A stretch of 64,000 nucleotides of DNA from contig OZ244937.1 of the NCBI GenBank assembly GCA_965222075.1, forward strand, positions 1,632,001-1,696,000, written 5' to 3'. Origin of the DNA: Candidatus Latescibacterota bacterium (lineage in GTDB: Bacteria > Latescibacterota > UBA2968 > GCA-2709665). Both the position numbers and the translations under genes were made by a program. How positions within the stretch are numbered: the first letter of the stretch is position 1; each line of letters opens with the position of its first letter. Below are positions 1 through 64,000 of the stretch, one piece after another. The notes under the pieces were generated by a model. It made no database searches and was not told the DNA's origin. It was given only the letters and a program-made list of their open reading frames with translations.

Positions 1-802
1 CATACCCAAACACCCCGACCGGATGCGCATCCGACGAAAACGCATCCACGCCAGCCAGAACCTTCTGCACCTCATACCCGATAATGTGCCGACCCATCTG
101 GTAGGCGGGACTGTAAATGAACTCCCTGTGAGGCTGGTTGGTCATGCGCAAACCGGGGATACCTGAATACGTATCCTGACGGTCGATCAACAAAGGCACA
201 AGCACGCGGCAGCCGTTCTCGGCCAGACGGCGCGCAAATTGCGCCTCCACCGATACGCCCGGCGCCAGACCCACCAACATCTCCGGCGTCACGTCGCAGT
301 CGGGAAGCGCAATCACACTGGCCACCGGCTTCTCTTCCGGCAAAAGAAGCAGACCCTCCCCATCCACACCTTTCAGAACGTTCCAGCGAACTTCCAGAAT
401 CCGATACCCGGCGCCTGTTCCCACTTCAGGACCGGCAGCGGCTGTGAGCTGAAGCTCAACCGCTTCTCGGGAATCCATCAGGCCAATGATCTCCCGAAGG
501 CGCTGCCGATTGGGCTCCACCGATGCCGCATAACGCTCGTGAGATGTAAAATCAGGAGACCAGTATTCCTCACGCCGGCCAGCAATGGCTTCAAGCTCGC
601 GCATCAAAAAACGGTCGATGCCGGCAACCATCTCCGCAGCGAGGTCGCCCTCTACGGTCAGCGGTTCGGTAGCCGGAAACATCACGATCTCTCGACCTGT
701 TTCGGCATCCACAGGATCTCCTCTCTTCTGCGCAAAAGCGGCCAGCACCGTCGTGCCTATTACCAGACCTGCTCCAACACTCCGGATCACACGCGATCTC
801 AC
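1..802 (-). CDS. Alpha/beta hydrolase (dienelactone-hydrolase-like), runs off window edge; probable frameshift near 720
   Basis: Manual translation: long open frame ...VIALPDCDVTPEML...FARRLAENGCRVLVP...HREFIYSPAYQMGRHIIGYEVQKVLAGVDAF...VGVFGY. A GTG at 802 after AAGGGAG gives a signal-peptide-like N-terminus in a different frame, joined across a (GA)n run. Confidence 0.6.
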   Translation of the reverse strand, partial: MRSRVIRSVGAGLVIGTTVLAAFAQKRGDPVDAETGREIVMFPATEPLTVEGDLAAEMVAGIDRFLMRELEAIAGRREEYWSPDFTSHERYAASVEPNRQRLREIIGLMDSREAVELQLTAAAGPEVGTGAGYRILEVRWNVLKGVDGEGLLLLPEEKPVASVIALPDCDVTPEMLVGLAPGVSVEAQFARRLAENGCRVLVPLLIDRQDTYSGIPGLRMTNQPHREFIYSPAYQMGRHIIGYEVQKVLAGVDAFSSDAHPVGVFGY

Positions 803-821
803 AGGTTCGGCTCCCTTGTTT

Positions 822-2819
822 TCAAATATCCCAGGGCGGTTCAATCCACGGGTGAATGCTGTGCCCCGCTCCTGGAAACAGAAACAGATCCACCAGGAAC
901 GCCCCGGCTATCCCCAGCACGTGCCCCACCAGCACCCCCAGGAAAAACGGCCGTGCCCGTTGATACAACGTGATACCGCCCACCCGCAGGATGAGCGACT
1001 TGCAGGCCCACCCCAGAAAGATGGTCAGCGAAAAATTCCTGACCAGGTCGGTCCCCAGAATCGTGAACCCCACCGGATGGAGCGGCCACCACGTGAACCG
1101 GTAGCGCAGGAAAATCAGGATGCCCATCACCACCGCCCCGATCCCGAAAAACATGATCCGGTTCCAGTCGGTATCAAACGGGTTTTTGATCTTGCTGACC
1201 GTATCCCGTAAAATGAGGTCGCCAGAGCCATAAAACGAACGCCCGAAATTCTCCGCACCCTGAGTATACCCCACGTGGAAGTTCCAGACGGTCAACACAC
1301 ACGTCGTCACCAGGTACGAGAGGCACACGGCCGCAAAGAGCCGCCTCCCCTGCTCCCGGACCGGCACCCTGGCAATATGCGCCATCCCCGGCACCGCGCC
1401 CAAACCAATACGATAGGAAAACGCCAGGGAGACCAGACTCGAAGGCGATACCGCCCTGGTCCCCACGAGATACACGGAAAAACTCTGAGCCGTCATCGGC
1501 CCCTGTACATAGAGCAACCCCGACTCGGCGATGATGCGGGCTATACCGATATAGAGAATGAACACCATCCCCACCAGCGGAACGGCCATCTTGTAATCCA
1601 TTCCCAACCGGTGAAGCCATAAGATCGCAAACACTGCCCCCAGCAAAATCCCCACGACCGCCGTCCGGTAAGACAGCAGCTCGCGCGAATCGTCCACCGG
1701 ATAGTCCGACCGCCACGCCTTCAACAGCACATTCTTCAGATGCCCCCTGGCCATCCACAGCCCGAACAGCACGAACACGCAAAACGCACCCATCCCCTGC
1801 CAACTCGATGCCGCATCGTAAGACCCGGCGCGGTCCCCCCTGCTGCCAATGCTGTAGCCAAGCCGGTTGAACGTTCCGAACTCCGCCACAAATACCGCGA
1901 AAAAAAACCAGACGCTAAACAGAATATCCAGATTGGCAAAGTAGGAAAATGCGAAGGTGAAGGGATCCACATAGCTGAACATCCGCGGCATATCCCGACC
2001 GAAAAACGCATAGATCCGCCCGCGCACGGGCAATTCGGGAAAAACCGGAGAAATCCAGGGCAGTGCATTCCAGAAGATAAACACAAACGCAATGCTGGCG
2101 CCAAACCAGAAGAGCCTCCCGCGGGCGAACGCCGGCCACCGCCGCTCGGAATCCGACCCCTCGGCCATCTCCAGCACGGGTTCCAGCACGGGATACCGCA
2201 GCCGCTCGTTCTCCGCCCACTGCTTCCGCAGCACCACCGCAATCGAGGCTCCGGCAAAGGCCAGCACCATAAACAGCAGCATCCACCAGAACATCGGAAC
2301 CACCCACGCTCTCCACGGGATATCTCCCCCTTCAGGCACCCCTTTGAACAGCAGCGTCACCGCACCGTCAACATCTAAGGGCGCGATCCAGGACGGTATG
2401 TAAGGGTGCAGCAGCTTTTCCCATTGATTCTCGGGACTGGCAAAATAGTAGAGATTGGAAATGATGGAGAGGCTGATCGGTCCCCCTCCCACCAGACCCA
2501 TTGCAAAAATCGTCATCACTTCCTGGAGGCTCAACCCGGCAGAACGACGCCTCCACTTGAGGATCGGATTCACAAGGCACAGGACAATCATCAGGGCCAC
2601 GAGCAGGGCCGGAGAGATGAAACCGGCACTCACGCCGGAAGAGTGGACCACCCGGGCCGAATAGATGGCCCAGCTCCGGATAAACAGAGTCAGGATCAGC
2701 CCGATGACGACCGCCCGGGCCGTCACGCCTCGCCTCTTTATTCCAGGCGCCTCTGCTTCCGGATGCGAAGCTGGTTGGACTTGCTGCACATTTTTTCTCA
2801 GGTAAAACTGCAAACTCAT
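822..2819 (-). CDS. Polytopic membrane protein, DUF6785/DUF6784-like (OPT-like putative peptide transporter), copy 1
   Basis: Many TM segments; motifs YFASPENQW, LRKQWAENERLRYP, WWPLHPVGF, ILRVGG..LYQRARPFFLG. Start uncertain (2819 or GTG 2789). Confidence 0.8.
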   Translation of the reverse strand: MSLQFYLRKNVQQVQPASHPEAEAPGIKRRGVTARAVVIGLILTLFIRSWAIYSARVVHSSGVSAGFISPALLVALMIVLCLVNPILKWRRRSAGLSLQEVMTIFAMGLVGGGPISLSIISNLYYFASPENQWEKLLHPYIPSWIAPLDVDGAVTLLFKGVPEGGDIPWRAWVVPMFWWMLLFMVLAFAGASIAVVLRKQWAENERLRYPVLEPVLEMAEGSDSERRWPAFARGRLFWFGASIAFVFIFWNALPWISPVFPELPVRGRIYAFFGRDMPRMFSYVDPFTFAFSYFANLDILFSVWFFFAVFVAEFGTFNRLGYSIGSRGDRAGSYDAASSWQGMGAFCVFVLFGLWMARGHLKNVLLKAWRSDYPVDDSRELLSYRTAVVGILLGAVFAILWLHRLGMDYKMAVPLVGMVFILYIGIARIIAESGLLYVQGPMTAQSFSVYLVGTRAVSPSSLVSLAFSYRIGLGAVPGMAHIARVPVREQGRRLFAAVCLSYLVTTCVLTVWNFHVGYTQGAENFGRSFYGSGDLILRDTVSKIKNPFDTDWNRIMFFGIGAVVMGILIFLRYRFTWWPLHPVGFTILGTDLVRNFSLTIFLGWACKSLILRVGGITLYQRARPFFLGVLVGHVLGIAGAFLVDLFLFPGAGHSIHPWIEPPWDI

Positions 2820-2975
2820 CAAACCAGAACTGATCTCCCTCAGTGGCGTTCCGGTGTGTGTAAGAACGGAACCGACACAGGTATTTGACGCCCTTGAGAT
2901 GCTGACGTATCGTGCGCGCATCCAGAATAATCTCGTGCCAGTCTCCATCGTCCACAAGCGTATAGGCACCAGGAC

Positions 2976-5900
2976 CTATATCCCTATCTTCTCCTCTTTC
3001 AGTTCCAGAAGTTCCCTGCCCTGCCCGGTATAATCCGCCCTCGTCTCCGGAGGCATCGTCTTCCAGACCAGAAACAACTTCCGAATATCGTTCAAAAACC
3101 CCCGGTTCACACGCTGCCAGGAAGTCACATCCCCACTCAACCGGTGGATCTCAACATCGATCCCGTAAATGTCGTGCTCCCCCGTCGGAATCGCATGCAT
3201 CCGCACATCCTGGCTGATCCCCAAATCGTAAGGCGCCAGCCATACCCGCAGCGCTATTTGATACTCCGCCCCGGCCGACCGCTCCTCCGACCGGAAACGC
3301 ACACCTTCCGTGACAAACTTCCCTATGGACCCCTCCCCGAACGACTCGAACGACTTCTTCAAATAGGTATACATCCCCAATGCCTCTCCACCCCCCATCG
3401 TGAACGGAAAGTCAAACGACCAGTTGTCCCCATCCGGATCGGGGAACGCCCACCGTCTCGTCACGTCGGGCACCGACATCTCCTCTGCCTTCCGGGCAGG
3501 ATAGAGAGCGGACAGGAACACCGTAAGCATCACGATCAGCGTGGAAGAGACCGCAGACAGCGAGGAGTAGTTGAGAGACAACCCCCCCAGCGCACCCTGT
3601 TCATACAGGACCATGGCCAGCGTCTGCCCAATCAAATACCCAAACGCTGCCCCGAGAGTAGCAAAGACAGCCGCCTCGGCCAGGAAAAGCGATGCAATGT
3701 GGCTGGGCGCCAGCCCCACGGCCGAATAGATACCGATCTCCCTGAACCGCTCATACACCGCCCCCATCATCGTGTTCAGCACGATCAACGCCGCAATCAA
3801 CAGCGGAATGAACAGGTTGAACATCCCGGAGATCGACGTGCCCCCAATGGAACTGTAGACTGTAACCCGGTCTCCAATGCCCACAAACATCGTCAACGAC
3901 ACCCGCGCCATAAAGCCCTCGATCTCCGATCGGATGTCCGATATCGGGTTGCCCCCGGCATCCCGGAAATCGGTTATCGCAATCGACCGGAGCATCCCCC
4001 CGGTCTCCATCACAAACGCGTAAGGAAGAACGATCGTATTGCTTGCATCCAGGTGGACAAACGCCTCGATAGGTGAGGCGGCCACCACTCTGGGGTCCTC
4101 GCTTAGATACCGCCGGTCGCTGGTGCTCCTGGTCTCCATCGTGGTATCGATCGGGGTCAGTTTCTCGTCGTCCATGTCCTCCGTCCAGTCGAAGGCCTTC
4201 GAGTCCAGGATGCCGACCACCGTGAAATCGACTCCCAGCATGCGCACCCGGGCCCGCCCTGCATCCACGTCCACTGGAGAGATCCCGACCAGATCGGCCA
4301 TCTCGTCGGGCAGAATCATCACATGTTGTTCTCCTTCCCGGAACCACCTGCCCGCCGTCAGCAGCCGGTCGATACCCATCACATCCACCTCCTGAGGGGT
4401 CATACCCAGCAGACCGTTGGCAAAACTCCGTCTCTCCGTCCCGAGAACCTCAAAGTCTACATAAGCCAGTTCTCCCCGCTGCTCAGCAATATAGAACGCA
4501 CGAGGCGCCACAAGAGCAATGCTGCTGAAGTGACTGTCAACATAGTCCAGCACGGAGGTCTGCATCCCTCCCCAGTTTCGGTTGCGGATCATTCCGCCCT
4601 GGTACGGCGGCCTGTTGTCCCGCGGTAGCTTGTAAAAACGCAGATAGGTCTGAATAGACGTGAACGAAAGCACTGTAAAGGTCAAAAGCGTCAGCGTCAC
4701 CGCCGTCAACCCCGTCCGCAGCGGACGCTTCCTCAAATTGGAAATCCCCAGCGTAAACGCCACAAGCGTGGCGGACATCCTCCCCACATCCTCCTGATAC
4801 ACACCCGCGGCGGCGCGCTTCATCTTCCGCATCTCTTCTGCAAACTTGGACACCACAATGGCAATCGCCACGCCCCCCAGGCACATGATCACAAAGGCCA
4901 GAAAGATGATGTAAGAGGAGTTCGAGAGCTTGAACGCCGGGTGCACCTTGTAAAGCGCCAAAAACATAACAACAAAAATGCCCGTAAACCCCATAACTTT
5001 CTTTTGAATCTCCGCAAACCCGAAAAAGAGGCGCTCACAGAAAAACGAAAACGGCAGCAGCAAAATGAAATAGAAGATAATACCCCGCACCGTGTCGTTG
5101 GCCGTCTCCTTCACCTCCGGATATCCCCGTGCCTCCAGACCCCACGCCTCCCGGGCAGCCGCAATAAACCGATCGTAGACCAGACCCTCCAGGTGACGCT
5201 TCGCCTCCAGCAGAGAAGCCCGTGCCTTCTCGTGCAGCCGCGAAAGCCGCTGGTTGGACACACCGTAACGCGCCAGTTGCTTCATCCGCACGTCGTCCAC
5301 AATCCACATATCCCGCGCCGCACGGTAAGAAGGCAGCGACACGATCTCCCCCTCTGCCGCATAACCCTCTCCCTGCGCCCTCTTCAGTGCCCGGTCGTCA
5401 ACCTCCCCCGCATCCACCGGGTCAACCAGCAACTCCTCCGGCGCATTGATCAGCAAATACTTGATCCCGAATATCCCGCTGCTCATCAAAATCTTGATCC
5501 GCTCCCCGGGCGGAGCAAAGGCCACCGCCGCCTGCGTGACCTTCCCCTCCTTCGTACCCTGGTTGGCAACGTATCGAAACCCATACTCCTGAGGTTCGCT
5601 GTTGTCCCTCCCCAGCACCTTCATATAATCCAGGGCCGACAGGTAGCTGGAATCTACGATTTCAAAAAGACTCAGGGCCCGGCACTTAAACAGGATGTTC
5701 ATCATCTCATTCTCCCACCATCCGAACCCCTGCACCAGGGGGAAATTCCCGCTCTTCCCGTCCGGCCCTGCCCCCTCTCTGCCGAAGTCGGGAGCCGACA
5801 CAATCTGGCCCTCTTCGCCGACCTCGTAGGCCAGAATCTCGTTAGACCACCGGTTTCTCATAATGTCGAATGCAAAACGTCCCGTCTGCTCAACGACCTC

Positions 5901-7706
5901 CCGGGGACCGTAAAGCGGCCCCCGAGACGCCGGCCCCTCGTAAATAGGCCCCTCCGTGGCCCGGGTCACCATCAGCGTCCGCACCCCCGCCAGGCTCACC
6001 GGCCCCGGCTGCTTGTACGTCACCAGCGCCCCGGGCACCGGCACCCGCGGAATCGCAAAATCCACATTCCGGTCGAACCAGAGAACCCGCCCGGCGAGGC
6101 GGTGCCCATCGTCTCTCAACTTTAACTGGGTATCCTGAAAAAACGTCGGATCGTTCCCCGCTCGGATCATCAGTGCCGCCACCGTATGCACCTGCTCGGT
6201 CAGCCGGTCGAACGCCATCGCCTCCGGCACGTCCAGAGGCGTATCCGCACGCGCCCTGCCGTCATACAGCGTCGCCAGGGTCATCGCCGTCTGCCCCACA
6301 AACGCCGCCGCTTCGTGGTCGAATCCAAACGGAACCGGCAGAAACGACGTCCAGGGCCGCTTGGCAGGCAGCACCGCCTCCACATAGCGCTCCTCGCCGG
6401 GAAACAGCGCTTTGGCATACTCCTGGAAGATGTCCGAATAAGGTTTGAGCAGATTTTGCCACATCGTCACCTGTCGCCTTGTGGGTTTATAAAACTTCCC
6501 CAGCGCAAATCCCCCAACCTGGCTGCTCTGACTCGACAAATCCAGCCCGATAAACAGCCTGAAATCGATCCGATCAACCCCCGACATCCGCTCCCGAAAA
6601 TACGTGCTCCCACGCGCGTGCCGAAACAAAAAATCATTGATGCCCGACAACCCCTCAAAATGACCCGACGTCGCCAGAAACAGAAACGAACACTTGTGAC
6701 CATAAACCCTCAAGGCCCGGATCACCTCCAGCATCGCCGCAACCCCCGAGGCGCTCTCCGCGCCAAAACCCAACCCCGGCACCACCGACATCGCATCATA
6801 ATACGCCTCCACCACAACAAGCTGATCCCCCCACAACTGACCACCCCGGCCAGGAACCGGCTCGTCCGAACCAGGCAAATACCCGTAAATGTTCCGCGCT
6901 TCCACCGCCTCCCACTCCATCCGCGCACGCAAATAAACCTCCACCTCCCCAGACTCAGCAAGCTCCAAAAGCCGTCCCGCTCCCTCCCTGGAAATCCAAA
7001 ACCGGGGCACGTTCACCGGCACCTCCAGAAACTTCTCCTCCGCCTCCCCGCGCGTCACATTCCCGTCGTCGAAAAACACAATCGCCTTCGCCCCCAGCGC
7101 ACGGACGTTCAGATAGTTCTGCCCGCACCCGAAGTCCATCAACACAACGCTCCCCTCCACAACCTGCCCGTTGAAGTCAGCATACTCCCCCTTCCGACCG
7201 TAAATCAACCGACCTTCTACCCCTCCGGCAGGCAGCGTGGGCATGCGCACACCGTTGGGCCACAAACAGTAAATCGGAACCTCCTCGCCCGTCGCTTCCA
7301 CCCTCAACACACCCCCGCGGTCTATCGGAACGGCCACCTCGAACGCCTCGGTGGTGATCCGCTCCAGCCCCAGCGCCTCGAACTGCGACCGAATGTAGTC
7401 ATAGGCGGCCCTCTCCCCTTCATATCCCACCACCCTGGAGGACCCCCGGCTCAGCGCCTCTACGTGAGACCGCACGCGGGCTTCACCGATGCCATCCACT
7501 ACCTCCCGAATCGCCCGGTCCCTGGCAGACAGGTCCAGATCCGCATCGGCCGCCGACGACGCCACCTGTCTCAGGCCAAACGTGTCCCTTATGGCGTCTG
7601 ATACCTCTTCAGGATCGAATACAGCCATCAGCACAAGAAGACCCAGTGTCAACCCCGTCAGGAAGACCCTTCTGATCCGGTAAAGCCACGATCTTTTCTC
7701 TGACAT
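2976..7706 (-). CDS. Giant fusion: M28-peptidase-like/PA domain + large soluble region + FtsX-like permease
   Basis: M28-like VVVEAYYD..GAESASGVAAMLE; NLRKRPLRTGLT and IVLNTMMGAVYERFREIGIYSAVGLAP (FtsX/MacB permease signature). Confidence 0.85.
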   Translation of the reverse strand: MSEKRSWLYRIRRVFLTGLTLGLLVLMAVFDPEEVSDAIRDTFGLRQVASSAADADLDLSARDRAIREVVDGIGEARVRSHVEALSRGSSRVVGYEGERAAYDYIRSQFEALGLERITTEAFEVAVPIDRGGVLRVEATGEEVPIYCLWPNGVRMPTLPAGGVEGRLIYGRKGEYADFNGQVVEGSVVLMDFGCGQNYLNVRALGAKAIVFFDDGNVTRGEAEEKFLEVPVNVPRFWISREGAGRLLELAESGEVEVYLRARMEWEAVEARNIYGYLPGSDEPVPGRGGQLWGDQLVVVEAYYDAMSVVPGLGFGAESASGVAAMLEVIRALRVYGHKCSFLFLATSGHFEGLSGINDFLFRHARGSTYFRERMSGVDRIDFRLFIGLDLSSQSSQVGGFALGKFYKPTRRQVTMWQNLLKPYSDIFQEYAKALFPGEERYVEAVLPAKRPWTSFLPVPFGFDHEAAAFVGQTAMTLATLYDGRARADTPLDVPEAMAFDRLTEQVHTVAALMIRAGNDPTFFQDTQLKLRDDGHRLAGRVLWFDRNVDFAIPRVPVPGALVTYKQPGPVSLAGVRTLMVTRATEGPIYEGPASRGPLYGPREVVEQTGRFAFDIMRNRWSNEILAYEVGEEGQIVSAPDFGREGAGPDGKSGNFPLVQGFGWWENEMMNILFKCRALSLFEIVDSSYLSALDYMKVLGRDNSEPQEYGFRYVANQGTKEGKVTQAAVAFAPPGERIKILMSSGIFGIKYLLINAPEELLVDPVDAGEVDDRALKRAQGEGYAAEGEIVSLPSYRAARDMWIVDDVRMKQLARYGVSNQRLSRLHEKARASLLEAKRHLEGLVYDRFIAAAREAWGLEARGYPEVKETANDTVRGIIFYFILLLPFSFFCERLFFGFAEIQKKVMGFTGIFVVMFLALYKVHPAFKLSNSSYIIFLAFVIMCLGGVAIAIVVSKFAEEMRKMKRAAAGVYQEDVGRMSATLVAFTLGISNLRKRPLRTGLTAVTLTLLTFTVLSFTSIQTYLRFYKLPRDNRPPYQGGMIRNRNWGGMQTSVLDYVDSHFSSIALVAPRAFYIAEQRGELAYVDFEVLGTERRSFANGLLGMTPQEVDVMGIDRLLTAGRWFREGEQHVMILPDEMADLVGISPVDVDAGRARVRMLGVDFTVVGILDSKAFDWTEDMDDEKLTPIDTTMETRSTSDRRYLSEDPRVVAASPIEAFVHLDASNTIVLPYAFVMETGGMLRSIAITDFRDAGGNPISDIRSEIEGFMARVSLTMFVGIGDRVTVYSSIGGTSISGMFNLFIPLLIAALIVLNTMMGAVYERFREIGIYSAVGLAPSHIASLFLAEAAVFATLGAAFGYLIGQTLAMVLYEQGALGGLSLNYSSLSAVSSTLIVMLTVFLSALYPARKAEEMSVPDVTRRWAFPDPDGDNWSFDFPFTMGGGEALGMYTYLKKSFESFGEGSIGKFVTEGVRFRSEERSAGAEYQIALRVWLAPYDLGISQDVRMHAIPTGEHDIYGIDVEIHRLSGDVTSWQRVNRGFLNDIRKLFLVWKTMPPETRADYTGQGRELLELKEEKIGI

Positions 7707-7735
7707 TTTGGAAAAACCCTGTAGAGTCAAGCTTC

Positions 7736-9691
7736 TTAGATATCCCAGGGCGGTTCAATCCACGGGTGAATGCTGTGCCCCGCTCCTGGAAACAGAAACA
7801 GATCCACCAGAAACGCCCCGGCTATCCCCAGCACGTGCCCCACCAGCACCCCCAGGAAAAACGGCCGTGCCCGTTGATACAGCGTGATACCGCCCACCCG
7901 CAGGATCAGCGACTTGCAGGCCCACCCCAGAAAGATGGTCAGCGAAAAATTCCTGACCAGATCGGTCCCCAGAATCGTGAACCCCACCGGATGGAGCGGC
8001 CACCACGTGAACCGGTAGCGCAGGAAAACCAGGATGCCCATCACCACCGCCCCGATCCCGAAAAACATGATCCGGTTCCAGTCGGTATCAAACGGGTTTT
8101 TGATCTTGCTGACCGTATCCCGCAAAACAAGATCGCCCAGGCCGTAGAACGAACGCCCGAAGTTCTCCGCCCCTTGCGTATAACCCAGGTAGAGCGTCCA
8201 GATGTTCATAAGGCACGTCGTTGCCAGGAACGACAGACACACGGCCGCAAAGAGCCGCCTCCCCTGCTCCCGGACCGGCTCTGAAGCCCTGGCGATGTGC
8301 GCCGTCTGCGACAGCGAATTCTGGTGGATCGGATAGGAAAACACCAGGGAGACCAGGCTCGAAGGCGATACTGTTTTGACCCCCACGAGATACACAGAGA
8401 AGCTCTGAGCCGTTATCGGCCCCTGCACATACAGCAGCCCCGACTCGGCGATGATGCGGGCCACGCCGATATAGAGAATCAAGAGTACCGCCACAAGCGG
8501 CATAGCCATCTTATAGTCCATCCCCGCCTCGTGAAGCCATACAATGGTGAACACCGTCCCAAATACAATCCCCACAACCGCCGTCCGATAAGACAGCAGC
8601 TCGCGCGAATCGTCCACCGGATGCTCCGACCGCCACGCCTTCAACAGCACATCCTTCAGATGCCCCCTGGCCATCCACAGCCCGAACAGCACGAACACGC
8701 AAAACGCACCCGTCCCCTGCCAACTCGATGCCGCATCATAAGATCCCCACCGATCCCCCCTGCCGCCAATGCTGTAGCCAAGCCGGTTGAACGTTCCGAA
8801 CTCCGCCACAAATACCGCGAAAAAAAACCAGACGCTAAACAGAATATCCAGATTGGCAAAGTAGGAAAATGCGAAGGTGAAGGGATCCACATAGCTGAAC
8901 ATCCGCGGCATATCCCGACCGAAAAACGCGTACACCCGCCCGCGCACGGGCAATTCGGGAAAAACCGGGGAAATCCAGGGCAGTGCATTCCAGAAGATAA
9001 ACACAAACGCAATGCTGGCGCCAAACCAGAAGAGCCTCCCGCGGGCGAACGCCGGCCACCGCCGCTCGGAATCCGACCCCTCGGCCATCTCCAGCACGGG
9101 TTCCAGCACGGGATACCGCAGCCGCTCGTTCTCCGCCCACTGCTTCCGCAGCACCACCGCAATCGAGGTCCCGGCAAAAGCCAGAACCCCGAAAAGCAGC
9201 GTCCACCAGAACATCGGAACCACCCACGCTCTCCACGGGATATCTCCCCCTTCAGGCACCCCTTTGAACAGCAGCGTCACCGCACCGTCAACATCTAAGG
9301 GCGCGATCCAGGAGGGCAGATAAGGGTGCAGCAGCTTTTCCCACTGATTCTCAGGAGTGGCAAAATAGTAAGGGTTGGTAATAAAAGAGAGTAAGGTGTT
9401 GATGGGTGCCCCGCCTATCAGGCCCATCGCAAAGACCGTGATCACCTCCTGGAGGCTTAACCCCCCCGACCGTCGGATCCACTTGAGAATCGGATTGAAC
9501 AGACACAGGACAAATATCATCGCCACGAACAGGGCAGGAGAAAGAAAACCGGACGTGATATAAGAAGATCGGATCACCCGCACCGAATAGATGGCCCAGC
9601 CCTGGACAAATAGAGCCACGACCAGGCCGATGACAATCGACCGCCCCGTCACGCCCCGCAACGGTAATCTTTTCGTATTGACATCTGCCAA
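7736..9691 (-). CDS. DUF6785/DUF6784-like membrane protein, copy 2
   Basis: 651 aa paralogue of 822-2819 with long blocks of near-identical DNA. Confidence 0.85.
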   Translation of the reverse strand: MADVNTKRLPLRGVTGRSIVIGLVVALFVQGWAIYSVRVIRSSYITSGFLSPALFVAMIFVLCLFNPILKWIRRSGGLSLQEVITVFAMGLIGGAPINTLLSFITNPYYFATPENQWEKLLHPYLPSWIAPLDVDGAVTLLFKGVPEGGDIPWRAWVVPMFWWTLLFGVLAFAGTSIAVVLRKQWAENERLRYPVLEPVLEMAEGSDSERRWPAFARGRLFWFGASIAFVFIFWNALPWISPVFPELPVRGRVYAFFGRDMPRMFSYVDPFTFAFSYFANLDILFSVWFFFAVFVAEFGTFNRLGYSIGGRGDRWGSYDAASSWQGTGAFCVFVLFGLWMARGHLKDVLLKAWRSEHPVDDSRELLSYRTAVVGIVFGTVFTIVWLHEAGMDYKMAMPLVAVLLILYIGVARIIAESGLLYVQGPITAQSFSVYLVGVKTVSPSSLVSLVFSYPIHQNSLSQTAHIARASEPVREQGRRLFAAVCLSFLATTCLMNIWTLYLGYTQGAENFGRSFYGLGDLVLRDTVSKIKNPFDTDWNRIMFFGIGAVVMGILVFLRYRFTWWPLHPVGFTILGTDLVRNFSLTIFLGWACKSLILRVGGITLYQRARPFFLGVLVGHVLGIAGAFLVDLFLFPGAGHSIHPWIEPPWDI

Positions 9692-9839
9692 TTAAATACC
9701 TTACATATTTGATTGTACGCTTTGTACCTTTTCCATTAATGAACGCCCGGGTCAATGTAACCGGCAATGGGGGTCAACGATCATGAATCGCACCCGAAGA
9801 GATACGGCCTTTTTTATTTTCAGTCGCAAAGATTCGCCG

Positions 9840-12080
9840 ATGCTCCTTGTATGGGTCTGCGCCATTTTCCTCGGGGCCGGGCTGTTGTTTATGGTGCAGC
9901 CGATGATCGCGAAGATGATCCTACCCCTGCTCGGCGGCAGTCCCGCGGTGTGGAACACCTGCATCGTTTTCTTTCAAGCGGTGCTACTGTCGGGATATCT
10001 GTATGCTCACCTGCTCACGCGGCTCAAGAGCCGTTGGTGGCAGGTGGGTATACACTCGGTTGTGCTGGTGGCGGCTTTGGCCGCGTTGCCGGTCGGACTG
10101 CCGGCGAATTGGAAACCGCCGGCCGAACAGTCGCCAATCTGGTGGCTGCTCCTGGTATTGGTGTTCAGCGTTGGAGGACCTTTCTTCGTGTTATCGTCGG
10201 CAGGTCCGCTGCTGCAAAACTGGTTTGCAGGCGCCAAACACCGATTGGCGAGTGATCCCTATTTCCTGTATGCCTCAAGCAACGCGGGAAGCATGCTGGC
10301 GCTGCTGGGGTACCCGATAGCTGTCGAGCCGCTGATGGCTTTGCCGGCCCAGCGAGCACTCTGGTCGGTTGGGTATGTGGTGTTCATGGCATTTGTGATG
10401 GTGTGCGGACTCATGGTGGTGCGAAGCGCACCACCATCCTTGGAAGGCACGCCAGAGGGTGCGCCCGAACCCCTACCGCTGCGGACCCGGGCGTGGTGGG
10501 TACTGCTGGCATTTGTGCCGTCGAGCCTTATGCTGGGAGTAACACAACATCTGTCCACCAACATCACTACGTTTCCGCTGCTCTGGGTGATCCCGCTGGC
10601 GCTCTATCTGCTGACGTTTATCGTGGTGTTCTCAAAACGCGGGCGTAGGGCGGTGAAGGCGGCAACGGTCGTATTGCCTGTCGTGGTGGTGGCGGTAGCC
10701 ACGCTATTGGCAATAGAAATGGATAAAGCGGTAGATTTTCGCCAGCAAATTATGGCGCAGATCGTGATGCATTTGCTGGGACTGCTGGTAATCGGCCTCT
10801 TCTGTCACGGGCAGCTTGCGGCCGAGCGTCCGGAAACAGGCCGGTTGACGGAATTTTACCTGCTGATCGCGATCGGCGGGGTGCTGGGTGGCGCGTTCAA
10901 TTCGCTGATGGCGCCGGTACTGTTCGACTGGATCACAGAGTACCCTATCGCAATCGTGCTGGCATGTCTGCTGCGTTGGTGGACGTCAGAGAAGGAGCGG
11001 GTGCCAAGATCGGTTATGTGGCGTGACCGACTGCCGCGTGCGAGCGACGTGCTGCTGCCCATCCTGATCATTGCAATATATGTCGCCTCGCAGAAGATCC
11101 TGAATGACGAATTCGAGATGTTGGGCTGGAATGTATTATCCCGGTTCGGCTTACCGGCAATGGTGTGTCTGCTCTTCGCACCTCGGCGGTTGCGGTTTGC
11201 ATTGGGTGTGGCCGCGCTGATGTTGGCGCCCCGGTTGGGGGTTTTCGCCAACGAACAGCTCTACGTGAAACGAACGTTCTTCGGGGTTCATCAGGTGCTG
11301 CGCGAGCGTGAGGGGAGTGGACACTGGCACCACCTCTGGCACGGCTCGACAAGACACGGAATGCAGTACGACCAGGAGCCGTGGACCTCCAGGCCAACGA
11401 CATACTTCACGACAAGCGGACCGGTCGGCGACGTAATGCGAGTAATGGCATCAGATGGGAGGCCTCGACAGATCGCGTTTATCGGTCTGGGAATCGGGAC
11501 GCTGGCTGCATACGGGCACCCGGAATGGCAGATGACGTACTACGAGATTGACCCGGAAGTGGTGCGCATCGCGAAGGACCAGAGGTTCTTCACGTATTTG
11601 AGCAAGAGCAGATCTCCGATCGACATCGTGCTGGGGGACGCACGGCTGATGATCGCGGCGGCGGACAAGGGCCGGTACGACCTGATTCTTGTGGACGCAT
11701 TCAGTTCCGACGCGATCCCGGTACACCTGATCACTCGTGAGGCCGTAGAATTATACCTTGAGAAGCTGAAGCCGGATGGGATACTGATGTTCCACATCAC
11801 CAACTGGTACCTGGACCTGTCTCCGGTACTGGGTAAGATCGCGTCGGAGTTAAAGCTGGTGGCCGCACAGCGAAAAGACGGCCAGACCATGGAGTGGGAT
11901 CAGATCCGGGTCGGGAAAGATTTCTCGAAATGGGTAGTGCTCGCGCGCAAGCCAGCGGCGCTGGGTGCGATAGCACGGGGTGTGGTAAAAGGGTGGAAGC
12001 AACTGAAAGCGACGCCCGGAATGCCGGTGTGGACAGACGGCTACTCGAACATCCTGGGCGTGTTCAAATACTGGATGTAG
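9840..12080 (+). CDS. Fused membrane (MFS-like)/spermidine-synthase-type SAM methyltransferase
   Basis: VQPMIAKMILPLLGGSPAVWNTC; IGLGIGTLAAY, YEIDPEV, GDAR, VDAFSSDAIPVHL, WTDGYSN. Confidence 0.9.
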   Translation: MLLVWVCAIFLGAGLLFMVQPMIAKMILPLLGGSPAVWNTCIVFFQAVLLSGYLYAHLLTRLKSRWWQVGIHSVVLVAALAALPVGLPANWKPPAEQSPIWWLLLVLVFSVGGPFFVLSSAGPLLQNWFAGAKHRLASDPYFLYASSNAGSMLALLGYPIAVEPLMALPAQRALWSVGYVVFMAFVMVCGLMVVRSAPPSLEGTPEGAPEPLPLRTRAWWVLLAFVPSSLMLGVTQHLSTNITTFPLLWVIPLALYLLTFIVVFSKRGRRAVKAATVVLPVVVVAVATLLAIEMDKAVDFRQQIMAQIVMHLLGLLVIGLFCHGQLAAERPETGRLTEFYLLIAIGGVLGGAFNSLMAPVLFDWITEYPIAIVLACLLRWWTSEKERVPRSVMWRDRLPRASDVLLPILIIAIYVASQKILNDEFEMLGWNVLSRFGLPAMVCLLFAPRRLRFALGVAALMLAPRLGVFANEQLYVKRTFFGVHQVLREREGSGHWHHLWHGSTRHGMQYDQEPWTSRPTTYFTTSGPVGDVMRVMASDGRPRQIAFIGLGIGTLAAYGHPEWQMTYYEIDPEVVRIAKDQRFFTYLSKSRSPIDIVLGDARLMIAAADKGRYDLILVDAFSSDAIPVHLITREAVELYLEKLKPDGILMFHITNWYLDLSPVLGKIASELKLVAAQRKDGQTMEWDQIRVGKDFSKWVVLARKPAALGAIARGVVKGWKQLKATPGMPVWTDGYSNILGVFKYWM

Positions 12081-12103
12081 AGTCCATAGCGTTTGAAGGT
12101 GGA

Positions 12104-14599
12104 TCAACCTCCGTAGCGGAAGCGGATCTCACGGTTTGTGGATTTGCCGCTGACCAGATCCTTGATTTTGGCCTCCAGGACCTGCACCCCGGGTTTGGCC
12201 TTGCTCAGGTCAATTTCGAAGTATTCCTGCTCAGTTGGCTCCGATCCGACCTGCGTGTAGGTGACCGATACCTGGGGCTTCTTACGATTGAAAAGGCGGT
12301 CGAACCCGGAGGAAACCCTGCCGACAACACTCCCCGAACGCTCGGCAATGGACCGGATCAGGTACTTCACCTCGTAACGGGTCTGTCCGAAGGTGTTCTT
12401 TTCCAGGTTATAGATCTCGTAGTAGACGTAGATCTTCTGTTTTTCTCCATAGTTTCGGGTGGGCATCGGCACAACCCACAGATCACCCTTCCTGAACTTC
12501 CCCGCCGACCCCGTATCCCCGATGGCCGAAGCGAGCTGGATATCGCTGGTCTGAAGCGTCTCGACGCCGTAGTCCGGGACCTCCAAAGCCTGCTTATAAC
12601 GTCCGGTGTGCCCGGACTTCAGATCCTTGAGCTGGACCTGGAGTTCGTATTTCCCGGGAGGCACCTGGACCTTGAGCAGTTCGGGCAGGAATGCGCCCTT
12701 CGCCTTATTAAAGTCATTGCTGCCCTCATAGGTAAATGTTTCGATGTTCCGGTAGAGCGTCGTATGGCCCTCGTCGGCTAAGGCCAGGGCGCACTGCACC
12801 CGGATTTGGGCGGAGTCGGCCTGCTGCGCCATCTGAACCTGTTGGGGTGGAATGCCGTAGTAGACTTCAACGGTAGTCTGCCCGTTGGAACCGCGGAATT
12901 TGGCCAGGTCGTAATAGAAGTCGAGCACCGGGCCCAGGATGCCCGGGCGGTAGTAGTCGGGTGTTTCGGCGGCGGTATTCTGGTAAATCATCACAGGTGC
13001 ATATTGTGTTACGCGCGATGCCAAAGCTTGCTGGGACAGGGGTGTGATCGGAGGGATCGGGGCAAAATCGAACTGTCCATTGCTCCTCTCGTCGGTGAAG
13101 ACGAACTCGACGCCCCCCTGGAGTTGCGTGTAGGTCCAGGTTTCCCAGGGCACCGTGGCGGCATCGGTGTGGATCGTAACCGGGAGGTAGCCGTCGAAGT
13201 TCAGCCGGGTCTGCAGGTTGCCGTATTCGTCGAAGCGAGCCCCGTCCTTATCCTCGTACCTTTCTCTGTCGCCTGGATTGATGTCCGGCGTTTCGCCTCC
13301 CCCATCGAATGGATTCTCGGCCAGTTCCGCATTGGGGTTGTCGATGGGGTCACTGGATATATTCTCGCCGCGCAGTGGGTCGTCCAGCGGGTTGTTGCTC
13401 AGGTCACTGAGCTGATCAAGCTTGCGCTGGGTATAGGGGTGGCGGTGCGCCTTGATCGGGTAGACGGGACCGGTGAAGGTCAGCAAAGTGGCCTCCGGTC
13501 CATACAGATTTATGGCCATACGGGTGCGCACGGCATCAACTTCGAGGCTTTGTTTGAAGTTTCTCTGGTAAGACCGGGACCGGTAGTTGGGCTCTCCAAA
13601 GCGGATGTAGACCTCCCCGCGCCGATCCCAGGGATGAATCTTATCGGCGAAGAAGGTGAGGGCGTACCAGACCCGGCGGTAGTGCTCGATGATGCGTTCG
13701 TTGATCCGGGTCAGAATATCGGGGTCCCGGCGCACCCAGAACTGCTTTAAGTAGGCATGCTGATCGGCTTCGTCAGAGAGGGCCTCATAATCCTGAAGTT
13801 CCACCTTGGAAGCCACGAATGAGATATCGGTATAAAGTTGATGCTCCTGCTCCTCTATGTTCTGCAGATAGCGCTCGAAGTATTCCAGGGCGTGGTCGTA
13901 GCGCTCCTGGAAGAAGTGGCTCTGGGCCACCAGAGGGAGGAGCCGGGCCTGCCAGGGATGGGTTTGCAGATAGGGCGCGACGTAACTGTCGATCTTGTCG
14001 AACTGTTTGGCCTGTACACACGCGAGCCCGAAGTAGTAGAGTCCGTCCGGATTATCGGGCTCCAACTCGACATATTTCAGGTAGTGTTGAATCGCCTTTT
14101 CGTGGTTTTCCGGAAAGCGCTCATAGATTTCTCCAAGAAGGCGGTAGGTCGGTGCGTAGGTCGAATCGATTTTGAGCGCCCGCTTTGCCTCGCCCCTTGC
14201 ACGCCGGTAATTGTGGAAAGCCACCATCCCCCAGACAGGGGTCTCTGCATAAACCAGCCCGAGACCCACATAGGCGGCAGCGAGGTTCTTATCGAGCTTC
14301 TTGGCCGCCTGGAAAGCCGCTTTGGCTGCCTTAAGATCCTCTTTGCTAAGGTAGACATAACCAAGCCGGGTTCGGAGGTCGGCATCCTCCGGAAATGCCG
14401 CGACGAGGCGGGTGAAAGTCTCAACAGCCTTATTGAGTTCGCCCGCATCTACCTGCCGCTGTCCCAGAACGATCAAAGAATCCCGTTTGGCTTCGGAGAG
14501 GGTCGGCGTCGCCGCTTCCGACGGCCCCTCCTCCATCGGAATCCAGAAAAAGAGCCACAAAAACAGGGCGAAACGCCGGAATAGGGTTGCAGTTTTCAT
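12104..14599 (-). CDS. TPR + GWxTD-domain exported protein
   Basis: RBS AGGAGG before ATG 14599; signal peptide; TPR repeats; FWVRRDPD...NERIIEHYRRVWYA...WDRRGEVYIRFGEP. Confidence 0.85.
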   Translation of the reverse strand: MKTATLFRRFALFLWLFFWIPMEEGPSEAATPTLSEAKRDSLIVLGQRQVDAGELNKAVETFTRLVAAFPEDADLRTRLGYVYLSKEDLKAAKAAFQAAKKLDKNLAAAYVGLGLVYAETPVWGMVAFHNYRRARGEAKRALKIDSTYAPTYRLLGEIYERFPENHEKAIQHYLKYVELEPDNPDGLYYFGLACVQAKQFDKIDSYVAPYLQTHPWQARLLPLVAQSHFFQERYDHALEYFERYLQNIEEQEHQLYTDISFVASKVELQDYEALSDEADQHAYLKQFWVRRDPDILTRINERIIEHYRRVWYALTFFADKIHPWDRRGEVYIRFGEPNYRSRSYQRNFKQSLEVDAVRTRMAINLYGPEATLLTFTGPVYPIKAHRHPYTQRKLDQLSDLSNNPLDDPLRGENISSDPIDNPNAELAENPFDGGGETPDINPGDRERYEDKDGARFDEYGNLQTRLNFDGYLPVTIHTDAATVPWETWTYTQLQGGVEFVFTDERSNGQFDFAPIPPITPLSQQALASRVTQYAPVMIYQNTAAETPDYYRPGILGPVLDFYYDLAKFRGSNGQTTVEVYYGIPPQQVQMAQQADSAQIRVQCALALADEGHTTLYRNIETFTYEGSNDFNKAKGAFLPELLKVQVPPGKYELQVQLKDLKSGHTGRYKQALEVPDYGVETLQTSDIQLASAIGDTGSAGKFRKGDLWVVPMPTRNYGEKQKIYVYYEIYNLEKNTFGQTRYEVKYLIRSIAERSGSVVGRVSSGFDRLFNRKKPQVSVTYTQVGSEPTEQEYFEIDLSKAKPGVQVLEAKIKDLVSGKSTNREIRFRYGG

Positions 14600-14810
14600 C
14601 GGCTCCTCCTTATACTTGAGCCATATACCTCCAAAAAACAATCGGCGCCCTATTGAGAGATCGCTTGCAAATAAAACGGCGGCCAATGCGCCTCGGCCAA
14701 TCCCGGCTAAAGGACACATCGTACCGCCGCCACGTTTATCCCGCTCCGGAATCGGCCCCGAAAACCTCGGCATACCAATCCCTTGCGTCTTCCGACCGGC
14801 CTGGAAAACG

Positions 14811-15791
14811 TTAGAATGCGCCGCCTACGGAGAGTCGGATTGGCGCGTCGAGAAAAGGCCCGAAGTCGGAGTAGGACAAATCGACCATAACCGATCGGTC
14901 GCCGAAGGCGCCCTTGAAGCCGGCCCCGATGCTCCAGCTCTCCTCGTCGTAATTGACCTTGTATCCACCCCTCACGGCCAAGACGTTCGCCATCCACAAT
15001 TCGGTTCCAAAATTCCACCGCTGTTCAAAATCGACTGAGTAGACGCTCGCAAACGAGACCGTCAGATAAGTCGGATCCCCCTGCTTTCCGTAGACTTCCA
15101 TGGCCGCGCCAACGTCGAAGTTCATCGGCATCAGGAACTTCTGATTTTCTCCCACCACCTTCGTATCCGGCCCAAAGTTCCGCATCGATAGCGCAATACG
15201 AGAACTCCGGAATCCGGTGAAGAAATAGGTGCCGACGTCCAGTACGGTTGCTGTGATCTGGTCCTGGTGCAGCGTCTCACTTACATACGTTGCTTTCAAC
15301 CCCAACCCCAATCTATCCGTTGCCTTCCAGGCATAAGCAACGCCGATGGCGTTTGCCCCGCTCTTGATCTTTTCACCCGTGCCCCCGGGGTTATAAATGG
15401 TTCGCACCTCCATCTCGCCTACGTCGTAATTCAAAAGGCTGATGCCGATCACACCCTTGGTCGTGTTGTAGGCCACCGCCCCGTTGTAAAATGCCGTATC
15501 CACCAGCCACCTGGTGTACGAAAAAGTATACGAGGCCCTTTTGATCAACGCCAGTCCGGCCGGGTTAAAGAAGATCGCGTTGATATCGTTGGCCACAGAC
15601 GAGAAGGCATCCCCCATAGCAGCCGTGCGCGCGCCCTGGGTCACATTCATGAACGAGAATGCCGCGACCCCCAGCTTTCTGAAGTCTTCAGATCTGATGA
15701 TTTGGGGGAAATCTCCGGCATCTGCGGGCGAACTCCAAAGCCCGCCTCCTGCCAGCAGGACCGCCGCTGTCAGACAGAGTATCCACTTCAT
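14811..15791 (-). CDS. PorV/PorQ-family outer-membrane beta-barrel
   Basis: Signal peptide; GARTAAMGDAF..ANDINAIFFNPAGLA; terminal Phe. Confidence 0.8.
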   Translation of the reverse strand: MKWILCLTAAVLLAGGGLWSSPADAGDFPQIIRSEDFRKLGVAAFSFMNVTQGARTAAMGDAFSSVANDINAIFFNPAGLALIKRASYTFSYTRWLVDTAFYNGAVAYNTTKGVIGISLLNYDVGEMEVRTIYNPGGTGEKIKSGANAIGVAYAWKATDRLGLGLKATYVSETLHQDQITATVLDVGTYFFTGFRSSRIALSMRNFGPDTKVVGENQKFLMPMNFDVGAAMEVYGKQGDPTYLTVSFASVYSVDFEQRWNFGTELWMANVLAVRGGYKVNYDEESWSIGAGFKGAFGDRSVMVDLSYSDFGPFLDAPIRLSVGGAF

Positions 15792-15834
15792 AATCCGTCG
15801 CTCCTTTTCAAAGAGTGCCATCTATCGCCCCTGT

Positions 15835-18225
15835 CTACCGGATGACCATAAATTTGCCGCTTTTCATCTGCCCCTGACTCTCGGATACCAGAGATTCCAC
15901 CACGAAGAAGTAAACCCCCGAGGGAAGAAAACCCGTGCCCAGCGACCGATTCAGCTGATCCCACTCGGCCTCGCCCAGCCACGTGTCGGGACTGTCCGGA
16001 TTTGCTGTGCGGTCATCGTGTATAATATCCCCGACCAGATCCCCCCGGGTGTTGTAGACCCGGATCCGGGATTTGCTCGGCACATTCACAAATCGGATCT
16101 GAACCTTACCCGGATACTGAAGGTTGGCATCTTGGTTTCGGAAAGGGTTGGGCACCACGAAAGGCTCCCGGCCCAACTGCTCCGTCTCGGCCACGGCCGG
16201 CTGCTTGGGGCTCCTGAAGGGCGGCATTCGCTGTGACTGCGCCCACTGGCCCGCCTCCAGCCCGGCCTTCACCCGGGCCTGCACCTGTTCGGGCAGCGTT
16301 GCCAGTGTACCCACCCGGCCGACCCAGTCATCGTGTCCGTTGGCAAACGTCCGGACCGAATACCAGTAGTTGAACCCGGCCACCGACATATCGTCCGTGA
16401 ATTGGTGTGTCCCCCTCGGCACCTCGCCGATCTTTGTCCACGGCCCGTCCGGGTTCCACTCCGCCCTGTAGATCCGGTAGCCTGCCACATCCTGCTCGCC
16501 GTAATCCGGATTCACCGCATTGTCCGCCGAATTCCAGAAGACCTCGAGCGTGGCCTGGGGGCTGTTTCGAGTCTGGATGTATACGTCCGGCGGGGCGTCC
16601 GGCAGGTCGTACTCGTTATCGTAGGCCCACTTGGCCCGCTTGAAGAACTCCACCAGCCAGGTGTGGCCTTCGGGCAGGGCGCCGTAGTTGTACAGATTTG
16701 ACCGCGTCCAGGTGTAGAGGTCGTCCTCGCCCGCAGGGGAACCGCCCGCCCAGGCCAACACCAGCTTCCCCTTCTGCCCGGGGGCCAGCGTGTAGGGCCC
16801 GTAGGAATGCGTAGCGTAAAACGCCCCCATCACGGCCGGCGTGGGGTCCTCACCCGGGGTCGTCATCAGGTCGAACATGGTCTTCCGGTTATGGGCCCCC
16901 GGCCGGGGATCCTCTGAAACCGTCTCGCTCTCGATCCGCCAGTAGCGCGTCGAGTTGGGCTGTTCACCCTGCGGCTGGACATATTTCCCCAGATCCCGGG
17001 AGTTGAACGACCACTGCCCGCCGTCCTCATAGGCCAGAGGGCCATACCCCAAATGCTGGTACGAAGTAAACTCCCCGTCCTTCCGCCCCGTATCGCACGA
17101 AGGAGAGATAATGGTCAGGTTGACCGGATCCCCCGTATCGTTCCATGGAAACTCCGCACTGTCGCCGTCCCAGTCGATAAACATCTTCAGACCCTTGCCT
17201 GGACCCGAATAGTCCGCAGCCTCCGTATAGACGATCCAGTCGTCTAAGGCCTGCTTGATATAGTGATACCACTGGTCGGACAGATTGTAGTGGGAAAGCC
17301 CGGCGTCCGTAAGCATCCAGTTGTTGAGAATCGAGATATAGACGTCGTTCAGTGTCTCCGCCGGCAGATCGCGTTCCCCATCCCCATTGCTGTCCCCCGT
17401 GTTTTCGAACTCGATCTCCACAATGAAGAAATCGTCCCAGTCGGGATAGCTCCAGTTCAGGTTTCTCCGGGTGAAGGTGACGCCTGCAAGCGTGGTCCAT
17501 TTGCTTACGATGATCTCTTCCGCCCACTCGTCCGAACGGCTCGACGGCGCAGACGGAGGGCCGGGAGTCTGGTACTCCCCGAACCGCCAGTTGTCAATCC
17601 TGCTGGGCCGCCAGTTCAGCGGGTCGTCGGTCTTCATCTCGGAGAGAGTCGCACTCCACGTGGTCGGATGATAGTAAGGAGCGCCTGTCCGCCAGGCCTG
17701 GCCGGCCCCGATCGCAGACGACGGCCTTTCCCTCGGCTCTCCCCCCAGATATTTCAAATCATCGTCCTGCGAGGGATCCGGCAGCATCGGGAAAATCTCG
17801 TCGAGCATGTCCGACCTGGGCCCGGTGAGCACCGCGTAGTACCCGTCCTTGGCATAGGTCTTGCCAATCGGGAAGTTCGCCGGCACCCGGAGCGCCAGGC
17901 CGATCCCTTCACCCTGGGAGCCGCTCTCTAAGCGCGCCTCGCTGTTGCAGTCCACGCGAAAATTGGACAACCGGCTGGCCCAACCTTCCCCCGTGATGAT
18001 GTCGCCGCCCGCAGTCGCGGGGTAAATCTGGCTGATGGACCGGGAAAGTGCGGCGCCTATGGATCCTCCCTGTGTACCCAGATTGGTCACAGACGTCCCC
18101 AGCATCGACCGGGTCAGACTGGACCGGCCGGCCCCGCCCGGGTTGTTCGCCTGAGCCCCCACGTCCAGGCACCAGCTCACTGTCAGCACACAGCCTGCAA
18201 GAACCTTCCAAACACTCAAACGCAT
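15835..18225 (-). CDS. Secreted protein with FnIII-like region and T9SS-CTD/FlgD-like C-terminus
   Basis: Signal peptide; PDAPP...VAGYRIYR; C-terminal VVPNPF...IRVYNTRGDLV...SGVYFFVVES...GKFMVIR. Confidence 0.75.
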   Translation of the reverse strand: MRLSVWKVLAGCVLTVSWCLDVGAQANNPGGAGRSSLTRSMLGTSVTNLGTQGGSIGAALSRSISQIYPATAGGDIITGEGWASRLSNFRVDCNSEARLESGSQGEGIGLALRVPANFPIGKTYAKDGYYAVLTGPRSDMLDEIFPMLPDPSQDDDLKYLGGEPRERPSSAIGAGQAWRTGAPYYHPTTWSATLSEMKTDDPLNWRPSRIDNWRFGEYQTPGPPSAPSSRSDEWAEEIIVSKWTTLAGVTFTRRNLNWSYPDWDDFFIVEIEFENTGDSNGDGERDLPAETLNDVYISILNNWMLTDAGLSHYNLSDQWYHYIKQALDDWIVYTEAADYSGPGKGLKMFIDWDGDSAEFPWNDTGDPVNLTIISPSCDTGRKDGEFTSYQHLGYGPLAYEDGGQWSFNSRDLGKYVQPQGEQPNSTRYWRIESETVSEDPRPGAHNRKTMFDLMTTPGEDPTPAVMGAFYATHSYGPYTLAPGQKGKLVLAWAGGSPAGEDDLYTWTRSNLYNYGALPEGHTWLVEFFKRAKWAYDNEYDLPDAPPDVYIQTRNSPQATLEVFWNSADNAVNPDYGEQDVAGYRIYRAEWNPDGPWTKIGEVPRGTHQFTDDMSVAGFNYWYSVRTFANGHDDWVGRVGTLATLPEQVQARVKAGLEAGQWAQSQRMPPFRSPKQPAVAETEQLGREPFVVPNPFRNQDANLQYPGKVQIRFVNVPSKSRIRVYNTRGDLVGDIIHDDRTANPDSPDTWLGEAEWDQLNRSLGTGFLPSGVYFFVVESLVSESQGQMKSGKFMVIR

Positions 18226-18315
18226 CGGATACCCTCCTTTTGATACCATAAAATATAAAGGCAGGATAAGGACAGAAGCTCCTATATCCGGGACCCTGGG
18301 ACCGACGGCCGTTCG

Positions 18316-21300
18316 CTAGAAATTCGATCTGAGCCCCACCTCTACCTTCCGGGGCGCCCCGTAGAAGCTCCGGTCGCCGAGATCTCCATACCGGACGAAC
18401 TCGGAGTTGTCCGGCCGGGGTCTCTGCAGACCCCAGTTGACCCAGTCGGTCGTATTAAACGAACTGTCGTCCGCCTGGTTAAACATGTTCCGGACCTGCA
18501 TGAAAAGGCTGACATCTTTCCCGCCGCCGAATGGGAATCGTTTCTCCACGGCCAGATCCGTCCAGGTGCGGACGGGACGGGCCCGCCGCACCCGCCCGGC
18601 ATTCGGTGGGGTGTACCAGAAGCCCCCTGTGTTCTGCAGGCGCCAGATGAGGTTGACCCGCCAGTTGGCCAGCACCTTGCTCCCGAGTAGACGGGCATCC
18701 GGCCCGTAGTCCGGCGGTGTGTGGTAGACGAACTGCAAGCTGGCCTGGTTGCGGATGTCTCCGCCGTCGGGATTCAGGCCGGTATAATACCCCCGCACCC
18801 AGACTTTGAGGTGCTCCTCGTTGAACTCGTCAATGTCCGTATAACCCGCATACGAGATGGGCATATCTAAACCGTCGGCCGTGAGCGTCTGTTCGTAGCC
18901 CTTTCCTCCGGGCCTGCCGTGCCGATTCCTGTTGTTTCTGATCACATTGTTGGCAGTGTGCCCGATCGCCCTGATCTGTTCCTCGGTCAGGGGCACCGGC
19001 ACCTCTTGGCCGTTTTGGACCGTGAACTCGTACCAGTAGCGCCCGCTGGCAATATAAGTGGAGTCGGGATACATGAAGTTGAACCAGGCGTCCCAGTTGC
19101 CCCAGGCCTGCTGCGCGTCGGTCAGGTTGTAGCTCAGGTTGAACGCAAAGTTGTTGGTGAACGACTTGCTGAGGGAAAACTCCAGCCCCCGCTGCTCCTC
19201 GAACCCGTTGTTGTGGAGCATCCGGGCGTAAGGCGCCATCCACCCCGGTTTGTGAGGCGCGTAAAAGCGGGCATCGGAGTGGTAGTGGAACTGGTCCTTT
19301 GCGCTTTTATAGTAGAGCGCAACAGCAGCGACATAATTTGACACAAAGTTCCAGTCGGCCCCCACCTCCATCGACACCGTCTGCTCCGGACGCAGGTCGG
19401 AAGTTCCGAACGATTCTCTCCAGTAGGGCCGCATGGCATTGTAGAGCTCGTTCGAATCGATCCTGCCGTTATCGTTCCAGTCGTTGTCTTCGCCCGCAAC
19501 CCGCCAGTCCGAACTGGTGAACCAGTAGACATCCGGATAGGCCAGGAACAGACCGACGAAGTAGTGCATGGAGGCTTTATCCGTGATCGGATGCGACACC
19601 CCGAACCTGGGACTCACATTTGTGAAAACCCTCGGGTCCTTCATCGGCGCATTCTGGTAGCGCAGGGGCGAGAAGTACATCGGAGAAAACGCGTAATTCG
19701 TGAGCGAGGGGAACTTGGACACCGGGTCGAGCCGGTCGATCCGCAGGCCCGCGTTGATGACCATTCCCTCGAACTCCATCTTATCCTGCACGTAGAACGC
19801 CAGGTGCAGCGGCTTTGAGGGATTTCCGATCACGGCCTCCGCGCCCGTGTACTCAAGCCGCCGGGCCGTTGGCGATTCGTAGGAGAACCGGGTTTGCCAC
19901 ACGCTGTACTTGATCGCCTCCATCCCGACCTTCAAGAAGTGTCCTTTCGTCACCTGGCTGGCCAGGTCAAACTTCAACTGATACCGCCTTCGGTCAGAAA
20001 TCCCCCATTGATTGATCTGCCGGTCGGTGACAAACCAGCCCTGTTCATCCGTGCTTGGATCTCCGGTCCTCGGCGATATAGACCCGACCGTATCCTGCCG
20101 GGTCCTGTACCGGGAAATCCTCAGATCGTAGAACGTCTTGGCAGACAGAGAGTGCGTGAACGCCACGTATTCCATGTCGTGGAGCGTTTCCATTTTACCC
20201 GATGCGCTCCACTCCTCCGGCAAAAAGAGGTTCTTCCCGTTGTCGTCTATGCCCCGGATGGTCCCGGTTCTGGATGTCAGCCCCCCGATGTTTCGATACG
20301 AACCGTTGTCCCTTCCCATATACTGGTCATTGTACGAGAACAGCCCCCCGACCTTCACCTTGATTTCTGTCGTTAGACGGAAGGCAAAGCTGGACGATCC
20401 CTGGAAGTTTTTGGTGGACGGGACGAAGCTTCCCCGCTCGGTCAAAAAACCTCTTTCCGTCGCACTGGGGTACACGGGGGCGATCCGGCTCGTGCTGCCG
20501 CTCAAGATGAACGAAACCCGATCCGTCAGAGGCCCGGAAACGGTCCCTTCCATCTCGTGGCCCGATACCTCGTCGTACCGCGAGCGCTTATGCACAACGC
20601 GCCCCGTTGCCGGGTTGCGCTCGTTCTCCCACTGCCCATCCCCCCACTTCATCTTGTCCCGGTGCATCGGGCTATCGTATATATTTGCCCCCCAGTGCTG
20701 CTGGCCGCCGGGGTGATACTTGTACTCCGTCCACGCACGGAAACTCTGACCCCCGTCTTTCGTCACGATGTTGACGACCCCGGCCTGCGCATTGCCGAAT
20801 TCGGCATTCATCCCGCCGGTCACCACCGCGATCTCCTGCACGGCCGACCGATTGATCGACTGCCATTGGTGGGAATCCGCGCCATCGCTGTTCACGATCT
20901 TCACACCGTCAACATAATAGGCCACATCGCCGCCCACTTTGCCCCGCCATTCCCCCGCACTGGTGCTGCCCCTCATCCGGCCGGACCCATCCAGGTGCAC
21001 CCCCGGCTGAAGCGTGATCATTTCGCTCGTGGACCTGACGATCGGGAGGTTTTCGATCTCGTCGGCGCCCACCGTATACTTGGAGAAGGTCTTGTCCACC
21101 TCCACAGGGGGACTTACGGCCTTCACCACCATCTCCTCCAGTTCCAGCGCCGCCTCTGCCAGTGTAAACGTCACCTCCGTGGTATGGTCCACCTCCACCC
21201 GGACGTCCGTCTTCGTCTCTGTCTGATATCCGACCAGAGAGGCCGTCAGGGTGTGAAGGCCGGGATCGACCGCCAGGATGACATAATATCCACTCTCATC

Positions 21301-21477
21301 CGCGGAGGCCCCCACCCTCGTGCCTTCAATCACCACGTTGGCGCCGGGCAACGGCCCTCCGGTGTTATCCAGGACCCGCCCCGTGATCTTCCCGACCGTT
21401 GCGGCCGTGGCATCGCTGACAAATATCATCGCCAGCGACAGAAAAAGAATTCCAGCAACACAGATGGTCTTTTTCAT
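18316..21477 (-). CDS. TonB-dependent receptor with N-terminal carboxypeptidase-regulatory-like domain
   Basis: GKITGRVLD..GPLPGANVVIEGT; plug motif VTGGMNAEFGNAQAGVVNIVTK; YVQDKMEF..NAGLRID; terminal F. Confidence 0.9.
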   Translation of the reverse strand: MKKTICVAGILFLSLAMIFVSDATAATVGKITGRVLDNTGGPLPGANVVIEGTRVGASADESGYYVILAVDPGLHTLTASLVGYQTETKTDVRVEVDHTTEVTFTLAEAALELEEMVVKAVSPPVEVDKTFSKYTVGADEIENLPIVRSTSEMITLQPGVHLDGSGRMRGSTSAGEWRGKVGGDVAYYVDGVKIVNSDGADSHQWQSINRSAVQEIAVVTGGMNAEFGNAQAGVVNIVTKDGGQSFRAWTEYKYHPGGQQHWGANIYDSPMHRDKMKWGDGQWENERNPATGRVVHKRSRYDEVSGHEMEGTVSGPLTDRVSFILSGSTSRIAPVYPSATERGFLTERGSFVPSTKNFQGSSSFAFRLTTEIKVKVGGLFSYNDQYMGRDNGSYRNIGGLTSRTGTIRGIDDNGKNLFLPEEWSASGKMETLHDMEYVAFTHSLSAKTFYDLRISRYRTRQDTVGSISPRTGDPSTDEQGWFVTDRQINQWGISDRRRYQLKFDLASQVTKGHFLKVGMEAIKYSVWQTRFSYESPTARRLEYTGAEAVIGNPSKPLHLAFYVQDKMEFEGMVINAGLRIDRLDPVSKFPSLTNYAFSPMYFSPLRYQNAPMKDPRVFTNVSPRFGVSHPITDKASMHYFVGLFLAYPDVYWFTSSDWRVAGEDNDWNDNGRIDSNELYNAMRPYWRESFGTSDLRPEQTVSMEVGADWNFVSNYVAAVALYYKSAKDQFHYHSDARFYAPHKPGWMAPYARMLHNNGFEEQRGLEFSLSKSFTNNFAFNLSYNLTDAQQAWGNWDAWFNFMYPDSTYIASGRYWYEFTVQNGQEVPVPLTEEQIRAIGHTANNVIRNNRNRHGRPGGKGYEQTLTADGLDMPISYAGYTDIDEFNEEHLKVWVRGYYTGLNPDGGDIRNQASLQFVYHTPPDYGPDARLLGSKVLANWRVNLIWRLQNTGGFWYTPPNAGRVRRARPVRTWTDLAVEKRFPFGGGKDVSLFMQVRNMFNQADDSSFNTTDWVNWGLQRPRPDNSEFVRYGDLGDRSFYGAPRKVEVGLRSNF

Positions 21478-21607
21478 GACTTGCTACCCCCTGTTGTGGA
21501 TATTTATTCTGAATACCTCTGATATTCGGCCCCCGACCCCCTTCACAACACTTTCATTATATAAATACACAAGGCCTCCTTTCTTGAGTTGCCCGGCATA
21601 ATCCAGC

Positions 21608-22327
21608 CTACTTTTTGCCCACATCGTAAAACTTGAATGCGATCTCAAAATCCAGCATCTGTATCGGCCAGACCTCATTGACGCCCCACAATTCATAAGG
21701 CCTGAGATTGCCGGCCAGAAAATTATGCTGAACCCGGAAATCCAGCGCGACGAAATGGGATAAAAAAAACTCCACGCCAAATCCAAAGTTGACCCCCAGC
21801 GCCGCCCGGCGGTCTTGCTGCGGCAGCAAGTGAGAGCTCAGATCGAGCGGCTCCGTTGTCTGGCCCGGGTAAATCAGGCCGCTCACATTATTCTTGTATT
21901 CGTGAAAACCTGCGCCGAGCAATACGTAAGGAGATACCCCCTGGCTGGTGAAAAGATTCTTCTTGTCTCCCAGGCGAAAGACAGTGTTGATCAGCACGCT
22001 GTTGATCCGCATATTCGCAGCGGCCCGAGGACTGGAATACTCCTTATTGTCCACATTCCACATGAACACACGATCCTCAATCTTCCCATTCTTGTATTTG
22101 ATCCGATGAAACTCGAACTCTAGAGCCAGTTTGGCATCCATAGAATAGACCAGGCTGCCACCCCACTTCGCCGCTTGATTGTACCAGCTCTGGTTCAGGC
22201 CGAACACAGGTTTGTTATAACCCAGGAAGAGCCTCCCGCCAATCCGTTTGTAATCCTGCCCGTATGAAGCCGACGCCAGCAACAACACCAGAACACCGGT
22301 AAGCGTTATACATTTCCATTGTCTCAT
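21608..22327 (-). CDS. Outer-membrane beta-barrel (OmpA-like/porin) protein
   Basis: RBS AGGAGG, signal peptide, SPYVLLGAG, GVNFGFGVEFF. Confidence 0.75.
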   Translation of the reverse strand: MRQWKCITLTGVLVLLLASASYGQDYKRIGGRLFLGYNKPVFGLNQSWYNQAAKWGGSLVYSMDAKLALEFEFHRIKYKNGKIEDRVFMWNVDNKEYSSPRAAANMRINSVLINTVFRLGDKKNLFTSQGVSPYVLLGAGFHEYKNNVSGLIYPGQTTEPLDLSSHLLPQQDRRAALGVNFGFGVEFFLSHFVALDFRVQHNFLAGNLRPYELWGVNEVWPIQMLDFEIAFKFYDVGKK

Positions 22328-22496
22328 AACATACCCTCCTTTACTCAGACAACCGTTGTGGGTTGGATCCTGCGGGGCGGAGCGGTCAATCCCCCCAGTA
22401 CCATCGTAGCCTCGCTCACCCAGAAATTTTCCGAACCACGCAGCACCTGTTACTCCTTAACCGATCACGAATGCACAAGAATCACTCATGTACCAA

Positions 22497-22524
22497 ATAA
22501 TAATATATAAATCCCCTTTGTCAA
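22497..22524 (-). promoter_or_regulatory. Putative sigma70 promoter for the OMP/TonB cluster
   Basis: TTGACA-16 nt-TATTAT on the minus strand in an AT-rich intergenic region. Confidence 0.4.
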
Positions 22525-22618
22525 GCAGAAAAACGCGATGGCACGAAAAAAATTAAGTGAGCGTTGTATAAGTTATAAGCCTATTAAAACAAGAGCTTAC
22601 GTCAAAAAATGCCCAAAA

Positions 22619-22777
22619 CTATATGGCCATAATCAATTCAGGTGCCGCGTCCAGCATGATTTCTTCAAATTCATCAAGACTGGCAGCCTCAATATGCAAG
22701 CCCTCAATGTCGCTTTGAGCATAGAAGACCTGCGCCTCATTGTCCCGGATAGCCTTCACGGTAAAAGTGCGCTTCAT
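22619..22777 (-). CDS. Small DUF1902/HicB-fold protein (52 aa; absent from ORF track)
   Basis: GGAGG RBS; MKRTFTVKAIRDNEAQVFYAQSDIEGLHIEAASLDEFEEIMLDAAPELIMAI. Confidence 0.7.
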   Translation of the reverse strand: MKRTFTVKAIRDNEAQVFYAQSDIEGLHIEAASLDEFEEIMLDAAPELIMAI

Positions 22778-22877
22778 AATGTGCTCCTCCGCTGTAAGAA
22801 GCTGTCTTAAAACCCACGTCGGGCCGCTTTGCAGGGCTGTCGAGTTCCCCTGGCGTCAGGCGATTTTCGAGGGCGAG

Positions 22878-22950
22878 ACCTGCCTGCCGAGTCGGCGCCC
22901 TCGTTCCCGGGTTCTTTGCACGCTGTCTGCAAGCAGGCAGACAGGCAGGT
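22878..22950. repeat. CCTGCCTG..CAGGCAGG palindromic element (long/nested)
   Basis: Terminal inverted repeats ACCTGCCTG / CAGGCAGGT. Confidence 0.6.
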
Positions 22951-22976
22951 CCGCTTGAGGGACCGAACCCGAAATT

Positions 22977-23861
22977 TTAAAACGGCTTCTGAGAGATCGC
23001 TTGCACACAGCGAAATCCGGTAAAGATGCTCCGGTGGTCACCCGGAAAGAACCTGAAACGGGCCGACGTCTGAAGATAGTGGGGAAGGTGGTGCCACGAA
23101 CTCCCCCTCACCACACGGAATCTACCGGTATCCGGACCGGGAGGGTTGCGCCTGGGGCTTTCCGTGTAGTAAGTCTCGTCGTACCAGTCCCTGCACCATT
23201 CCCACACGTTGCCCGCCATATCCTGGAGACCGTAAGGACTTGCCCCTGCCGGCAGGGAACCCACGGGCATGGTATGGCAATACTCGCCCGCCACCGGGCC
23301 GCTCGGCGGGTTTTCCCAGCTGCTCCTGCCGCAGTGACCGCCCAGGTCCATAACCGCACGCGCGCCCGTAGGTTCCTCTTCCCCCCACGGGTACGTCCGG
23401 CCGGCCGTCCCCCGCGCTGCCTTCTCCCACTGCGCCTCCGTCGGCAGATCCCCACCCCGCCACCTGCAGTAGGCAACGGCATCCTCCCAGGACACCCCCA
23501 CTACGGGCTGCGTCGGTCCCGAAAAAAGCGGGTTGTCCGTTTCGGCCGACTCCCGATGTCCTGCGGCCTGAACAAAGGCCCGATACTGCGCATGGGCCAC
23601 CTCATATTTGTCGATATAATAGGCATCCAGATAAACCATGTGTGCAGGCCCCTCAGGCGCAAATCCCCGGTTTGTCCCCATCAGAAACTCCCCTGCGGGG
23701 ATGGCAATCATCGTGTCTACGGTCCCCGCAGGTGTGCGGGCCAGGAAAATCTCTCCCCCCACCACCGGGTTCAGCACGGAATCCTTTTCCCCACACCCGG
23801 CGCACCAGAGGAGAAGACAGAGCACCAGACGCCATCGCGGTCGTGTTTTCAACCTGTGCAT
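22977..23861 (-). CDS. Formylglycine-generating enzyme (FGE-sulfatase/SUMF1) family lipoprotein
   Basis: Lipobox-like CAGC; IPAGEFLMG, PVVGVSWEDA, LPTEAQWEKAARG, DMAGNVWEWC, GFRC. Confidence 0.9.
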   Translation of the reverse strand: MHRLKTRPRWRLVLCLLLWCAGCGEKDSVLNPVVGGEIFLARTPAGTVDTMIAIPAGEFLMGTNRGFAPEGPAHMVYLDAYYIDKYEVAHAQYRAFVQAAGHRESAETDNPLFSGPTQPVVGVSWEDAVAYCRWRGGDLPTEAQWEKAARGTAGRTYPWGEEEPTGARAVMDLGGHCGRSSWENPPSGPVAGEYCHTMPVGSLPAGASPYGLQDMAGNVWEWCRDWYDETYYTESPRRNPPGPDTGRFRVVRGSSWHHLPHYLQTSARFRFFPGDHRSIFTGFRCVQAISQKPF

Positions 23862-23878
23862 CCCTGCTCGCTTCCCAT

Positions 23879-24487
23879 TTACCTGCTCAGAAGAGCCAGA
23901 AAATCCCTCCGGAGCTTCTCCCGGGTCCCCACAACCGTGCGCCCCCAGCTCAGCAGTGGGTCTGGCAACTCTTCCCACAGGGCCTCAGGGCCAAACAGAA
24001 AATAAATATCCCAGACCACCTCCACATCCTCGCCATACCTCCCCTGTGCTGCGAACCACCGCCCCACAACCCGCTGCTCATCCCACAGATGAATCACCCT
24101 CGAGTCCGGAATAAGGCTCTTCTTCCACTCCGACCGGGCATCGCTGGCAATCATCGGAAGCCAGACCGCGTAAACCTTCACATCTGCCGTGCTATTCTTT
24201 TCCAGAAGCTCCTCTTGCACCCAACTGGCGCCTGCCTGGCAGACCCCTCACGTAGGCGAAAGCAGCAGAATCAGGCGGGGTACACCCGCATCCTGGTTGA
24301 ACACCTCCTGGAGCTCCTCAATCCGGCCGATATCCTCCAAATCCTGAAAGGACTCATCGGATACCGGATTGTCACCGCAGGCGGCAAACATACCCACCGT
24401 CAGAAGCAGCATCAACCGCCACTCCAGGCAGACATCTCCAATCATCCACAGACAACGCCGGACGTCTCTTATCATCTCTTCCTCCAT
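23879..24487 (-). CDS. Probable selenoprotein: thioredoxin-fold lipoprotein with UxxC motif (in-frame TGA at 24248-24250)
   Basis: ORFs 24248-24487 and 23879-24220 are in the same frame; read-through gives RLILLLSPT-U-GVCQAGASWVQEE...KVYAVWLPMI; lipobox FAAC. Confidence 0.8.
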
Positions 24488-24792
24488 CGTGAAGGGGGAT
24501 CCTCAGTACGTTACAAAATCAGCATGCGGGCGGGGCGCGGAAGACGGGGCGACGACCTCACTACCAGCCAATGTGAAGGCAGGACCACCGGCGTGTCGGC
24601 CAAAGCCTCCCGAAGGACGGGTGCCAGCGAGCGGGGAAACAGGGAACGGTTAGCGTCCATTTGTCGATTGTATTAGCGGCCAATTGCCGGTTAAGAGAGC
24701 GTCCAATTGTCGAATGGCTGCAACGTGACAATCTATTGGGGAAGGGGACGCGGTGGGGATCACGTGACACGAGCGCAGTGGACTCGCTCCCG

Positions 24793-25866
24793 CTAAAACC
24801 TGAAGGTGAAGATTCTGATCGTGTGTCGACTCGGCCAGGGTCTGCTGAAGTCCAGGGCCTTGTACTGCTCGGGCACGGTGGACCAGCCTTTGTAGATGTT
24901 GCCGCCGAAGTAGAAACGCCGCGTCGTGCCGGGCTCCGTGGTCGCAGTGCCCGTCGCGAAGAGCTCGTAGGAATGCTCCGGCGGGCGTGGGCCGATTTGA
25001 TCGTCGTGAGGCACGTACTCCCTGCGACCGTCGCCGTCGACGTCCGCTCGAATCCAGTCGAGATGGAGCAGGCGATGGTAGCTGCGGTCGGCGATCAGGC
25101 CGCGCAGCTCGGCGTTGAACCGCGAGATGATCGACTCGGCGTCCGGAAGCGACCGGCGGACGGCGAGGTGAAGCGAGCGTGTGAGCAGCGGCGTCGAGCC
25201 GAACGCCAGCCGCGTTCGAGCTTCTTCTGCGTGGTTGCTGATGAGGTACTGGATGACGAGGTCGTCCATCAGCGTGTAGTCCACCTCACCGTTGAGGAGT
25301 CTTGCGACGCTGTTCTCTTCGCTGTTCGAGCCAACGAAGATCGGCCCGTCCGTCGTCTCGACTGCCTCGCCATACGCGTACCCGGCGACCAGGGCGATCC
25401 GCTTGCCGGCGAGGTCGGACAGCGAGGTCGCGGACACGTCGCTGCCCTGCCGCCCGACGAGGATCAACCGGTTCTCGAGATACGGCTGCGAGTAAATCAG
25501 CGCGCGTTCGCGCTCCGTGTCCTTCCAGAGGGCCGCGCTTCCGTCGAACTCGCCGCTCAGCAGTGAGGGCGTCAGCCTGGCCTCATCCACGATGACCGTT
25601 TCGGCGATGATCCCCATGCGTTCGAGAGCCACCTCGACCAGATCGAGGGCGAACCGCGGCTGTCCTGGCGCGTTGGTGAACGGCGACCACGCCGTCGACA
25701 CGAGCTGCATCTGCCGATCCTGCGCTGCCGCCATGATCGGTATGGCGATGATCAGGAGTAGCAGCGCTCCGGTCATCCACCGGATCCAACGAAGAAGCCG
25801 TGTTTGGCGCATGGGTCGTGAATTTTCCAGTTTCCGTGCGTCGTTCGCTGACATATTGTAAGTCAT
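24793..25866 (-). CDS. Type-2 periplasmic substrate-binding domain protein
   Basis: Signal peptide; WSPF..., ALIYSQPY, DLAGKRIALVAGYAYG, LLNGEVD; start may be about 25812. Confidence 0.8.
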   Translation of the reverse strand: MTYNMSANDARKLENSRPMRQTRLLRWIRWMTGALLLLIIAIPIMAAAQDRQMQLVSTAWSPFTNAPGQPRFALDLVEVALERMGIIAETVIVDEARLTPSLLSGEFDGSAALWKDTERERALIYSQPYLENRLILVGRQGSDVSATSLSDLAGKRIALVAGYAYGEAVETTDGPIFVGSNSEENSVARLLNGEVDYTLMDDLVIQYLISNHAEEARTRLAFGSTPLLTRSLHLAVRRSLPDAESIISRFNAELRGLIADRSYHRLLHLDWIRADVDGDGRREYVPHDDQIGPRPPEHSYELFATGTATTEPGTTRRFYFGGNIYKGWSTVPEQYKALDFSRPWPSRHTIRIFTFRF

Positions 25867-26608
25867 TCTTCACCCCTCCTGCTATTTACGCACTCTACTC
25901 CAGGCCGCACTGAAGGATTTTCATGTACGCAGGTCCGACGTCTCCACGCCGGCTGAAATCTCGCCCTCTGACCAATCTACCAGGAGTTGCCGCCCCCTGC
26001 CACCCGGCATCAAGCAGTGGTTCAGGACCTGGTTCCTGAACCTGGTTCGTCCTTTCTGCCTGCCAATGCCATCAACGTCCCTATTGCCTTTTCTGTCAGG
26101 CAGTTACGCAGAATTTCGACCTGGTGCCGACCTGGTGCCCAACTTGTGCGGTGTCCTGGTCCCGACCTGTGCGGTCGGCCTGGGAAAAGTCGTCGTTACT
26201 CACGACTCCCATAAATATACACCAGGCAAAGTGGAAAAGACAGTCAAAGATGAGGGTGGCCCTGAGCCTGGAGAGGCTGCTTCGAGCCGGTGCCGGAAGG
26301 ATGCTGCAAACCTGCCAGGACTTCGTGGTCTGCCTGCCAGCGGACGAGGCAGGCGGCGGGCATGAAATTCGTGTCTTACTCGACGAGAGCTTTGAACTCC
26401 TCGCTGGCCATGGGTTCGTGCGTGTCCCAACGGCCGCGCATCTCAATTAGAACACGCTGCTTCGACGGCGCGGGCTGCGGGTTGATACGCACCAGGTTCA
26501 CAAGGTCTTTGCACGCATCCAGATTCATCCTCACGTCTGCGGGAGCATCGGGAGCATGAGATAGGAGCGGGGACCAACCGGTTGCCTGTGAAGAACACTG
26601 ACAAGCTG

Positions 26609-26864
26609 TCTCAATATGTACACGGGGCCTTGAGGTGGCGTCATATATCGTGATATCCGGACGGCCGCCTGTCTCGACCTCAGTCTCGCTTTCGATAGAC
26701 TCGGCCTTGAATGGCTCGAATCCGGCACGTTTTGCCACCTTATCGACTAACGCCTGGCACACTCCTGGCGATGCATTAAGGATATATCGCAACGATTCTG
26801 TGGCGATGGTTTCCGGCGATGGCGCAAGCCTTCCTGCCAGGTGCGCCAGGAGACTTTTGTTCAT
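26609..26864 (-). pseudogene. Truncated duplicate of PD-(D/E)XK nuclease N-terminus
   Basis: DNA nearly identical to 32423-32678; breaks off right after VHIE. Confidence 0.8.
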
Positions 26865-26979
26865 ATTCCCTTATCTCCTACGTTGGACGACGGCCGCCTG
26901 GGGGATAGAACCACGATGGCAGTCGCCATTTGGAGCGACGCTCCGATCCCGGCGCCGTCAACGTGAACGCTCACGACGG

Positions 26980-27015
26980 GTTTCAATCCTTGTTCTGGTG
27001 GAAGTATTGCTCTGA
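26980..27015 (-). CRISPR. Solitary copy of the main array repeat
   Basis: GTTTCAATCCTTGTTCTGGTGGAAGTATTGCTCTGA. Confidence 0.9.
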
Positions 27016-28080
27016 TAAAGAATCGGCCGCCCCCGCGAAACGTCCTACTGAACCGCGTCCGCCATTCGTCGCCAATCCTCCGCTGAACCGCGTCCGCCAT
27101 TCGCGCCAATCCTCCGCAACGCGATCTACTCCTCCTCGGTTGCGGTTCGCGCGCCCAAGTGCACCCGGGCTTGATTGGGCCCAGAATTGCGCGTCCCCGA
27201 TCCGGAACGGCGACGCAATGGCCATTTCGAGGTTGCCTGCCGGCGCCAATCCAAACGACTTGCGGATTGCTCGATATACGGCCAAGCCGAGGCACACCAC
27301 GAGCCTCGGCTCCACAATCTCAATTTCCGGCACGGTGTAGGTCTCTGCTGCCTTCTCCAAATCTTCAACCGGCACGGATTTACTCATTGCTCCATACTTT
27401 ATGAATGGAAACAGGTTTGTCGTGTAGGTTTGCTCCAATCCGATTCCAAAGTGAGTGGAAAGCAGGCTCTTGAGATTCCTGTTGGTCGGCAACTTCGGAT
27501 CGTGCCCCAGCGTAACCAAATTAGAATCTACAGGTTTCTGCAAGAACTCATCCGAACACCAATCCTGGAGCACAAGCATGATATCGGCATTGAGGTTCCA
27601 GGCGGACTTCGTGTAGGGCGATACGAAATCGCACTCATAGGCGCCGGAATGATATTCGCCGATTCCCCTGTATCCGGGAAAAACGTTGTCCCGGCGGTGG
27701 CGGGCAAGCGCCGCGAGGCGTTCCCGCTTTCCGATGCGATTCGCCCGAGAGGGGCTTTGGGTCTTTTGGGGGCGGGCAAGCGCCGCGAGGCGTTCCCGCT
27801 TTCCGATGCTTTCATGCATGCCTGGGCTCCTCTGGAGATCCCTGAGCCTGAGGCCGTCTTTGGGCTTCAGTTCACTGCGGCAATGCGGACACACGGTCGC
27901 CTTTTTGCTGATTCGCTTGCGGCATTGCGGGCACGTCACGCCCGCGAAACACGCGAGGATGATGCCGATGGGGCCCAAGAGCAGGCCTCCAAAGAACCAG
28001 CCCAATCCCGATCCGCCGCGGCTGCTGCCAATGAGCACGGCGATCAGTCCGAAGGCCATCCAGAGCACGAACAGTTCCAT
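26983..28080 (-). CDS. TM + zinc-ribbon domain fused to uracil-DNA-glycosylase-like domain
   Basis: AGGAGG RBS; CPQC...CPHC; ADIMLVLQDW, TNRNL, YTTNLFPFIK, EIEIVEPRLVVCLG; stop codon lies inside the CRISPR repeat. Confidence 0.65.
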   Translation of the reverse strand: MELFVLWMAFGLIAVLIGSSRGGSGLGWFFGGLLLGPIGIILACFAGVTCPQCRKRISKKATVCPHCRSELKPKDGLRLRDLQRSPGMHESIGKRERLAALARPQKTQSPSRANRIGKRERLAALARHRRDNVFPGYRGIGEYHSGAYECDFVSPYTKSAWNLNADIMLVLQDWCSDEFLQKPVDSNLVTLGHDPKLPTNRNLKSLLSTHFGIGLEQTYTTNLFPFIKYGAMSKSVPVEDLEKAAETYTVPEIEIVEPRLVVCLGLAVYRAIRKSFGLAPAGNLEMAIASPFRIGDAQFWAQSSPGALGRANRNRGGVDRVAEDWREWRTRFSGGLATNGGRGSVGRFAGAADSLSEQYFHQNKD

Positions 28081-28505
28081 GCCGTTTCCTCCTGTGTGAT
28101 GGCGCGTCACAACCTTCCAGCCCGCACGTATCGCCAAATCGAGCCTGACGACTCAACGGCATCCCGGACGAGCAACAATTCACGCGTCGCGGCTGCCTGG
28201 CAGTGGTTTCACGTCGATGTTGGGAGACGACATGTCCAGATCGGTAACGTTGATCGTCGTCGACGCGCTGACCTTTACGGCCTGTAAGATAACACAAGCG
28301 CGTATATTCTCCGGGTTGACCTCGTCGATAAACCCTGCATATCGCCGCGCTCGCGCCGTCGATCAATGAGTTTGTGAGCAATGTTTCGATGGTGACGCAT
28401 CCGCTCATCGTGTTCGAAAAAGCGATGCGTGCCTGCGTCGTCGAGGTTGCCGCGCACATAGAAGGGTTCGCCGTCGTCGGCACCGCCTTAGAAACATGCC
28501 GAGAC

Positions 28506-28575
28506 GTTCAATCCGCTCCCCCCTGCCTGCCGTGCACAGCACGGCGCAGGCAGGCCACCGAAGTGAGGGGAGATG
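28506..28575 (-). CRISPR. Solitary second-family CRISPR-like repeat interrupted by a 33-nt palindrome
   Basis: GTTCAATCCGCTCCCC[CCTGCCTG..CAGGCAGG]CCACCGAAGTGAGGGGAGATG; same repeat at 32836. Confidence 0.65.
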
Positions 28576-28665
28576 CCCGGGTTGCCAGCGAAACGGCGTA
28601 ATTGACGGGTTTCGCAGATGTCGTCAGGCGCCCGGGGCTGAGGAGCTTGTTCATCTCACATCCCA

Positions 28666-29520
28666 TCACATGAACAGCTCGCGCAACCAGACGTTGGCTT
28701 CCGGGATACCGTCGGCGTCGAACACGAACTCCTGCCCACGGCCCACCGTGTCGACGTAAACCCACGGTTTGCGGCGTCGCCAACGTCTCCTATTGCTATG
28801 GTAGCTGAGCGTTGGACGACGACTGCCTGGGGGATAGAACCACGACGGCAACCGCCATTTACGACGACTCGTCGAGCCCGGCGCGGTCAACGTGAAACGG
28901 TCGCCGTTACCGCTGAACAGGCCGGCGCCGCTTCGCGCGGTCAGCCCCTCGAAATTGAGCGTCTCTCTCGCGATGTAGACGGTGTTGTAGCGCCACCGCC
29001 TATTCAGGTGGGGATGCGCAGACAGCCACGGACGTGCGGAGCGCGCACGAGACAGATTCTCCCCGACGGGCACGACCTCGGAAACCTGGAGCCAACCGAA
29101 CAACCTGTGCACGTCAGGAGCGTTCCGGACGTACCGCCATGTGCCCCCGTTCCCGGGTTCCACGGCACGAAACCAGCCGAAGAACAGAAAGAGGTCGCCA
29201 GGCCCAACACCCTGATTTTCCAGATGGCGTTGAGCGATCTCGACCTGCCCGAAGGCCGGCCGCCAGCCGGGCGAACGCGCAAGGGCATCGGCGTTCAGAT
29301 CCGGATCCAGATGGCACCGGTGCTTTCCCTTCACTCGACCGTTGGTCAAACACTCCACGATCGGGCCGAGAGACGTGCCACGCCACCGTACGTCCCTGAA
29401 TCGCGTCGGACTTCTGGGGTACGGAATCGGCAGAGACAGGGCAGTACCGTCCGGAAAAATGGGACTCGCCCTCCCCCCGTTGCTGGAATCGAATCCCTTG
29501 CGGCTGAAAACGATCTTCAT
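28666..29520 (-). CDS. Nucleotide-modification-associated domain 3 (Nmad3)-like protein
   Basis: MKIVFSRKGFDSSNGG..SPI, CHLDPDL, AFGQ...HL..QGV..GDLFLFFGWF, HPH, GRGQEFV. Confidence 0.8.
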   Translation of the reverse strand: MKIVFSRKGFDSSNGGRASPIFPDGTALSLPIPYPRSPTRFRDVRWRGTSLGPIVECLTNGRVKGKHRCHLDPDLNADALARSPGWRPAFGQVEIAQRHLENQGVGPGDLFLFFGWFRAVEPGNGGTWRYVRNAPDVHRLFGWLQVSEVVPVGENLSRARSARPWLSAHPHLNRRWRYNTVYIARETLNFEGLTARSGAGLFSGNGDRFTLTAPGSTSRRKWRLPSWFYPPGSRRPTLSYHSNRRRWRRRKPWVYVDTVGRGQEFVFDADGIPEANVWLRELFM

Positions 29521-29621
29521 TGCTTCTCTTCCTCCTCTTATGGTCCCGTGCGGTTACCCAAACTTACAGCAATCAGCAGAAAGTCAGCAAAGTCAACAAT
29601 ACCATTCTTGTCCAATCAAAC

Positions 29622-29687
29622 CGGTTCATCCCCACGCCTGTGGGGAGTATCTGCCGGCCGTTGTTTCAATCCTTGTTCTGGTGGAAG
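29622..29687 (-). CRISPR. Composite relic: type I-E-like repeat + short linker + 25-nt part of the main repeat
   Basis: CGGTTCATCCCCACGCCTGTGGGGAGTA then GTTTCAATCCTTGTTCTGGTGGAAG. Confidence 0.8.
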
Positions 29688-29833
29688 AATTCGTACAGAT
29701 TAAAAACCGCGCCATCTGGCAGGGGCGTATCGGGTCGACTTCGTCCAGCTCAATGTCGGTGGGAAGGAAACTCCAGAATGCACCAACGCACGGGATCTCG
29801 GGGTAGCCAGCGGGCAATTCCTCGGGCTTTCTA

Positions 29834-30379
29834 TTAGGCCGAGCGACGGAGCGCGTCCGCCAACGCCGCAAATCGGCCGGCAACCGATGAACTCGGATGC
29901 GGGCATGGCAGGAAATCAATGTCGGCACGCCGCAAGGCCGTCTGCGCCTCGCGACCCAACGCGATGACCCTCCGCCCCTCAACCTCATACCGGGTCACCG
30001 CCTCGATTGAAAGCTTCATCAATTCGCGAGGCACCTTCCGCCGCCGGTTTTCCCTCGGCAAGAAATGGCACGCCTGTGTGATGTAGATGTTCCCACGCGT
30101 GCGCTCGACATCCTCCAGGATCCGGTCAAGAGTGCTGTTGAATGGGATGTCTGGCAAGTACCCCAAACACTCAAGGATTGCACGTTCCTGATTCACGGAT
30201 TCCGCATCCAACCAATGCTTCGCCACGAGTACCGGGCCGGTCATGCTGTTCGATATTTTCTGAATGGGCGATACCCAATCGCCATCAAACCCAACGTCGG
30301 CCAATGTCACCCACTGCTCCTGGAACTGATCCGGAACCTGAAGCTCGCGACGACGTGCGATGATGTCCTCTCTCGTCAC
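29834..30379 (-). CDS. Uracil-DNA-glycosylase-superfamily-like protein
   Basis: GAGGAG RBS; IYITQACHFL, RRVIALGREA, C-terminal HPS motif. Confidence 0.65.
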   Translation of the reverse strand: MTREDIIARRRELQVPDQFQEQWVTLADVGFDGDWVSPIQKISNSMTGPVLVAKHWLDAESVNQERAILECLGYLPDIPFNSTLDRILEDVERTRGNIYITQACHFLPRENRRRKVPRELMKLSIEAVTRYEVEGRRVIALGREAQTALRRADIDFLPCPHPSSSVAGRFAALADALRRSA

Positions 30380-30489
30380 GGTTTCTCCTCCTCAATCGGC
30401 GCCAGCCGAGTCCAGCTTCCGCGATGGCGGATTCGACCGGCGGCGGACTTATGGGCAGGGCTTACGCATCTCGTGAGGCGTCGTGTTTC

Positions 30490-31164
30490 GGCCGCCCCCG
30501 CGAAACGTCCCACTGAACCGCGGCCACCATTCGTCGCCAATCCTCCGAAACACGATCTACTCCTCGATTACGGCTCCCACGCCAACCCGGGTGTGATTGG
30601 GCCCAGACTTTCGCGTCCCTGATCGGGAACGGCGACGCAATGGCCACTCTCGAGGTTGCCTACCGGCGCCAATCCAAACGACTTGCGGATTGCCTGATAC
30701 ACGGCCAATCCAAAACACACGACGAGTTTCGGCCCAACAAGCTCTATTTCCGGCACGGTGTAGGTCTCTGCTGCCTTCTCCAAATCTTCATCCGGCATTG
30801 CTCCATGCTTTATGAACGGAAACAGGTTTGTCGCGTAGGTTTGCTCCAATCCGATTCCAAAGTGAGTGGAAAGCAGGCTCTTGAGATTCCTGTTGGTCGG
30901 CAACTTCGGATCGTGCCCCAGCGTAACCAAATCAGAATCTACACGTTTCTGTTTCCGCAAGAATTTATCCGAACACCAATCCTGGAGTACAAGCATGATA
31001 TCGGCATTGAGGTTCCCGGCGGACTTCGTGTAGGGCGATACGAAATCGCACTCATAGGCGCCGGAATGATATTCGCCGATTCCCCTGTATCCGGGAAAAA
31101 CGTTGTCCCGGCGGTGGCGGGCGAGCGCTGCGAGGCGTTCCTGCTTTCCGATGCTTTCATGCAT
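30490..31164 (-). pseudogene. UDG-like protein paralogous to the 26983-28080 C-terminal domain, frameshifted near 30650
   Basis: Near-identical to 27020-27820; ORF 30568-31164 continues as MAIASPF..WAQSHPG in the frame of 30462-30647. Confidence 0.7.
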
Positions 31165-31256
31165 GCCTGCACTCCTCTCGAGATTCCTGAACTTGAGCCG
31201 GTTTGCCCTCTGCGAGCCTTACGCGAGTTCCCGATCATTCAGGCGATCTCCGCGTG

Positions 31257-31281
31257 GTTTCAATTCTTGTTCTGACGGAAG
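31257..31281 (-). CRISPR. Degenerate partial main repeat
   Basis: GTTTCAATTCTTGTTCTGACGGAAG. Confidence 0.7.
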
Positions 31282-31594
31282 AGATTTCCAGCGGTAACGG
31301 CATGACTCCGATGAAAATCAACGAGTACTGTCAGCACGCGTCCCGTGCGCCCTTATCCTGAGCGCAGTCCTCATCAACCGGATCGACGACCCGTCTCGGG
31401 ATTGAGGATCCGGGAATCCATTTCGGTTCCTGCCACGCAGAGGTATCGCCTCACGTCATTGAAAATAGGGGAGCATAAGATAGGAGCGGGGACCAACCGG
31501 TTGCCTGTGAAGAACAGCTTCAGCTCGCTGCAGTTTCCTGGTAATCCGGTGTCGCTGATTCAAAGTTCATCCGCACTGACAAGCTGTCTAAATG

Positions 31595-32678
31595 CTAAGC
31601 CGAATCGGACGGCGAATTCTCCTGCGTCGCCTGTTCGAATTTATCGATGGTTTCGCGCATCTGAGTAACCGCATCTTCGATTACTCGATCCTTGTCGACG
31701 CCACTTGCCAGCCGAATCGGAAAGCACAGACAATCTCTGTACTCTTGATGGTCCGGGCATATCCGTTTCACACTTGACCAGTGTCTGATGAGCCCACCCC
31801 ATTCCGTTTTGTATACCTCACACCATATGGGAGTTATACCGGAATCGCGCCATGCTATGATATCAACGCCCAACCACAAACCAAACTGTAGATCTTTTCC
31901 TGCTGAAAAGTAGCGACCCTTCTTGAAATAGGAACGTGTAGGATTCACGCCCTCAAAGCTTGCAAGACCCTCGTTCTTAAGAACTTCGGCAATTTCCTCG
32001 GATAAATCACTGTAGTTAATCATACGACGGGGGACATTCATGTCGCTGGTTTCTTCCTCGCGCAAGGGAAGAAAAGCCTCTACATCCATCCGTTCTGCGA
32101 GTCCGAGAAGCTGAACGACGTCCTGCTCAACAGAAGTGTCTCCGGCTTCATTTGCACTTCGTTGCAACGTATCTAATATAGATCCCCAACTTGAGATAAG
32201 CAGGTTACGTCCCGAACCAATGCGAACCCCCTTCATATCGTTAATTGTAGTCTCAGTTCCGACCTTAAGCTCCTGTTTAACACACCGTTCCTTCAACTCC
32301 TGCCAGATGCTGACGATTCGGGCCTCGGGCACGACGAAAAGTAACGCGGATTCGGGTTCGTCGGAGAGCGAGTTGAGGTATCCAACTGGCTGGAGACGCC
32401 GTCAGTCCTGCCCAGAATTTATTCTCAATATGTACACGGGGCTTTGAGGTGGCGTCATATATCGTGATATCCGGACGGCCGCCTGTCTCGACCTCAGTCT
32501 CGCTTTCGATAGACTCGGCCTTGAATGGCTCGAATCCGGCACGTTTTGCCACCTTATCGACTAACGCCTGGCACACTCCTGGCGATGCATTAAGGATATA
32601 TCGCAACGATTCTGTGGCGATGGTTTCCGGCGATGGCGCAAGCCTTCCTGCCAGGTGCGCCAGGAGACTTTTGTTCAT
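31595..32678 (-). CDS. PD-(D/E)XK nuclease-superfamily protein, split by a 1-nt frameshift near 32390
   Basis: ETIATESL, GRPD, IENKFWAGLT..QPVGYL..LLFVVP continuing into ORF 31595-32332. Confidence 0.75.
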
Positions 32679-32782
32679 ATTCCCTTATCTCCACGTTGGA
32701 CGACGAAATCCCGCCTGTCGCGGTATAATCGAGCCTGGTTCAGGACGAAATCCTGCTCGGTCGAATAAAGGTCAATCTTCAT

Positions 32783-32948
32783 GCAGAGTGAGGGGAGATG
32801 GGATTCCTGAAGACTATTTCTTCCGCGTATGAATAGTTTCAATCCGCTCCCCCCTGCCTGCTGCAGGCAGGCAGGCCACCGAAGTGAGAGGAGACCTGCG
32901 CTGCCTGCGTTCCTTCCCCTCGGCCGTCTGAAAGTTTCAATCCGATCC
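32783..32948 (-). CRISPR. Relic mini-array of second repeat family (partial, interrupted and partial repeats; 2 spacer-sized gaps)
   Basis: ..GTGAGGGGAGATG - 35 nt - GTTTCAATCCGCTCC[palindrome]CCACCGAAGTGAGAGGAGAC - ~38 nt - GTTTCAATCCG. Confidence 0.7.
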
Positions 32949-33007
32949 AATCGGCGGGCATGAAATTCCTGATCTTACTTGACCTGGACTTTGGCCAAAA
33001 TGAAGGT

Positions 33008-33415
33008 CTATATGTTTTCTGTAATAACTTGAAGTGCTGTTATGTCTTCAAAGTCCTTGACGTTGTGCGTTACCAGGGGAACACCGTGTCTGACCGTGCA
33101 GGCTGCAATCCATGCGTCGTTGGGTGAAATCGGCCTTCCCTTTCGATCACACTCCGCAACCAACCGACCATAGCAGCGGGCAATCTCGTGGTCGTAAGGA
33201 ATAACAACAAAGTTACGCAGAGTTGTTTCCAGCGCTCTTCGCTTTCTTTCGCCCCAGCCTCTTTTCTCCGCACCGAAATAAAGCTCGCCTACAGTGATAA
33301 AGGTAATTGCAAGTAAACGATTCTGGATATGCGGCTCATACGCCGCGGCTACGCGGCCGCCTTTCATCAGGTATGAAACTATGTTCGTGTCGAGAATGAT
33401 CCTGGTGTCGCTCAT
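33008..33415 (-). CDS. vapC: PIN-domain (VapC-type) toxin
   Basis: ILDTNIVS, ITVGELYFG, NDAWIAA, LVTHNVKDF. Confidence 0.9.
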   Translation of the reverse strand: MSDTRIILDTNIVSYLMKGGRVAAAYEPHIQNRLLAITFITVGELYFGAEKRGWGERKRRALETTLRNFVVIPYDHEIARCYGRLVAECDRKGRPISPNDAWIAACTVRHGVPLVTHNVKDFEDITALQVITENI

Positions 33416-34407
33416 GGCCGAGCACCTGTCTTACCGCCAGGATGTCGCAGTTCGTCGATTGTCGCCTCGAAGCCGTCGTTTTCCTCATCCGGCCACGTAC
33501 CAAACAGCGTCCGTACGTCCGCCATTGGCTGCACATTCTGCGAACGCGCCAACTCCTGGAGTGTCGGCGATTTCCAGAACGTTGGTGAAATCGGCGTTCC
33601 CTGTGGCAGGAGATCGGCGGCTTCATCTTGCCGGTCCTCCAGCCGCTCAATATCGTGAATCTTGATGTCCGTTATTTTCCGAGACATGGGGTCTTCCCTC
33701 GCCTCTCCCACGACGCGGACGTATTGCAGAATGTTTTCCAGGACTTCGTCTTTTTGTTCTTCATCGAAGAGACAAAGGAGCGGATCTCCGGTGGATGGAT
33801 GCACACGGCACCTCGTTCCATCCTCCTTGAAGTCCGCCATCAACAGCCGACCTTCGATCACCCGGGTGTTTACTTGCGGTCCCTTGATTCGCTCCTGTAT
33901 CCGCGTGACGCCGCGCGGCGTCAACGACATCCGAACCGCCTTCTGCCGGTGAGTCAGCGTAAACTCGATCTTGTCAATTCCCTGACTGAAAAGCATCCCC
34001 AAGTCACGCCACGCCATTAATACACCCGTGTCATATCCGGCCGGAAATGCGCTATTGACATTGTCTCTTTGAACCGCTTCCAGCCCACCAATCGCCTTCT
34101 CCAGGATTTCCAAACCAAAGTCCATTTCGCGGAAGGATAGGCTCTCCTGCCTGCGCTGGAAGCCCAACACAGCCGTCGGGCTTCCATGCGTTAGCGACAC
34201 CAACTCAAGTTCCACCTCTGCCTTTATCCTGTGAGGCGGTTGGCCTCGACGCAAGCTGCCAGCATCGCCTTGCAGGACCCGCCCGGTCCGCTGAAGCGCT
34301 TTGTTGAAATTAGAAAGAAATCGCAGTAAATGAGACACCGGGATCTTTCCCGGCCCAACTGCCTCGCCATCAAAACGAATCTTCAGTAGCGAATTGTTTT
34401 CATTCAT
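33412..34407 (-). CDS. Hypothetical protein, translationally coupled to the PIN toxin (putative unusually large antitoxin)
   Basis: AGGAGG RBS; ATGA overlap with PIN gene; C-terminal FWKSPTLQELARSQNV...GTWP. Confidence 0.7.
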   Translation of the reverse strand: MNENNSLLKIRFDGEAVGPGKIPVSHLLRFLSNFNKALQRTGRVLQGDAGSLRRGQPPHRIKAEVELELVSLTHGSPTAVLGFQRRQESLSFREMDFGLEILEKAIGGLEAVQRDNVNSAFPAGYDTGVLMAWRDLGMLFSQGIDKIEFTLTHRQKAVRMSLTPRGVTRIQERIKGPQVNTRVIEGRLLMADFKEDGTRCRVHPSTGDPLLCLFDEEQKDEVLENILQYVRVVGEAREDPMSRKITDIKIHDIERLEDRQDEAADLLPQGTPISPTFWKSPTLQELARSQNVQPMADVRTLFGTWPDEENDGFEATIDELRHPGGKTGARP

Positions 34408-34480
34408 ACGAACCTCCTGTCTTCGTTTACGTGGCACATTGCAGTCTCACTCTCACCACAAACTCCGCACGTACCCCAAC

Positions 34481-34717
34481 TCATGCTGCTCCAGTATGGT
34501 CAGCAGACAGGCAGGCCAGCCGCTCACCCCGGGGCTCCGGTATTGGATCGCCGAACTCTCGCGCGGTGTCAATCCAGAGATCCATCCCTTCATTAACGTG
34601 TCTGAGCGCGGCTTCTTGTGTGTCGCCGTGAGCCATGCATCCGGGAAGCTCGGGCACTTCAGCCACAAAGACACCGTCGGCATTGCTCCAATAGAGAATG
34701 ATCTCGTACTTGTACAT
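34481..34717 (-). CDS. hicB: HicB-family antitoxin (orphan)
   Basis: YEIILYWS..DGVFVAEVPELPGCMAHGDT.E.AL...WIDTARE.G.PIPEP. Confidence 0.85.
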   Translation of the reverse strand: MYKYEIILYWSNADGVFVAEVPELPGCMAHGDTQEAALRHVNEGMDLWIDTAREFGDPIPEPRGERLACLSADHTGAA

Positions 34718-34786
34718 TGACTTACTTTATCCAGTCACGAAATAGCATGGCATTGCACCCCGATCCTTCAGGCAAGGGCCGCGTAC

Positions 34787-35005
34787 TCATAAATCTGGGG
34801 TCTCAATGGTGCGAACGGGGCGGTATCGTTCCCACACCACTTGCTGCAAGCGCTCAACGGTCTCCGGTGAGAAGTGCCTCTCACCTGTCTCGACGTTGAC
34901 TCGCGCCGGGACATTCTCAATGAGTAAGAGCCGCCCATCGAACTCAATGTGGTACATCACCTTTTTTTCAATCAGCATCTCGTTCCACACGCGGTCGTCA
35001 GGCAT
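34787..35005 (-). CDS. YgiT-type (MqsA-like) zinc-finger protein, Cys-less variant
   Basis: LLLIENVPARVNVETGERHFSPETVERLQ. Confidence 0.8.
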   Translation of the reverse strand: MPDDRVWNEMLIEKKVMYHIEFDGRLLLIENVPARVNVETGERHFSPETVERLQQVVWERYRPVRTIETPDL

Positions 35006-35034
35006 CGTCCGGTCTCCTTTTCGTCATCCGCTCC

Positions 35035-36600
35035 TCATCGCCCTTCTCCCAACTCTGCCAGGAGTTGCCGCCCCTTACTCGTCAGTCGGTATTTCTGCTT
35101 GCTGCTGGTCGGCTTGTCCGGGATGGTCATTTCCAGCCACCCGGCATCCAGCAGCGGTTGCAGGTAGTTTGTCCGGAACGTTTTCCAGTGCTTCAACCCA
35201 AGGCAGTCCATGATCTCTTTCGCCATGCGAGGCACCCGGCAATGCCAGACAACTTGTGCGGTAACTTGTGCGGTAACTTGTGCGGTCAGGTCCTCCAGGC
35301 TGTTCGCAATCCGCTGCAACATATTGTTCGCAAAGGTGTTAGGGTCTTCCTGGGCGTTTCTTTCAACTTGTGCGGTGGCCTGAACTCGGCCTGGTCCGGA
35401 TTTGATGCTGACTTGTGCGGTCGGCCTGGGAAAAGTCGTCGTTACCCACGACTCCGACCTGCCTGCCGATCCGAGCTCGGCGCAGGCAGGCACCTCAATC
35501 ACCGGCTCAGCCACTCCGTGTTCGCGGCACAGGTCGCGGATGCGCCGGATGCCGGAACCGACCTGCCTGTGCGTCACCGCACGCAGACAGGTCCTCTCAA
35601 CCGCCTCCATGCGGTGCAGGATGCCGAACAACAGCGGATTGCGTGGAATGCTCTTGACGCCAAGGTCCGCTTCCGTCATACCGGCGGGCAACCCGCCCGG
35701 GCTGACGATCTCGAGCCGGTCCATAAACAGATATACCTGTACATTGGCGGTGGAGCGGTAGTCACGATGGGCCAGGGCGTTGACAACCGCCTCACGAATG
35801 GCCTCTTCCGGCAGTTCCGGCCGTTCTTCCCGCCTTACGCGCTTAATGATGTACTCCACATTGATCTTGGAAAGAATCCAGGCCATCACCTCCTCAATCA
35901 TCGAATAGACATCGCCGTGGAAGTCGCGCCTGTCGAGAATACGCACCTTGTCGGTTCCCATGAAGAGCGCGCACGCCACATCTGCGCTGATATTGAACTT
36001 ACGAATGTCCCGGGCCAGCAACCAGGCGCCCGCGTGCGCCATGCGGCCATCTTCACCGACCAGATGCAGGTTGCGCAGCGCGGTCTCCGGCTCCATATCA
36101 GCCGGTATTTTGGCGCGACGCTGAAACAGGGACCAGTTCTCTTCCTCAAGGTCTCTCTCCAACAAAAACTTGTCGCACGCGGTTTCATCGAAATGGATCA
36201 GCCCTTCCTTGTAGAAAAACTCCCGGATCTCCTCACGCGACATCTGCTGACTGCTCGCCCCCTCGCGGATGAAGAACTTTCCGCCGAAAGAGTAAGGCTT
36301 GCTGTGCTGCGCGGGCACCGTCACGCAGAGCACGCCATCCACGCTTTCGACCTCCACCGCGATGGGCGGCTCCGCGCTGCGGGCGATCGACTGCACCCGG
36401 GACTTCAAGCGGTTGTGGTCAGCAACCCCGCAGACCACCCCATCATCGGCCACGCCGATCAGAATTACGCCGCCGGTGGCATTGGCAAAGGCGCATATCT
36501 CACGCCCAAGCCCGGAAGTGCCCGAGCGCTTGAACTCGATGGTAAAGCCCTCGCCAAGGGCGGTCAGGCCAGAGAGAGTCTTTTCGTTCATGTTGATCAT
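35035..36600 (-). CDS. AlbA_2 (Schlafen-like) + RecG-C/HATPase-like + wHTH protein
   Basis: GEGFTIEFK, ICAFANATGGVILIGVADDG, AIREAVVNALAHRDY, DRLEIVSPGGL, TAQV repeats, MTIPDKPTSSKQKYRLT. Confidence 0.85.
   Translation of the reverse strand: MINMNEKTLSGLTALGEGFTIEFKRSGTSGLGREICAFANATGGVILIGVADDGVVCGVADHNRLKSRVQSIARSAEPPIAVEVESVDGVLCVTVPAQHSKPYSFGGKFFIREGASSQQMSREEIREFFYKEGLIHFDETACDKFLLERDLEEENWSLFQRRAKIPADMEPETALRNLHLVGEDGRMAHAGAWLLARDIRKFNISADVACALFMGTDKVRILDRRDFHGDVYSMIEEVMAWILSKINVEYIIKRVRREERPELPEEAIREAVVNALAHRDYRSTANVQVYLFMDRLEIVSPGGLPAGMTEADLGVKSIPRNPLLFGILHRMEAVERTCLRAVTHRQVGSGIRRIRDLCREHGVAEPVIEVPACAELGSAGRSESWVTTTFPRPTAQVSIKSGPGRVQATAQVERNAQEDPNTFANNMLQRIANSLEDLTAQVTAQVTAQVVWHCRVPRMAKEIMDCLGLKHWKTFRTNYLQPLLDAGWLEMTIPDKPTSSKQKYRLTSKGRQLLAELGEGR
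35458..35490. repeat. 33-nt in-frame palindromic insertion (adds PACAELGSAGR)
   Basis: CCTGCCTGCCGATCCGAGCTCGGCGCAGGCAGG. Confidence 0.8.
35562..35591. repeat. 30-nt in-frame palindromic insertion (adds TCLRAVTHRQ)
   Basis: CCTGCCTGTGCGTCACCGCACGCAGACAGG. Confidence 0.8.
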
Positions 36601-36920
36601 CGTCCGCTACGCCAGCATCAGTCGTTCGCCCCCGGGTTCCGGTGCCAACGCCCCCTTCGGAGTTATCCGGCACAGGCAGGAAGAATACGCTCCCTGACAT
36701 AGAATATACACCCTCCAACGTGGAAAAGACAGTCAAAGATGAAAGTGGCCCTGAGACTGGAGAGGCTGCTTCGAGCCGGTGCCAGAAGGATGCTGCAAGC
36801 CTACCAGGACTTCGTGGCCTGCCTGCCGGCGACCCGCATCCAGCCGACCCACCAAAAATCACGCCTGGCCGGATTCATTGTCCTGCCAGGCGAGAAATAA
36901 GGTCTTTGCACGCATCGAAA

Positions 36921-37033
36921 TTCATCCCCACGCCTGTGGGAGCACCAGGAGCACGGCCGGGAGCATCCGGTCCATCCCCACGCCTGTGGGAAGTATCTGC
37001 CGGCCGTTGTTTCAATCCTTGTTCTGGTGGAAG
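36921..37033 (-). CRISPR. Two type I-E-like repeats + partial main repeat
   Basis: TTCATCCCCACGCCTGTGGGAGCAC; CGGTCCATCCCCACGCCTGTGGGAAGTA; GTTTCAATCCTTGTTCTGGTGGAAG. Confidence 0.8.
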
Positions 37034-37247
37034 ATTCCCAACGGTGCGGGACAGTTGGCCGTGGCCACGGGTGAAGTGGACGCCTACGGCGGCAGCCGTG
37101 CTGATTCTGGTTGGCGGCAGTCGCTGAACGCTGGTGGAGGCTGTGCACCAATGTGCCGCAGACGGTGCGAGGGGTACCGCCACGATGCTATTGGTGTAGC
37201 GACCGGTATTCGACTTCACCGTACGTTCACGGCGTCCGGTGGCCCGC

Positions 37248-38111
37248 TCAGCCGCTATCAGCGTTGGGCTTCACCTCGATGATCAGGCGGCAGTGGTCGC
37301 TTGGTCCCCATTCGTGGACATCGTTCATCGCCCGCACCGACACCCTTTCGTGGAACCCGCGCGATGCGAATGCGTAGTCCAATTGATTCGCCGCCGTTTC
37401 CGGTCCGTCTCCTGGCTTGTAGTACGTCGGCACATTTTTCGTGTCGGACGGCACGTCGTCTGGCGCAGTTCCTGCGGGCCGACCGTGAGAAGCCTGCGGT
37501 CCCAGAAATTCCAGTCCGAGCACCTTTATTCGTTTCCAGACCGTGCCTTCGCGTTCCGGCAGTGACAGCCTATTGCCGGTCGCCCCGTAGAACATGTTCA
37601 GATCGCCCGCCGCCAGAATCCTGTGTCTGGCCGGGTTGGCGTGACCGATGAAAGCCGACAGGTCCGAAATGATTCGATGTGCCGAGGCGTCGGAGTAGCC
37701 AACGCTCCAACTGCTCCTGGTAGACGGATGAGGCTTCAGCCAGCGCGCGTACATCGAGACCGCGACGAAATCCTCGTGATCGCTGTCGTGCGGGAATACC
37801 TTCGCGGCGGCGATGGTCCCGATACCGCTGACGCCAATGGCGTCCGCTCCAAGCTCGCTGATGGGTGGCACCTGCTGGTACGGCTCGACCGTGATCCGAT
37901 CAGACAGCTTCACGACCAGCGGCCAGCGGTCGTACAACTGTCGGTTCCAAAACACCGCATCTTCGCATTCGACTAAATGCACCAGGTCGCCGGGTGGACT
38001 CCCCGCTTCCTGCAGGAGTGCCAGGTCCGCGTCGCCATCGTCCGCCATCTGCACCAGTTCACGCCACGGCTGCGCCCGTTTGCTGATGTTCCAGCTTACC
38101 ACCTTGATCAT
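37248..38111 (-). CDS. Endonuclease/exonuclease/phosphatase (EEP) family protein
   Basis: KVVSWNI, LALLQEA, AAGDLN, QLDYAF, SDHC; GGAGGT RBS. Confidence 0.9.
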   Translation of the reverse strand: MIKVVSWNISKRAQPWRELVQMADDGDADLALLQEAGSPPGDLVHLVECEDAVFWNRQLYDRWPLVVKLSDRITVEPYQQVPPISELGADAIGVSGIGTIAAAKVFPHDSDHEDFVAVSMYARWLKPHPSTRSSWSVGYSDASAHRIISDLSAFIGHANPARHRILAAGDLNMFYGATGNRLSLPEREGTVWKRIKVLGLEFLGPQASHGRPAGTAPDDVPSDTKNVPTYYKPGDGPETAANQLDYAFASRGFHERVSVRAMNDVHEWGPSDHCRLIIEVKPNADSG

Positions 38112-38138
38112 CCAATCACCTCCTCATCGCTCATTCCA

Positions 38139-38175
38139 GTTTCAATCCTTGCTCTGGTGGAAGTATTGCCCTGAG
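38139..38175 (-). CRISPR. Degenerate trailer repeat
   Basis: GTTTCAATCCTTGCTCTGGTGGAAGTATTGCCCTGAG. Confidence 0.85.
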
Positions 38176-38285
38176 CTTACGGCCTGGTCCCAATCAATAC
38201 AATCCAAGTCCATTACTTCCGGATGAAAAACCTCGGACCAGGGGCTGAGCTTACGGCCTGGTCCCAATCAATACAATTCAAGGGC

Positions 38286-41200
38286 GTTTCAATCCTTGTT
38301 CTGGTGGAAGTATTGCCCTGGGGCTGGCCGATGTGATCCGGGTGGATTTCACCGGCATGGGGTTTCAATCCTTGTTCTGGTGGAAGTATTGCCCTGGGGA
38401 AACACCAAGACGGAAAGCCGATGCATCGGTTCGATGTTTCAATCCTTGTTCTGGTGGAAGTATTGCCCTGGGGCTGATGAGCGCCCAACCTGAAAGGAGG
38501 ACCGGTGCAAGTTTCAATCCTTGTTCTGGTGGAAGTATTGCCCTGGGCGCCCTGGTCGACTCCATTCTGACCGGCGTGCCGGGTTTCAATCCTTGTTCTG
38601 GTGGAAGTATTGCCCTGGGGATTCCCGGGCGCGTTCGTGTATGCCGATGCGGTGTCGTTTCAATCCTTGTTCTGGTGGAAGTATTGCCCTGGGCGTTTGC
38701 GCATGTGGGGGGGAAAATCCACATGGAAACTAGTTTCAATCCTTGTTCTGGTGGAAGTATTGCCCTGGGATGGGCTTTACCATCACAAGTATGTCTTGCG
38801 TCTATGAAGTTTCAATCCTTGTTCTGGTGGAAGTATTGCCCTGGGATGGGCTTTACCATCACAAGTATGTCTTGCGTCTATGAAGTTTCAATCCTTGTTC
38901 TGGTGGAAGTATTGCCCTGGGAAGCAGATCCTTTACGTTTACGCGAAGGCAATCGAAGTTTCAATCCTTGTTCTGGTGGAAGTATTGCCCTGGGATCATC
39001 CCAACAACCATTGAGATAATCTAAGTATGCCTTTTCAACCGTTTCAATCCTTGTTCTGGTGGAAGTATTGCCCTGGGCGTACGCATCTTTGGGCAGCTTG
39101 TCCATGGCGCCTAAAGTTTCAATCCTTGTTCTGGTGGAAGTATTGCCCTGGGTCCCTGTTCGTTGCGGCCTCTGCCTCTACCCCAGCAGAGTTTCAATCC
39201 TTGTTCTGGTGGAAGTATTGCCCTGGGCCCGGGCCCGCCGGTGGGGGATGATGCTCCTCTGTGACATCCACCAGTTTCAATCCTTGTTCTGGTGGAAGTA
39301 TTGCCCTGGGAACGACTGCATACACTTTCAGGCTTTGTTCGGGTCCAGGTTTCAATCCTTGTTCTGGTGGAAGTATTGCCCTGGGAGCTCCCCGGAGGAA
39401 GCGTTTCGCTGGCCGTATCAGGGTTTCAATCCTTGTTCTGGTGGAAGTATTGCCCTGGGAATTCGGGAGCGTACTTGCCGTCCGACAGCACGATATCGGG
39501 TTTCAATCCTTGTTCTGGTGGAAGTATTGCCCTGGGAGCCGTAGCCTGCCCGCCGTGCCTCACTGTCGGCGTTTCAATCCTTGTTCTGGTGGAAGTATTG
39601 CCCTGGGCAGGTCGGACGCCTGCGCCCGCACCGCAAGCCTCTCCGAGTTTCAATCCTTGTTCTGGTGGAAGTATTGCCCTGGGTGTGGGCATCAAGGTCT
39701 TTGGGACCGGCCTCTGGATGTTTCAATCCTTGTTCTGGTGGAAGTATTGCCCTGGGTCGGACGCCATAGACATCAGCAATATCGGAACAGAGTTTCAATC
39801 CTTGTTCTGGTGGAAGTATTGCCCTGGGTTTCGACGATGAGGTTCAGGTAGACGCGGATGCTTTTTGTTTCAATCCTTGTTCTGGTGGAAGTATTGCCCT
39901 GGGCCAATAATTTCCTCTTCATTTCACACCTTCCTCTGTTGTTTCAATCCTTGTTCTGGTGGAAGTATTGCCCTGGGCGTTGGTTACGGGCGTCCCGTCG
40001 GGGTAACGGGCACTCTGTTTCAATCCTTGTTCTGGTGGAAGTATTGCCCTGGGATTAGAGTGCGTCAATCGGATATAGACGGGGGATGTTTCAATCCTTG
40101 TTCTGGTGGAAGTATTGCCCTGGGTCGGGGAATTCGCCCATGTAATGGTTCAAATAAATTGGTTTCAATCCTTGTTCTGGTGGAAGTATTGCCCTGGGCA
40201 GAGCACAAAACCGCCCGAAGGCAAGGGAATACTTGGGTTTCAATCCTTGTTCTGGTGGAAGTATTGCCCTGGGTGGCTGGCCTGTCGTCCGTCGTTGTTC
40301 GGAAGTAGAGTTTCAATCCTTGTTCTGGTGGAAGTATTGCCCTGGGCTTGGCAGGGCTGGGCAAGATACGGCGCGGCATGGCGAGGGTAGAGTTTCAATC
40401 CTTGTTCTGGTGGAAGTATTGCCCTGGGCCGTTGGGTGTCCTCCGCCCCGAATAGTGTGCATCCATACGTGTTTCAATCCTTGTTCTGGTGGAAGTATTG
40501 CCCTGGGTCTTCGGGCAGGCCCTTGTTCCGCCTGCCGACGATAACGGGGTTTCAATCCTTGTTCTGGTGGAAGTATTGCCCTGGGTCTTCGGGCAGGCCC
40601 TTGTTCCGCCTGCCGACGATAACGGGGTTTCAATCCTTGTTCTGGTGGAAGTATTGCCCTGGGGGGAGCGCTTCTCCGGCCAGGTCCCGATCGTCACCAT
40701 TGAGTTTCAATCCTTGTTCTGGTGGAAGTATTGCCCTGGGACGCGTCGGCGGATGTTGGCCTGGAGCTCAAGCACAACGTTTCAATCCTTGTTCTGGTGG
40801 AAGTATTGCCCTGGGCAGCACCTGGCCGTTGTGTTTTTTTAGCCGTGACAAGTTTCAATCCTTGTTCTGGTGGAAGTATTGCCCTGGGTTCCCCGCCTCC
40901 GGGCTCATCGCTTTTCATAGCTGCTTGTTTCAATCCTTGTTCTGGTGGAAGTATTGCCCTGGGCAGGATGACCCCTCACGATCTGTGCACCCAGGCCATA
41001 GTTTCAATCCTTGTTCTGGTGGAAGTATTGCCCTGGGAAGAGGGCAAGGGCAAGGGTGGGGATGATAACGGCGGTTTCAATCCTTGTTCTGGTGGAAGTA
41101 TTGCCCTGGGGAGGCTAAGGAGGCGTTGGAAAAGGATCTGCCTACGGAGTTTCAATCCTTGTTCTGGTGGAAGTATTGCCCTGGGGAAAAACGGTTGTCA

Positions 41201-44200
41201 CCCTGCCAGGTGATCAATGGTTGTTTCAATCCTTGTTCTGGTGGAAGTATTGCCCTGGGCGCTTTCGGGTCGAACAACGCCCTGGTCAAGCCCGTGTTTC
41301 AATCCTTGTTCTGGTGGAAGTATTGCCCTGGGTAGTCGAACTCGGCTTCGGACAGCAAGTTGAGATGAGGTTTCAATCCTTGTTCTGGTGGAAGTATTGC
41401 CCTGGGTAGTCGAACTCGGCTTCGGACAGCAAGTTGAGATGAGGTTTCAATCCTTGTTCTGGTGGAAGTATTGCCCTGGGTTTGTTCCTTTATGGTATTA
41501 TTTGACTATGGAAACAGTTTCAATCCTTGTTCTGGTGGAAGTATTGCCCTGGGTCTGTGAAACTGGGCTTTGAGGCCCGGCAGGATAAGAGTTTCAATCC
41601 TTGTTCTGGTGGAAGTATTGCCCTGGGCGGCATCGTAGGTATTGGAGTAATCCCATCCAAAAGGTTTCAATCCTTGTTCTGGTGGAAGTATTGCCCTGGG
41701 CAGGTTAAAGGGCACGATCAAGGACGCCCTGGAGAAGCAGTTTCAATCCTTGTTCTGGTGGAAGTATTGCCCTGGGCCTCCGCGATAGGGTCGACGCTGA
41801 GGTGGAGATCTTGATGTTTCAATCCTTGTTCTGGTGGAAGTATTGCCCTGGGACCAGGCCGTAGCCTGCCCGCCGTGCCTCGGAGTCGGGTTTCAATCCT
41901 TGTTCTGGTGGAAGTATTGCCCTGGGCCACCGGTCAACCGTGTCTCTACGCTGCGGCCCACAAAGTTTCAATCCTTGTTCTGGTGGAAGTATTGCCCTGG
42001 GTCGCCACCTCCTGCGGTTGTGCGCCAGTCACCCCAGAGTTTCAATCCTTGTTCTGGTGGAAGTATTGCCCTGGGAACAATGGCCTCCGGCGAGGTCTCC
42101 CACTCGCTAACGTTTCAATCCTTGTTCTGGTGGAAGTATTGCCCTGGGTCGCCCGATTGCGACGCAGCGAAAAACCGCCCGACCTTGGTAAGGGGATTAC
42201 GTTTCAATCCTTGTTCTGGTGGAAGTATTGCCCTGGGAAGAGGCCACGCGGGCCCAGGCCAGCGCAGCGATAAAGTTTCAATCCTTGTTCTGGTGGAAGT
42301 ATTGCCCTGGGGCCAATGCAGCACAGATGATTGCGAAAGCTAAAACATCCATGTTTCAATCCTTGTTCTGGTGGAAGTATTGCCCTGGGGAACTTATTTG
42401 CTTGTTTCTGGTCTATTATTCAGCGTGTTTCAATCCTTGTTCTGGTGGAAGTATTGCCCTGGGGGGGCCCCAGGCCCGCCGTCCCTCACCCTTTTCTCAG
42501 TTTCAATCCTTGTTCTGGTGGAAGTATTGCCCTGGGGTACATACCCATCTTCTACATTGGACGCCCGATCTCTGTTTCAATCCTTGTTCTGGTGGAAGTA
42601 TTGCCCTGGGGTACATACCCATCTTCTACATTGGACGCCCGATCTCTGTTTCAATCCTTGTTCTGGTGGAAGTATTGCCCTGGGTCATTGGCAGGATCGA
42701 CCTCATCCTTGCCTATGAGAGGTTTCAATCCTTGTTCTGGTGGAAGTATTGCCCTGGGCATCGCCTGCCTTCAGCTCAAATTGGACGGGGCCTTGAAGTT
42801 TCAATCCTTGTTCTGGTGGAAGTATTGCCCTGGGTTCTTTCCATCCCCACTCTCTCAGAGGATAGCGCTGGAGTTTCAATCCTTGTTCTGGTGGAAGTAT
42901 TGCCCTGGGACCAGTGAGGGAAGTTTCCCATCTCCGCTTACCAGTAGTTTCAATCCTTGTTCTGGTGGAAGTATTGCCCTGGGCCCCCTTATGCTGGAGT
43001 GATGGGATGCGTGATATAACGTTTCAATCCTTGTTCTGGTGGAAGTATTGCCCTGGGCCCCAGTCGCCCGGGGCGCATTTTCGTTGCCTTAGCTAATGTT
43101 TCAATCCTTGTTCTGGTGGAAGTATTGCCCTGGGCGCCACATTCGCATATATATTCACAATCACACATCATAGTTTCAATCCTTGTTCTGGTGGAAGTAT
43201 TGCCCTGGGATCGGAAATCGAGCAGAATATCATATCGTGGATGGACGAGTTTCAATCCTTGTTCTGGTGGAAGTATTGCCCTGGGAACGGTTGACGCGAG
43301 GTGGCACGTTCGCACAGTGGCGGGTTTCAATCCTTGTTCTGGTGGAAGTATTGCCCTGGGTGCCTGGCGAGAGGCTTGATGCGATAGGCATGGAGTTGTT
43401 TCAATCCTTGTTCTGGTGGAAGTATTGCCCTGGGTCTTTGTTGAAATCTCCGGCAGGCCTTATGTTCTCCAGTTTCAATCCTTGTTCTGGTGGAAGTATT
43501 GCCCTGGGCGCAGAGTAACAGGCCGCAGGCGATCAAGCTCCACGAGTTTCAATCCTTGTTCTGGTGGAAGTATTGCCCTGGGAGCTTAAGGCCGGCCAAG
43601 CATGGGGGCCGAAATATCAGTGTTTCAATCCTTGTTCTGGTGGAAGTATTGCCCTGGGCGCAGGGCAGGCAGTGAGCGCGCCCGGGCGCTGGGGTTTCAA
43701 TCCTTGTTCTGGTGGAAGTATTGCCCTGGGACCTGCGGCAGGCCTTTCTAGGGGACGCCGATGTATAAGTTTCAATCCTTGTTCTGGTGGAAGTATTGCC
43801 CTGGGCACCAGGTCCGGGTGATTATACTGCGTTCCATTTGGTTTCAATCCTTGTTCTGGTGGAAGTATTGCCCTGGGCGCTTCAAATCAACATCGACGGT
43901 CTCTGCATCAGGGACGTTTCAATCCTTGTTCTGGTGGAAGTATTGCCCTGGGCTTGTCACTGTAATCCGCGCCGATCATCTCCCATTCGTGTTTCAATCC
44001 TTGTTCTGGTGGAAGTATTGCCCTGGGGCAGACGAATCCGAGCTACAAGGACATAGCGGAAGATGGTTTCAATCCTTGTTCTGGTGGAAGTATTGCCCTG
44101 GGCCGGGGGGGCTCTCCTCCCCGGCTTCGTCGTCCGGGTTTCAATCCTTGTTCTGGTGGAAGTATTGCCCTGGGAAAGAGAGGGACGAAGCACAAGGCCA

Positions 44201-44695
44201 GCTAAATATTTGTTTCAATCCTTGTTCTGGTGGAAGTATTGCCCTGGGCTTGATCCAGAACTGGGCAGGTGTTCCCGGACGGTAGAGTTTCAATCCTTGT
44301 TCTGGTGGAAGTATTGCCCTGGGAATATGCCGTCGGCGCTTGGAGGTACCACCAATATTTGTTTCAATCCTTGTTCTGGTGGAAGTATTGCCCTGGGCGT
44401 TTATCCCTTTCGTATCCGTACACAGTACCCCCGAATGTTTCAATCCTTGTTCTGGTGGAAGTATTGCCCTGGGCAGGCCAATACTTTCCAGGCCGGGGAG
44501 ATGAGTAAGGTTTCAATCCTTGTTCTGGTGGAAGTATTGCCCTGGGGGTCGGGCCGGTGTTCCATGTCGAGCACGGTACCGCGTTTCAATCCTTGTTCTG
44601 GTGGAAGTATTGCCCTGGGCCGCCTCCAGTTCATTTTGTTTCTCACGCCTGGCATCATGTTTCAATCCTTGTTCTGGTGGAAGTATTGCCCTGGG
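38286..44695 (-). CRISPR. CRISPR array, ~86 x 37-nt repeats, spacers mostly 34-41 nt
   Basis: Repeat GTTTCAATCCTTGTTCTGGTGGAAGTATTGCCCTGGG (+ strand; manual count). The ATTGAAAC end and the leader position imply minus-strand transcription. Confidence 0.99.
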
Positions 44696-44867
44696 TCCAT
44701 TTTATGTATATCGTTTGAAATTGCAACGGGTTATATGAATCGCCTGCGGCTCAAAATCTCGATTTGACCACCCTTTTTTTCTCCGAAAAGCAGACATTAT
44801 GCTCCTCCTTTGCAGAATAGAATGTTCCCAACATCTTGATTTTCAATAGATTGCATCCATATTGTTG
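44696..44867 (-). promoter_or_regulatory. CRISPR leader
   Basis: AT-rich non-coding region between cas4 and the first repeat; degenerate repeat is at the opposite end. Confidence 0.8.
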
Positions 44868-45464
44868 TTAGACGCAGATATTTTTGTAGCAACAGTCACC
44901 ACATTTGGCGCGGTGAGGTGTTTTTTTTGGCAGTCGCCCAGTTTGAATGATGTCAAGAATTTCAGCTACAATTTTCTTTGCGATGCTCTCTTCAGCCTCT
45001 CCGATAGGGACTTCTACCAGATGGCTACCGCCTCGAATGTAGGCAACATATCCCCGGGTCACGCGCTTTTGATAGGCTTCGCGGGTCAAGAGGCCATAGA
45101 GTGTAATTTGGATGCGATGGGTTTTGAAAGCATGTTCTCGGTAGGGTGAGTATTTGTAATCTAAAGGTGCGAAGGTCCCATCTCGCAATGTCAAAACTTC
45201 GTCCACAACCCCGCGCACACCAAGTTCGGGCGATGCCAGATACACATTGAGATCTCGATTGACAACGCCGATTTTCTTGCGCAAGTAAAATCGGTTTTCT
45301 TTTTCTCGGCGTTTGTGGACTTCTCGTCCTTTGAGCACCTTGAAACGACGGTCTTCAAACTGCGGGATGTTGAGCACGTTCATGTAGTATGTGAAACGCG
45401 GACAGTATACATGCTCAATCACCTCTGACGGCGTGATCATGATTGTTGTTTCAGTATCGCTCAC
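44868..45464 (-). CDS. cas4: CRISPR-associated exonuclease Cas4
   Basis: YCPR...G..VH, GVVDEV..PLDYK, KCGDCCYKNIC. Confidence 0.95.
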   Translation of the reverse strand: MSDTETTIMITPSEVIEHVYCPRFTYYMNVLNIPQFEDRRFKVLKGREVHKRREKENRFYLRKKIGVVNRDLNVYLASPELGVRGVVDEVLTLRDGTFAPLDYKYSPYREHAFKTHRIQITLYGLLTREAYQKRVTRGYVAYIRGGSHLVEVPIGEAEESIAKKIVAEILDIIQTGRLPKKTPHRAKCGDCCYKNICV

Positions 45465-45766
45465 AAGAACAAACTCCTCACATCGTCGGTGACGAGTTTG
45501 GGGTCAAAGGCCTGACCTTGAAGGATGACTTTGCGAAAGTCCATAGCACACATGGGAAAAATGTAAACGCGATCGCTTTCAAGATCAATGTGGTCTTCAA
45601 TGCGCATCGAAAGTTCATCGAGGCGGTTGTGTTTGACTGTGCCGAGGAAGACGGATTTTTGAATGCGGTAGAGGCCCGCTTCTTGACAGGCTTTGACAAC
45701 GCGACGACGGCTTTTGTTGTCGGAGATGTCGTAAAGGACCCAGGTGAGAGATTCATCGGATTTCAT
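45461..45766 (-). CDS. cas2: Cas2
   Basis: VLYDISDNKSRRRVVK...RIQKSVF. Confidence 0.95.
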   Translation of the reverse strand: MKSDESLTWVLYDISDNKSRRRVVKACQEAGLYRIQKSVFLGTVKHNRLDELSMRIEDHIDLESDRVYIFPMCAMDFRKVILQGQAFDPKLVTDDVRSLFL

Positions 45767-46761
45767 GGGACAGTTTCCTCTGTGTTCGGATCTTTTGCAA
45801 GCAGATCATTGGCGATGCGGTGCAGGTCAAACTGGATGCTGTCTCGCCGCGTGATATTGCGGCCCCGGTAGCGGATAGCCTCGTCGAGACACGCCGTGAA
45901 TGCTTCGATGAGCACCGCTTTGCCCTGTTTGTTCAGGGTGAAGCCATTTTTTAAGCTGTCGAACAGATCTTGTTTGATTTTTCGCGCGGAAAAAAGACTG
46001 AGAATTGTTTCGTCGGCCCAGATGCGATATTGTTCGATGAGATCAAAAACAAGGGATGGTTTGTTATAGTGGTCGGTGTGGATAAAGCCAATGTAGGGAT
46101 CGAGCCCTGAGAGCAAACAGGCGCGTTCGACCACGCCATAAAGGATGCCATAGGCGTAATTGAGCAGGCAGTTGAACGGATCTTTGGCCGGATTGCGGCT
46201 ACGACCTTTAAACCGATAGTGAGTCGGTAAAAGCAGAGATACAGCAGCCCAATAGGTGCGCCCGGCGCGACCTTCCAGACCGAGCAAACTCTGGCGCGTG
46301 GTATCGATATTCCCTGTGAGGTCCTGCATTTGCTCTTTGAGGGTTTTGAGACTGCCAATGGCTTCGGTAAGCTGCGCTGAAAGCCGCGTACGACGGTCGC
46401 GCATTCGCGTGAGCAATGCAATCTGATTGTCAAATTTGCGCCCGACCCAGCCAAGGGCGAGTTGCATGCCGAGGTCGGTTTGTGCAGCCACAAGTTGCAA
46501 CCGGCGAATGGCAGTTGTGGAACCCGGGCGTCCGTGCCACACACGGCCAAACGGATCGCCGTACTTATCGAGAAAGAGGATGTCGATGTTCTTTTCCACA
46601 GCAAGTTGCACTGCATCGGACGAAAACGCCGCGCCCGTTGAAATGAGAATGGAACGCACTTTGCGAGCGGAAATTTCAGTCGATTGCCCATTCACCTTGA
46701 CCAGAAACAATTCCCCACGCCGACTCAAATACGCGCCATAGGTGTTGAGTACGAGTTGCAC
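45763..46761 (-). CDS. cas1: Cas1
   Basis: LEGRAGRTYW, DPFNCLLNYAYGILY, GLDPYIGFIH, SLVFDLIE. Confidence 0.97.
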   Translation of the reverse strand: MQLVLNTYGAYLSRRGELFLVKVNGQSTEISARKVRSILISTGAAFSSDAVQLAVEKNIDILFLDKYGDPFGRVWHGRPGSTTAIRRLQLVAAQTDLGMQLALGWVGRKFDNQIALLTRMRDRRTRLSAQLTEAIGSLKTLKEQMQDLTGNIDTTRQSLLGLEGRAGRTYWAAVSLLLPTHYRFKGRSRNPAKDPFNCLLNYAYGILYGVVERACLLSGLDPYIGFIHTDHYNKPSLVFDLIEQYRIWADETILSLFSARKIKQDLFDSLKNGFTLNKQGKAVLIEAFTACLDEAIRYRGRNITRRDSIQFDLHRIANDLLAKDPNTEETVP

Positions 46762-46775
46762 AATTGTCCCTCTGT

Positions 46776-47441
46776 TTAAATTTCACGCATCAAACCGAAG
46801 CCGTTAGATGTTAGTTTACCGATGCCAATACCAGTAGGGAGAATCATATTGGAAACAAAGGATACTTTTACACCCTTAAAAACGACACCGTGATGTTTTA
46901 ACGATAGAAGTGAGAAGTTAAGCACGTGAGTCATTAGACGTTCTTGGAGATAAACGCCAACCCCTTTACATAATGAGAGATAGTTTCCATTAAGAATTTT
47001 CTCAAAAAGCTTTCTCCGATTTTCAACGTTCGACTCTTCTTGAAATATTGCATGATTCTTTTCATTAAGCGCCAGCCAAGGTGTAATTGAGCGATAACCG
47101 ATCAGATTGTATGATAGTCCGATAGCTACTATTTCGTCTTCCAGTTCTGCGCCCATAATCTGATACTGAATGCCTCCAACTCTGAGTGTATGACCCTGGT
47201 TGTAAATTTCTTGCAGAACTTGAAGGCCGTCATCGAAGGAAATGAGTTGGGGGAAGTTATTCAAGACGATATAGCGAACTCTGGGAGAACGATAGTCAAA
47301 TTGATCCCCCTTATGGTTGTGTAATACTGGCCGATTTGGAAACGCACCTGTTATAGCTTTTCGAAGTTCCGATCCTCGATGTTTAAACGGGCGGTCGGTG
47401 TAGATTTTTAATCGTCGAATATGTATCACATTTTCTGACAT
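46776..47441 (-). CDS. cas6: Cas6 (Cas6b-like) endoribonuclease
   Basis: LHNH..Y..P, ITPWLALN, C-terminal Gly loop GIGIGKLTSNGFG. Confidence 0.9.
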   Translation of the reverse strand: MSENVIHIRRLKIYTDRPFKHRGSELRKAITGAFPNRPVLHNHKGDQFDYRSPRVRYIVLNNFPQLISFDDGLQVLQEIYNQGHTLRVGGIQYQIMGAELEDEIVAIGLSYNLIGYRSITPWLALNEKNHAIFQEESNVENRRKLFEKILNGNYLSLCKGVGVYLQERLMTHVLNFSLLSLKHHGVVFKGVKVSFVSNMILPTGIGIGKLTSNGFGLMREI

Positions 47442-47442
47442 C

Positions 47443-49824
47443 TCAATTTCCAATGATGAGCACTCCTGAATTATACGGATCTTCTTCCGCTTTATACCCA
47501 AACCTCTTATCATATCCGAGCTTGGCATCCAACATACACAGTTCGTCAACAACATCTCTTGCATACACTTGTACAATTCGCTCCATCAAAGCAGCACGGA
47601 TTTTATAGAATTCCTTTCTGCGTTTTACTGGATTCACGATTTCTCTGATTCGAAGATATTGATCCCAAATTTCCTGATCATCACTATCTTGGACGATATA
47701 ATAGGATTGTCGGGGTAATTCTTCAATAAGCTGAAAACGATCTTCTACTTCTTTAAATTGTCCACAGGCCAACAGACGATCAATGGGTTCTTCGCTGTTA
47801 TGCGTGCGGTCGTAAACCATTTTGAAATAAGACTCCCCCAAGTCCAAAAACTCAGATTCAGCGACTTCCTCAAATTGGTTCAAAAGCTCTTGCGTTGCCC
47901 CTATCAATACTGGACTATAAATCCGCGTGAACGTTATCTCTTTCTCATCTGTTAAAGACCAGACCCTTACAATCCCTCCATCACCGTCTCCATGCCGATT
48001 ACAACGACCCGATGTTTGAATAATAGCATCTAGCGGTGCAAGATCTCTTTCAATCCGATCTACACTCAGATCAACGCCAGCTTCTATCAATTGTGTCGTA
48101 ATGACCAAAACGGGCTGATCCGCATCCAGTGACTTGCTAATGTCTTCAATCCGAGCGTTACGATCTTTAGGCGTTAGAAGTGCTGAAAGTGGGCAGATAA
48201 GAAATTCTTCTATGTTTACCTTTTTTTCAAATATTTCTGTTAGCTCACCTACGAGCCTTCGATAGTTGACCACAATCATGCGGCTGCATTTTGGATTTTG
48301 ATGAATTTCTTCGACAATCTCACTGACAAAACACTCAAGAGACGTATTTTCTTTTGCACGATTTACAAGATGCATACGCGATAGTTTTTGGTAATATTCT
48401 GGATGATTGGACAACAACTCCCTGGACATATCGGGCAAAAAAATCAACGGTTTTGTGGCTGTCATCAGTATGAAACGCGTTTCAAAACACCGGCTCATCA
48501 CTTTGAATATATTACGAATAGCTTGCCAGTATTTCGGAGGAATCGCCTGTACCTCATCGAGAATGACAATGGCTCTACGCAGCGTTGGCAAGCGTTTGAG
48601 ATTTCGATTTCTACCTGTGAAAATCGTATGGAGAAATTGATAAAATGTGGTTACTACAATTTCTGATTGCCACGTCTCAACAAAAAGTTCGGACCCATCA
48701 TGATCAAACTCCGAGTCTGAAGAGCAGTATTTCATATCTGTGAGATGGTGATGTTTCAAGAGCAAGTCCGTTGTTTCAGACAGTCCTCCGAGTTCTAATA
48801 CTTTTCGATAAACATCGTGGTTTTGATCAATAATTGCGGTAAAAGGCAAACAATAGATGATCCGCGGGTTTTCTTGATATACTTCTCGCAACTCATGACG
48901 TAAATGAAGTGCTGCATCCAAAGCGGTCAAGGTTTTTCCAGACCCAGTCGGTGCTGTGAGTGTGAATAGTTTCTCATCTAAATGAGCAGATAATTCGCGT
49001 AAAACATCATCTCTAACGCGATCTCTTATTTCATCAAGGGGTGATGGTTTCTGATCTTGTTTTAAGTGTATCAGATAGTTGTGTACAAGATCATTGGGCA
49101 GTTCTAAGCGATTAAATTCTGTTTCCCCTGTTGCAGTATGGATTTTATCCATTTGCAAAAGACTGCCAAATCCAAACAAGAAATCTACTGTCCGGTCGAG
49201 TTGCTCAAGACAAATATCCTTTTCATTACTAGTGAAAGCTTTCCTAAGACGAAATTGAGGTATGGCCTCCATAGTTTGTCGAAGAACAGATTCGTTAAGA
49301 TCAGGTACTTCAAAGTGAAGGCCGAACTCAGGCAAAGTCTTTCTTAGCCATCGTGTAATGCCTGAGAGATCCATGCTGTCAATTTGGCGAGCAAATGTCC
49401 CTTGTGGCCCCTGGTCGTCCCGAAGATGGCCTTTGGCTTCGACAAAATAATCGGACCACGACTTTTGTAGATTACCATGGTGTCTCATAACAGAGGTAAT
49501 CACCGAAAGCTGGAATTGATACGCGGTCTTCTGATTTGGTGCTTGAACGCTCTGACTGATCAGCCAACCAATAATCGCAGAAACAAATGAGTGGTTGGAC
49601 AGTTCAGATCTTTCTCCTTTACAACCCGGCTGGACGCGCTCCTGAAACCAAAAGGTCGCTTTGCCCAAATCATGGACGAGTGCAGCCAGCAGTGCAGCTT
49701 GCGCTGGCAAAGGCCGACTGTCCCCCCACAATTGGTTTACACCTCTGGCGACTTCTTTAAGATGAGCTTGCAAAAAATCGTCTGGAGGATGCGCCAAGCA
49801 TTCAGAAAAAGAGTATGTGGTCAT
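47443..49824 (-). CDS. cas3: Cas3 HD nuclease-helicase
   Basis: HDLGK, HHG, APTGSGKT, DEVQ, TAT, QLIEAGVD, QTSGRCNR. Confidence 0.97.
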   Translation of the reverse strand: MTTYSFSECLAHPPDDFLQAHLKEVARGVNQLWGDSRPLPAQAALLAALVHDLGKATFWFQERVQPGCKGERSELSNHSFVSAIIGWLISQSVQAPNQKTAYQFQLSVITSVMRHHGNLQKSWSDYFVEAKGHLRDDQGPQGTFARQIDSMDLSGITRWLRKTLPEFGLHFEVPDLNESVLRQTMEAIPQFRLRKAFTSNEKDICLEQLDRTVDFLFGFGSLLQMDKIHTATGETEFNRLELPNDLVHNYLIHLKQDQKPSPLDEIRDRVRDDVLRELSAHLDEKLFTLTAPTGSGKTLTALDAALHLRHELREVYQENPRIIYCLPFTAIIDQNHDVYRKVLELGGLSETTDLLLKHHHLTDMKYCSSDSEFDHDGSELFVETWQSEIVVTTFYQFLHTIFTGRNRNLKRLPTLRRAIVILDEVQAIPPKYWQAIRNIFKVMSRCFETRFILMTATKPLIFLPDMSRELLSNHPEYYQKLSRMHLVNRAKENTSLECFVSEIVEEIHQNPKCSRMIVVNYRRLVGELTEIFEKKVNIEEFLICPLSALLTPKDRNARIEDISKSLDADQPVLVITTQLIEAGVDLSVDRIERDLAPLDAIIQTSGRCNRHGDGDGGIVRVWSLTDEKEITFTRIYSPVLIGATQELLNQFEEVAESEFLDLGESYFKMVYDRTHNSEEPIDRLLACGQFKEVEDRFQLIEELPRQSYYIVQDSDDQEIWDQYLRIREIVNPVKRRKEFYKIRAALMERIVQVYARDVVDELCMLDAKLGYDKRFGYKAEEDPYNSGVLIIGN

Positions 49825-50515
49825 CGCCTATCTCGTATGCTTGGTCGGTTTCAACGGTTATTGAACTTCCATCCTCCGCGACAACGACCTCCCGATAATC
49901 TACAACTGTTCTGTCTGGTTGCATTTGCGCCGGTACTCGATATCGGACATAGCGCCTACCCTTTTCGTATCTACAATTTTCTTCGGGATCAGGTACAACT
50001 GAAGCAATGTTATATTCTGTCCTCGAAAGTGGTTGGCCTTCAAATACGCCGACAAAGGCAACATCCGCAATACATTGTGCAAGGCCAAGAGATGGCGTAT
50101 ATACTGTCCTGCCCGCTTGAAGTTGGCTTTCCAGGTTCTGCATTGCTTCATCTATGGCTTCCGCGATATAAATCCGAAAAGCAGGTTCAAGAAGGAATTC
50201 ATAGGGATATTGGCCCCTTGTAGCGCGACTGGTACTGTCCGGCACTAGGCGGAAATATTTATTGCCTTCGTGCGTGAGTACCAGGTTTAACCCTGTTCGA
50301 TATTTGCGTGTTGGTTTGAGTAGACGAACGCCAACGCGTACCTTCTCCCACCCAATTCTCGACAGATACTCTTCTTTTCCATAGCCCAAGATAGCCCCTA
50401 TAAGGCCAAGAACTGTCGGCGGTGGTGGAAAAGGATAAGTTACAGGGGAAACGGGCGCATACGGTTTACGAAAATGCCCATAAGGACCACTCACATCGAA
50501 CACGATTGTATGCAT
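49802..50515 (-). CDS. cas5: Cas5 (type I-B)
   Basis: FDVSGPYGHFRKP...TYPFPPPPTVLGLIGAILG; YTPSLG. Confidence 0.95.
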   Translation of the reverse strand: MHTIVFDVSGPYGHFRKPYAPVSPVTYPFPPPPTVLGLIGAILGYGKEEYLSRIGWEKVRVGVRLLKPTRKYRTGLNLVLTHEGNKYFRLVPDSTSRATRGQYPYEFLLEPAFRIYIAEAIDEAMQNLESQLQAGRTVYTPSLGLAQCIADVAFVGVFEGQPLSRTEYNIASVVPDPEENCRYEKGRRYVRYRVPAQMQPDRTVVDYREVVVAEDGSSITVETDQAYEIGDDHILFF

Positions 50516-50519
50516 TAGA

Positions 50520-51503
50520 TCACCTGATGTTCAAGGGAGTTGGTTGCAGGTCACGACTTACAGCCAGTGATGTAAAATCGCCTTCTTCGTCCCCATCTCT
50601 AAGTTTAAGGCGAGAATCCTGAACAATCTTCAACCCTACAATATCATCTTTCAATATATCAAGACCATCGAGTAATTGTGCGATATTGACTTCATAGTCA
50701 TCAATCGAACGAATAGCTATATCCTCTTTTTCGCTCTTTAGAGAGATTCGACCGGAGAGGTCGCCTAAGCGTCGGCCATTGGTGTAGCGTAACACCAATA
50801 ACAAAAGGGGTTGATGACCCATCTTGGATCTGCTGATTAGTGATTCAGTCCCTTTCCAGAGTCCTTCTAACAACAACGAGACATCTTCTTCTGATAAATC
50901 AGTTGTTTGCGCTGCAACTTCGTTGACAACACCATACGCAGATATGAGAGCATATGGAAGAATATGGTCTTCACGAAAGGATTTTTGAGTAGAATTCTTC
51001 TTGGATGCAAAGCCTGCTGTACCTTGTATAAGCTGCGAACTTACACGATGCAATGAGCGATTAAATCCTGAAAATTGGACTGGGCCCGTAAGCCGTATAG
51101 ACGACTTTTTTTTGCCAAATTCCACTGGCAGGGTTGCTCCAAAAAGCCTCGCATCAATACAGTGGTCCAAGATGGTATTGCGAACTTTCGAGACCATTGT
51201 TGTAATTTTATCGTCTTCGGTCACACCCGCTTTACCAAGAAAATCATCGCATCGACCTTTTCCATCCTGGAGATACCCATCTTCGTCTTCTGTATCTCTG
51301 ACAAGGATTTCAAGACCTTTGGTTTGAAACAAATAATCTCGCACTGTTCTTTTGATCCTCACGTCGGTTACAGTTGCCACGCCCGTTTCTGGATCGGTAC
51401 GAGGTTTGTTTTCGTCCAGAGGATCACCGTTGGGATTACAGTCTTTTGTTTCATACAGAAACAGAATTTCCATACGGTTTTCGATTGAATTTCGGTCAGC
51501 CAT
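50520..51503 (-). CDS. cas7: Cas7 (Csh2/Cas7b)
   Basis: CNPNGDPLDENKPR, TDVRIKRTVRDY, IDARLFG, TGPVQF, SRSKMG. Confidence 0.95.
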   Translation of the reverse strand: MADRNSIENRMEILFLYETKDCNPNGDPLDENKPRTDPETGVATVTDVRIKRTVRDYLFQTKGLEILVRDTEDEDGYLQDGKGRCDDFLGKAGVTEDDKITTMVSKVRNTILDHCIDARLFGATLPVEFGKKKSSIRLTGPVQFSGFNRSLHRVSSQLIQGTAGFASKKNSTQKSFREDHILPYALISAYGVVNEVAAQTTDLSEEDVSLLLEGLWKGTESLISRSKMGHQPLLLLVLRYTNGRRLGDLSGRISLKSEKEDIAIRSIDDYEVNIAQLLDGLDILKDDIVGLKIVQDSRLKLRDGDEEGDFTSLAVSRDLQPTPLNIR

Positions 51504-51520
51504 TTTACATGTCTCCTTCT

Positions 51521-53293
51521 TTAATCTTCGGTTAAGACAGCATTTTTATCTGTCTGGCGGATTTTATCTGCGAGACTCAAGCCCAGTGTGAAAGCAAAGG
51601 TCGATTCTTCATCAGAGATATTCCATTCTTTGCCACAATTAACCCACGCTTCTGCGAGTTGGGGATCAAGAGTTTTAGCTACCCAACCAAAGCGTGCATA
51701 TTGGCGCAATTTAGTTTGCGCTTCTGGATAAATGTGCTGGAGTTTCCGGCGATCCATTTTTACACCCTGAACTTTTTTGAGGAATGGTGTCCGTTTGTCG
51801 AGGTCCTGATATTGAGCGGATGCCACTGTTTTAACATAACATCCAGTTAAAAAAGCAACAGCCTTTTCCTGGAGATCAAAAAACTCAGGATGAGATTTAA
51901 TATACTTTCCATACACATTGTCTTGTTCTGCCATCGTCACACCTCCTTTTGGTGGGGTTAAAATCTGAAGAAGACTCAGAAAACGATATGTCGCCCATGC
52001 ATCGCGAACGGTAAATACGGCTTTGTCCGGTTCTCTTTTGTAGGCAGTGAGAATAACGGATACAGCGTCTCGAAGGAAGACTTCACGAGCAATTTTGTTT
52101 TTACCACCGGAAAAAATACGGTCGACATAAGCCAGAAATTGTTTCTGGCTACTTTTGTCTGATCGTGTGCCAGTAAATTGACGTAATGTTTTAAGTGTAA
52201 AACCGTAAGTCTGATTTTTGCTGAAATTTAAGAAAGAATCGAGATCAATTTGGTTTTTTATGCAATAAATTTCTTGAATGCGTGATGGTAGAATTTCATG
52301 AATCTCGGCAGTAATTCTCCAGGCTGCATTCTTTTTTTGATAAAAAACCATGGATAACGCAATGGTATCCTTGTACCCAGAAACTTCTGCCAGTGCTTCC
52401 AGAATCTCGTTCTCGGAGTATGTAATTGTCCTTAAGGCATCCTTTTTAAGTGAAACACGTTCTCGCTTCTCCAATTCTTCAATGACATATTTGCTCAGTT
52501 CCGGGTTGCGAATCTGGGGCAAAAGTAAATATGATTCTCCAGCCAGACTAAATTGGAGATTTGTGTTGACGTAATTCCAGCCTTTTGATACAGCAAGCAT
52601 ACAGAGATCACATACAGGAAAATTTCGTGTCGCAGCACTATTATTCATGCCTCCCGTGATTAAACCTCTTTTGTCGAGATTGTAGCACGAGATCAATGAG
52701 AAATTTCCAAATACTTTTTCGGCTTGCTTTCCACACACAGAGCAAGCTTGATTTTTGGCTTCTAAAGGGAGTTTTTTGACACGACCATACCGGGAGAGTA
52801 CTTCAGAGATCGCAAATTGTTGGAAATGATTGTCTTTGTAGAATGGATCTAGTTTGGTACTTTCAACCCAAGCCAAATACACGAAGGGATATTTTTCGCG
52901 TGTATCAAGCTCTTCAAGCGTATTTTCAATATGCTCAGCGATTTGGATGTCATCATATCCGTCCAGAATATTATCTACCCGGTCTTGAATGGGTTCAACC
53001 TGGGGTGATTGGCTAAAAGCCTTCAAACATTTGTGAAGTCTTTGTGCGACTTTCTGCGGACTACCCGCAAATTTGGAGACTACCAATGGGTCAAATCCAT
53101 TAGGTGCTCCTTTGATATAGATCACATCTTTGCTACCTTCTGTTATTTTAATACCCTTGTATTGACCAGTTTCATCGAAACAGACAGCCAATCCATAATA
53201 GTATGAAGGTTCCAAGCCTTCATTCAAAAGTTTGATGCGAGCACTTTCATTTCCATAAAGAATTTGAGAAATATGAAGTAGTCGTTCGAACAT
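51521..53293 (-). CDS. cas8b: Cas8b (Csh1-type) large subunit
   Basis: CSVCG...YNLDKRG...NFPVCDLC; C-terminal AFLTG...FAFTLG; first gene of the operon. Confidence 0.88.
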   Translation of the reverse strand: MFERLLHISQILYGNESARIKLLNEGLEPSYYYGLAVCFDETGQYKGIKITEGSKDVIYIKGAPNGFDPLVVSKFAGSPQKVAQRLHKCLKAFSQSPQVEPIQDRVDNILDGYDDIQIAEHIENTLEELDTREKYPFVYLAWVESTKLDPFYKDNHFQQFAISEVLSRYGRVKKLPLEAKNQACSVCGKQAEKVFGNFSLISCYNLDKRGLITGGMNNSAATRNFPVCDLCMLAVSKGWNYVNTNLQFSLAGESYLLLPQIRNPELSKYVIEELEKRERVSLKKDALRTITYSENEILEALAEVSGYKDTIALSMVFYQKKNAAWRITAEIHEILPSRIQEIYCIKNQIDLDSFLNFSKNQTYGFTLKTLRQFTGTRSDKSSQKQFLAYVDRIFSGGKNKIAREVFLRDAVSVILTAYKREPDKAVFTVRDAWATYRFLSLLQILTPPKGGVTMAEQDNVYGKYIKSHPEFFDLQEKAVAFLTGCYVKTVASAQYQDLDKRTPFLKKVQGVKMDRRKLQHIYPEAQTKLRQYARFGWVAKTLDPQLAEAWVNCGKEWNISDEESTFAFTLGLSLADKIRQTDKNAVLTED

Positions 53294-53322
53294 GATTTTT
53301 TCCTTTTAAAATGGAGATTATA

Positions 53323-53422
53323 ATTCTAAATCCTTGTTTTAATGGATTTTATGATATATATTTTAACTTAACAGAACCATACCATGTTTCAATCCTTGTT
53401 TTGATAGTGGACTTCCAATGAT
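53323..53422 (-). ncRNA. Mini-CRISPR (two degenerate repeats, one ~26-nt spacer): CreR-like regulatory crRNA
   Basis: Repeats GTTTCAATCCTTGTTTTGATAGTGG (53386) and ATTCTAAATCCTTGTTTTAATGGA (53323); spacer matches 53474-53491 at 16/18. Confidence 0.8.
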
Positions 53423-53492
53423 TTGCCACAAGTTATGGAATTCATCACCAGTTCTGTCATTGGAGATTCTATTTTAACATAACCATACAATT

Positions 53493-53521
53493 AAGATAAC
53501 CGTTTCCGGGTAAAATGTCAA
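53493..53521 (-). promoter_or_regulatory. sigma70 promoter of the cas operon
   Basis: TTGACA-17 nt-TATCTT. Confidence 0.8.
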
Positions 53522-53590
53522 GAAAGACCTGAATAGTACTGCATGGCAGTACCGCAATTGATTCCCCGCCAAAATCTTCCATGAACTTTT

Positions 53591-54559
53591 TTACTTCCCC
53601 TTTCCATACATTTTCCCCGCTGCAATCATATCCTCTGCAATCACCTGCCTCAGTTCCTCCGGCTCCAGCACCTCGCAGTCCGGTCCCCAGCCCCGAATCC
53701 ACGGCTTCATCTCCAATGTATGCTTCACTCCCAGCCGCATCCGGCACCCGCCGTCCGGCTCATCCGTCACCTCCACCACGCCCGGCCAGTCCGATTCCCG
53801 CACCCGGTACGCCACCCTGGCTGAAAACCGCAACACCACCTCCACAACATCGTCGCCGCCCATAACGCCCCAGGAATGTTCTAAATAATCGTACGGATCG
53901 AATCCATCCTGCACTTCGTAGACCGTCTCCAGCAGCGTGGCCCGTTCAATCCGCTCCACTTTGAACTCTCGAATATTCCGGCGCAAATGGTCATAACCGA
54001 TGACATAACAGGCATATCCGATCGGGGAAGGCTCGATAAAATAGGGATCAAAGGTGCGCCTGGTGGTTTTTTGGGTCTGTGGATTGTGATAAGTCAACCG
54101 CACCTGCTTGCGTTCGGACCAGGCGCGGGTAAGGGTTTCCAGAACACGAATATAATCGCGATGCCGTTTGCGCTTGTCAGCGACTGCGGCCGTTCGGGTG
54201 ATATGTTCGCCTACGGACTCCGGCATCGCACTGGCCAGCTTCTCTAAGGCGGAAACAACATTGGGATTGTGTTTATCGCTGTGTGCCGAAAGCAGGCGTG
54301 CGGCCAGATAAAGCGCCAGGGCCTCGTGCAAACGCACCCGGACCGTGGTCAAATACCGATCCTTCAGCACCCCGAACCGACCCTCATCCTCCCAGATCGG
54401 TGTACCGGACGCCTCCAGCGACTGAAGATCCCGGTACACAGTACTTCGATGCACCCCAAAACGGTCCACAATCTCCGAAACCCTCCGTCCGTCCGCGGAT
54501 CGGAAGAGAAACGTCTCAATCGCTATCAGCCGCTCCACACGGCTCTGTGTTCGTCCCAT
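53591..54559 (-). CDS. HTH-WYL-WCX transcriptional regulator
   Basis: GGAGG RBS; RFGVHRSTVYRDL; RTFDPY...YVIGYDHLRRNIREFKVERI; WIRGWGPDCEVLEPEELR. Confidence 0.95.
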   Translation of the reverse strand: MGRTQSRVERLIAIETFLFRSADGRRVSEIVDRFGVHRSTVYRDLQSLEASGTPIWEDEGRFGVLKDRYLTTVRVRLHEALALYLAARLLSAHSDKHNPNVVSALEKLASAMPESVGEHITRTAAVADKRKRHRDYIRVLETLTRAWSERKQVRLTYHNPQTQKTTRRTFDPYFIEPSPIGYACYVIGYDHLRRNIREFKVERIERATLLETVYEVQDGFDPYDYLEHSWGVMGGDDVVEVVLRFSARVAYRVRESDWPGVVEVTDEPDGGCRMRLGVKHTLEMKPWIRGWGPDCEVLEPEELRQVIAEDMIAAGKMYGKGK

Positions 54560-54592
54560 CAAAATCCTCCACCCGTCAATATACACCCCACC

Positions 54593-54611
54593 TGTCGCAA
54601 CTACTGCGACA
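54593..54611. promoter_or_regulatory. Palindromic operator upstream of the WYL gene
   Basis: Perfect inverted repeat TGTCGCA-N5-TGCGACA, 34 nt upstream of the ATG. Confidence 0.6.
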
Positions 54612-54859
54612 CCCGATATATTTTTTTGGCCTTCATCACATTTTCTACCTCTCCGGGGGGATGAAGGACCGTGTAACAAGGAGGGGGGTGACGCGCGAGC
54701 GCCTGCACGCGCTACCGAATTGCTGGAAAAACGCTTACGACATTCGGTTCACAATCTCACGCGCACGGGGTCGGCCATAGATCAGCCCACCTTGTAAGCG
54801 CGTACGGGCAGCGAATCCGTTTGGCTGCATAAACTCATGCGAACTTATGAAATCGACCA

Positions 54860-55231
54860 TTAGCCGCATGCCTTCAACAGAACCGCCGGTAGCCGCTTCA
54901 GTTCTTCGTTGCGCGGGTCAACCTCGAACCCGCCGGACTCCAGGGCGGTAACGCCCAGCAACGGTTCCGACCCTTCGTCCCCATACGCGATGGTCCCACC
55001 GACGACTTCTCCCTCAAACTCAATCTCGGCAATGGTTATATCCAGGGCGATGGACTTTCCATCCGCAAGTACGTACTCACGGCGGCCCCTCGGTTCAAGT
55101 CCGATCGCTTCCAGGTGCACCCTCGGTACGAGCGAGTCGAACGCGCCGGTATCGACCAGGAATTTGCCGGTCCAGCTTCGCTGCGGATCTGCAGGATTGC
55201 GGATGGTCACGTCAACACAGGTCGCGCCCAT
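54860..55231 (-). CDS. Clan AA (retropepsin-like) aspartyl protease
   Basis: FLVDTGA, LADG, PLLGVTALE. Confidence 0.9.
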   Translation of the reverse strand: MGATCVDVTIRNPADPQRSWTGKFLVDTGAFDSLVPRVHLEAIGLEPRGRREYVLADGKSIALDITIAEIEFEGEVVGGTIAYGDEGSEPLLGVTALESGGFEVDPRNEELKRLPAVLLKACG

Positions 55232-55258
55232 TGTGATTTTCCTTCTGAGTGGGAAATG

Positions 55259-56138
55259 CTAATGCACGGCCTGTTCCATTCCGGCGATTTCCTCATCCGA
55301 CAGGGAATCGAAGTGTCTGGCGCGTTTCCTCGCCGAAAGTCGGCCGTTATTTTGCAGACAGAAGCGAATGAACAGATCGATCTGCCGGTCCGGCATGTCC
55401 ACGATTTCCTGGATGGCTTGTTTGCTCTCGTCGTACCTGGCCAGAAATGCCAGTTCGTCGGCGAGTTCCGTATCGATGGTCTGATCGATGAAGCGAAACA
55501 GCGCCTCCGCCTGGGGTGTCATGTCGATATAGCGGTACCAGATGGCCGTATCGTTGTGCACCGTCAAGCGGCCCTCTTCGTCAAGCGCGTATTCCACCAG
55601 GGACATCAGCGGTCGGGAGAACGCTTCCAGGGAAGCGTCGTAGTCTGCGGATCTCTTCAGCATAGTCGCCGATATGGGAAACATGACACGTTCGGCTGTA
55701 AAGCTGCGGCGGGCGAGAATGTTGTGGATCAGAAAGCGGTGAATACGACCGTTGCCGTCCTCAAACGGATGCAGAAAGACGAATCCATAGGCGATGGTCG
55801 CGGCTTGAATCACGGCCGGAACCTCGCCGGCTTCCATGCGTTCGTGTGCGGCCACAAGGCCGGCCATCAGGTCGGCCAAGTCCGCAGGCGTCGGGGCCAC
55901 GAAGTGGATCTGCTCTTTCTGCCAGGCCACGCTCCGCCCAACATAATTTTGGCTGCTTCGGTAGTCGGCATCGCGGAACCGGTCTGATGATGCCTCCGCT
56001 GGAGTTGACCCGGTGGATTCCGCGGGTGGTCACCCTGGAGGTGTGCCAATTCGGGATGACGCCAAGGTCGTACCGCTTGATCAGCGCCGCATACCCTGCA
56101 AGCCTGACTATCGGCTGTTCTTGATCCTGTTCGGCCAC
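55259..56138 (-). pseudogene. Fic-family protein, internally deleted/frameshifted
   Basis: HPFEDGNGRIHR in 55259-55930; N-terminus (RLAGYAALI..YDL) in another frame at 56138. Confidence 0.75.
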
Positions 56139-56171
56139 GGCGTCCTCCGGAAAAACGCTTACGATATAAGA

Positions 56172-56199
56172 ATTATACTTATAACAGAGGCCATGTCAA
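56172..56199 (-). promoter_or_regulatory. sigma70 promoter upstream of the Fic gene
   Basis: TTGACA-16 nt-TATAAT. Confidence 0.6.
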
Positions 56200-56250
56200 G
56201 AAAAACCGTTACACTCTGACACTCTCACCCGGTCTCCGGCAGGTGGTCGC

Positions 56251-57543
56251 TCAATTCAACCAGCCCGACAAAGAGAACGTCTGTGAAATAAAACGCTCCG
56301 ACACCCCATGCCGGCCCACGTCTCCCCGCTTGCCGATTTCCAGAACATACCGGAACTTTCCGGCTCTATTGTGAAGGGGCAAGCCGATGCCCAGGCTTAC
56401 GCCAACCTCCGATATCTGGGACCCGCTGGCGGTCTGGAAATAAAGGGAACGATAGTGCATCCCTCCCATCCACTCGATCCGCTTACTCTGGCTCATAGGA
56501 TCTGCCTGCCCTGCTCGGTACAGCACCCCTCCGGCAAGCTCCAGGGTATCGTATCGGCCGCTCCCCGTCTGCGACCAAAAGGTCTTTTCCACGTCAAGCG
56601 CCGCCATCCACTTATACCCTGTGGAATAGGCAATCCCGCCTCCCAAACTCGTAGGCAGCTTGATATCGGTCTCTGAAACCACCTCACGCTCAAGCCCCCG
56701 TTCCGCCCAGAAATTGCGCAGGTGCCGGGTCTGTTTAACCGTGCGCTTGATCTGCAGCGCGGCCCCCACGCGCCACCTGTTAGACGGCGTAAAGATCGCG
56801 CCAAAAGCCGGCAGGACGCCCCGGTGCGTGCGCACAATCCGATCTTCGGAATCCGATACCGTCCGTGTCTCCCCCCCCTGCAGAATCGAGCCGCTGAAAG
56901 TATCCACAAACCGATCTTCAGCATCCACAACAGCCTGGCTGTCAAAGTCTTTGCTCCAGGTCTCGGTAATGGTGCCAAGCACAACCAGATCCATCCGGGC
57001 GCCCAGATAGACCTTCTGTCCGACCCGCTGCCCGAACCTCAGCGAAACGGCCTGAATCCCGCCGGTGCCGTCAATGCTCAACTTGTGCCGGAGATCCCCT
57101 GTCCCGACCGTATCCACCAGTCCGAAGTCCAAATCCGTAAGGGGCTCCACGCCGATCCCGACAACCGTTCTCCGCCAGAAGGGAAGGACCATCTGAAAGG
57201 CGCCCAGGTCCCCGTCGGAAACCGCATGGGTCTGTTGCCCGTCGTTCAACGTCCGGCGATGCACGAAATACAGGCTGCTGAGGGCAGGGCGGGCGAACCC
57301 CGCCAGCAGCGCCGGATTCGCCGAACTGAAATTGCCCTGATCGAAATTCCCCGCGTCAATCAAGGCCCGGCCGGCCCCCCCCATCCCCTTGGACCGAACG
57401 TCAATCCGCCGCACGGGGTCTCCCACCCCGTTGAACGAAAAGACCGTCGCCGCCCCTGCCGGACCCGTCCACCCGACCAGACAGAGCCATACCATCCACC
57501 TGGACATGCGATTCCTCACGGTCGTTCCTCCAACATCGAACAT
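56251..57543 (-). CDS. Outer-membrane beta-barrel (FadL/PorV-like)
   Basis: Signal peptide; FSFNGVGD...GMGGAG...NPALL; amphipathic strands. Confidence 0.7.
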   Translation of the reverse strand: MFDVGGTTVRNRMSRWMVWLCLVGWTGPAGAATVFSFNGVGDPVRRIDVRSKGMGGAGRALIDAGNFDQGNFSSANPALLAGFARPALSSLYFVHRRTLNDGQQTHAVSDGDLGAFQMVLPFWRRTVVGIGVEPLTDLDFGLVDTVGTGDLRHKLSIDGTGGIQAVSLRFGQRVGQKVYLGARMDLVVLGTITETWSKDFDSQAVVDAEDRFVDTFSGSILQGGETRTVSDSEDRIVRTHRGVLPAFGAIFTPSNRWRVGAALQIKRTVKQTRHLRNFWAERGLEREVVSETDIKLPTSLGGGIAYSTGYKWMAALDVEKTFWSQTGSGRYDTLELAGGVLYRAGQADPMSQSKRIEWMGGMHYRSLYFQTASGSQISEVGVSLGIGLPLHNRAGKFRYVLEIGKRGDVGRHGVSERFISQTFSLSGWLN

Positions 57544-57552
57544 AGTGGCTCC

Positions 57553-58737
57553 TTATCTGGTATCAGGCGGCAAGGAATAGGTCACCTTCAAGATTGGATT
57601 TTCAAGCACAACCCAGAGGATCACATCGTTATCCACCGGCGTCAAGCGCATGCCGTGATTAGGGATATCCCCCGAAACCCACCCCTGCACCAGCGCCCGG
57701 TTCAAGACAAAACTGGGCTGCTTCGGCCCAAACTGCCACGCATTGAATTTGGTAAAGAGGGTATCTCCCACTTCGGGTCGAACATCCAAACGGCTCACAT
57801 GGAAACGAAAGCTATCGAAAAGCGAATGATCCCGGTCCACATCGGTTTCAAGCTGCACCGAATTGACCGACGCGCCGGGGGGGATATTATCCGGAAGGTT
57901 GAAGCGAAGAATGGAACTGTAACGAATGCCGGATGCCAGAATCAACAGGTCCGGATCCGAGGCAGGCCCACCCCCGTCCTGGGCCCCCCAAAAGGTGTCT
58001 TCCGCCGCACCGCTCTCGTAGCGGTGGTGCACGCCTCCTCCGAAAGAATAGGTGAGCTCGAGCCTGGGGCGTCCGGACGGCTCACCCTCTTTGGATATCA
58101 ACAGCACAAGAAAGTCCGCTGTCTCGGCCGGAAGCAACATAAGATCGATCTGAGCCATCAGAGCGTCCGTATCAATCGCCTGCTCCATAAACGGGCTTGT
58201 GAGGTCTATGACCACACTGCTGTCGCCTGTGGAAACCTCGAAAGCCCCCGGAATTCCCGGAATCGATGAAACGGGAAGGTCGATTTCAGTAGCGGTCAGC
58301 GTATCCACAAATACGCTGGCTTCGTTCCAGGCGCCCTCAGGACGGCCTACGGCCAATTTCCCCTCGCCGCCACGTTGCAGAAAAGGATCGGACTGGAGGA
58401 TAAGGCGCAGCGCGTTCACCTCAAAACCGTTGGCGCTACTTTCGCCCGCCGCGCGGGCCAGGGAATCGGCGGAAGGCACCCGAAACCGGAGCAACGAGCG
58501 GAAGAGCAGGCCGTTCATCCGCCCCACCAGAAGCGCCCCGGCCTGTCCCTGATCCAGAGAGCTGACCCCCTCAAACACCGATGAGGCGCCTGACAGAGAC
58601 AGCGGCGAAAGTTCAACCACGCGGCCCGAGCCACCGATCAGCTCACGTCCCACCGGATTTGTTGCCCTGTCTCCGCACCCATTCCCCCAAAAGACAACCA
58701 TCAACAACACCGTCCCAATCAACCGATGAACCCTCAC
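57553..58737 (-). CDS. Hypothetical lipoprotein
   Basis: Lipobox GNGC; SKEG..RPRLELTY; VQGWVSG..NHG. Confidence 0.7.
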   Translation of the reverse strand: MRVHRLIGTVLLMVVFWGNGCGDRATNPVGRELIGGSGRVVELSPLSLSGASSVFEGVSSLDQGQAGALLVGRMNGLLFRSLLRFRVPSADSLARAAGESSANGFEVNALRLILQSDPFLQRGGEGKLAVGRPEGAWNEASVFVDTLTATEIDLPVSSIPGIPGAFEVSTGDSSVVIDLTSPFMEQAIDTDALMAQIDLMLLPAETADFLVLLISKEGEPSGRPRLELTYSFGGGVHHRYESGAAEDTFWGAQDGGGPASDPDLLILASGIRYSSILRFNLPDNIPPGASVNSVQLETDVDRDHSLFDSFRFHVSRLDVRPEVGDTLFTKFNAWQFGPKQPSFVLNRALVQGWVSGDIPNHGMRLTPVDNDVILWVVLENPILKVTYSLPPDTR

Positions 58738-58771
58738 GGCTTCTCCTCCAAATCAGACTATGGTGTTTACT

Positions 58772-58853
58772 GTAGGGGCAGACCTGTGTACCTGCCCCAT
58801 TTTGACCCACACACTGGTGTGAGCCATTTTGACCCACACAGATGCGCCCCTGT
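58772..58853. repeat. GTAG-type REP/REPIN-like remnant
   Basis: GTAGGGGCAGACCTGTGTACCTGCCCC ... CACACAGATGCGCCCCTG with an internal 17-nt direct repeat CCATTTTGACCCACACA. Confidence 0.55.
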
Positions 58854-58911
58854 AAATAAAACGCCTGACCCCCAAAAACGTTTCCGCCTCTATCTAAATC
58901 CCGCAGCGGAT

Positions 58912-59454
58912 TCAATACACCTGGTCGATGAGAATATCCCCGCTGTGCTCTCCCGCCGCAACCGGGTTTTTGGGACAGACCCCCTCCATATCTCCCGGCT
59001 GCCGTCCGACCATGCCATCCCGGTCGACTTTGGCCACCAGGTACATCTCCGGAATCTCCGCCAGCACAATACCCTCTCCGAACATCCCGGCCACGTCGTC
59101 CTGGGTCAGCGTATATTGGTAAGGGAACTCCGGAACCCGCAGTCGCTTAAAAGCGTATGGCGGTCCTCCGTCCGCACGTTCCCGCGCAATAATATACAAA
59201 TAAGCGTTTCCGGGAACCCTTGCGGCCAGGTCCGGCGCAAGTCGAATCGTTCCACTGACCGTTCCGGCCGCCTTTGAGGCCCCTCCCCTGCCTGCCGGCC
59301 GCCCCCCCTCGATCGGGGGATGTCCCTCGGGCAGAGCGATCACCGGAGGGGGCTTGGGGGGAGGATGCGACCCTTCTTCGTAGTGCTGGCTGCATCCCGT
59401 CAAAAGCGCGATCAGGAGGCCTCCGGAAAACAGCCTCCAGGACCTCAACACCAT
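58912..59454 (-). CDS. Lipoprotein resembling the CcmI/CycH C-terminal domain
   Basis: LTGC lipobox; LPEGHPPI; VSGTIRLAP..LYIIAR..GPPYA..FP..LVAKVDRDG..GDMEG. Confidence 0.7.
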   Translation of the reverse strand: MVLRSWRLFSGGLLIALLTGCSQHYEEGSHPPPKPPPVIALPEGHPPIEGGRPAGRGGASKAAGTVSGTIRLAPDLAARVPGNAYLYIIARERADGGPPYAFKRLRVPEFPYQYTLTQDDVAGMFGEGIVLAEIPEMYLVAKVDRDGMVGRQPGDMEGVCPKNPVAAGEHSGDILIDQVY

Positions 59455-59588
59455 ATCCCCCACCTCCACCTCATAAAAACGTGAACAGCCAACACGTAAA
59501 GAAGGCTGAAGTCGATTGGAACCGAGCTTCAGCCCGTTGACCACAGCCTCTATTTCCCCTCTCCTCTGCCGGGATTGAAGACCACCTG

Positions 59589-60359
59589 TTATCTCCCATT
59601 GGCGATCTCTTCTTCTGTCATAGTCAAAATCCGGGGATTGCCATCCATAATAGCAACCACGTGTTCAAAATGTGCCGACGGCAGCCCGTCCGAGGTCGAA
59701 GCGGTCCACCCGTCCCCTGCAACAACCACATCCGGTTCGCCCAGATTGACCATCGGCTCAATGGCCAGCACCATCCCCCTGCGCAGCCGGGGGTTGCGCT
59801 CCAGGGGCAGATAGTTGGGCACGGGGGGCTCTTCGTGCAGCCTCCGGCCGATGCCGTGTCCCACAAACTGCCTGACAACCGAAAATCCCCGCGCCTCGAC
59901 CCACTTCTGAATACCCCCGCAGATATCGGCCAACCGCTGGCCGGCACAGGACGCCTCGATCCCCTTGAAGAGGGACTCGCGGGTCACACACATCAACCTT
60001 TGCGCCTCCGGGGAAGTCTCCCCCACGGCGGTGGTAAGCGCCTGATCGCCATAGTAGCCCCCCAGCTTTGCGCCAATGTCGATGCTGACAAGGTCCCCCT
60101 CTTGCAGTTCCCGATCCCCGGGAATGCCGTGCACCACCTGCTCGTTAATGGAAATACAGGCCGTGGCCGGATACCCGTGGTAGCCCTTAAAAGCCGGTAC
60201 GGCGCCGTAGCCCCGAACCACCTCCTCGGCCACCCGGTCCAGCTCCGCCGTCTTCACCCCGGGCCGGATCAACCCCCGCAACACCCGGTGCGCCAGCCCG
60301 ACCACCCGGCAACTCGCTCGAATCCGGTCGATTTCACGGTCTGTCCGCAGCGCAATCAA
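59589..60359 (-). CDS. map: Type I methionine aminopeptidase
   Basis: CISINEQVVHGIP, DIG..YGD, GHGIG..LHEEP, AIEPM, SAHFEH. Confidence 0.97.
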   Translation of the reverse strand: MIALRTDREIDRIRASCRVVGLAHRVLRGLIRPGVKTAELDRVAEEVVRGYGAVPAFKGYHGYPATACISINEQVVHGIPGDRELQEGDLVSIDIGAKLGGYYGDQALTTAVGETSPEAQRLMCVTRESLFKGIEASCAGQRLADICGGIQKWVEARGFSVVRQFVGHGIGRRLHEEPPVPNYLPLERNPRLRRGMVLAIEPMVNLGEPDVVVAGDGWTASTSDGLPSAHFEHVVAIMDGNPRILTMTEEEIANGR

Positions 60360-60376
60360 CTCGCCCCTCCCGGCCC

Positions 60377-61982
60377 CTACTCGCCAAAGTGCTGCGCAAA
60401 AATCACGAAATCCTGAAAATCGATCTCTCCGTCCCCATTCAAATCCGCGCGCTGGTCATACCCCTCCGCGTCCGGCTTTTTTCCAAATCCCCCGGCAAAG
60501 CTGACAAAGTCGGCAAAATTAACCCGTCCGTCGAAGTTGAGATCTCCCACGGGATCGGACGCGCGGGTGATGCCCTCATCCACCGAAATCGTATAGGAAT
60601 AGCGGAACCTTTTGCCCTCCAGAGAGGTCACGATCGGGACAAAGACCACCTGCTCGTAGCGCTGCACATCCGGAATTTCAACGCGGGAAGCATCCGACGC
60701 CCGGACCACCTCCACCCGATCGGAGATCAGCAGCACCAGGAGCGTCCACGTTGCGTCCCTATCCAGCATAAAAGCCCCTCGCAGTCCCCCGGAGAGGCCC
60801 TTTGGGAGACACCCGGATATAATTGGCCGCCAGGTGATCCACGTTGCCGTACCGCACTCCCGGACCGGGCACAGCGGTGGTCGCTCCAACTTCGGGATAG
60901 TTGCCCGCCTCGGGGTAATATCCCGGCCGCGCCCGTATGTTCGTCAAATAGTTCCACACCGCAAACCCGGGAAACACCGCGGCAAACCCGCCCGCGGGCA
61001 TCCCGGCATCGTAGTGTTCCAGACCGGCATCCGAAGGCTTGCGCTCCTTCAAAACCTCCCACGACCTCCGAATGGACGCCTCCCCGTAGACCTTCGACAG
61101 GTAGTGCGCATAGACCGACGCCCCAAACTTGTGCAGGCCGTCGGATTGATCCAGCGAGACCCCCGGAAATTGGAAGAACTCAGGGATGTACTGGTAGTAG
61201 TCGTTCACATCGGTATAGGCCACATCCTCCATCCACGTGCTCGTCAGCTCGTGCCACCATCCCCCCGACGTGTGGAAATCGTTGTAATAGCCAAACTGAA
61301 CCGCGTGGTAAAATTCGTGCGCCGCCGTCACATGCAGCCCATCCAGCCCCCTCGTTTCGTAGATGGTTTCCGTATAATTGTTGTCGATCTCCACATAGCT
61401 GGCCGAGGCATAACGCCCGGTGGAAACATCCGGATAGGTGAACCCGTAGATCCCCTGGACGCCAAAATTGCGGATATAAATATCGTACACGCCGTCTCCA
61501 TCCGACGGCGGGGGATCATACCTCATCCGGCCGATCTGCAGATCCCGGACGTCTTCGAACGTCCGGCCCACCTCGTCCACATAATCCGGCACACCGTTCC
61601 GGTCCGCATCAACGGGGGCCACCGCATGGCCGCCGGTCCGGTTGTAGTGAATCCGGAAACGCCCCTTTGGAGACATCACGCTGTCCGATGCAGCCGGCCG
61701 CTGGAAAAGGGTGGCAAACGCCTCACGGGTCGTTTTGCTCAACCGGTGCCAGTTGGAAGCCAGGGCCATCACCACGGGCGTCCCGCACACCGCCCGGCCG
61801 GGGATATAGGGACTCCCCGGCGGAAGCGCCTCCCGGTTGAACAGGCCGCAGGCCCGTAAGAAAAGCGTGTGCTCCACCTCCCTGGGCAGGGGAGACAAAT
61901 CGGGCGGTGCCTGCGCATCCAGCCGGGCACCGCCTCCGGATAGAATCAGTACCGATATGATGATGGTCCGGTGTCTTCTCAT
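60377..61982 (-). CDS. Secreted zinc metalloprotease (HEFYH) with C-terminal dockerin/EF-hand-like domain; 1-nt frameshift near 60800
   Basis: VTAAHEFYHAVQ...E.TSTWMED; second frame ends GDLNFDGRVNFADF...ADLNGDGEIDFQDF. Confidence 0.8.
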
Positions 61983-61989
61983 TGCCCTT

Positions 61990-62673
61990 TTATGTCGTCT
62001 CTCCGGCCAACGTCACATAAATGTGGTCTGCCACCTCCAGACCCAGGAAATGCTCCGACTCCCGGTCCACCCTCACCAGCAAGGGCCCGTTAAAAGGCAC
62101 CCGCTCCTTCACCTTCACCTCTACACCGGGCCTCAACCCCAGGGACGCCATGTAGCGAAGCATTTCCGAACTCTGATCGCTCACCTGCTGGATCGTGACG
62201 GTCTGACCCGCCTTGATCTTGGAAAGCAGCTGGTCGTTTCCCTGCTTGATATCCCCGTCCTTGGTCGGAATCGGCGCCCCGTGCGGATCGATGGTGGGAT
62301 ACCCCAGCACCTTGTCGATCCGGTCCTCGAACTCCTCGGAGATCACATGCTCAAGCCGGTCCGCTTCGGCGTCCACTTCGTCCCACCGGTATCCGAGGGC
62401 ATCGGCCAGATAGAGCTCCAGCAACCGGTGGTGGCGGATAATCTCCAGGGCAATCGCCTCTCCCGCCGGCGTCAGCTCTACCCCCTGATACGGCGTATGC
62501 CGCACCAGCTTGATCTCGGCGAGTTTCTTCACCATATTCGTGACCGAAGCCGCCGCAACGTTCATCACCTCCGAAATCGTGGAGGTATGCACGGAAGGGA
62601 CCGGGTTGCGCCCCTTCTGAAGCTTATAGATCTCCTTCAAATAATCCTGTACCGCCTGGCTGAGCATGGCCAT
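61990..62673 (-). CDS. DtxR/MntR-family metal-dependent regulator with FeoA domain
   Basis: QDYLKEIY, ASVTNMVKKL, RHHRLLELYL, LEHVIS, DPHGAPIP. Confidence 0.93.
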   Translation of the reverse strand: MAMLSQAVQDYLKEIYKLQKGRNPVPSVHTSTISEVMNVAAASVTNMVKKLAEIKLVRHTPYQGVELTPAGEAIALEIIRHHRLLELYLADALGYRWDEVDAEADRLEHVISEEFEDRIDKVLGYPTIDPHGAPIPTKDGDIKQGNDQLLSKIKAGQTVTIQQVSDQSSEMLRYMASLGLRPGVEVKVKERVPFNGPLLVRVDRESEHFLGLEVADHIYVTLAGETT

Positions 62674-62766
62674 ACCGAATGCTCCGGATCGCTGAGAAAC
62701 GGAAACCGGGGCAAAAATAACAAGAAAATGCCTTCCGGGCAAGCGAAACCTGGCGAAAGCAGCCCC

Positions 62767-64000
62767 TCAACCGGACAGCAACCACCAGACCTGAGCCACC
62801 AGGAAACAGAGGACAAACCCCATCCCCACGGGCAGCAGCGAAGAAATCGTCGTCCACTTTGCGCTGCGGGTCTCCTTCCAGATCGTGTAAATGGTGGTGG
62901 AACAGGGGTTGTGGACCAGGCTGAAGAGCATCAGGTTGACCGCCGTAAGCAGGGTCCACCCCCCGGCCTGAAAGATCGCGGCTGTGGCCGTTTCGGACTC
63001 CAGTTCGAACATCACCCCCGCGCCTTCGCCCATGCCGGCCATGCCGGCGCTCAACACCGTCAGCATCAGGATGGTTGGAATGACAATCTCGTTTGCGGGG
63101 ATGGCAATCACATAGGCCAGCAGAATCACGCCGTTCAGACCGATCAGCAGCGCAAACGGATGGGTGCCGTTGATGAAGTGCTCGGCCAGGCTGACGCCCC
63201 CCATCTGGATATTGGAAATCAGCCAGATGACGGCCCCGGCAGGCATCGCGAAAATCACCGCCCGCCACAGCACAATAAGCGTGCGGTCGATCACCGAAGT
63301 GTAGATCGTCTGAAGGATGCGGGGCGGGCGGTAAGGCGGAAGCTCCAGGCTGAACGCCGAGGCCTCACCCTTCAGGATCGTGTGCGAAAGCCCCCAGGAA
63401 ACGACAAAGGAGAGGACCACGCCCAGGACCGCTACCCCCACCACAGCCCCCGCCGAGACCAGCCCCGCCAGGTGCGCGGGCGCCAGCCCGCCGATAAAGA
63501 TGGTGGCCACCAGGATCTGGGTGGGCCAGCGCCCGTTGCAAAGCGCGAAATTGTTCGTAATAATGGCAATCAACCGCTCCCTGGGGCTGTCGATCACACG
63601 GGTGGAAACAATGGCGGCCGCGTTGCACCCAAACCCCATGCTCATCGTAAGCGCCTGCTTACCGTGCGCGCCCGCCTTTTTGAACAGATTATCCAGGTTG
63701 AACGCCACCCGGGGCAGGTACCCGAAATCCTCCAACAGGGTAAAAAGCGGAAAGAAGATCGCCATCGGCGGAAGCATCACGCTCACGACCCAGGCCATGG
63801 CCAGGTAGACCCCGTCCAGCAGAAAGCCGTCCAGCCACCAGGGCATTCCGATGCCCGCGGCAACCCCCTTCAGCACGGGATGAACCGTATCCAGCAGCAG
63901 GGTCGCCAGCATGCTCGACGGCACATTGGCGCCTGCAATGGTCAACCAGAACACCACCATCAGCATCAGCAGCATAATCGGAAACCCCAGCCAGCGGCTT
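62767..64000 (-). CDS. feoB: Ferrous iron transporter FeoB (C-terminal membrane part; 5' end outside window)
   Basis: [37 protein letters not shown]. Confidence 0.93.

Follow-up and report, generated by a model that had tools for sequence, protein, structure and literature searches.

Beyond an active-looking type I-B CRISPR array, solitary CRISPR repeats appear, on balance, to have been reused as recombination joints and as intercistronic, ribosome-binding elements in a cassette tail that is conserved in the lineage. The window, a stretch of 64,000 nucleotides, belongs to the genome of a sponge-associated bacterium that consists of a single 5.36-Mb contig (G000). For 12 kb past the array, its genes are punctuated by solitary repeats, all in one direction. 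These repeats separate protein-coding genes, coincide with the points of block exchange and show the conservation of coding sequence, also where a genome gave no Cas1 or Cas7 match. The tail would be this genome's version of a structure that the lineage has conserved at the trailer end of its CRISPR loci, where co-oriented, full-length repeats, probably left over from, or imported from, I-B, I-C and I-E arrays, separate blocks of accessory genes that serve mainly DNA modification or encode nucleases or toxin-antitoxin systems. CRISPR repeats are known as partners of spacers and, lately, as parts of small regulatory guide RNAs. If functional, the tail would represent a second use, as a cassette scaffold and translation signal, as well as a route for shuffling defence genes at CRISPR loci without an integrase. 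A practical consequence is that loci of this kind are treated wrongly by array finders and gene callers.

The CRISPR locus and its cassette tail

The locus comprises the following features (minus strand unless stated; Pfam indicates the source of the assignment):

44868-54679: type I-B cas operon with WYL regulator, whole context (Pfam)
54679-53591: WYL regulator (Pfam)
53323-53422: mini-array just upstream of cas8b; a repeat-like copy (53386-53422) and, about 41 nt away, a second, partial one (53323-53344)
53293-51521: cas8b (Pfam), followed in the operon listing by cas7, cas5 and cas3
47576-46776: cas6b (Pfam)
46761-45763: cas1 (Pfam)
45464-44868: cas4 (Pfam)
38286-44695: I-B array, apparently active, in which 85 spacers of 34-52 nt separate 86 identical repeats of 37 nt
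38139-38175: terminal I-B repeat, 35/37 to the array repeat; the same repeat precedes the EEP cassette
37248-38111: EEP (endonuclease/exonuclease/phosphatase) gene
37009-37045: full-length variant I-B-type repeat, 34/37 to the relatives' consensus
36918-36996: pair of I-E-type repeats at 36968-36996 and 36918-36946, separated by a short spacer
36739-36900, plus strand: 53-aa ORF
33008-36600: cargo block (Pfam) of a Schlafen-AlbA_2/HATPase_c_4 protein, a 72-aa ORF, a HicB-like protein, a 341-aa unknown and a PIN protein
36600-35035: Schlafen-AlbA_2/HATPase_c_4 protein (Pfam)
34717-34481: HicB-like (Pfam)
33415-33008: PIN (Pfam)
32770-32959: degenerate three-repeat I-C-type mini-array (32934-32959; 32836-32895, with inserted palindrome; 32770-32799)
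31595-32678: PD-(D/E)XK-like gene, split over two frames (motif by eye, no Pfam match)
31257-31293: variant I-B-type repeat, 27/37
29834-31164: two UDG-superfamily genes, UDGa copy 2 (31164-30568) and UDGb (30379-29834)
29622-29699: repeat pair, I-B type (29663-29699, 5' 11 nt replaced) and I-E type (29622-29650)
28666-29520: Nmad3 (nucleotide modification associated domain 3) gene (Pfam, E 4.8e-79)
28506-28574: I-C-type repeat with inserted palindrome, ending in GGATTGAAC
26983-28080: membrane/zinc-ribbon segment fused to UDGa copy 1
26980-27016: I-B-type repeat, 34/37 to the array repeat
26214-26967: mosaic of fragments at the island end (local duplication families D7, D12, D13 and D20)

The cas8b, cas7, cas5, cas3, cas6b, cas1 and cas4 genes of a type I-B system adjoin the array, the repeat of which ends in ATTGAAAC. 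The array shows the regular period and short non-coding spacers of a canonical CRISPR array, with a promoter-like site at its leader (44726-44699), whereas I-B-type repeats in the tail are spaced irregularly, by 1130, 5752, 1594 and 2683 nt. Upstream of the terminal repeat, a 32-nt spacer piece is duplicated (38171-38202 and 38245-38276).

CRISPR-repeat sequence is present, always on the minus strand, at all 12 positions listed in the preliminary description. These had been taken for partial repeats of the array; instead, three repeat families occur, with five copies of I-B type, four of I-E type and four of I-C type. The I-B-type copies (38139, 37009, 31257, 29663 and 26980) have 0-3 mismatches to the array 25-mer (0 expected from shuffles) and have their last 20-26 nt in common with the array repeat. 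Since they match the variant repeat of relatives at 27-35 of all 37 positions, they are full-length variants. Genome-wide, the I-B 22-mer has 92 matches, confined to the CRISPR locus: 91 are the array and the five solitary repeats, and one lies at 53386, in the mini-array copy that is repeat-like at 27 of 37 positions. The exact 10-mer GGATTGAAAC occurs 104 times, with 93 copies in the CRISPR locus and 11 in the remaining 5.3 Mb. The I-B-type repeat folds weakly (-1.0 to -2.6 kcal/mol), while the I-E type is a 29-nt hairpin repeat and the I-C type also a hairpin repeat. No I-E-type array and no cognate Cas6e array context for the I-E-type copies were found in this genome, and both the I-E and I-C types form true arrays only in relatives.

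Most genes of the window are co-oriented. The ATG of the EEP gene lies 27 nt past the repeat end, in line with the close junction described earlier (28 nt there), and the UDG-fusion ORF indeed ends at a TGA within repeat 26980. Decay has affected part of the tail, which shows frameshifts, gene fragments and recent duplications; several cargo genes are no longer intact. No gene of this window starts within 5 nt of a repeat. The two UDGa copies differ in reading frame close to the 3' end, and the PD-(D/E)XK-like gene has an intact 359-aa homologue in G020. Local duplications are 89-100% identical; two 68-nt direct repeats, each consisting of an I-B repeat tail and an I-E repeat (29621-29688 and 36967-37034, 97% identical, family D6), bound a 7.3-kb block. 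In the mosaic at the island end, a 3' piece of Nmad3 (26881-26967) lies beside 270 nt identical to the PD-(D/E)XK 5' end (26609-26878); the mosaic also contains a degenerate I-E repeat (26521-26549) and a second copy of the 53-aa ORF region (26214-26342).

The same layout in related genomes

The layout is common to 13 genomes (G000, G003, G006, G009, G010, G011, G012, G013, G016, G017, G018, G019 and G020), each with one island of kilobase-spaced, same-strand 37-nt repeats. The order recurs, starting with a cas operon (I-B, I-C, I-G or none), continuing with an active array and ending in repeat-separated cassettes from a common gene pool. Islands are located downstream of I-B (G000, G012), I-C (G020) or I-G-like (G009) cas operons with their own arrays, and Cas1, Cas2 and Cas4 adjoin several of them. 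The common cargo includes Nmad3, two EEP families, UDG-like, PD-(D/E)XK-like, DUF4432, ParA-like, PEMT-like and peptidase S51 genes, among others. Repeats in the relatives' islands are 200 nt to 12 kb apart and many island repeats are degenerate (24-30/37); those flanking a cassette are not identical pairs. All repeats of an island share one strand. Gene orientation in relatives shows no more than a bias: of the family-supported ORFs, 56 are co-oriented and 38 opposite, and one reversed operon common to G010 and G013 accounts for about 20 of the 38.

True arrays of the I-C-type repeat occur in G002, G016, G018 and G020, and I-E-type arrays with a 61-nt period in the same-order relatives G026 (58 copies), G035 (84) and G024 (14). 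Arrays of relatives are interrupted by an IS transposase. Four relatives without a Cas1 or Cas7 match keep the repeats, G006 and G013 being among the genomes without a match. No repeat was found in the same-genus genome G001 (94% complete, 320 contigs). Some database proteins already read through the repeat (P0011).

Repeats as edges of gene blocks

Gene blocks are shuffled both inside genomes and from one genome to another, and the repeats lie at the block edges. When relatives were compared, as the preliminary description had proposed for its idea of recombination joints, homology between genomes ended within 12 nt of a solitary repeat at 40 sites and crossed it at only 9, with no information at 25 (n=68); these counts come from related genomes and are not independent, and the class ending in a repeat has to some extent a built-in advantage, as a conserved 37-mer stretches the alignment to the block edge. 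Among controls, homology ended at 31 and spanned 36 repeat-free intergenic midpoints (n=112), ended at 43 and spanned 55 windows just upstream of ORFs (n=118), and ended at 74 and spanned 289 random positions (n=514). Gene adjacency in the islands, counted in the same non-independent genomes, was kept in 6 of 22 comparisons across a repeat versus 43 of 73 without one. Repeat-free breakpoints are also common (30/73 adjacencies not conserved). A specific event at repeats is seen in G003, where a repeat, EEP and a degenerate repeat lead directly to Nmad3, at the place where G000 carries the 7.3-kb block between its 68-nt direct repeats. The shuffling would proceed by recombination between repeat copies, without a dedicated integrase; candidate routes are either unequal crossing-over, or homologous or microhomology-based recombination that integrates and excises DNA bearing a repeat.

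The tail was earlier called integron-like, which stands only by analogy. Like integron cassette arrays (IntI, attI, attC), it has mostly co-oriented accessory cassettes and a recurring short separator, and content and order vary among relatives with breaks at this separator. Unlike in integrons, there is no tyrosine recombinase near the tail, in agreement with the earlier statement that no integrase is visible: none appeared in Pfam scans of 38 window ORFs, and of the 7 PF00589 matches in the genome 0 lie inside C1:1632001-1696000, the nearest Phage_integrase match being >900 kb away. In addition, the separator is an unstructured 37-nt CRISPR repeat (-1 to -2.6 kcal/mol) on the 5' side of genes, often abutting the start codon, whereas attC is a hairpin at the cassette 3' end. 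Taken as a whole, the earlier interpretation is partly supported.

Genes abutting the repeats

In three unrelated families, the start codon follows a repeat at a distance of 0-5 nt. A family of 58-aa proteins starts 2-5 nt after a repeat in 18 of 19 copies from 10 genomes and sits exactly between repeats; in 3 copies, a single nucleotide separates its stop from the following repeat (for example repeat, 4 nt, ORF, 1 nt, repeat). In 3 genomes the PEMT-like gene begins immediately at the repeat end (0 nt), DUF6361 starts 1 nt after a repeat, and further loci are alike. Within the 3' end of the I-B-type repeat, AAGGATTGAAAC, a Shine-Dalgarno-like AAGGA precedes the repeat end by 7 nt, so that a gene starting 0-5 nt after the repeat would be translatable from an array-direction transcript; both this translation and read-through from the leader are predictions from sequence. 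Where Cas6b or Cas5d is present, a putative cut 8 nt before the repeat end would part the AAGGA site from the start codon. AGGA, GGAG or GGGA is retained at positions 24-31 in 19 of 21 abutting repeats, a motif that discriminates poorly since it is also found in 33 of 45 repeats not abutting a conserved gene.

The 58-aa gene has a dN/dS of 0.06-0.32 between genomes. In 9 pairs, which include G006 and G013 (no Cas1 or Cas7 match), the repeat upstream of it is 84% identical, versus 85% for codon positions 1 and 2 and 60% for position 3; fourfold sites are identical at 110 of 196, and synonymous sites are near saturation. This is consistent with selection keeping the I-B-type repeat as an intercistronic element, while gene conversion among copies could also cause the high identity.

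Alternative explanations

A possible, if somewhat doubtful, explanation is that cutting is the main reason why the repeats are kept. The tail would be one long pre-crRNA/mRNA from the leader, cut by Cas6b (Cas5d in I-C hosts) at every repeat into monocistronic mRNAs with an 8-nt crRNA-type 5' handle, which may couple cassette expression to Cas activity. The shared repeat ends, the presence of cas6b, the promoter-like leader site and the predominant co-orientation agree with this, and no convincing minus-strand terminator was found between the array and the cassettes. However, RNA contigs cover only the AlbA_2, HicB and UDGb parts of the tail, at low depth, and the I-E-type copies lack a cognate Cas6e context here. 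Moreover, conserved repeats persist in four relatives that lack a Cas1 or Cas7 match, which Cas6 processing by itself cannot explain.

That same persistence would be expected of relics. The tail might be an old array trailer that gathered foreign genes and pieces of other arrays, with solitary repeats as decaying, functionless remains and an order due to shared ancestry. The frameshifted genes, fragments and near-identical duplications of this window, the many degenerate repeats and the IS-interrupted arrays of relatives fit such neutral decay. It is nonetheless rather unlikely, given that the repeats beside the 58-aa gene are conserved like codon positions 1 and 2, that three unrelated families start immediately after a repeat, that the repeat-EEP junction is retained in three genera (this genome, G003 and G020) and that all repeats of an island share one strand.

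Reuse as joints and intercistronic elements could be taken further. In an extended form, which as a joint claim is unlikely, the array transcript would run on as a polycistronic mRNA with each repeat as a ribosome-binding site, Cas6b or Cas5d cleavage inside the repeat would sever this site from the start codon, and a block or loss of crRNA processing or Cascade would lead to translation of the cassettes, as a back-up defence or addiction layer, with cassettes swapped among I-B, I-C and I-E arrays at the repeats. This form counts the 58-aa protein as dedicated, found only between repeats, beside DNA-modification, nuclease and toxin genes.

Insertion of gene-sized 'spacers' at repeats, by Cas1-Cas2(-Cas4) acting on long DNA or by an unknown recombinase, is very improbable. 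Full repeats with exact edges on both cassette sides and the islands adjoining Cas1, Cas2 and Cas4 speak for it. Against it, the window holds no integrase, flanking repeats are not identical pairs, three CRISPR types occur within one tail and cassettes persist in genomes without Cas1; known Cas1-Cas2 integrases also measure prespacer length. Finally, a region collapsed or chimeric on repeats can practically be dismissed: short-read contigs of other samples do break at repeats (e.g. pieces starting at 31257 and 37010), but others bridge I-C-type copies with both flanks (27784-28690, 32444-33344), this genome is a single contig, and the layout recurs in 13 separately assembled genomes, with one contig each for G000, G003, G006, G010, G013 and G020 (three for G018).

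Comparison with other repeat elements

In Shmakov et al. (2023, PMC10120712), standalone CRISPR repeat-like elements or mini-arrays in cas loci (CreTA, CreR) encode a small guide-like RNA and are built from two repeats at a distance of 15-60 bp. They resemble the tail in having repeats outside an array that are conserved among related loci and accompany cargo, toxin-antitoxin genes for instance (PMC10120712). This anatomy, two degenerate repeats inside the cas locus, is found here only in the mini-array upstream of cas8b; the tail repeats differ in being 0.2-12 kb apart with protein genes between, and in persisting in genomes without a Cas1 or Cas7 match.

Recombination between CRISPR arrays, concerning spacer exchange, was reportedly described by Kupczok et al. 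in 2015. There too, repeats provide homology for the exchange of intervening DNA, whereas exchange in the tail involves gene-sized blocks and repeats of three CRISPR types. REP/BIME and Neisseria Correia elements are short, dispersed intergenic repeats able to influence the expression of neighbouring genes; they are genome-wide and are not CRISPR repeats, whereas the I-B repeat of the tail is confined to the CRISPR locus.

Resident CRISPR locus and its solitary repeats

Beyond the trailer of its type I-B array, the source genome (G000, a single contig of 5.36 Mb with 59% G+C) carries a conserved, shuffled tail of gene cassettes where the edges of gene blocks fall on CRISPR repeats of three types. 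The cargo of this tail, or island, comprises an endonuclease/exonuclease/phosphatase (EEP), a Schlafen-AlbA_2/HATPase_c_4 protein, HicB-like and PIN proteins, a nucleotide modification associated domain 3 (Nmad3) protein, three UDG-superfamily genes and a frameshifted PD-(D/E)XK-like gene. Near 26000 the island gives way to ordinary genes, which encode a solute-binding protein, an FGE-sulfatase and a TonB-dependent receptor. Upstream of the island lie:

Minus strand: WYL regulator and type I-B cas operon (cas8b, cas7, cas5, cas3, cas6b, cas1, cas4), assigned with Pfam
38286-44695, minus strand: I-B array of 86 identical 37-nt repeats and 85 spacers of 34-52 nt

Between operon and array, the minus strand has a leader that contains a promoter-like site; such sites were not enriched (13 observed vs 9.1 +/- 2.7 in shuffles). 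In the minus-strand reading, the array repeat ends ATTGAAAC and is unstructured upon folding. A search with Rfam at the gathering threshold over 25000-56000 gave no match, and matches of the 85 spacers to island cassette DNA did not exceed 15-16 nt. One spacer near the leader end (44547-44582) is identical (100%) over 30 of its 36 nt to the chromosome itself at C1:2494147-2494176, making it a possible self- or prophage-targeting spacer. Four spacers are tandem duplicates. Directly upstream of cas8b, an AT-rich region at 53323-53422 (minus strand) contains two degenerate copies of the I-B repeat, separated by about 41 nt and in anatomy resembling a Cas-autoregulating (CreR/CreA-like) mini-array. 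A Fic/DOC family gene (55259-55930, minus strand) directly precedes the WYL regulator.

The 25-mer of the array repeat recurs beyond the array at 38139, 37009, 31257, 29663 and 26980 with 0-3 mismatches, where shuffles expect none; a whole-genome search confined its 22-mer to the CRISPR locus. The preliminary description regarded some solitary copies as partial. However, those at 37009, 29663 and 31257 match a variant repeat, CCCGTTGGGA.TCTTCCATCAGAACAAGGATTGAAAC, over all 37 nt, and since this variant forms a true array in the relative G012, they are full-length variants rather than truncated resident repeats. The copies at 36968, 36921, 29622 and 26524 belong to a different, I-E-type repeat, a 29-nt hairpin. 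No array of this type is found in the G000 genome; in relatives of the same order, arrays with a period of 61 nt contain 58 (G026), 84 (G035) and 14 (G024) copies. The third repeat, of I-C type and also with a hairpin, is found at 32934, 32836, 28506 and additionally 32770, with two copies enlarged by an inserted palindrome, and forms arrays in G002, G016, G018 and G020. Copies of all three families are oriented as the array, in agreement with what had been described.

The possibility that the structured units of 65 nt at 28506 and 32836 are a separate mobile element was rejected: true arrays of the sequence exist in four relatives, and in G009 it lacks the palindrome and forms a three-repeat mini-array. 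A search with the palindrome-containing form matched only G000 and G009. The short palindrome (core GGCCTGCCTGC, 80 exact copies genome-wide) lies inside two I-C-type repeats (28516-28555 and 32847-32886) and the AlbA_2 gene (35452-35491). Contigs of other samples skip 33 nt at 35457-35491, so the palindrome behaves like a small mobile insert. In contigs from two other samples (sequencing runs X3 and X6), I-C-type copies (28574 / 32836) are joined across four different 34-36-nt inserts, suggesting active arrays of this repeat, only a relic in G000, in strains or relatives co-occurring in those samples.

Islands in related genomes

DNA searches revealed the cargo genes clustered in many of 40 relatives, and the I-B-type repeat family in 26 of 41 genomes, in some as true arrays. 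Genomes G003, G006, G009, G010, G013, G016, G017, G018, G019 and G020 hold only 1-13 copies each; these are full-length, on one strand, 0.2-12 kb apart and within one island of 10-25 kb. The islands were fetched and oriented, and ORF families were built across them. The shared pool consists of Nmad3, two EEP families, UDG-like, PD-(D/E)XK-like, DUF4432, a ParA-like pair, a PEMT-like methyltransferase, peptidase S51, ADP-ribosylglycohydrolase, DUF4126, a DUF6361/PLD-like/helicase trio, a 945-aa Ig-repeat protein and an IS, in an order that varies among genomes.

The cas operon upstream of the island is I-B in G012, I-C in G020 and I-G-like in G009, and an active I-C-type array is additionally present in G016, G018 and G020. 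Hence the layout of cas operon, own array and I-B-type-repeat tail is kept whatever the neighbouring system. Moreover, G006, G013, G011 and G019 retain the tail beside a WYL gene despite having no match to Cas1 (PF01867) or Cas7 (PF05107) anywhere in the genome; G006 and G013 are one contig each and 97% complete. Protein queries with G000 Cas6b and Cas7 had marked G003, G009, G013 and G020 as cas-less, wrongly for G020 (I-C) and G009 (I-G-like), while Pfam family searches upheld this for G013. The runs containing the locus are sponge-associated.

After the last repeat in G006, G010 and G016, DUF6361 and PLD-like genes are accompanied by one for a helicase-C protein of about 1080 aa, a conserved trio that looks like a candidate uncharacterised defence system:

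L030:6485-9531, minus strand: DUF6361/PLD-like/helicase-C trio, island locus of a relative
L035:1281-4523, minus strand: the same trio, island locus of a relative
G006: the same trio

In G010 (loci L029/L030) and G013 (locus L020), an operon of about 10 kb with eight or more genes lies in opposite orientation between two repeats.

Repeats as proposed joints between gene blocks

The preliminary description proposed that repeats act as joints, and the breakpoints in relatives agree with this. Islands of different genomes were compared by blastn and 68 solitary repeats were classed by whether homology ends within 12 nt of the repeat or spans it with at least 50 nt on both sides. Homology ends at 40 repeats (34 only end, 6 both) and spans 9 (3 only span, 6 both), with no information for 25, counts to be read with the kinship of the genomes in mind and with a conserved 37-mer that helps alignments reach the edge. 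For the controls, the corresponding numbers of ends and spans are 31 and 36 at repeat-free intergenic midpoints of the same islands (n=112), 43 and 55 at 37-nt windows directly upstream of ORFs (n=118), and 74 and 289 at random positions (n=514). Neighbouring genes stay neighbours in 6 of 22 comparisons where a repeat lies between them vs 43 of 73 within islands where none does. Many homology breaks also occur elsewhere than at repeats.

Individual junctions support these statistics. The arrangement of repeat, 27 nt and EEP start codon (ATG) is common to G000, G003 and G020; EEP thus starts shortly after a repeat as originally noted, at 27 rather than 28 nt. In G003, EEP is followed by a degenerate repeat abutting the Nmad3 start. 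At the corresponding point, G000 has a 7.3-kb block (AlbA_2 gene through UDGb) between two 68-nt direct repeats, in each of which the tail of an I-B repeat is followed after 12 nt by an I-E repeat, and the unit of I-B plus I-E repeat is also present in G003. The UDG-fusion ORF (membrane/zinc-ribbon segment plus UDGa copy 1) indeed stops inside a repeat, at a TGA.

A small protein family in spacer position

A family of 58-67-aa proteins (WHPDGTPY..DY..AG.PVPT..QL..WA) occupies the position of a spacer; in 18 of its 19 copies, from 10 genomes, 2-5 nt separate the repeat from the start codon. Three copies have their stop 1 nt before the following repeat and three others 11-40 nt before it, and seven run into the repeat. 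Further loci from two collections are arranged alike. All members found at the loci examined lie between CRISPR repeats. Single genomes carry several paralogues, for example five in the G016a island, and the window has no copy. Examples in island loci of relatives are:

L035:7786-7959, minus strand: 58-67-aa family gene
L013:15458-15631, plus strand: 58-67-aa family gene
L040:7678-7851, plus strand: 58-67-aa family gene

The family is small. At E <= 0.001, 61 representatives among 1.8 billion matched it, and some 40 of these are short proteins. It has no Pfam match, and the patterns used detected no relative in viral contigs. A confident structural model (pLDDT 86) gave no fold match in the PDB at E <= 0.001. 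Purifying selection acts on the family, dN/dS between genomes being 0.06-0.32. Across nine between-genome pairs, including the cas-less G006 and G013, the upstream repeat is 84% identical, and the gene itself 85% at codon positions 1+2 and 60% at position 3, with 110 of 196 fourfold sites in agreement.

Two unrelated genes abut the repeat as well: in three genomes, the GTG of the PEMT-like gene follows it immediately (0 nt), and 1 nt separates it from the start of DUF6361. With AAGGA located 7 nt from the end of the repeat, such starts would have a Shine-Dalgarno motif at a plausible distance. At this place, AGGA, GGAG or GGGA is kept in 19 of 21 abutting repeats, yet also in 33 of 45 others.

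Comparison with known systems and proposed working

The cassette tail is neither an integron nor a canonical array. The preliminary description called it integron-like while seeing no integrase in the window. The latter holds, but integrons have IntI and an attC fold, neither of which was found for the tail, and its separator lies 5' of the genes. CreTA-/CreR-type mini-arrays, as described in PMC10120712, have spacers of 15-60 bp and make small RNAs, in which they differ from the tail; it is the mini-array upstream of cas8b that shares their anatomy. Genes between CRISPR repeats are not described in the literature as far as it was covered, including the available parts of PMC10120712 and PMC12993501, and the supplementary locus tables of the former could hold such loci.

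We lean slightly towards recombination between repeat copies as what shuffles the gene blocks, without an integrase, of which the window contains none. The I-B-type repeat would presumably be retained as an intercistronic element supplying a ribosome-binding site. Putative read-through from the leader may extend into the tail, where a putative Cas6b or Cas5d cut 8 nt before the repeat end would sever this site. A bolder and rather improbable reading is that CRISPR repeats were domesticated as a cassette platform, with the repeat as ribosome-binding site of an array-transcript mRNA, removed by the Cas6b/Cas5d cut, and the cassettes as a back-up layer.

State of the tail in the window

In G000 the tail shows signs of partial decay: two genes are broken in frame, fragments are present, and a stretch of 270 nt is duplicated exactly. 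The coding sequence of the PD-(D/E)XK-like gene (31595-32678, minus strand) lies in two different frames. UDGa copy 2 (30568-31164, minus strand) differs in frame from copy 1 before a conserved HPG-like motif recognised by eye. These breaks are either pseudogenes or assembly indels. The base at 30260 is missing in one contig each of runs X3 and X6. Of the sampled words, 6-7% were present in two RNA runs, one of which yielded 23 contigs, covering only 25550-25807, 30151-30310 and 34598-36571 and silent on transcript ends. On the opposite strand, a 53-aa ORF (36739-36900, plus strand) has a duplicate with 91% identity at 26214-26342, one at each end of the tail, and a match in G003.

Follow-up and report, generated by a model that had tools for sequence, protein, structure and literature searches.

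A putative CreR-type mini-CRISPR in the leader of a type I-B cas operon from a Latescibacterota-like bacterium

Does a type I-B cas operon of an uncultured, Latescibacterota-like bacterium carry, ahead of its first gene, the very guide with which its effector complex would hold the operon promoter down? The question is raised by a degenerate repeat, a spacer-like segment and a second degenerate repeat located in the 5′ region of the cas genes of the window, that is, the whole 64,000-nucleotide stretch of DNA analysed here. From its anatomy, its guide/target match and its behaviour in related genomes, this element is probably a CreR-type (Cas-regulating RNA) mini-CRISPR that autorepresses the cas operon.

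The type I-B locus and the anatomy of its mini-array

The locus is an intact CRISPR-Cas system of type I-B, and its Cas8b is of the TM1802/Csh1 type. It comprises cas8b, cas7, cas5, cas3, cas6b, an adaptation module and an adjoining array whose repeat ends in ATTGAAAC:

53591..54679, minus strand: HTH-WYL-WCX regulator gene, directly upstream of the promoter (stop codon 53593..53591)
51521..53293, minus strand: cas8b (Csh1/TM1802 type), first gene of the operon
51503..50520, minus strand: cas7/Csh2
50515..49802, minus strand: cas5 (cas5h)
49824..47443, minus strand: cas3
47576..46776, minus strand: cas6b
46761..45763, minus strand: cas1
45766..45461, minus strand: cas2
45464..44868, minus strand: cas4
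38139..44695, minus strand: CRISPR array of 86 perfect 37-nt repeats (38286-44695) and one degenerate terminal repeat with two changes

The cas8b ORF encodes 590 residues from an ATG at 53293, with an AGGA ribosome-binding site ahead of it, and its product exceeds the cut-offs of both the TIGR02556 cas_TM1802 (178.5 bits) and the TIGR02591 Csh1 (130.3 bits) models. From cas7 to cas4 (44868..51503, minus strand), all genes run in one direction, each abutting or overlapping its neighbour. The array, the leader of which is on the cas4 side, is made of the repeat CCCAGGGCAATACTTCCACCAGAACAAGGATTGAAAC (minus sense). As this repeat ends in AACAAGGATTGAAAC, the crRNA 5′ handle is predicted to be AUUGAAAC, and the array and the cas genes are read in one direction. 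The array also holds an exact duplication of four adjacent spacer-repeat units (38732-38922, 40471-40663, 41296-41481 and 42495-42684). The G+C content of the cas operon is 40-46%, versus 57-62% in the flanks, and relatives in the same order carry the label Candidatus Latescibacterota MAGs. The WYL protein likely provides a second, protein-based layer of control, which is not mutually exclusive with an RNA-based one.

Between the regulator gene and cas8b, the following features are found:

53516..53521, minus strand: −35 hexamer TTGACA of the cas operon promoter (letters read, and consensus scan), with the same hexamer at the homologous place of the relative G023
53493..53498, minus strand: −10 hexamer TATCTT, at 17-nt spacing from the −35 (consensus scan)
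53492..53494, minus strand: TTA, the putative PAM, overlapping the last two bases of the −10 and also present at the G023 target
53474..53491, minus strand: protospacer-like target ATTGTATGGTTATGTTAA, spanning the predicted transcription start
53386..53422, minus strand: ψR1, a degenerate repeat, with the predicted 5′ handle ATTGAAAC at its end (53393..53386)
53347..53385, minus strand: ψS, a spacer-like guide starting with ATGGTATGGTTCTGTTAA, the pairing part being 53385..53368
53323..53346, minus strand: ψR2, a degenerate repeat (TCCATTAAAACAAGGATTTAGAAT) with the 3′-handle part kept and the last 8 nt decayed

Along the minus strand, the order is therefore WYL stop codon, promoter, TTA, target, linker, ψR1, ψS, ψR2 and cas8b. 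The target lies 88 nt upstream of the guide, on the same strand and on the promoter, and the linker between target and ψR1 is about 51-70 nt long. Read from 53385 on the minus strand, ψS begins with ATGGTATGGTTCTGTTAAG. The last 15 nt of ψR1 are exactly those of the array repeat, and ψR2 retains TCCA..A.AACAAGGATT of that repeat, its last 8 nt being lost. Rfam CRISPR-DR7 matches the two pseudo-repeats on the minus strand with 26.4 and 19.5 bits, both below the 37-bit threshold. Folding predicts the repeats to be essentially unstructured, which argues neither way. At 53529-53586, a palindromic element of ~58 nt separates the WYL stop codon from the −35. Elsewhere in the genome it occurs twice more, at 90% and 95% identity, and it also matches other contigs in the metagenome runs; this element explains most of the length by which the intergenic region exceeds that of G023.

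Regarding their kinship, the ψR2 sequence TCCATTAAAACAAGGATT is the ordinary repeat body of many AT-rich arrays in metagenome contigs (L038-L117), the repeats of which end in TCCATTAAAACAAGGATTGAAAC or GATTAAGAC. The pseudo-repeats are hence nearer to that family than to the repeat of their own genome and, together with the low G+C content of the cas operon, this closeness suggests a horizontal origin.

Guide/target match and co-variation among relatives

The first 18 bases of the spacer match the target at 16 positions, with mismatches at positions 3 and 12, and the target site overlaps both the −10 and the predicted transcription start. The earlier note had described the degenerate repeat-spacer-degenerate repeat unit in the cas 5′ region, this 16/18 match with its two mismatches, and a TTA overlapping the −10 of a TTGACA-17-TATCTT promoter. 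All three descriptions are borne out, with every coordinate and letter of the unit correct, by reading of the letters, by alignment and by a consensus scan of 53200-53700, in which this promoter (10 of 12 consensus matches) is the only sigma70-like site.

Could such a match arise fortuitously? None of 5000 composition-preserving shuffles of the 18-mer equals the observed match within the 198 nt upstream of ψR1. On both strands of the 5.36-Mb genome, the target is the sole non-self site at 16/18, no site reaches 15/18, and 18 sites reach 14/18. This genome-wide uniqueness is by itself weak evidence because, in a control with the 18-mers located next to five further solitary repeats of the window, one 18-mer also obtains 16/18 at two distant genomic places. 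These two sites are flanked by AGG and TGA, neither by TTA, and neither lies inside the locus. The case rests on the combined position, strand and TTA flank of the target. A 14/18 match at window position 57495 (PAM TGG) was rejected as a further target, being within chance with 18 such sites genome-wide. Short similarity is also found 3′ of the target and of ψR2 (TGGAGATTATAATT versus TGGAGATTCTATTT on the plus strand), which suggests that guide and target share ancestry via a local duplication; such an origin concerns ancestry and does not speak against present function.

Relatives of this Cas8b are rare, being found in 3 of 41 genomes in a first sample and in 4 of the 168 genomes of the phylum (the genome of the window counted). 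A search of 185,579 species genomes with a three-sequence Cas8b alignment returned two loci, both already known, and no related loci were returned either by Cas8b alone as a query against the species-genome contigs or by the search of metagenome contigs for Cas8b-related loci. The 19-mer of ψR2 gives 82 matches at 80 metagenome loci, none of which is followed by a cas8b start like that of the window, and at least 35 of them are the ends of ordinary arrays. Close loci in the searched collections number three only: the window and the genomes designated G023 and G029.

In G023 (L002/L005), Cas8b is 79% and the WYL protein 69% identical to their window counterparts, at the same position. Its ψR1 and ψR2 are nearly unchanged, sharing identical blocks of 20 nt (CTATCAAAACAAGGATTGAA, ψR1) and 25 nt (AAAATCCATTAAAACAAGGATTTAG, ψR2) with the window, and its guide, ATGGTTTGTTTGTAAATG, differs from the window guide. 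The best match of this guide in 7.7 kb is ATGGTATGTTTCTAAATA, preceded by TTA, 1046 nt upstream on the same strand. It is located inside TTGACA-17-TATGTT, immediately after the stop codon of the WYL gene, a place homologous to that of the window target. Its 15 pairing positions are all matched, and positions 6, 12 and 18 hold the only mismatches; three mismatches placed at random would land on exactly these positions with a probability of 1 in 816. None of 5000 shuffles equals the G023 match. Throughout the 4.7-Mb genome, perfect agreement at the 15 pairing positions is confined to the guide and the target; sites with a single mismatch are absent, and 13 other sites among those listed carry two. 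Of the intervening sequence, we note that a DUF3800 gene lies between the guide-targeted promoter and the mini-array in G023 (L005 1871-2710).

Ungapped comparison of the window with G023 reveals that positions 9, 14, 15, 16 and 17 have changed in guide and target alike. Guide and target are identical at 16 of 18 positions within the window and at 15 of 18 within G023, as compared with 11 of 18 between the orthologous targets and 10 of 18 between the orthologous guides. The TTA flank is common to both genomes although the bases preceding it differ. Co-varied guide and target next to a kept TTA are the mark that selection for pairing leaves with a type I effector; since the pair occurs in only two, related genomes, the evidence amounts to one co-variation comparison.

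G029 (L003/L004) encodes a Cas8b 79% identical and a WYL protein 68% identical to those of the window, at the same position. Neither a ψR1 nor a target after the WYL gene is found there, only a ψR2 remnant, and the promoter-like sequence differs (TTGCAT-17-TATATT). Guide and target are thus present together twice and absent together once. The interval between the WYL gene and cas8b of G029 (L004 2175-2823) holds a small ORF of 124 aa and, on the opposite strand, another of 84 aa, and the genes inserted in this interval differ between G023 and G029. A more distant locus, G042 (Cas8b 50% identical, fragmented contig), exhibits repeat-like remnants right after a TTGACA-17-TACTAT promoter; for its three candidate guides, the available 2.6-kb contig contains no target, and this locus lends no support.

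The proposed feedback loop, its putative PAM and the seed mismatch

From the observed anatomy, excess over chance, co-variation and joint loss, we infer a mechanism that involves transcription, processing, loading, PAM recognition and repression without cleavage. The single sigma70-like promoter (53521..53493) would fire near 53486, and the transcript would run through ψR1-ψS-ψR2 into cas8b-cas7-cas5-cas3-cas6b. The mini-array is placed in the leader of the cas mRNA because no other promoter-like site and no terminator were found. Cas6b would cut the pseudo-repeats, 8 nt before the end of ψR1 and within ψR2, and the released crRNA-like RNA of ~60 nt, with its 5′ handle, would be loaded into Cascade. 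Cascade would then recognise TTA, the first 18 nt of the guide pairing with the template strand across the −10 and the transcription start, and the bound complex would block RNA polymerase at the promoter of its own operon. Pairing would stop after ~18 nt, in which case no full R-loop would form and Cas3 would not be licensed, as with CreA and CreR in Liu et al. Cascade would in this way repress its own operon and, in this arrangement, its own guide. As the guide would be made from the promoter that it represses, guide and Cascade would be tied into one homeostatic loop. With fewer free Cascade complexes, owing to competing crRNAs or to anti-CRISPR inhibition, the promoter would be de-repressed, the anti-CRISPR part being extrapolated from Liu et al. 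(bioRxiv 10.1101/2023.03.10.532045).

The TTA is assigned as the putative PAM on the grounds of relatives and literature. The repeat-adjacent trinucleotide of the array is AAC, and the window Cas8b passes both the TM1802 and the Csh1 models. For type I-B systems with this type of Cas8b, Table 1 of PMC13199841 gives the PAMs YYD for T. maritima, TTN/TNA for H. thermocellum, TTB/CCC for H. hispanica and TTA for P. thermoglucosidasius, so TTA is permitted in three of the four systems tabulated there. According to PMC10551041, TTA is the best of the 64 trinucleotides in P. thermoglucosidasius, where it is used for both repression and cleavage.

The array spacers themselves offer little on this point. 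Compared with the genome of origin, the 85 regular spacers and one 110-nt gap sequence gave one strong match only, a near-identical spacer of a second array and not a protospacer. Searching with the whole array returned two records among GenBank phages (one Acinetobacter phage, E = 0.05), treated as chance, and among PLSDB plasmids nothing but a similar array, carried by a Runella plasmid. In the 168 genomes of the phylum, it returned similar-repeat arrays only, without any spacer match of at least 20 nt in the returned loci, the best two candidates per genome being scored, so that protospacers were possibly missed. For 7 of the 85 spacers, the exact core was compared with IMG/VR, with zero matches in each case, and an all-against-all comparison of 633 spacers of related arrays gave no informative offset pair. 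The second array (genome C1:2493016-2496475, outside the window) consists of 48 repeats of a different 36-nt repeat, and the I-B spacer at 44547-44582 recurs in it, shifted by 1 nt, with two changes and in the opposite chromosomal orientation. This shifted shared spacer suggests a G at protospacer position −1, which fits TTG, YYD or TTN but is not TTA.

Turning to the seed, position 3 presents a G in the guide against a T in the protospacer, which is neither a wobble pair nor a flipped-out position. The seed of the window (positions 1-5, 7 and 8) is therefore not fully paired, whereas that of G023 is. The earlier note had proposed a Cascade-guided negative feedback on the cas promoter, with TTA as a PAM in some I-B systems and every sixth position flipped out in type I Cascade. 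The feedback corresponds to the published mechanism and is strongly supported by the G023 co-variation with its kept TTA; the statement on TTA agrees with the published YYD, TTN/TNA and TTA PAMs; and the every-sixth-base rule excuses the mismatch at position 12 but not that at position 3, which belongs to the seed. As reported in PMC13199841, single mismatches at positions 1-5 or 7 leave little or no binding in the I-B system of T. maritima, and Liu et al. describe for H. hispanica that altering the CreA target at one seed position, 5 or 10, de-represses both promoters. Owing to the position-3 mismatch, repression in the window genome may be weak or lost, and is probably weaker than in the G023 relative.

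The main rival is a relic: the element would have worked in an ancestor and would still work in G023, the position-3 mutation having switched the loop off in the window genome, with the promoter and the WYL protein alone setting cas expression. We consider this rather unlikely, although several facts favour it. In the two I-B systems just cited, one seed mismatch suffices to abolish binding or repression, G029 illustrates that the lineage can lose the loop entirely, and the mismatch is fixed in all four population contigs. The latter comprise one spanning contig from each of four runs of four studies (X1, X2, X3 and X7; depths 3-12); such contigs drop rare variants, and X1 is possibly the source sample. 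Of the public runs listed as RNA, none contains this stretch. Within 53150-53644, these contigs vary at 53257 in cas8b, at 53467 and 53473, which are target positions 25 and 19, past the paired part, at 53480, which is target position 12, and at 53511, between the −35 and the −10. The mini-array, the PAM, both hexamers and the pairing positions are free of variants in the four contigs. For four intergenic variants, the chance of such a pattern is estimated at ~0.1, and it gives weak support to the CreR reading. A dead element should accumulate changes, yet ψR1, ψR2, the PAM and the 14 remaining pairing positions are undecayed in the four contigs, and the sole change within the target sits at the non-pairing position 12. 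Moreover, pairing at 16 of 18 positions exceeds the 11-15 nt reported for CreA/CreR in the published work cited here, and might tolerate one mismatch.

Other explanations and comparison with known systems

The pseudo-repeats could also be mere cutting sites at which Cas6b trims the 5′ leader of the cas mRNA, the similarity between spacer and promoter being the leftover of a duplication without guide function. Genes on the array's trailer side are indeed preceded by solitary repeats, as are genes in relatives, and the extra short similarity after the target and after ψR2 points the same way. A duplication remnant, however, leaves unexplained the parallel changes at five pairing positions, the confinement of the G023 mismatches to positions 6, 12 and 18, and the conserved TTA of G023, in which guide and target are 1046 nt apart. 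The 18-mers after the five other solitary repeats have no local target. This explanation is accordingly judged very improbable.

We give as little credence to a CreTA-like addiction module, in which the repressed promoter would drive an unrecognised small toxin encoded between the target and ψR1, and loss or inhibition of Cascade would kill or arrest the cell. CreA and CreT occupy the same kind of place in the haloarchaeal I-B loci described by Liu et al., a 23-codon ORF begins at ~53460, and the DUF3800 gene of G023 is under the targeted promoter. However, the 23-codon ORF is without a Shine-Dalgarno sequence and runs into ψR1, and the stretch between the target and ψR1 is not conserved in G023, with no conserved ORF or structure there. 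In addition, the cas genes follow directly, and their regulation needs no added assumption. Finally, a chance similarity, with the operon controlled by the upstream HTH-WYL-WCX protein alone, is scarcely credible: each of the three close loci retains the WYL regulator at this position, but the shuffle tests, the genome-wide uniqueness in two genomes and the co-variation all speak against it.

The preferred reading, a CreR-type autorepressor, places the window among systems already described. Liu et al. report CreR mini-CRISPRs in type I-B, I-E and V-A systems. As described there, CreR and the window element are both a degenerate repeat-spacer-repeat in a cas intergenic region; ψR1 keeps the 8-nt 5′ handle and ψR2 the 3′-handle part in both; the 5′ part of both spacers matches a site at an effector-gene promoter, flanked by the PAM in CreR and by the putative PAM TTA in the window; and neither is accompanied by an obvious toxin gene. 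The window guide differs in its place, downstream of the targeted promoter and ahead of cas8b; as it has no predicted promoter of its own, guide and cas mRNA would share one repressed transcript. Its pairing is longer than in the CreR examples given (16/18) but mismatched in the seed, and its host is an uncultured, Latescibacterota-like bacterium.

The cr-like RNAs of Shmakov et al. (bioRxiv 10.1101/2023.03.03.530964 / PMC10120712) likewise consist of two repeat-like sequences around a spacer partly complementary to cas8 or cas6 promoters. These mini-arrays are described in PMC10120712 as using the cognate PAM, leaving every sixth base unpaired, and being common and conserved in I-B, I-E and I-F1 systems. 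In the I-E and I-F1 cases and in the Clostridium I-B case upstream of cas6 presented there, the target is downstream of the mini-array, whereas that of the window is upstream. The CreTA module of Haloarcula hispanica belongs to the same subtype and, according to Liu et al., its CreA represses Pcas8 by partial pairing that seed changes relieve; CreA also holds down the RNA toxin CreT, while the window is without a recognisable toxin. The Parageobacillus thermoglucosidasius I-B system shares with the window the TTA PAM, putative in the latter, and a repeat ending in AAC. PMC10551041 reports that guides of at most 26 nt repress transcription there without Cas3 cleavage next to a TTA PAM, as an engineered tool and not a natural circuit. 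Lastly, tracr-L on cas9 (bioRxiv 10.1101/2020.05.21.102756), as presented in that source, resembles the window element as a natural guide of short complementarity that sends an effector to its own promoter, but belongs to class 2 and has an RNA architecture unlike the mini-array.

Self-regulation by a promoter-targeting CreR or cr-like RNA is thus already published, and the window locus would add another instance, leaving the general picture of such circuits unchanged. What it would provide is a natural and well-supported case of Cas autorepression guided by RNA, from the type I-B system of a bacterium in an uncultured phylum, with an unusually clean co-variation in which the G023 mismatches occur only at every sixth base. 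Two twists would be a guide located within the transcript that it represses and a seed mismatch, present by nature, that possibly tunes the loop.

More tentatively, these elements may be read jointly, with the guide in the repressed leader, Cascade metering itself and its guide, leader genes as Cascade-controlled cargo, the seed mismatch as a set-point, and a defence regulon around Cas6b and Cascade. We hold this joint reading to be possible rather than probable. If it were true, the guide would be cut from the cas mRNA by Cas6b, and Cascade would meter both its own synthesis and the supply of its regulator. Genes landing in the leader would switch on upon Cascade inhibition, as the DUF3800 gene of G023 may illustrate. 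The fixed seed mismatch would be a set-point raising Cas output for the 86-repeat array, and solitary repeats before defence-like genes would make Cas6b and Cascade the organisers of a small defence regulon.

Such solitary repeats, five in number, are found behind the array on the minus strand (26980-38175), each with its 3′ 25 nt kept, among genes for defence-like proteins:

38153-38139, minus strand: solitary repeat
38111..37248, minus strand: EEP nuclease
37023-37009, minus strand: solitary repeat
36600..35035, minus strand: Schlafen AlbA_2/HATPase_c_4/Fic-like_C protein
31271-31257, minus strand: solitary repeat
30379..29834, minus strand: UDG-like protein
29677-29663, minus strand: solitary repeat
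29520..28666, minus strand: Nmad3
26994-26980, minus strand: solitary repeat

The 18-mers after these five repeats have neither a local target nor a convincing one genome-wide. The repeats ending at 37009 and 29663 are followed by the same ~40-nt sequence, which contains the palindrome CCCCACAGGCGTGGGG. In the relatives L025, L032, L034, L035 and L020, each locus has several solitary repeats ending in ATTGAAAC, located 4 nt ahead of the start codon (ATG) of paralogous genes, an arrangement that looks like repeat-flanked gene cassettes or Cas6-processed mRNAs. Two-repeat mini-arrays are also present in L018 and L027.
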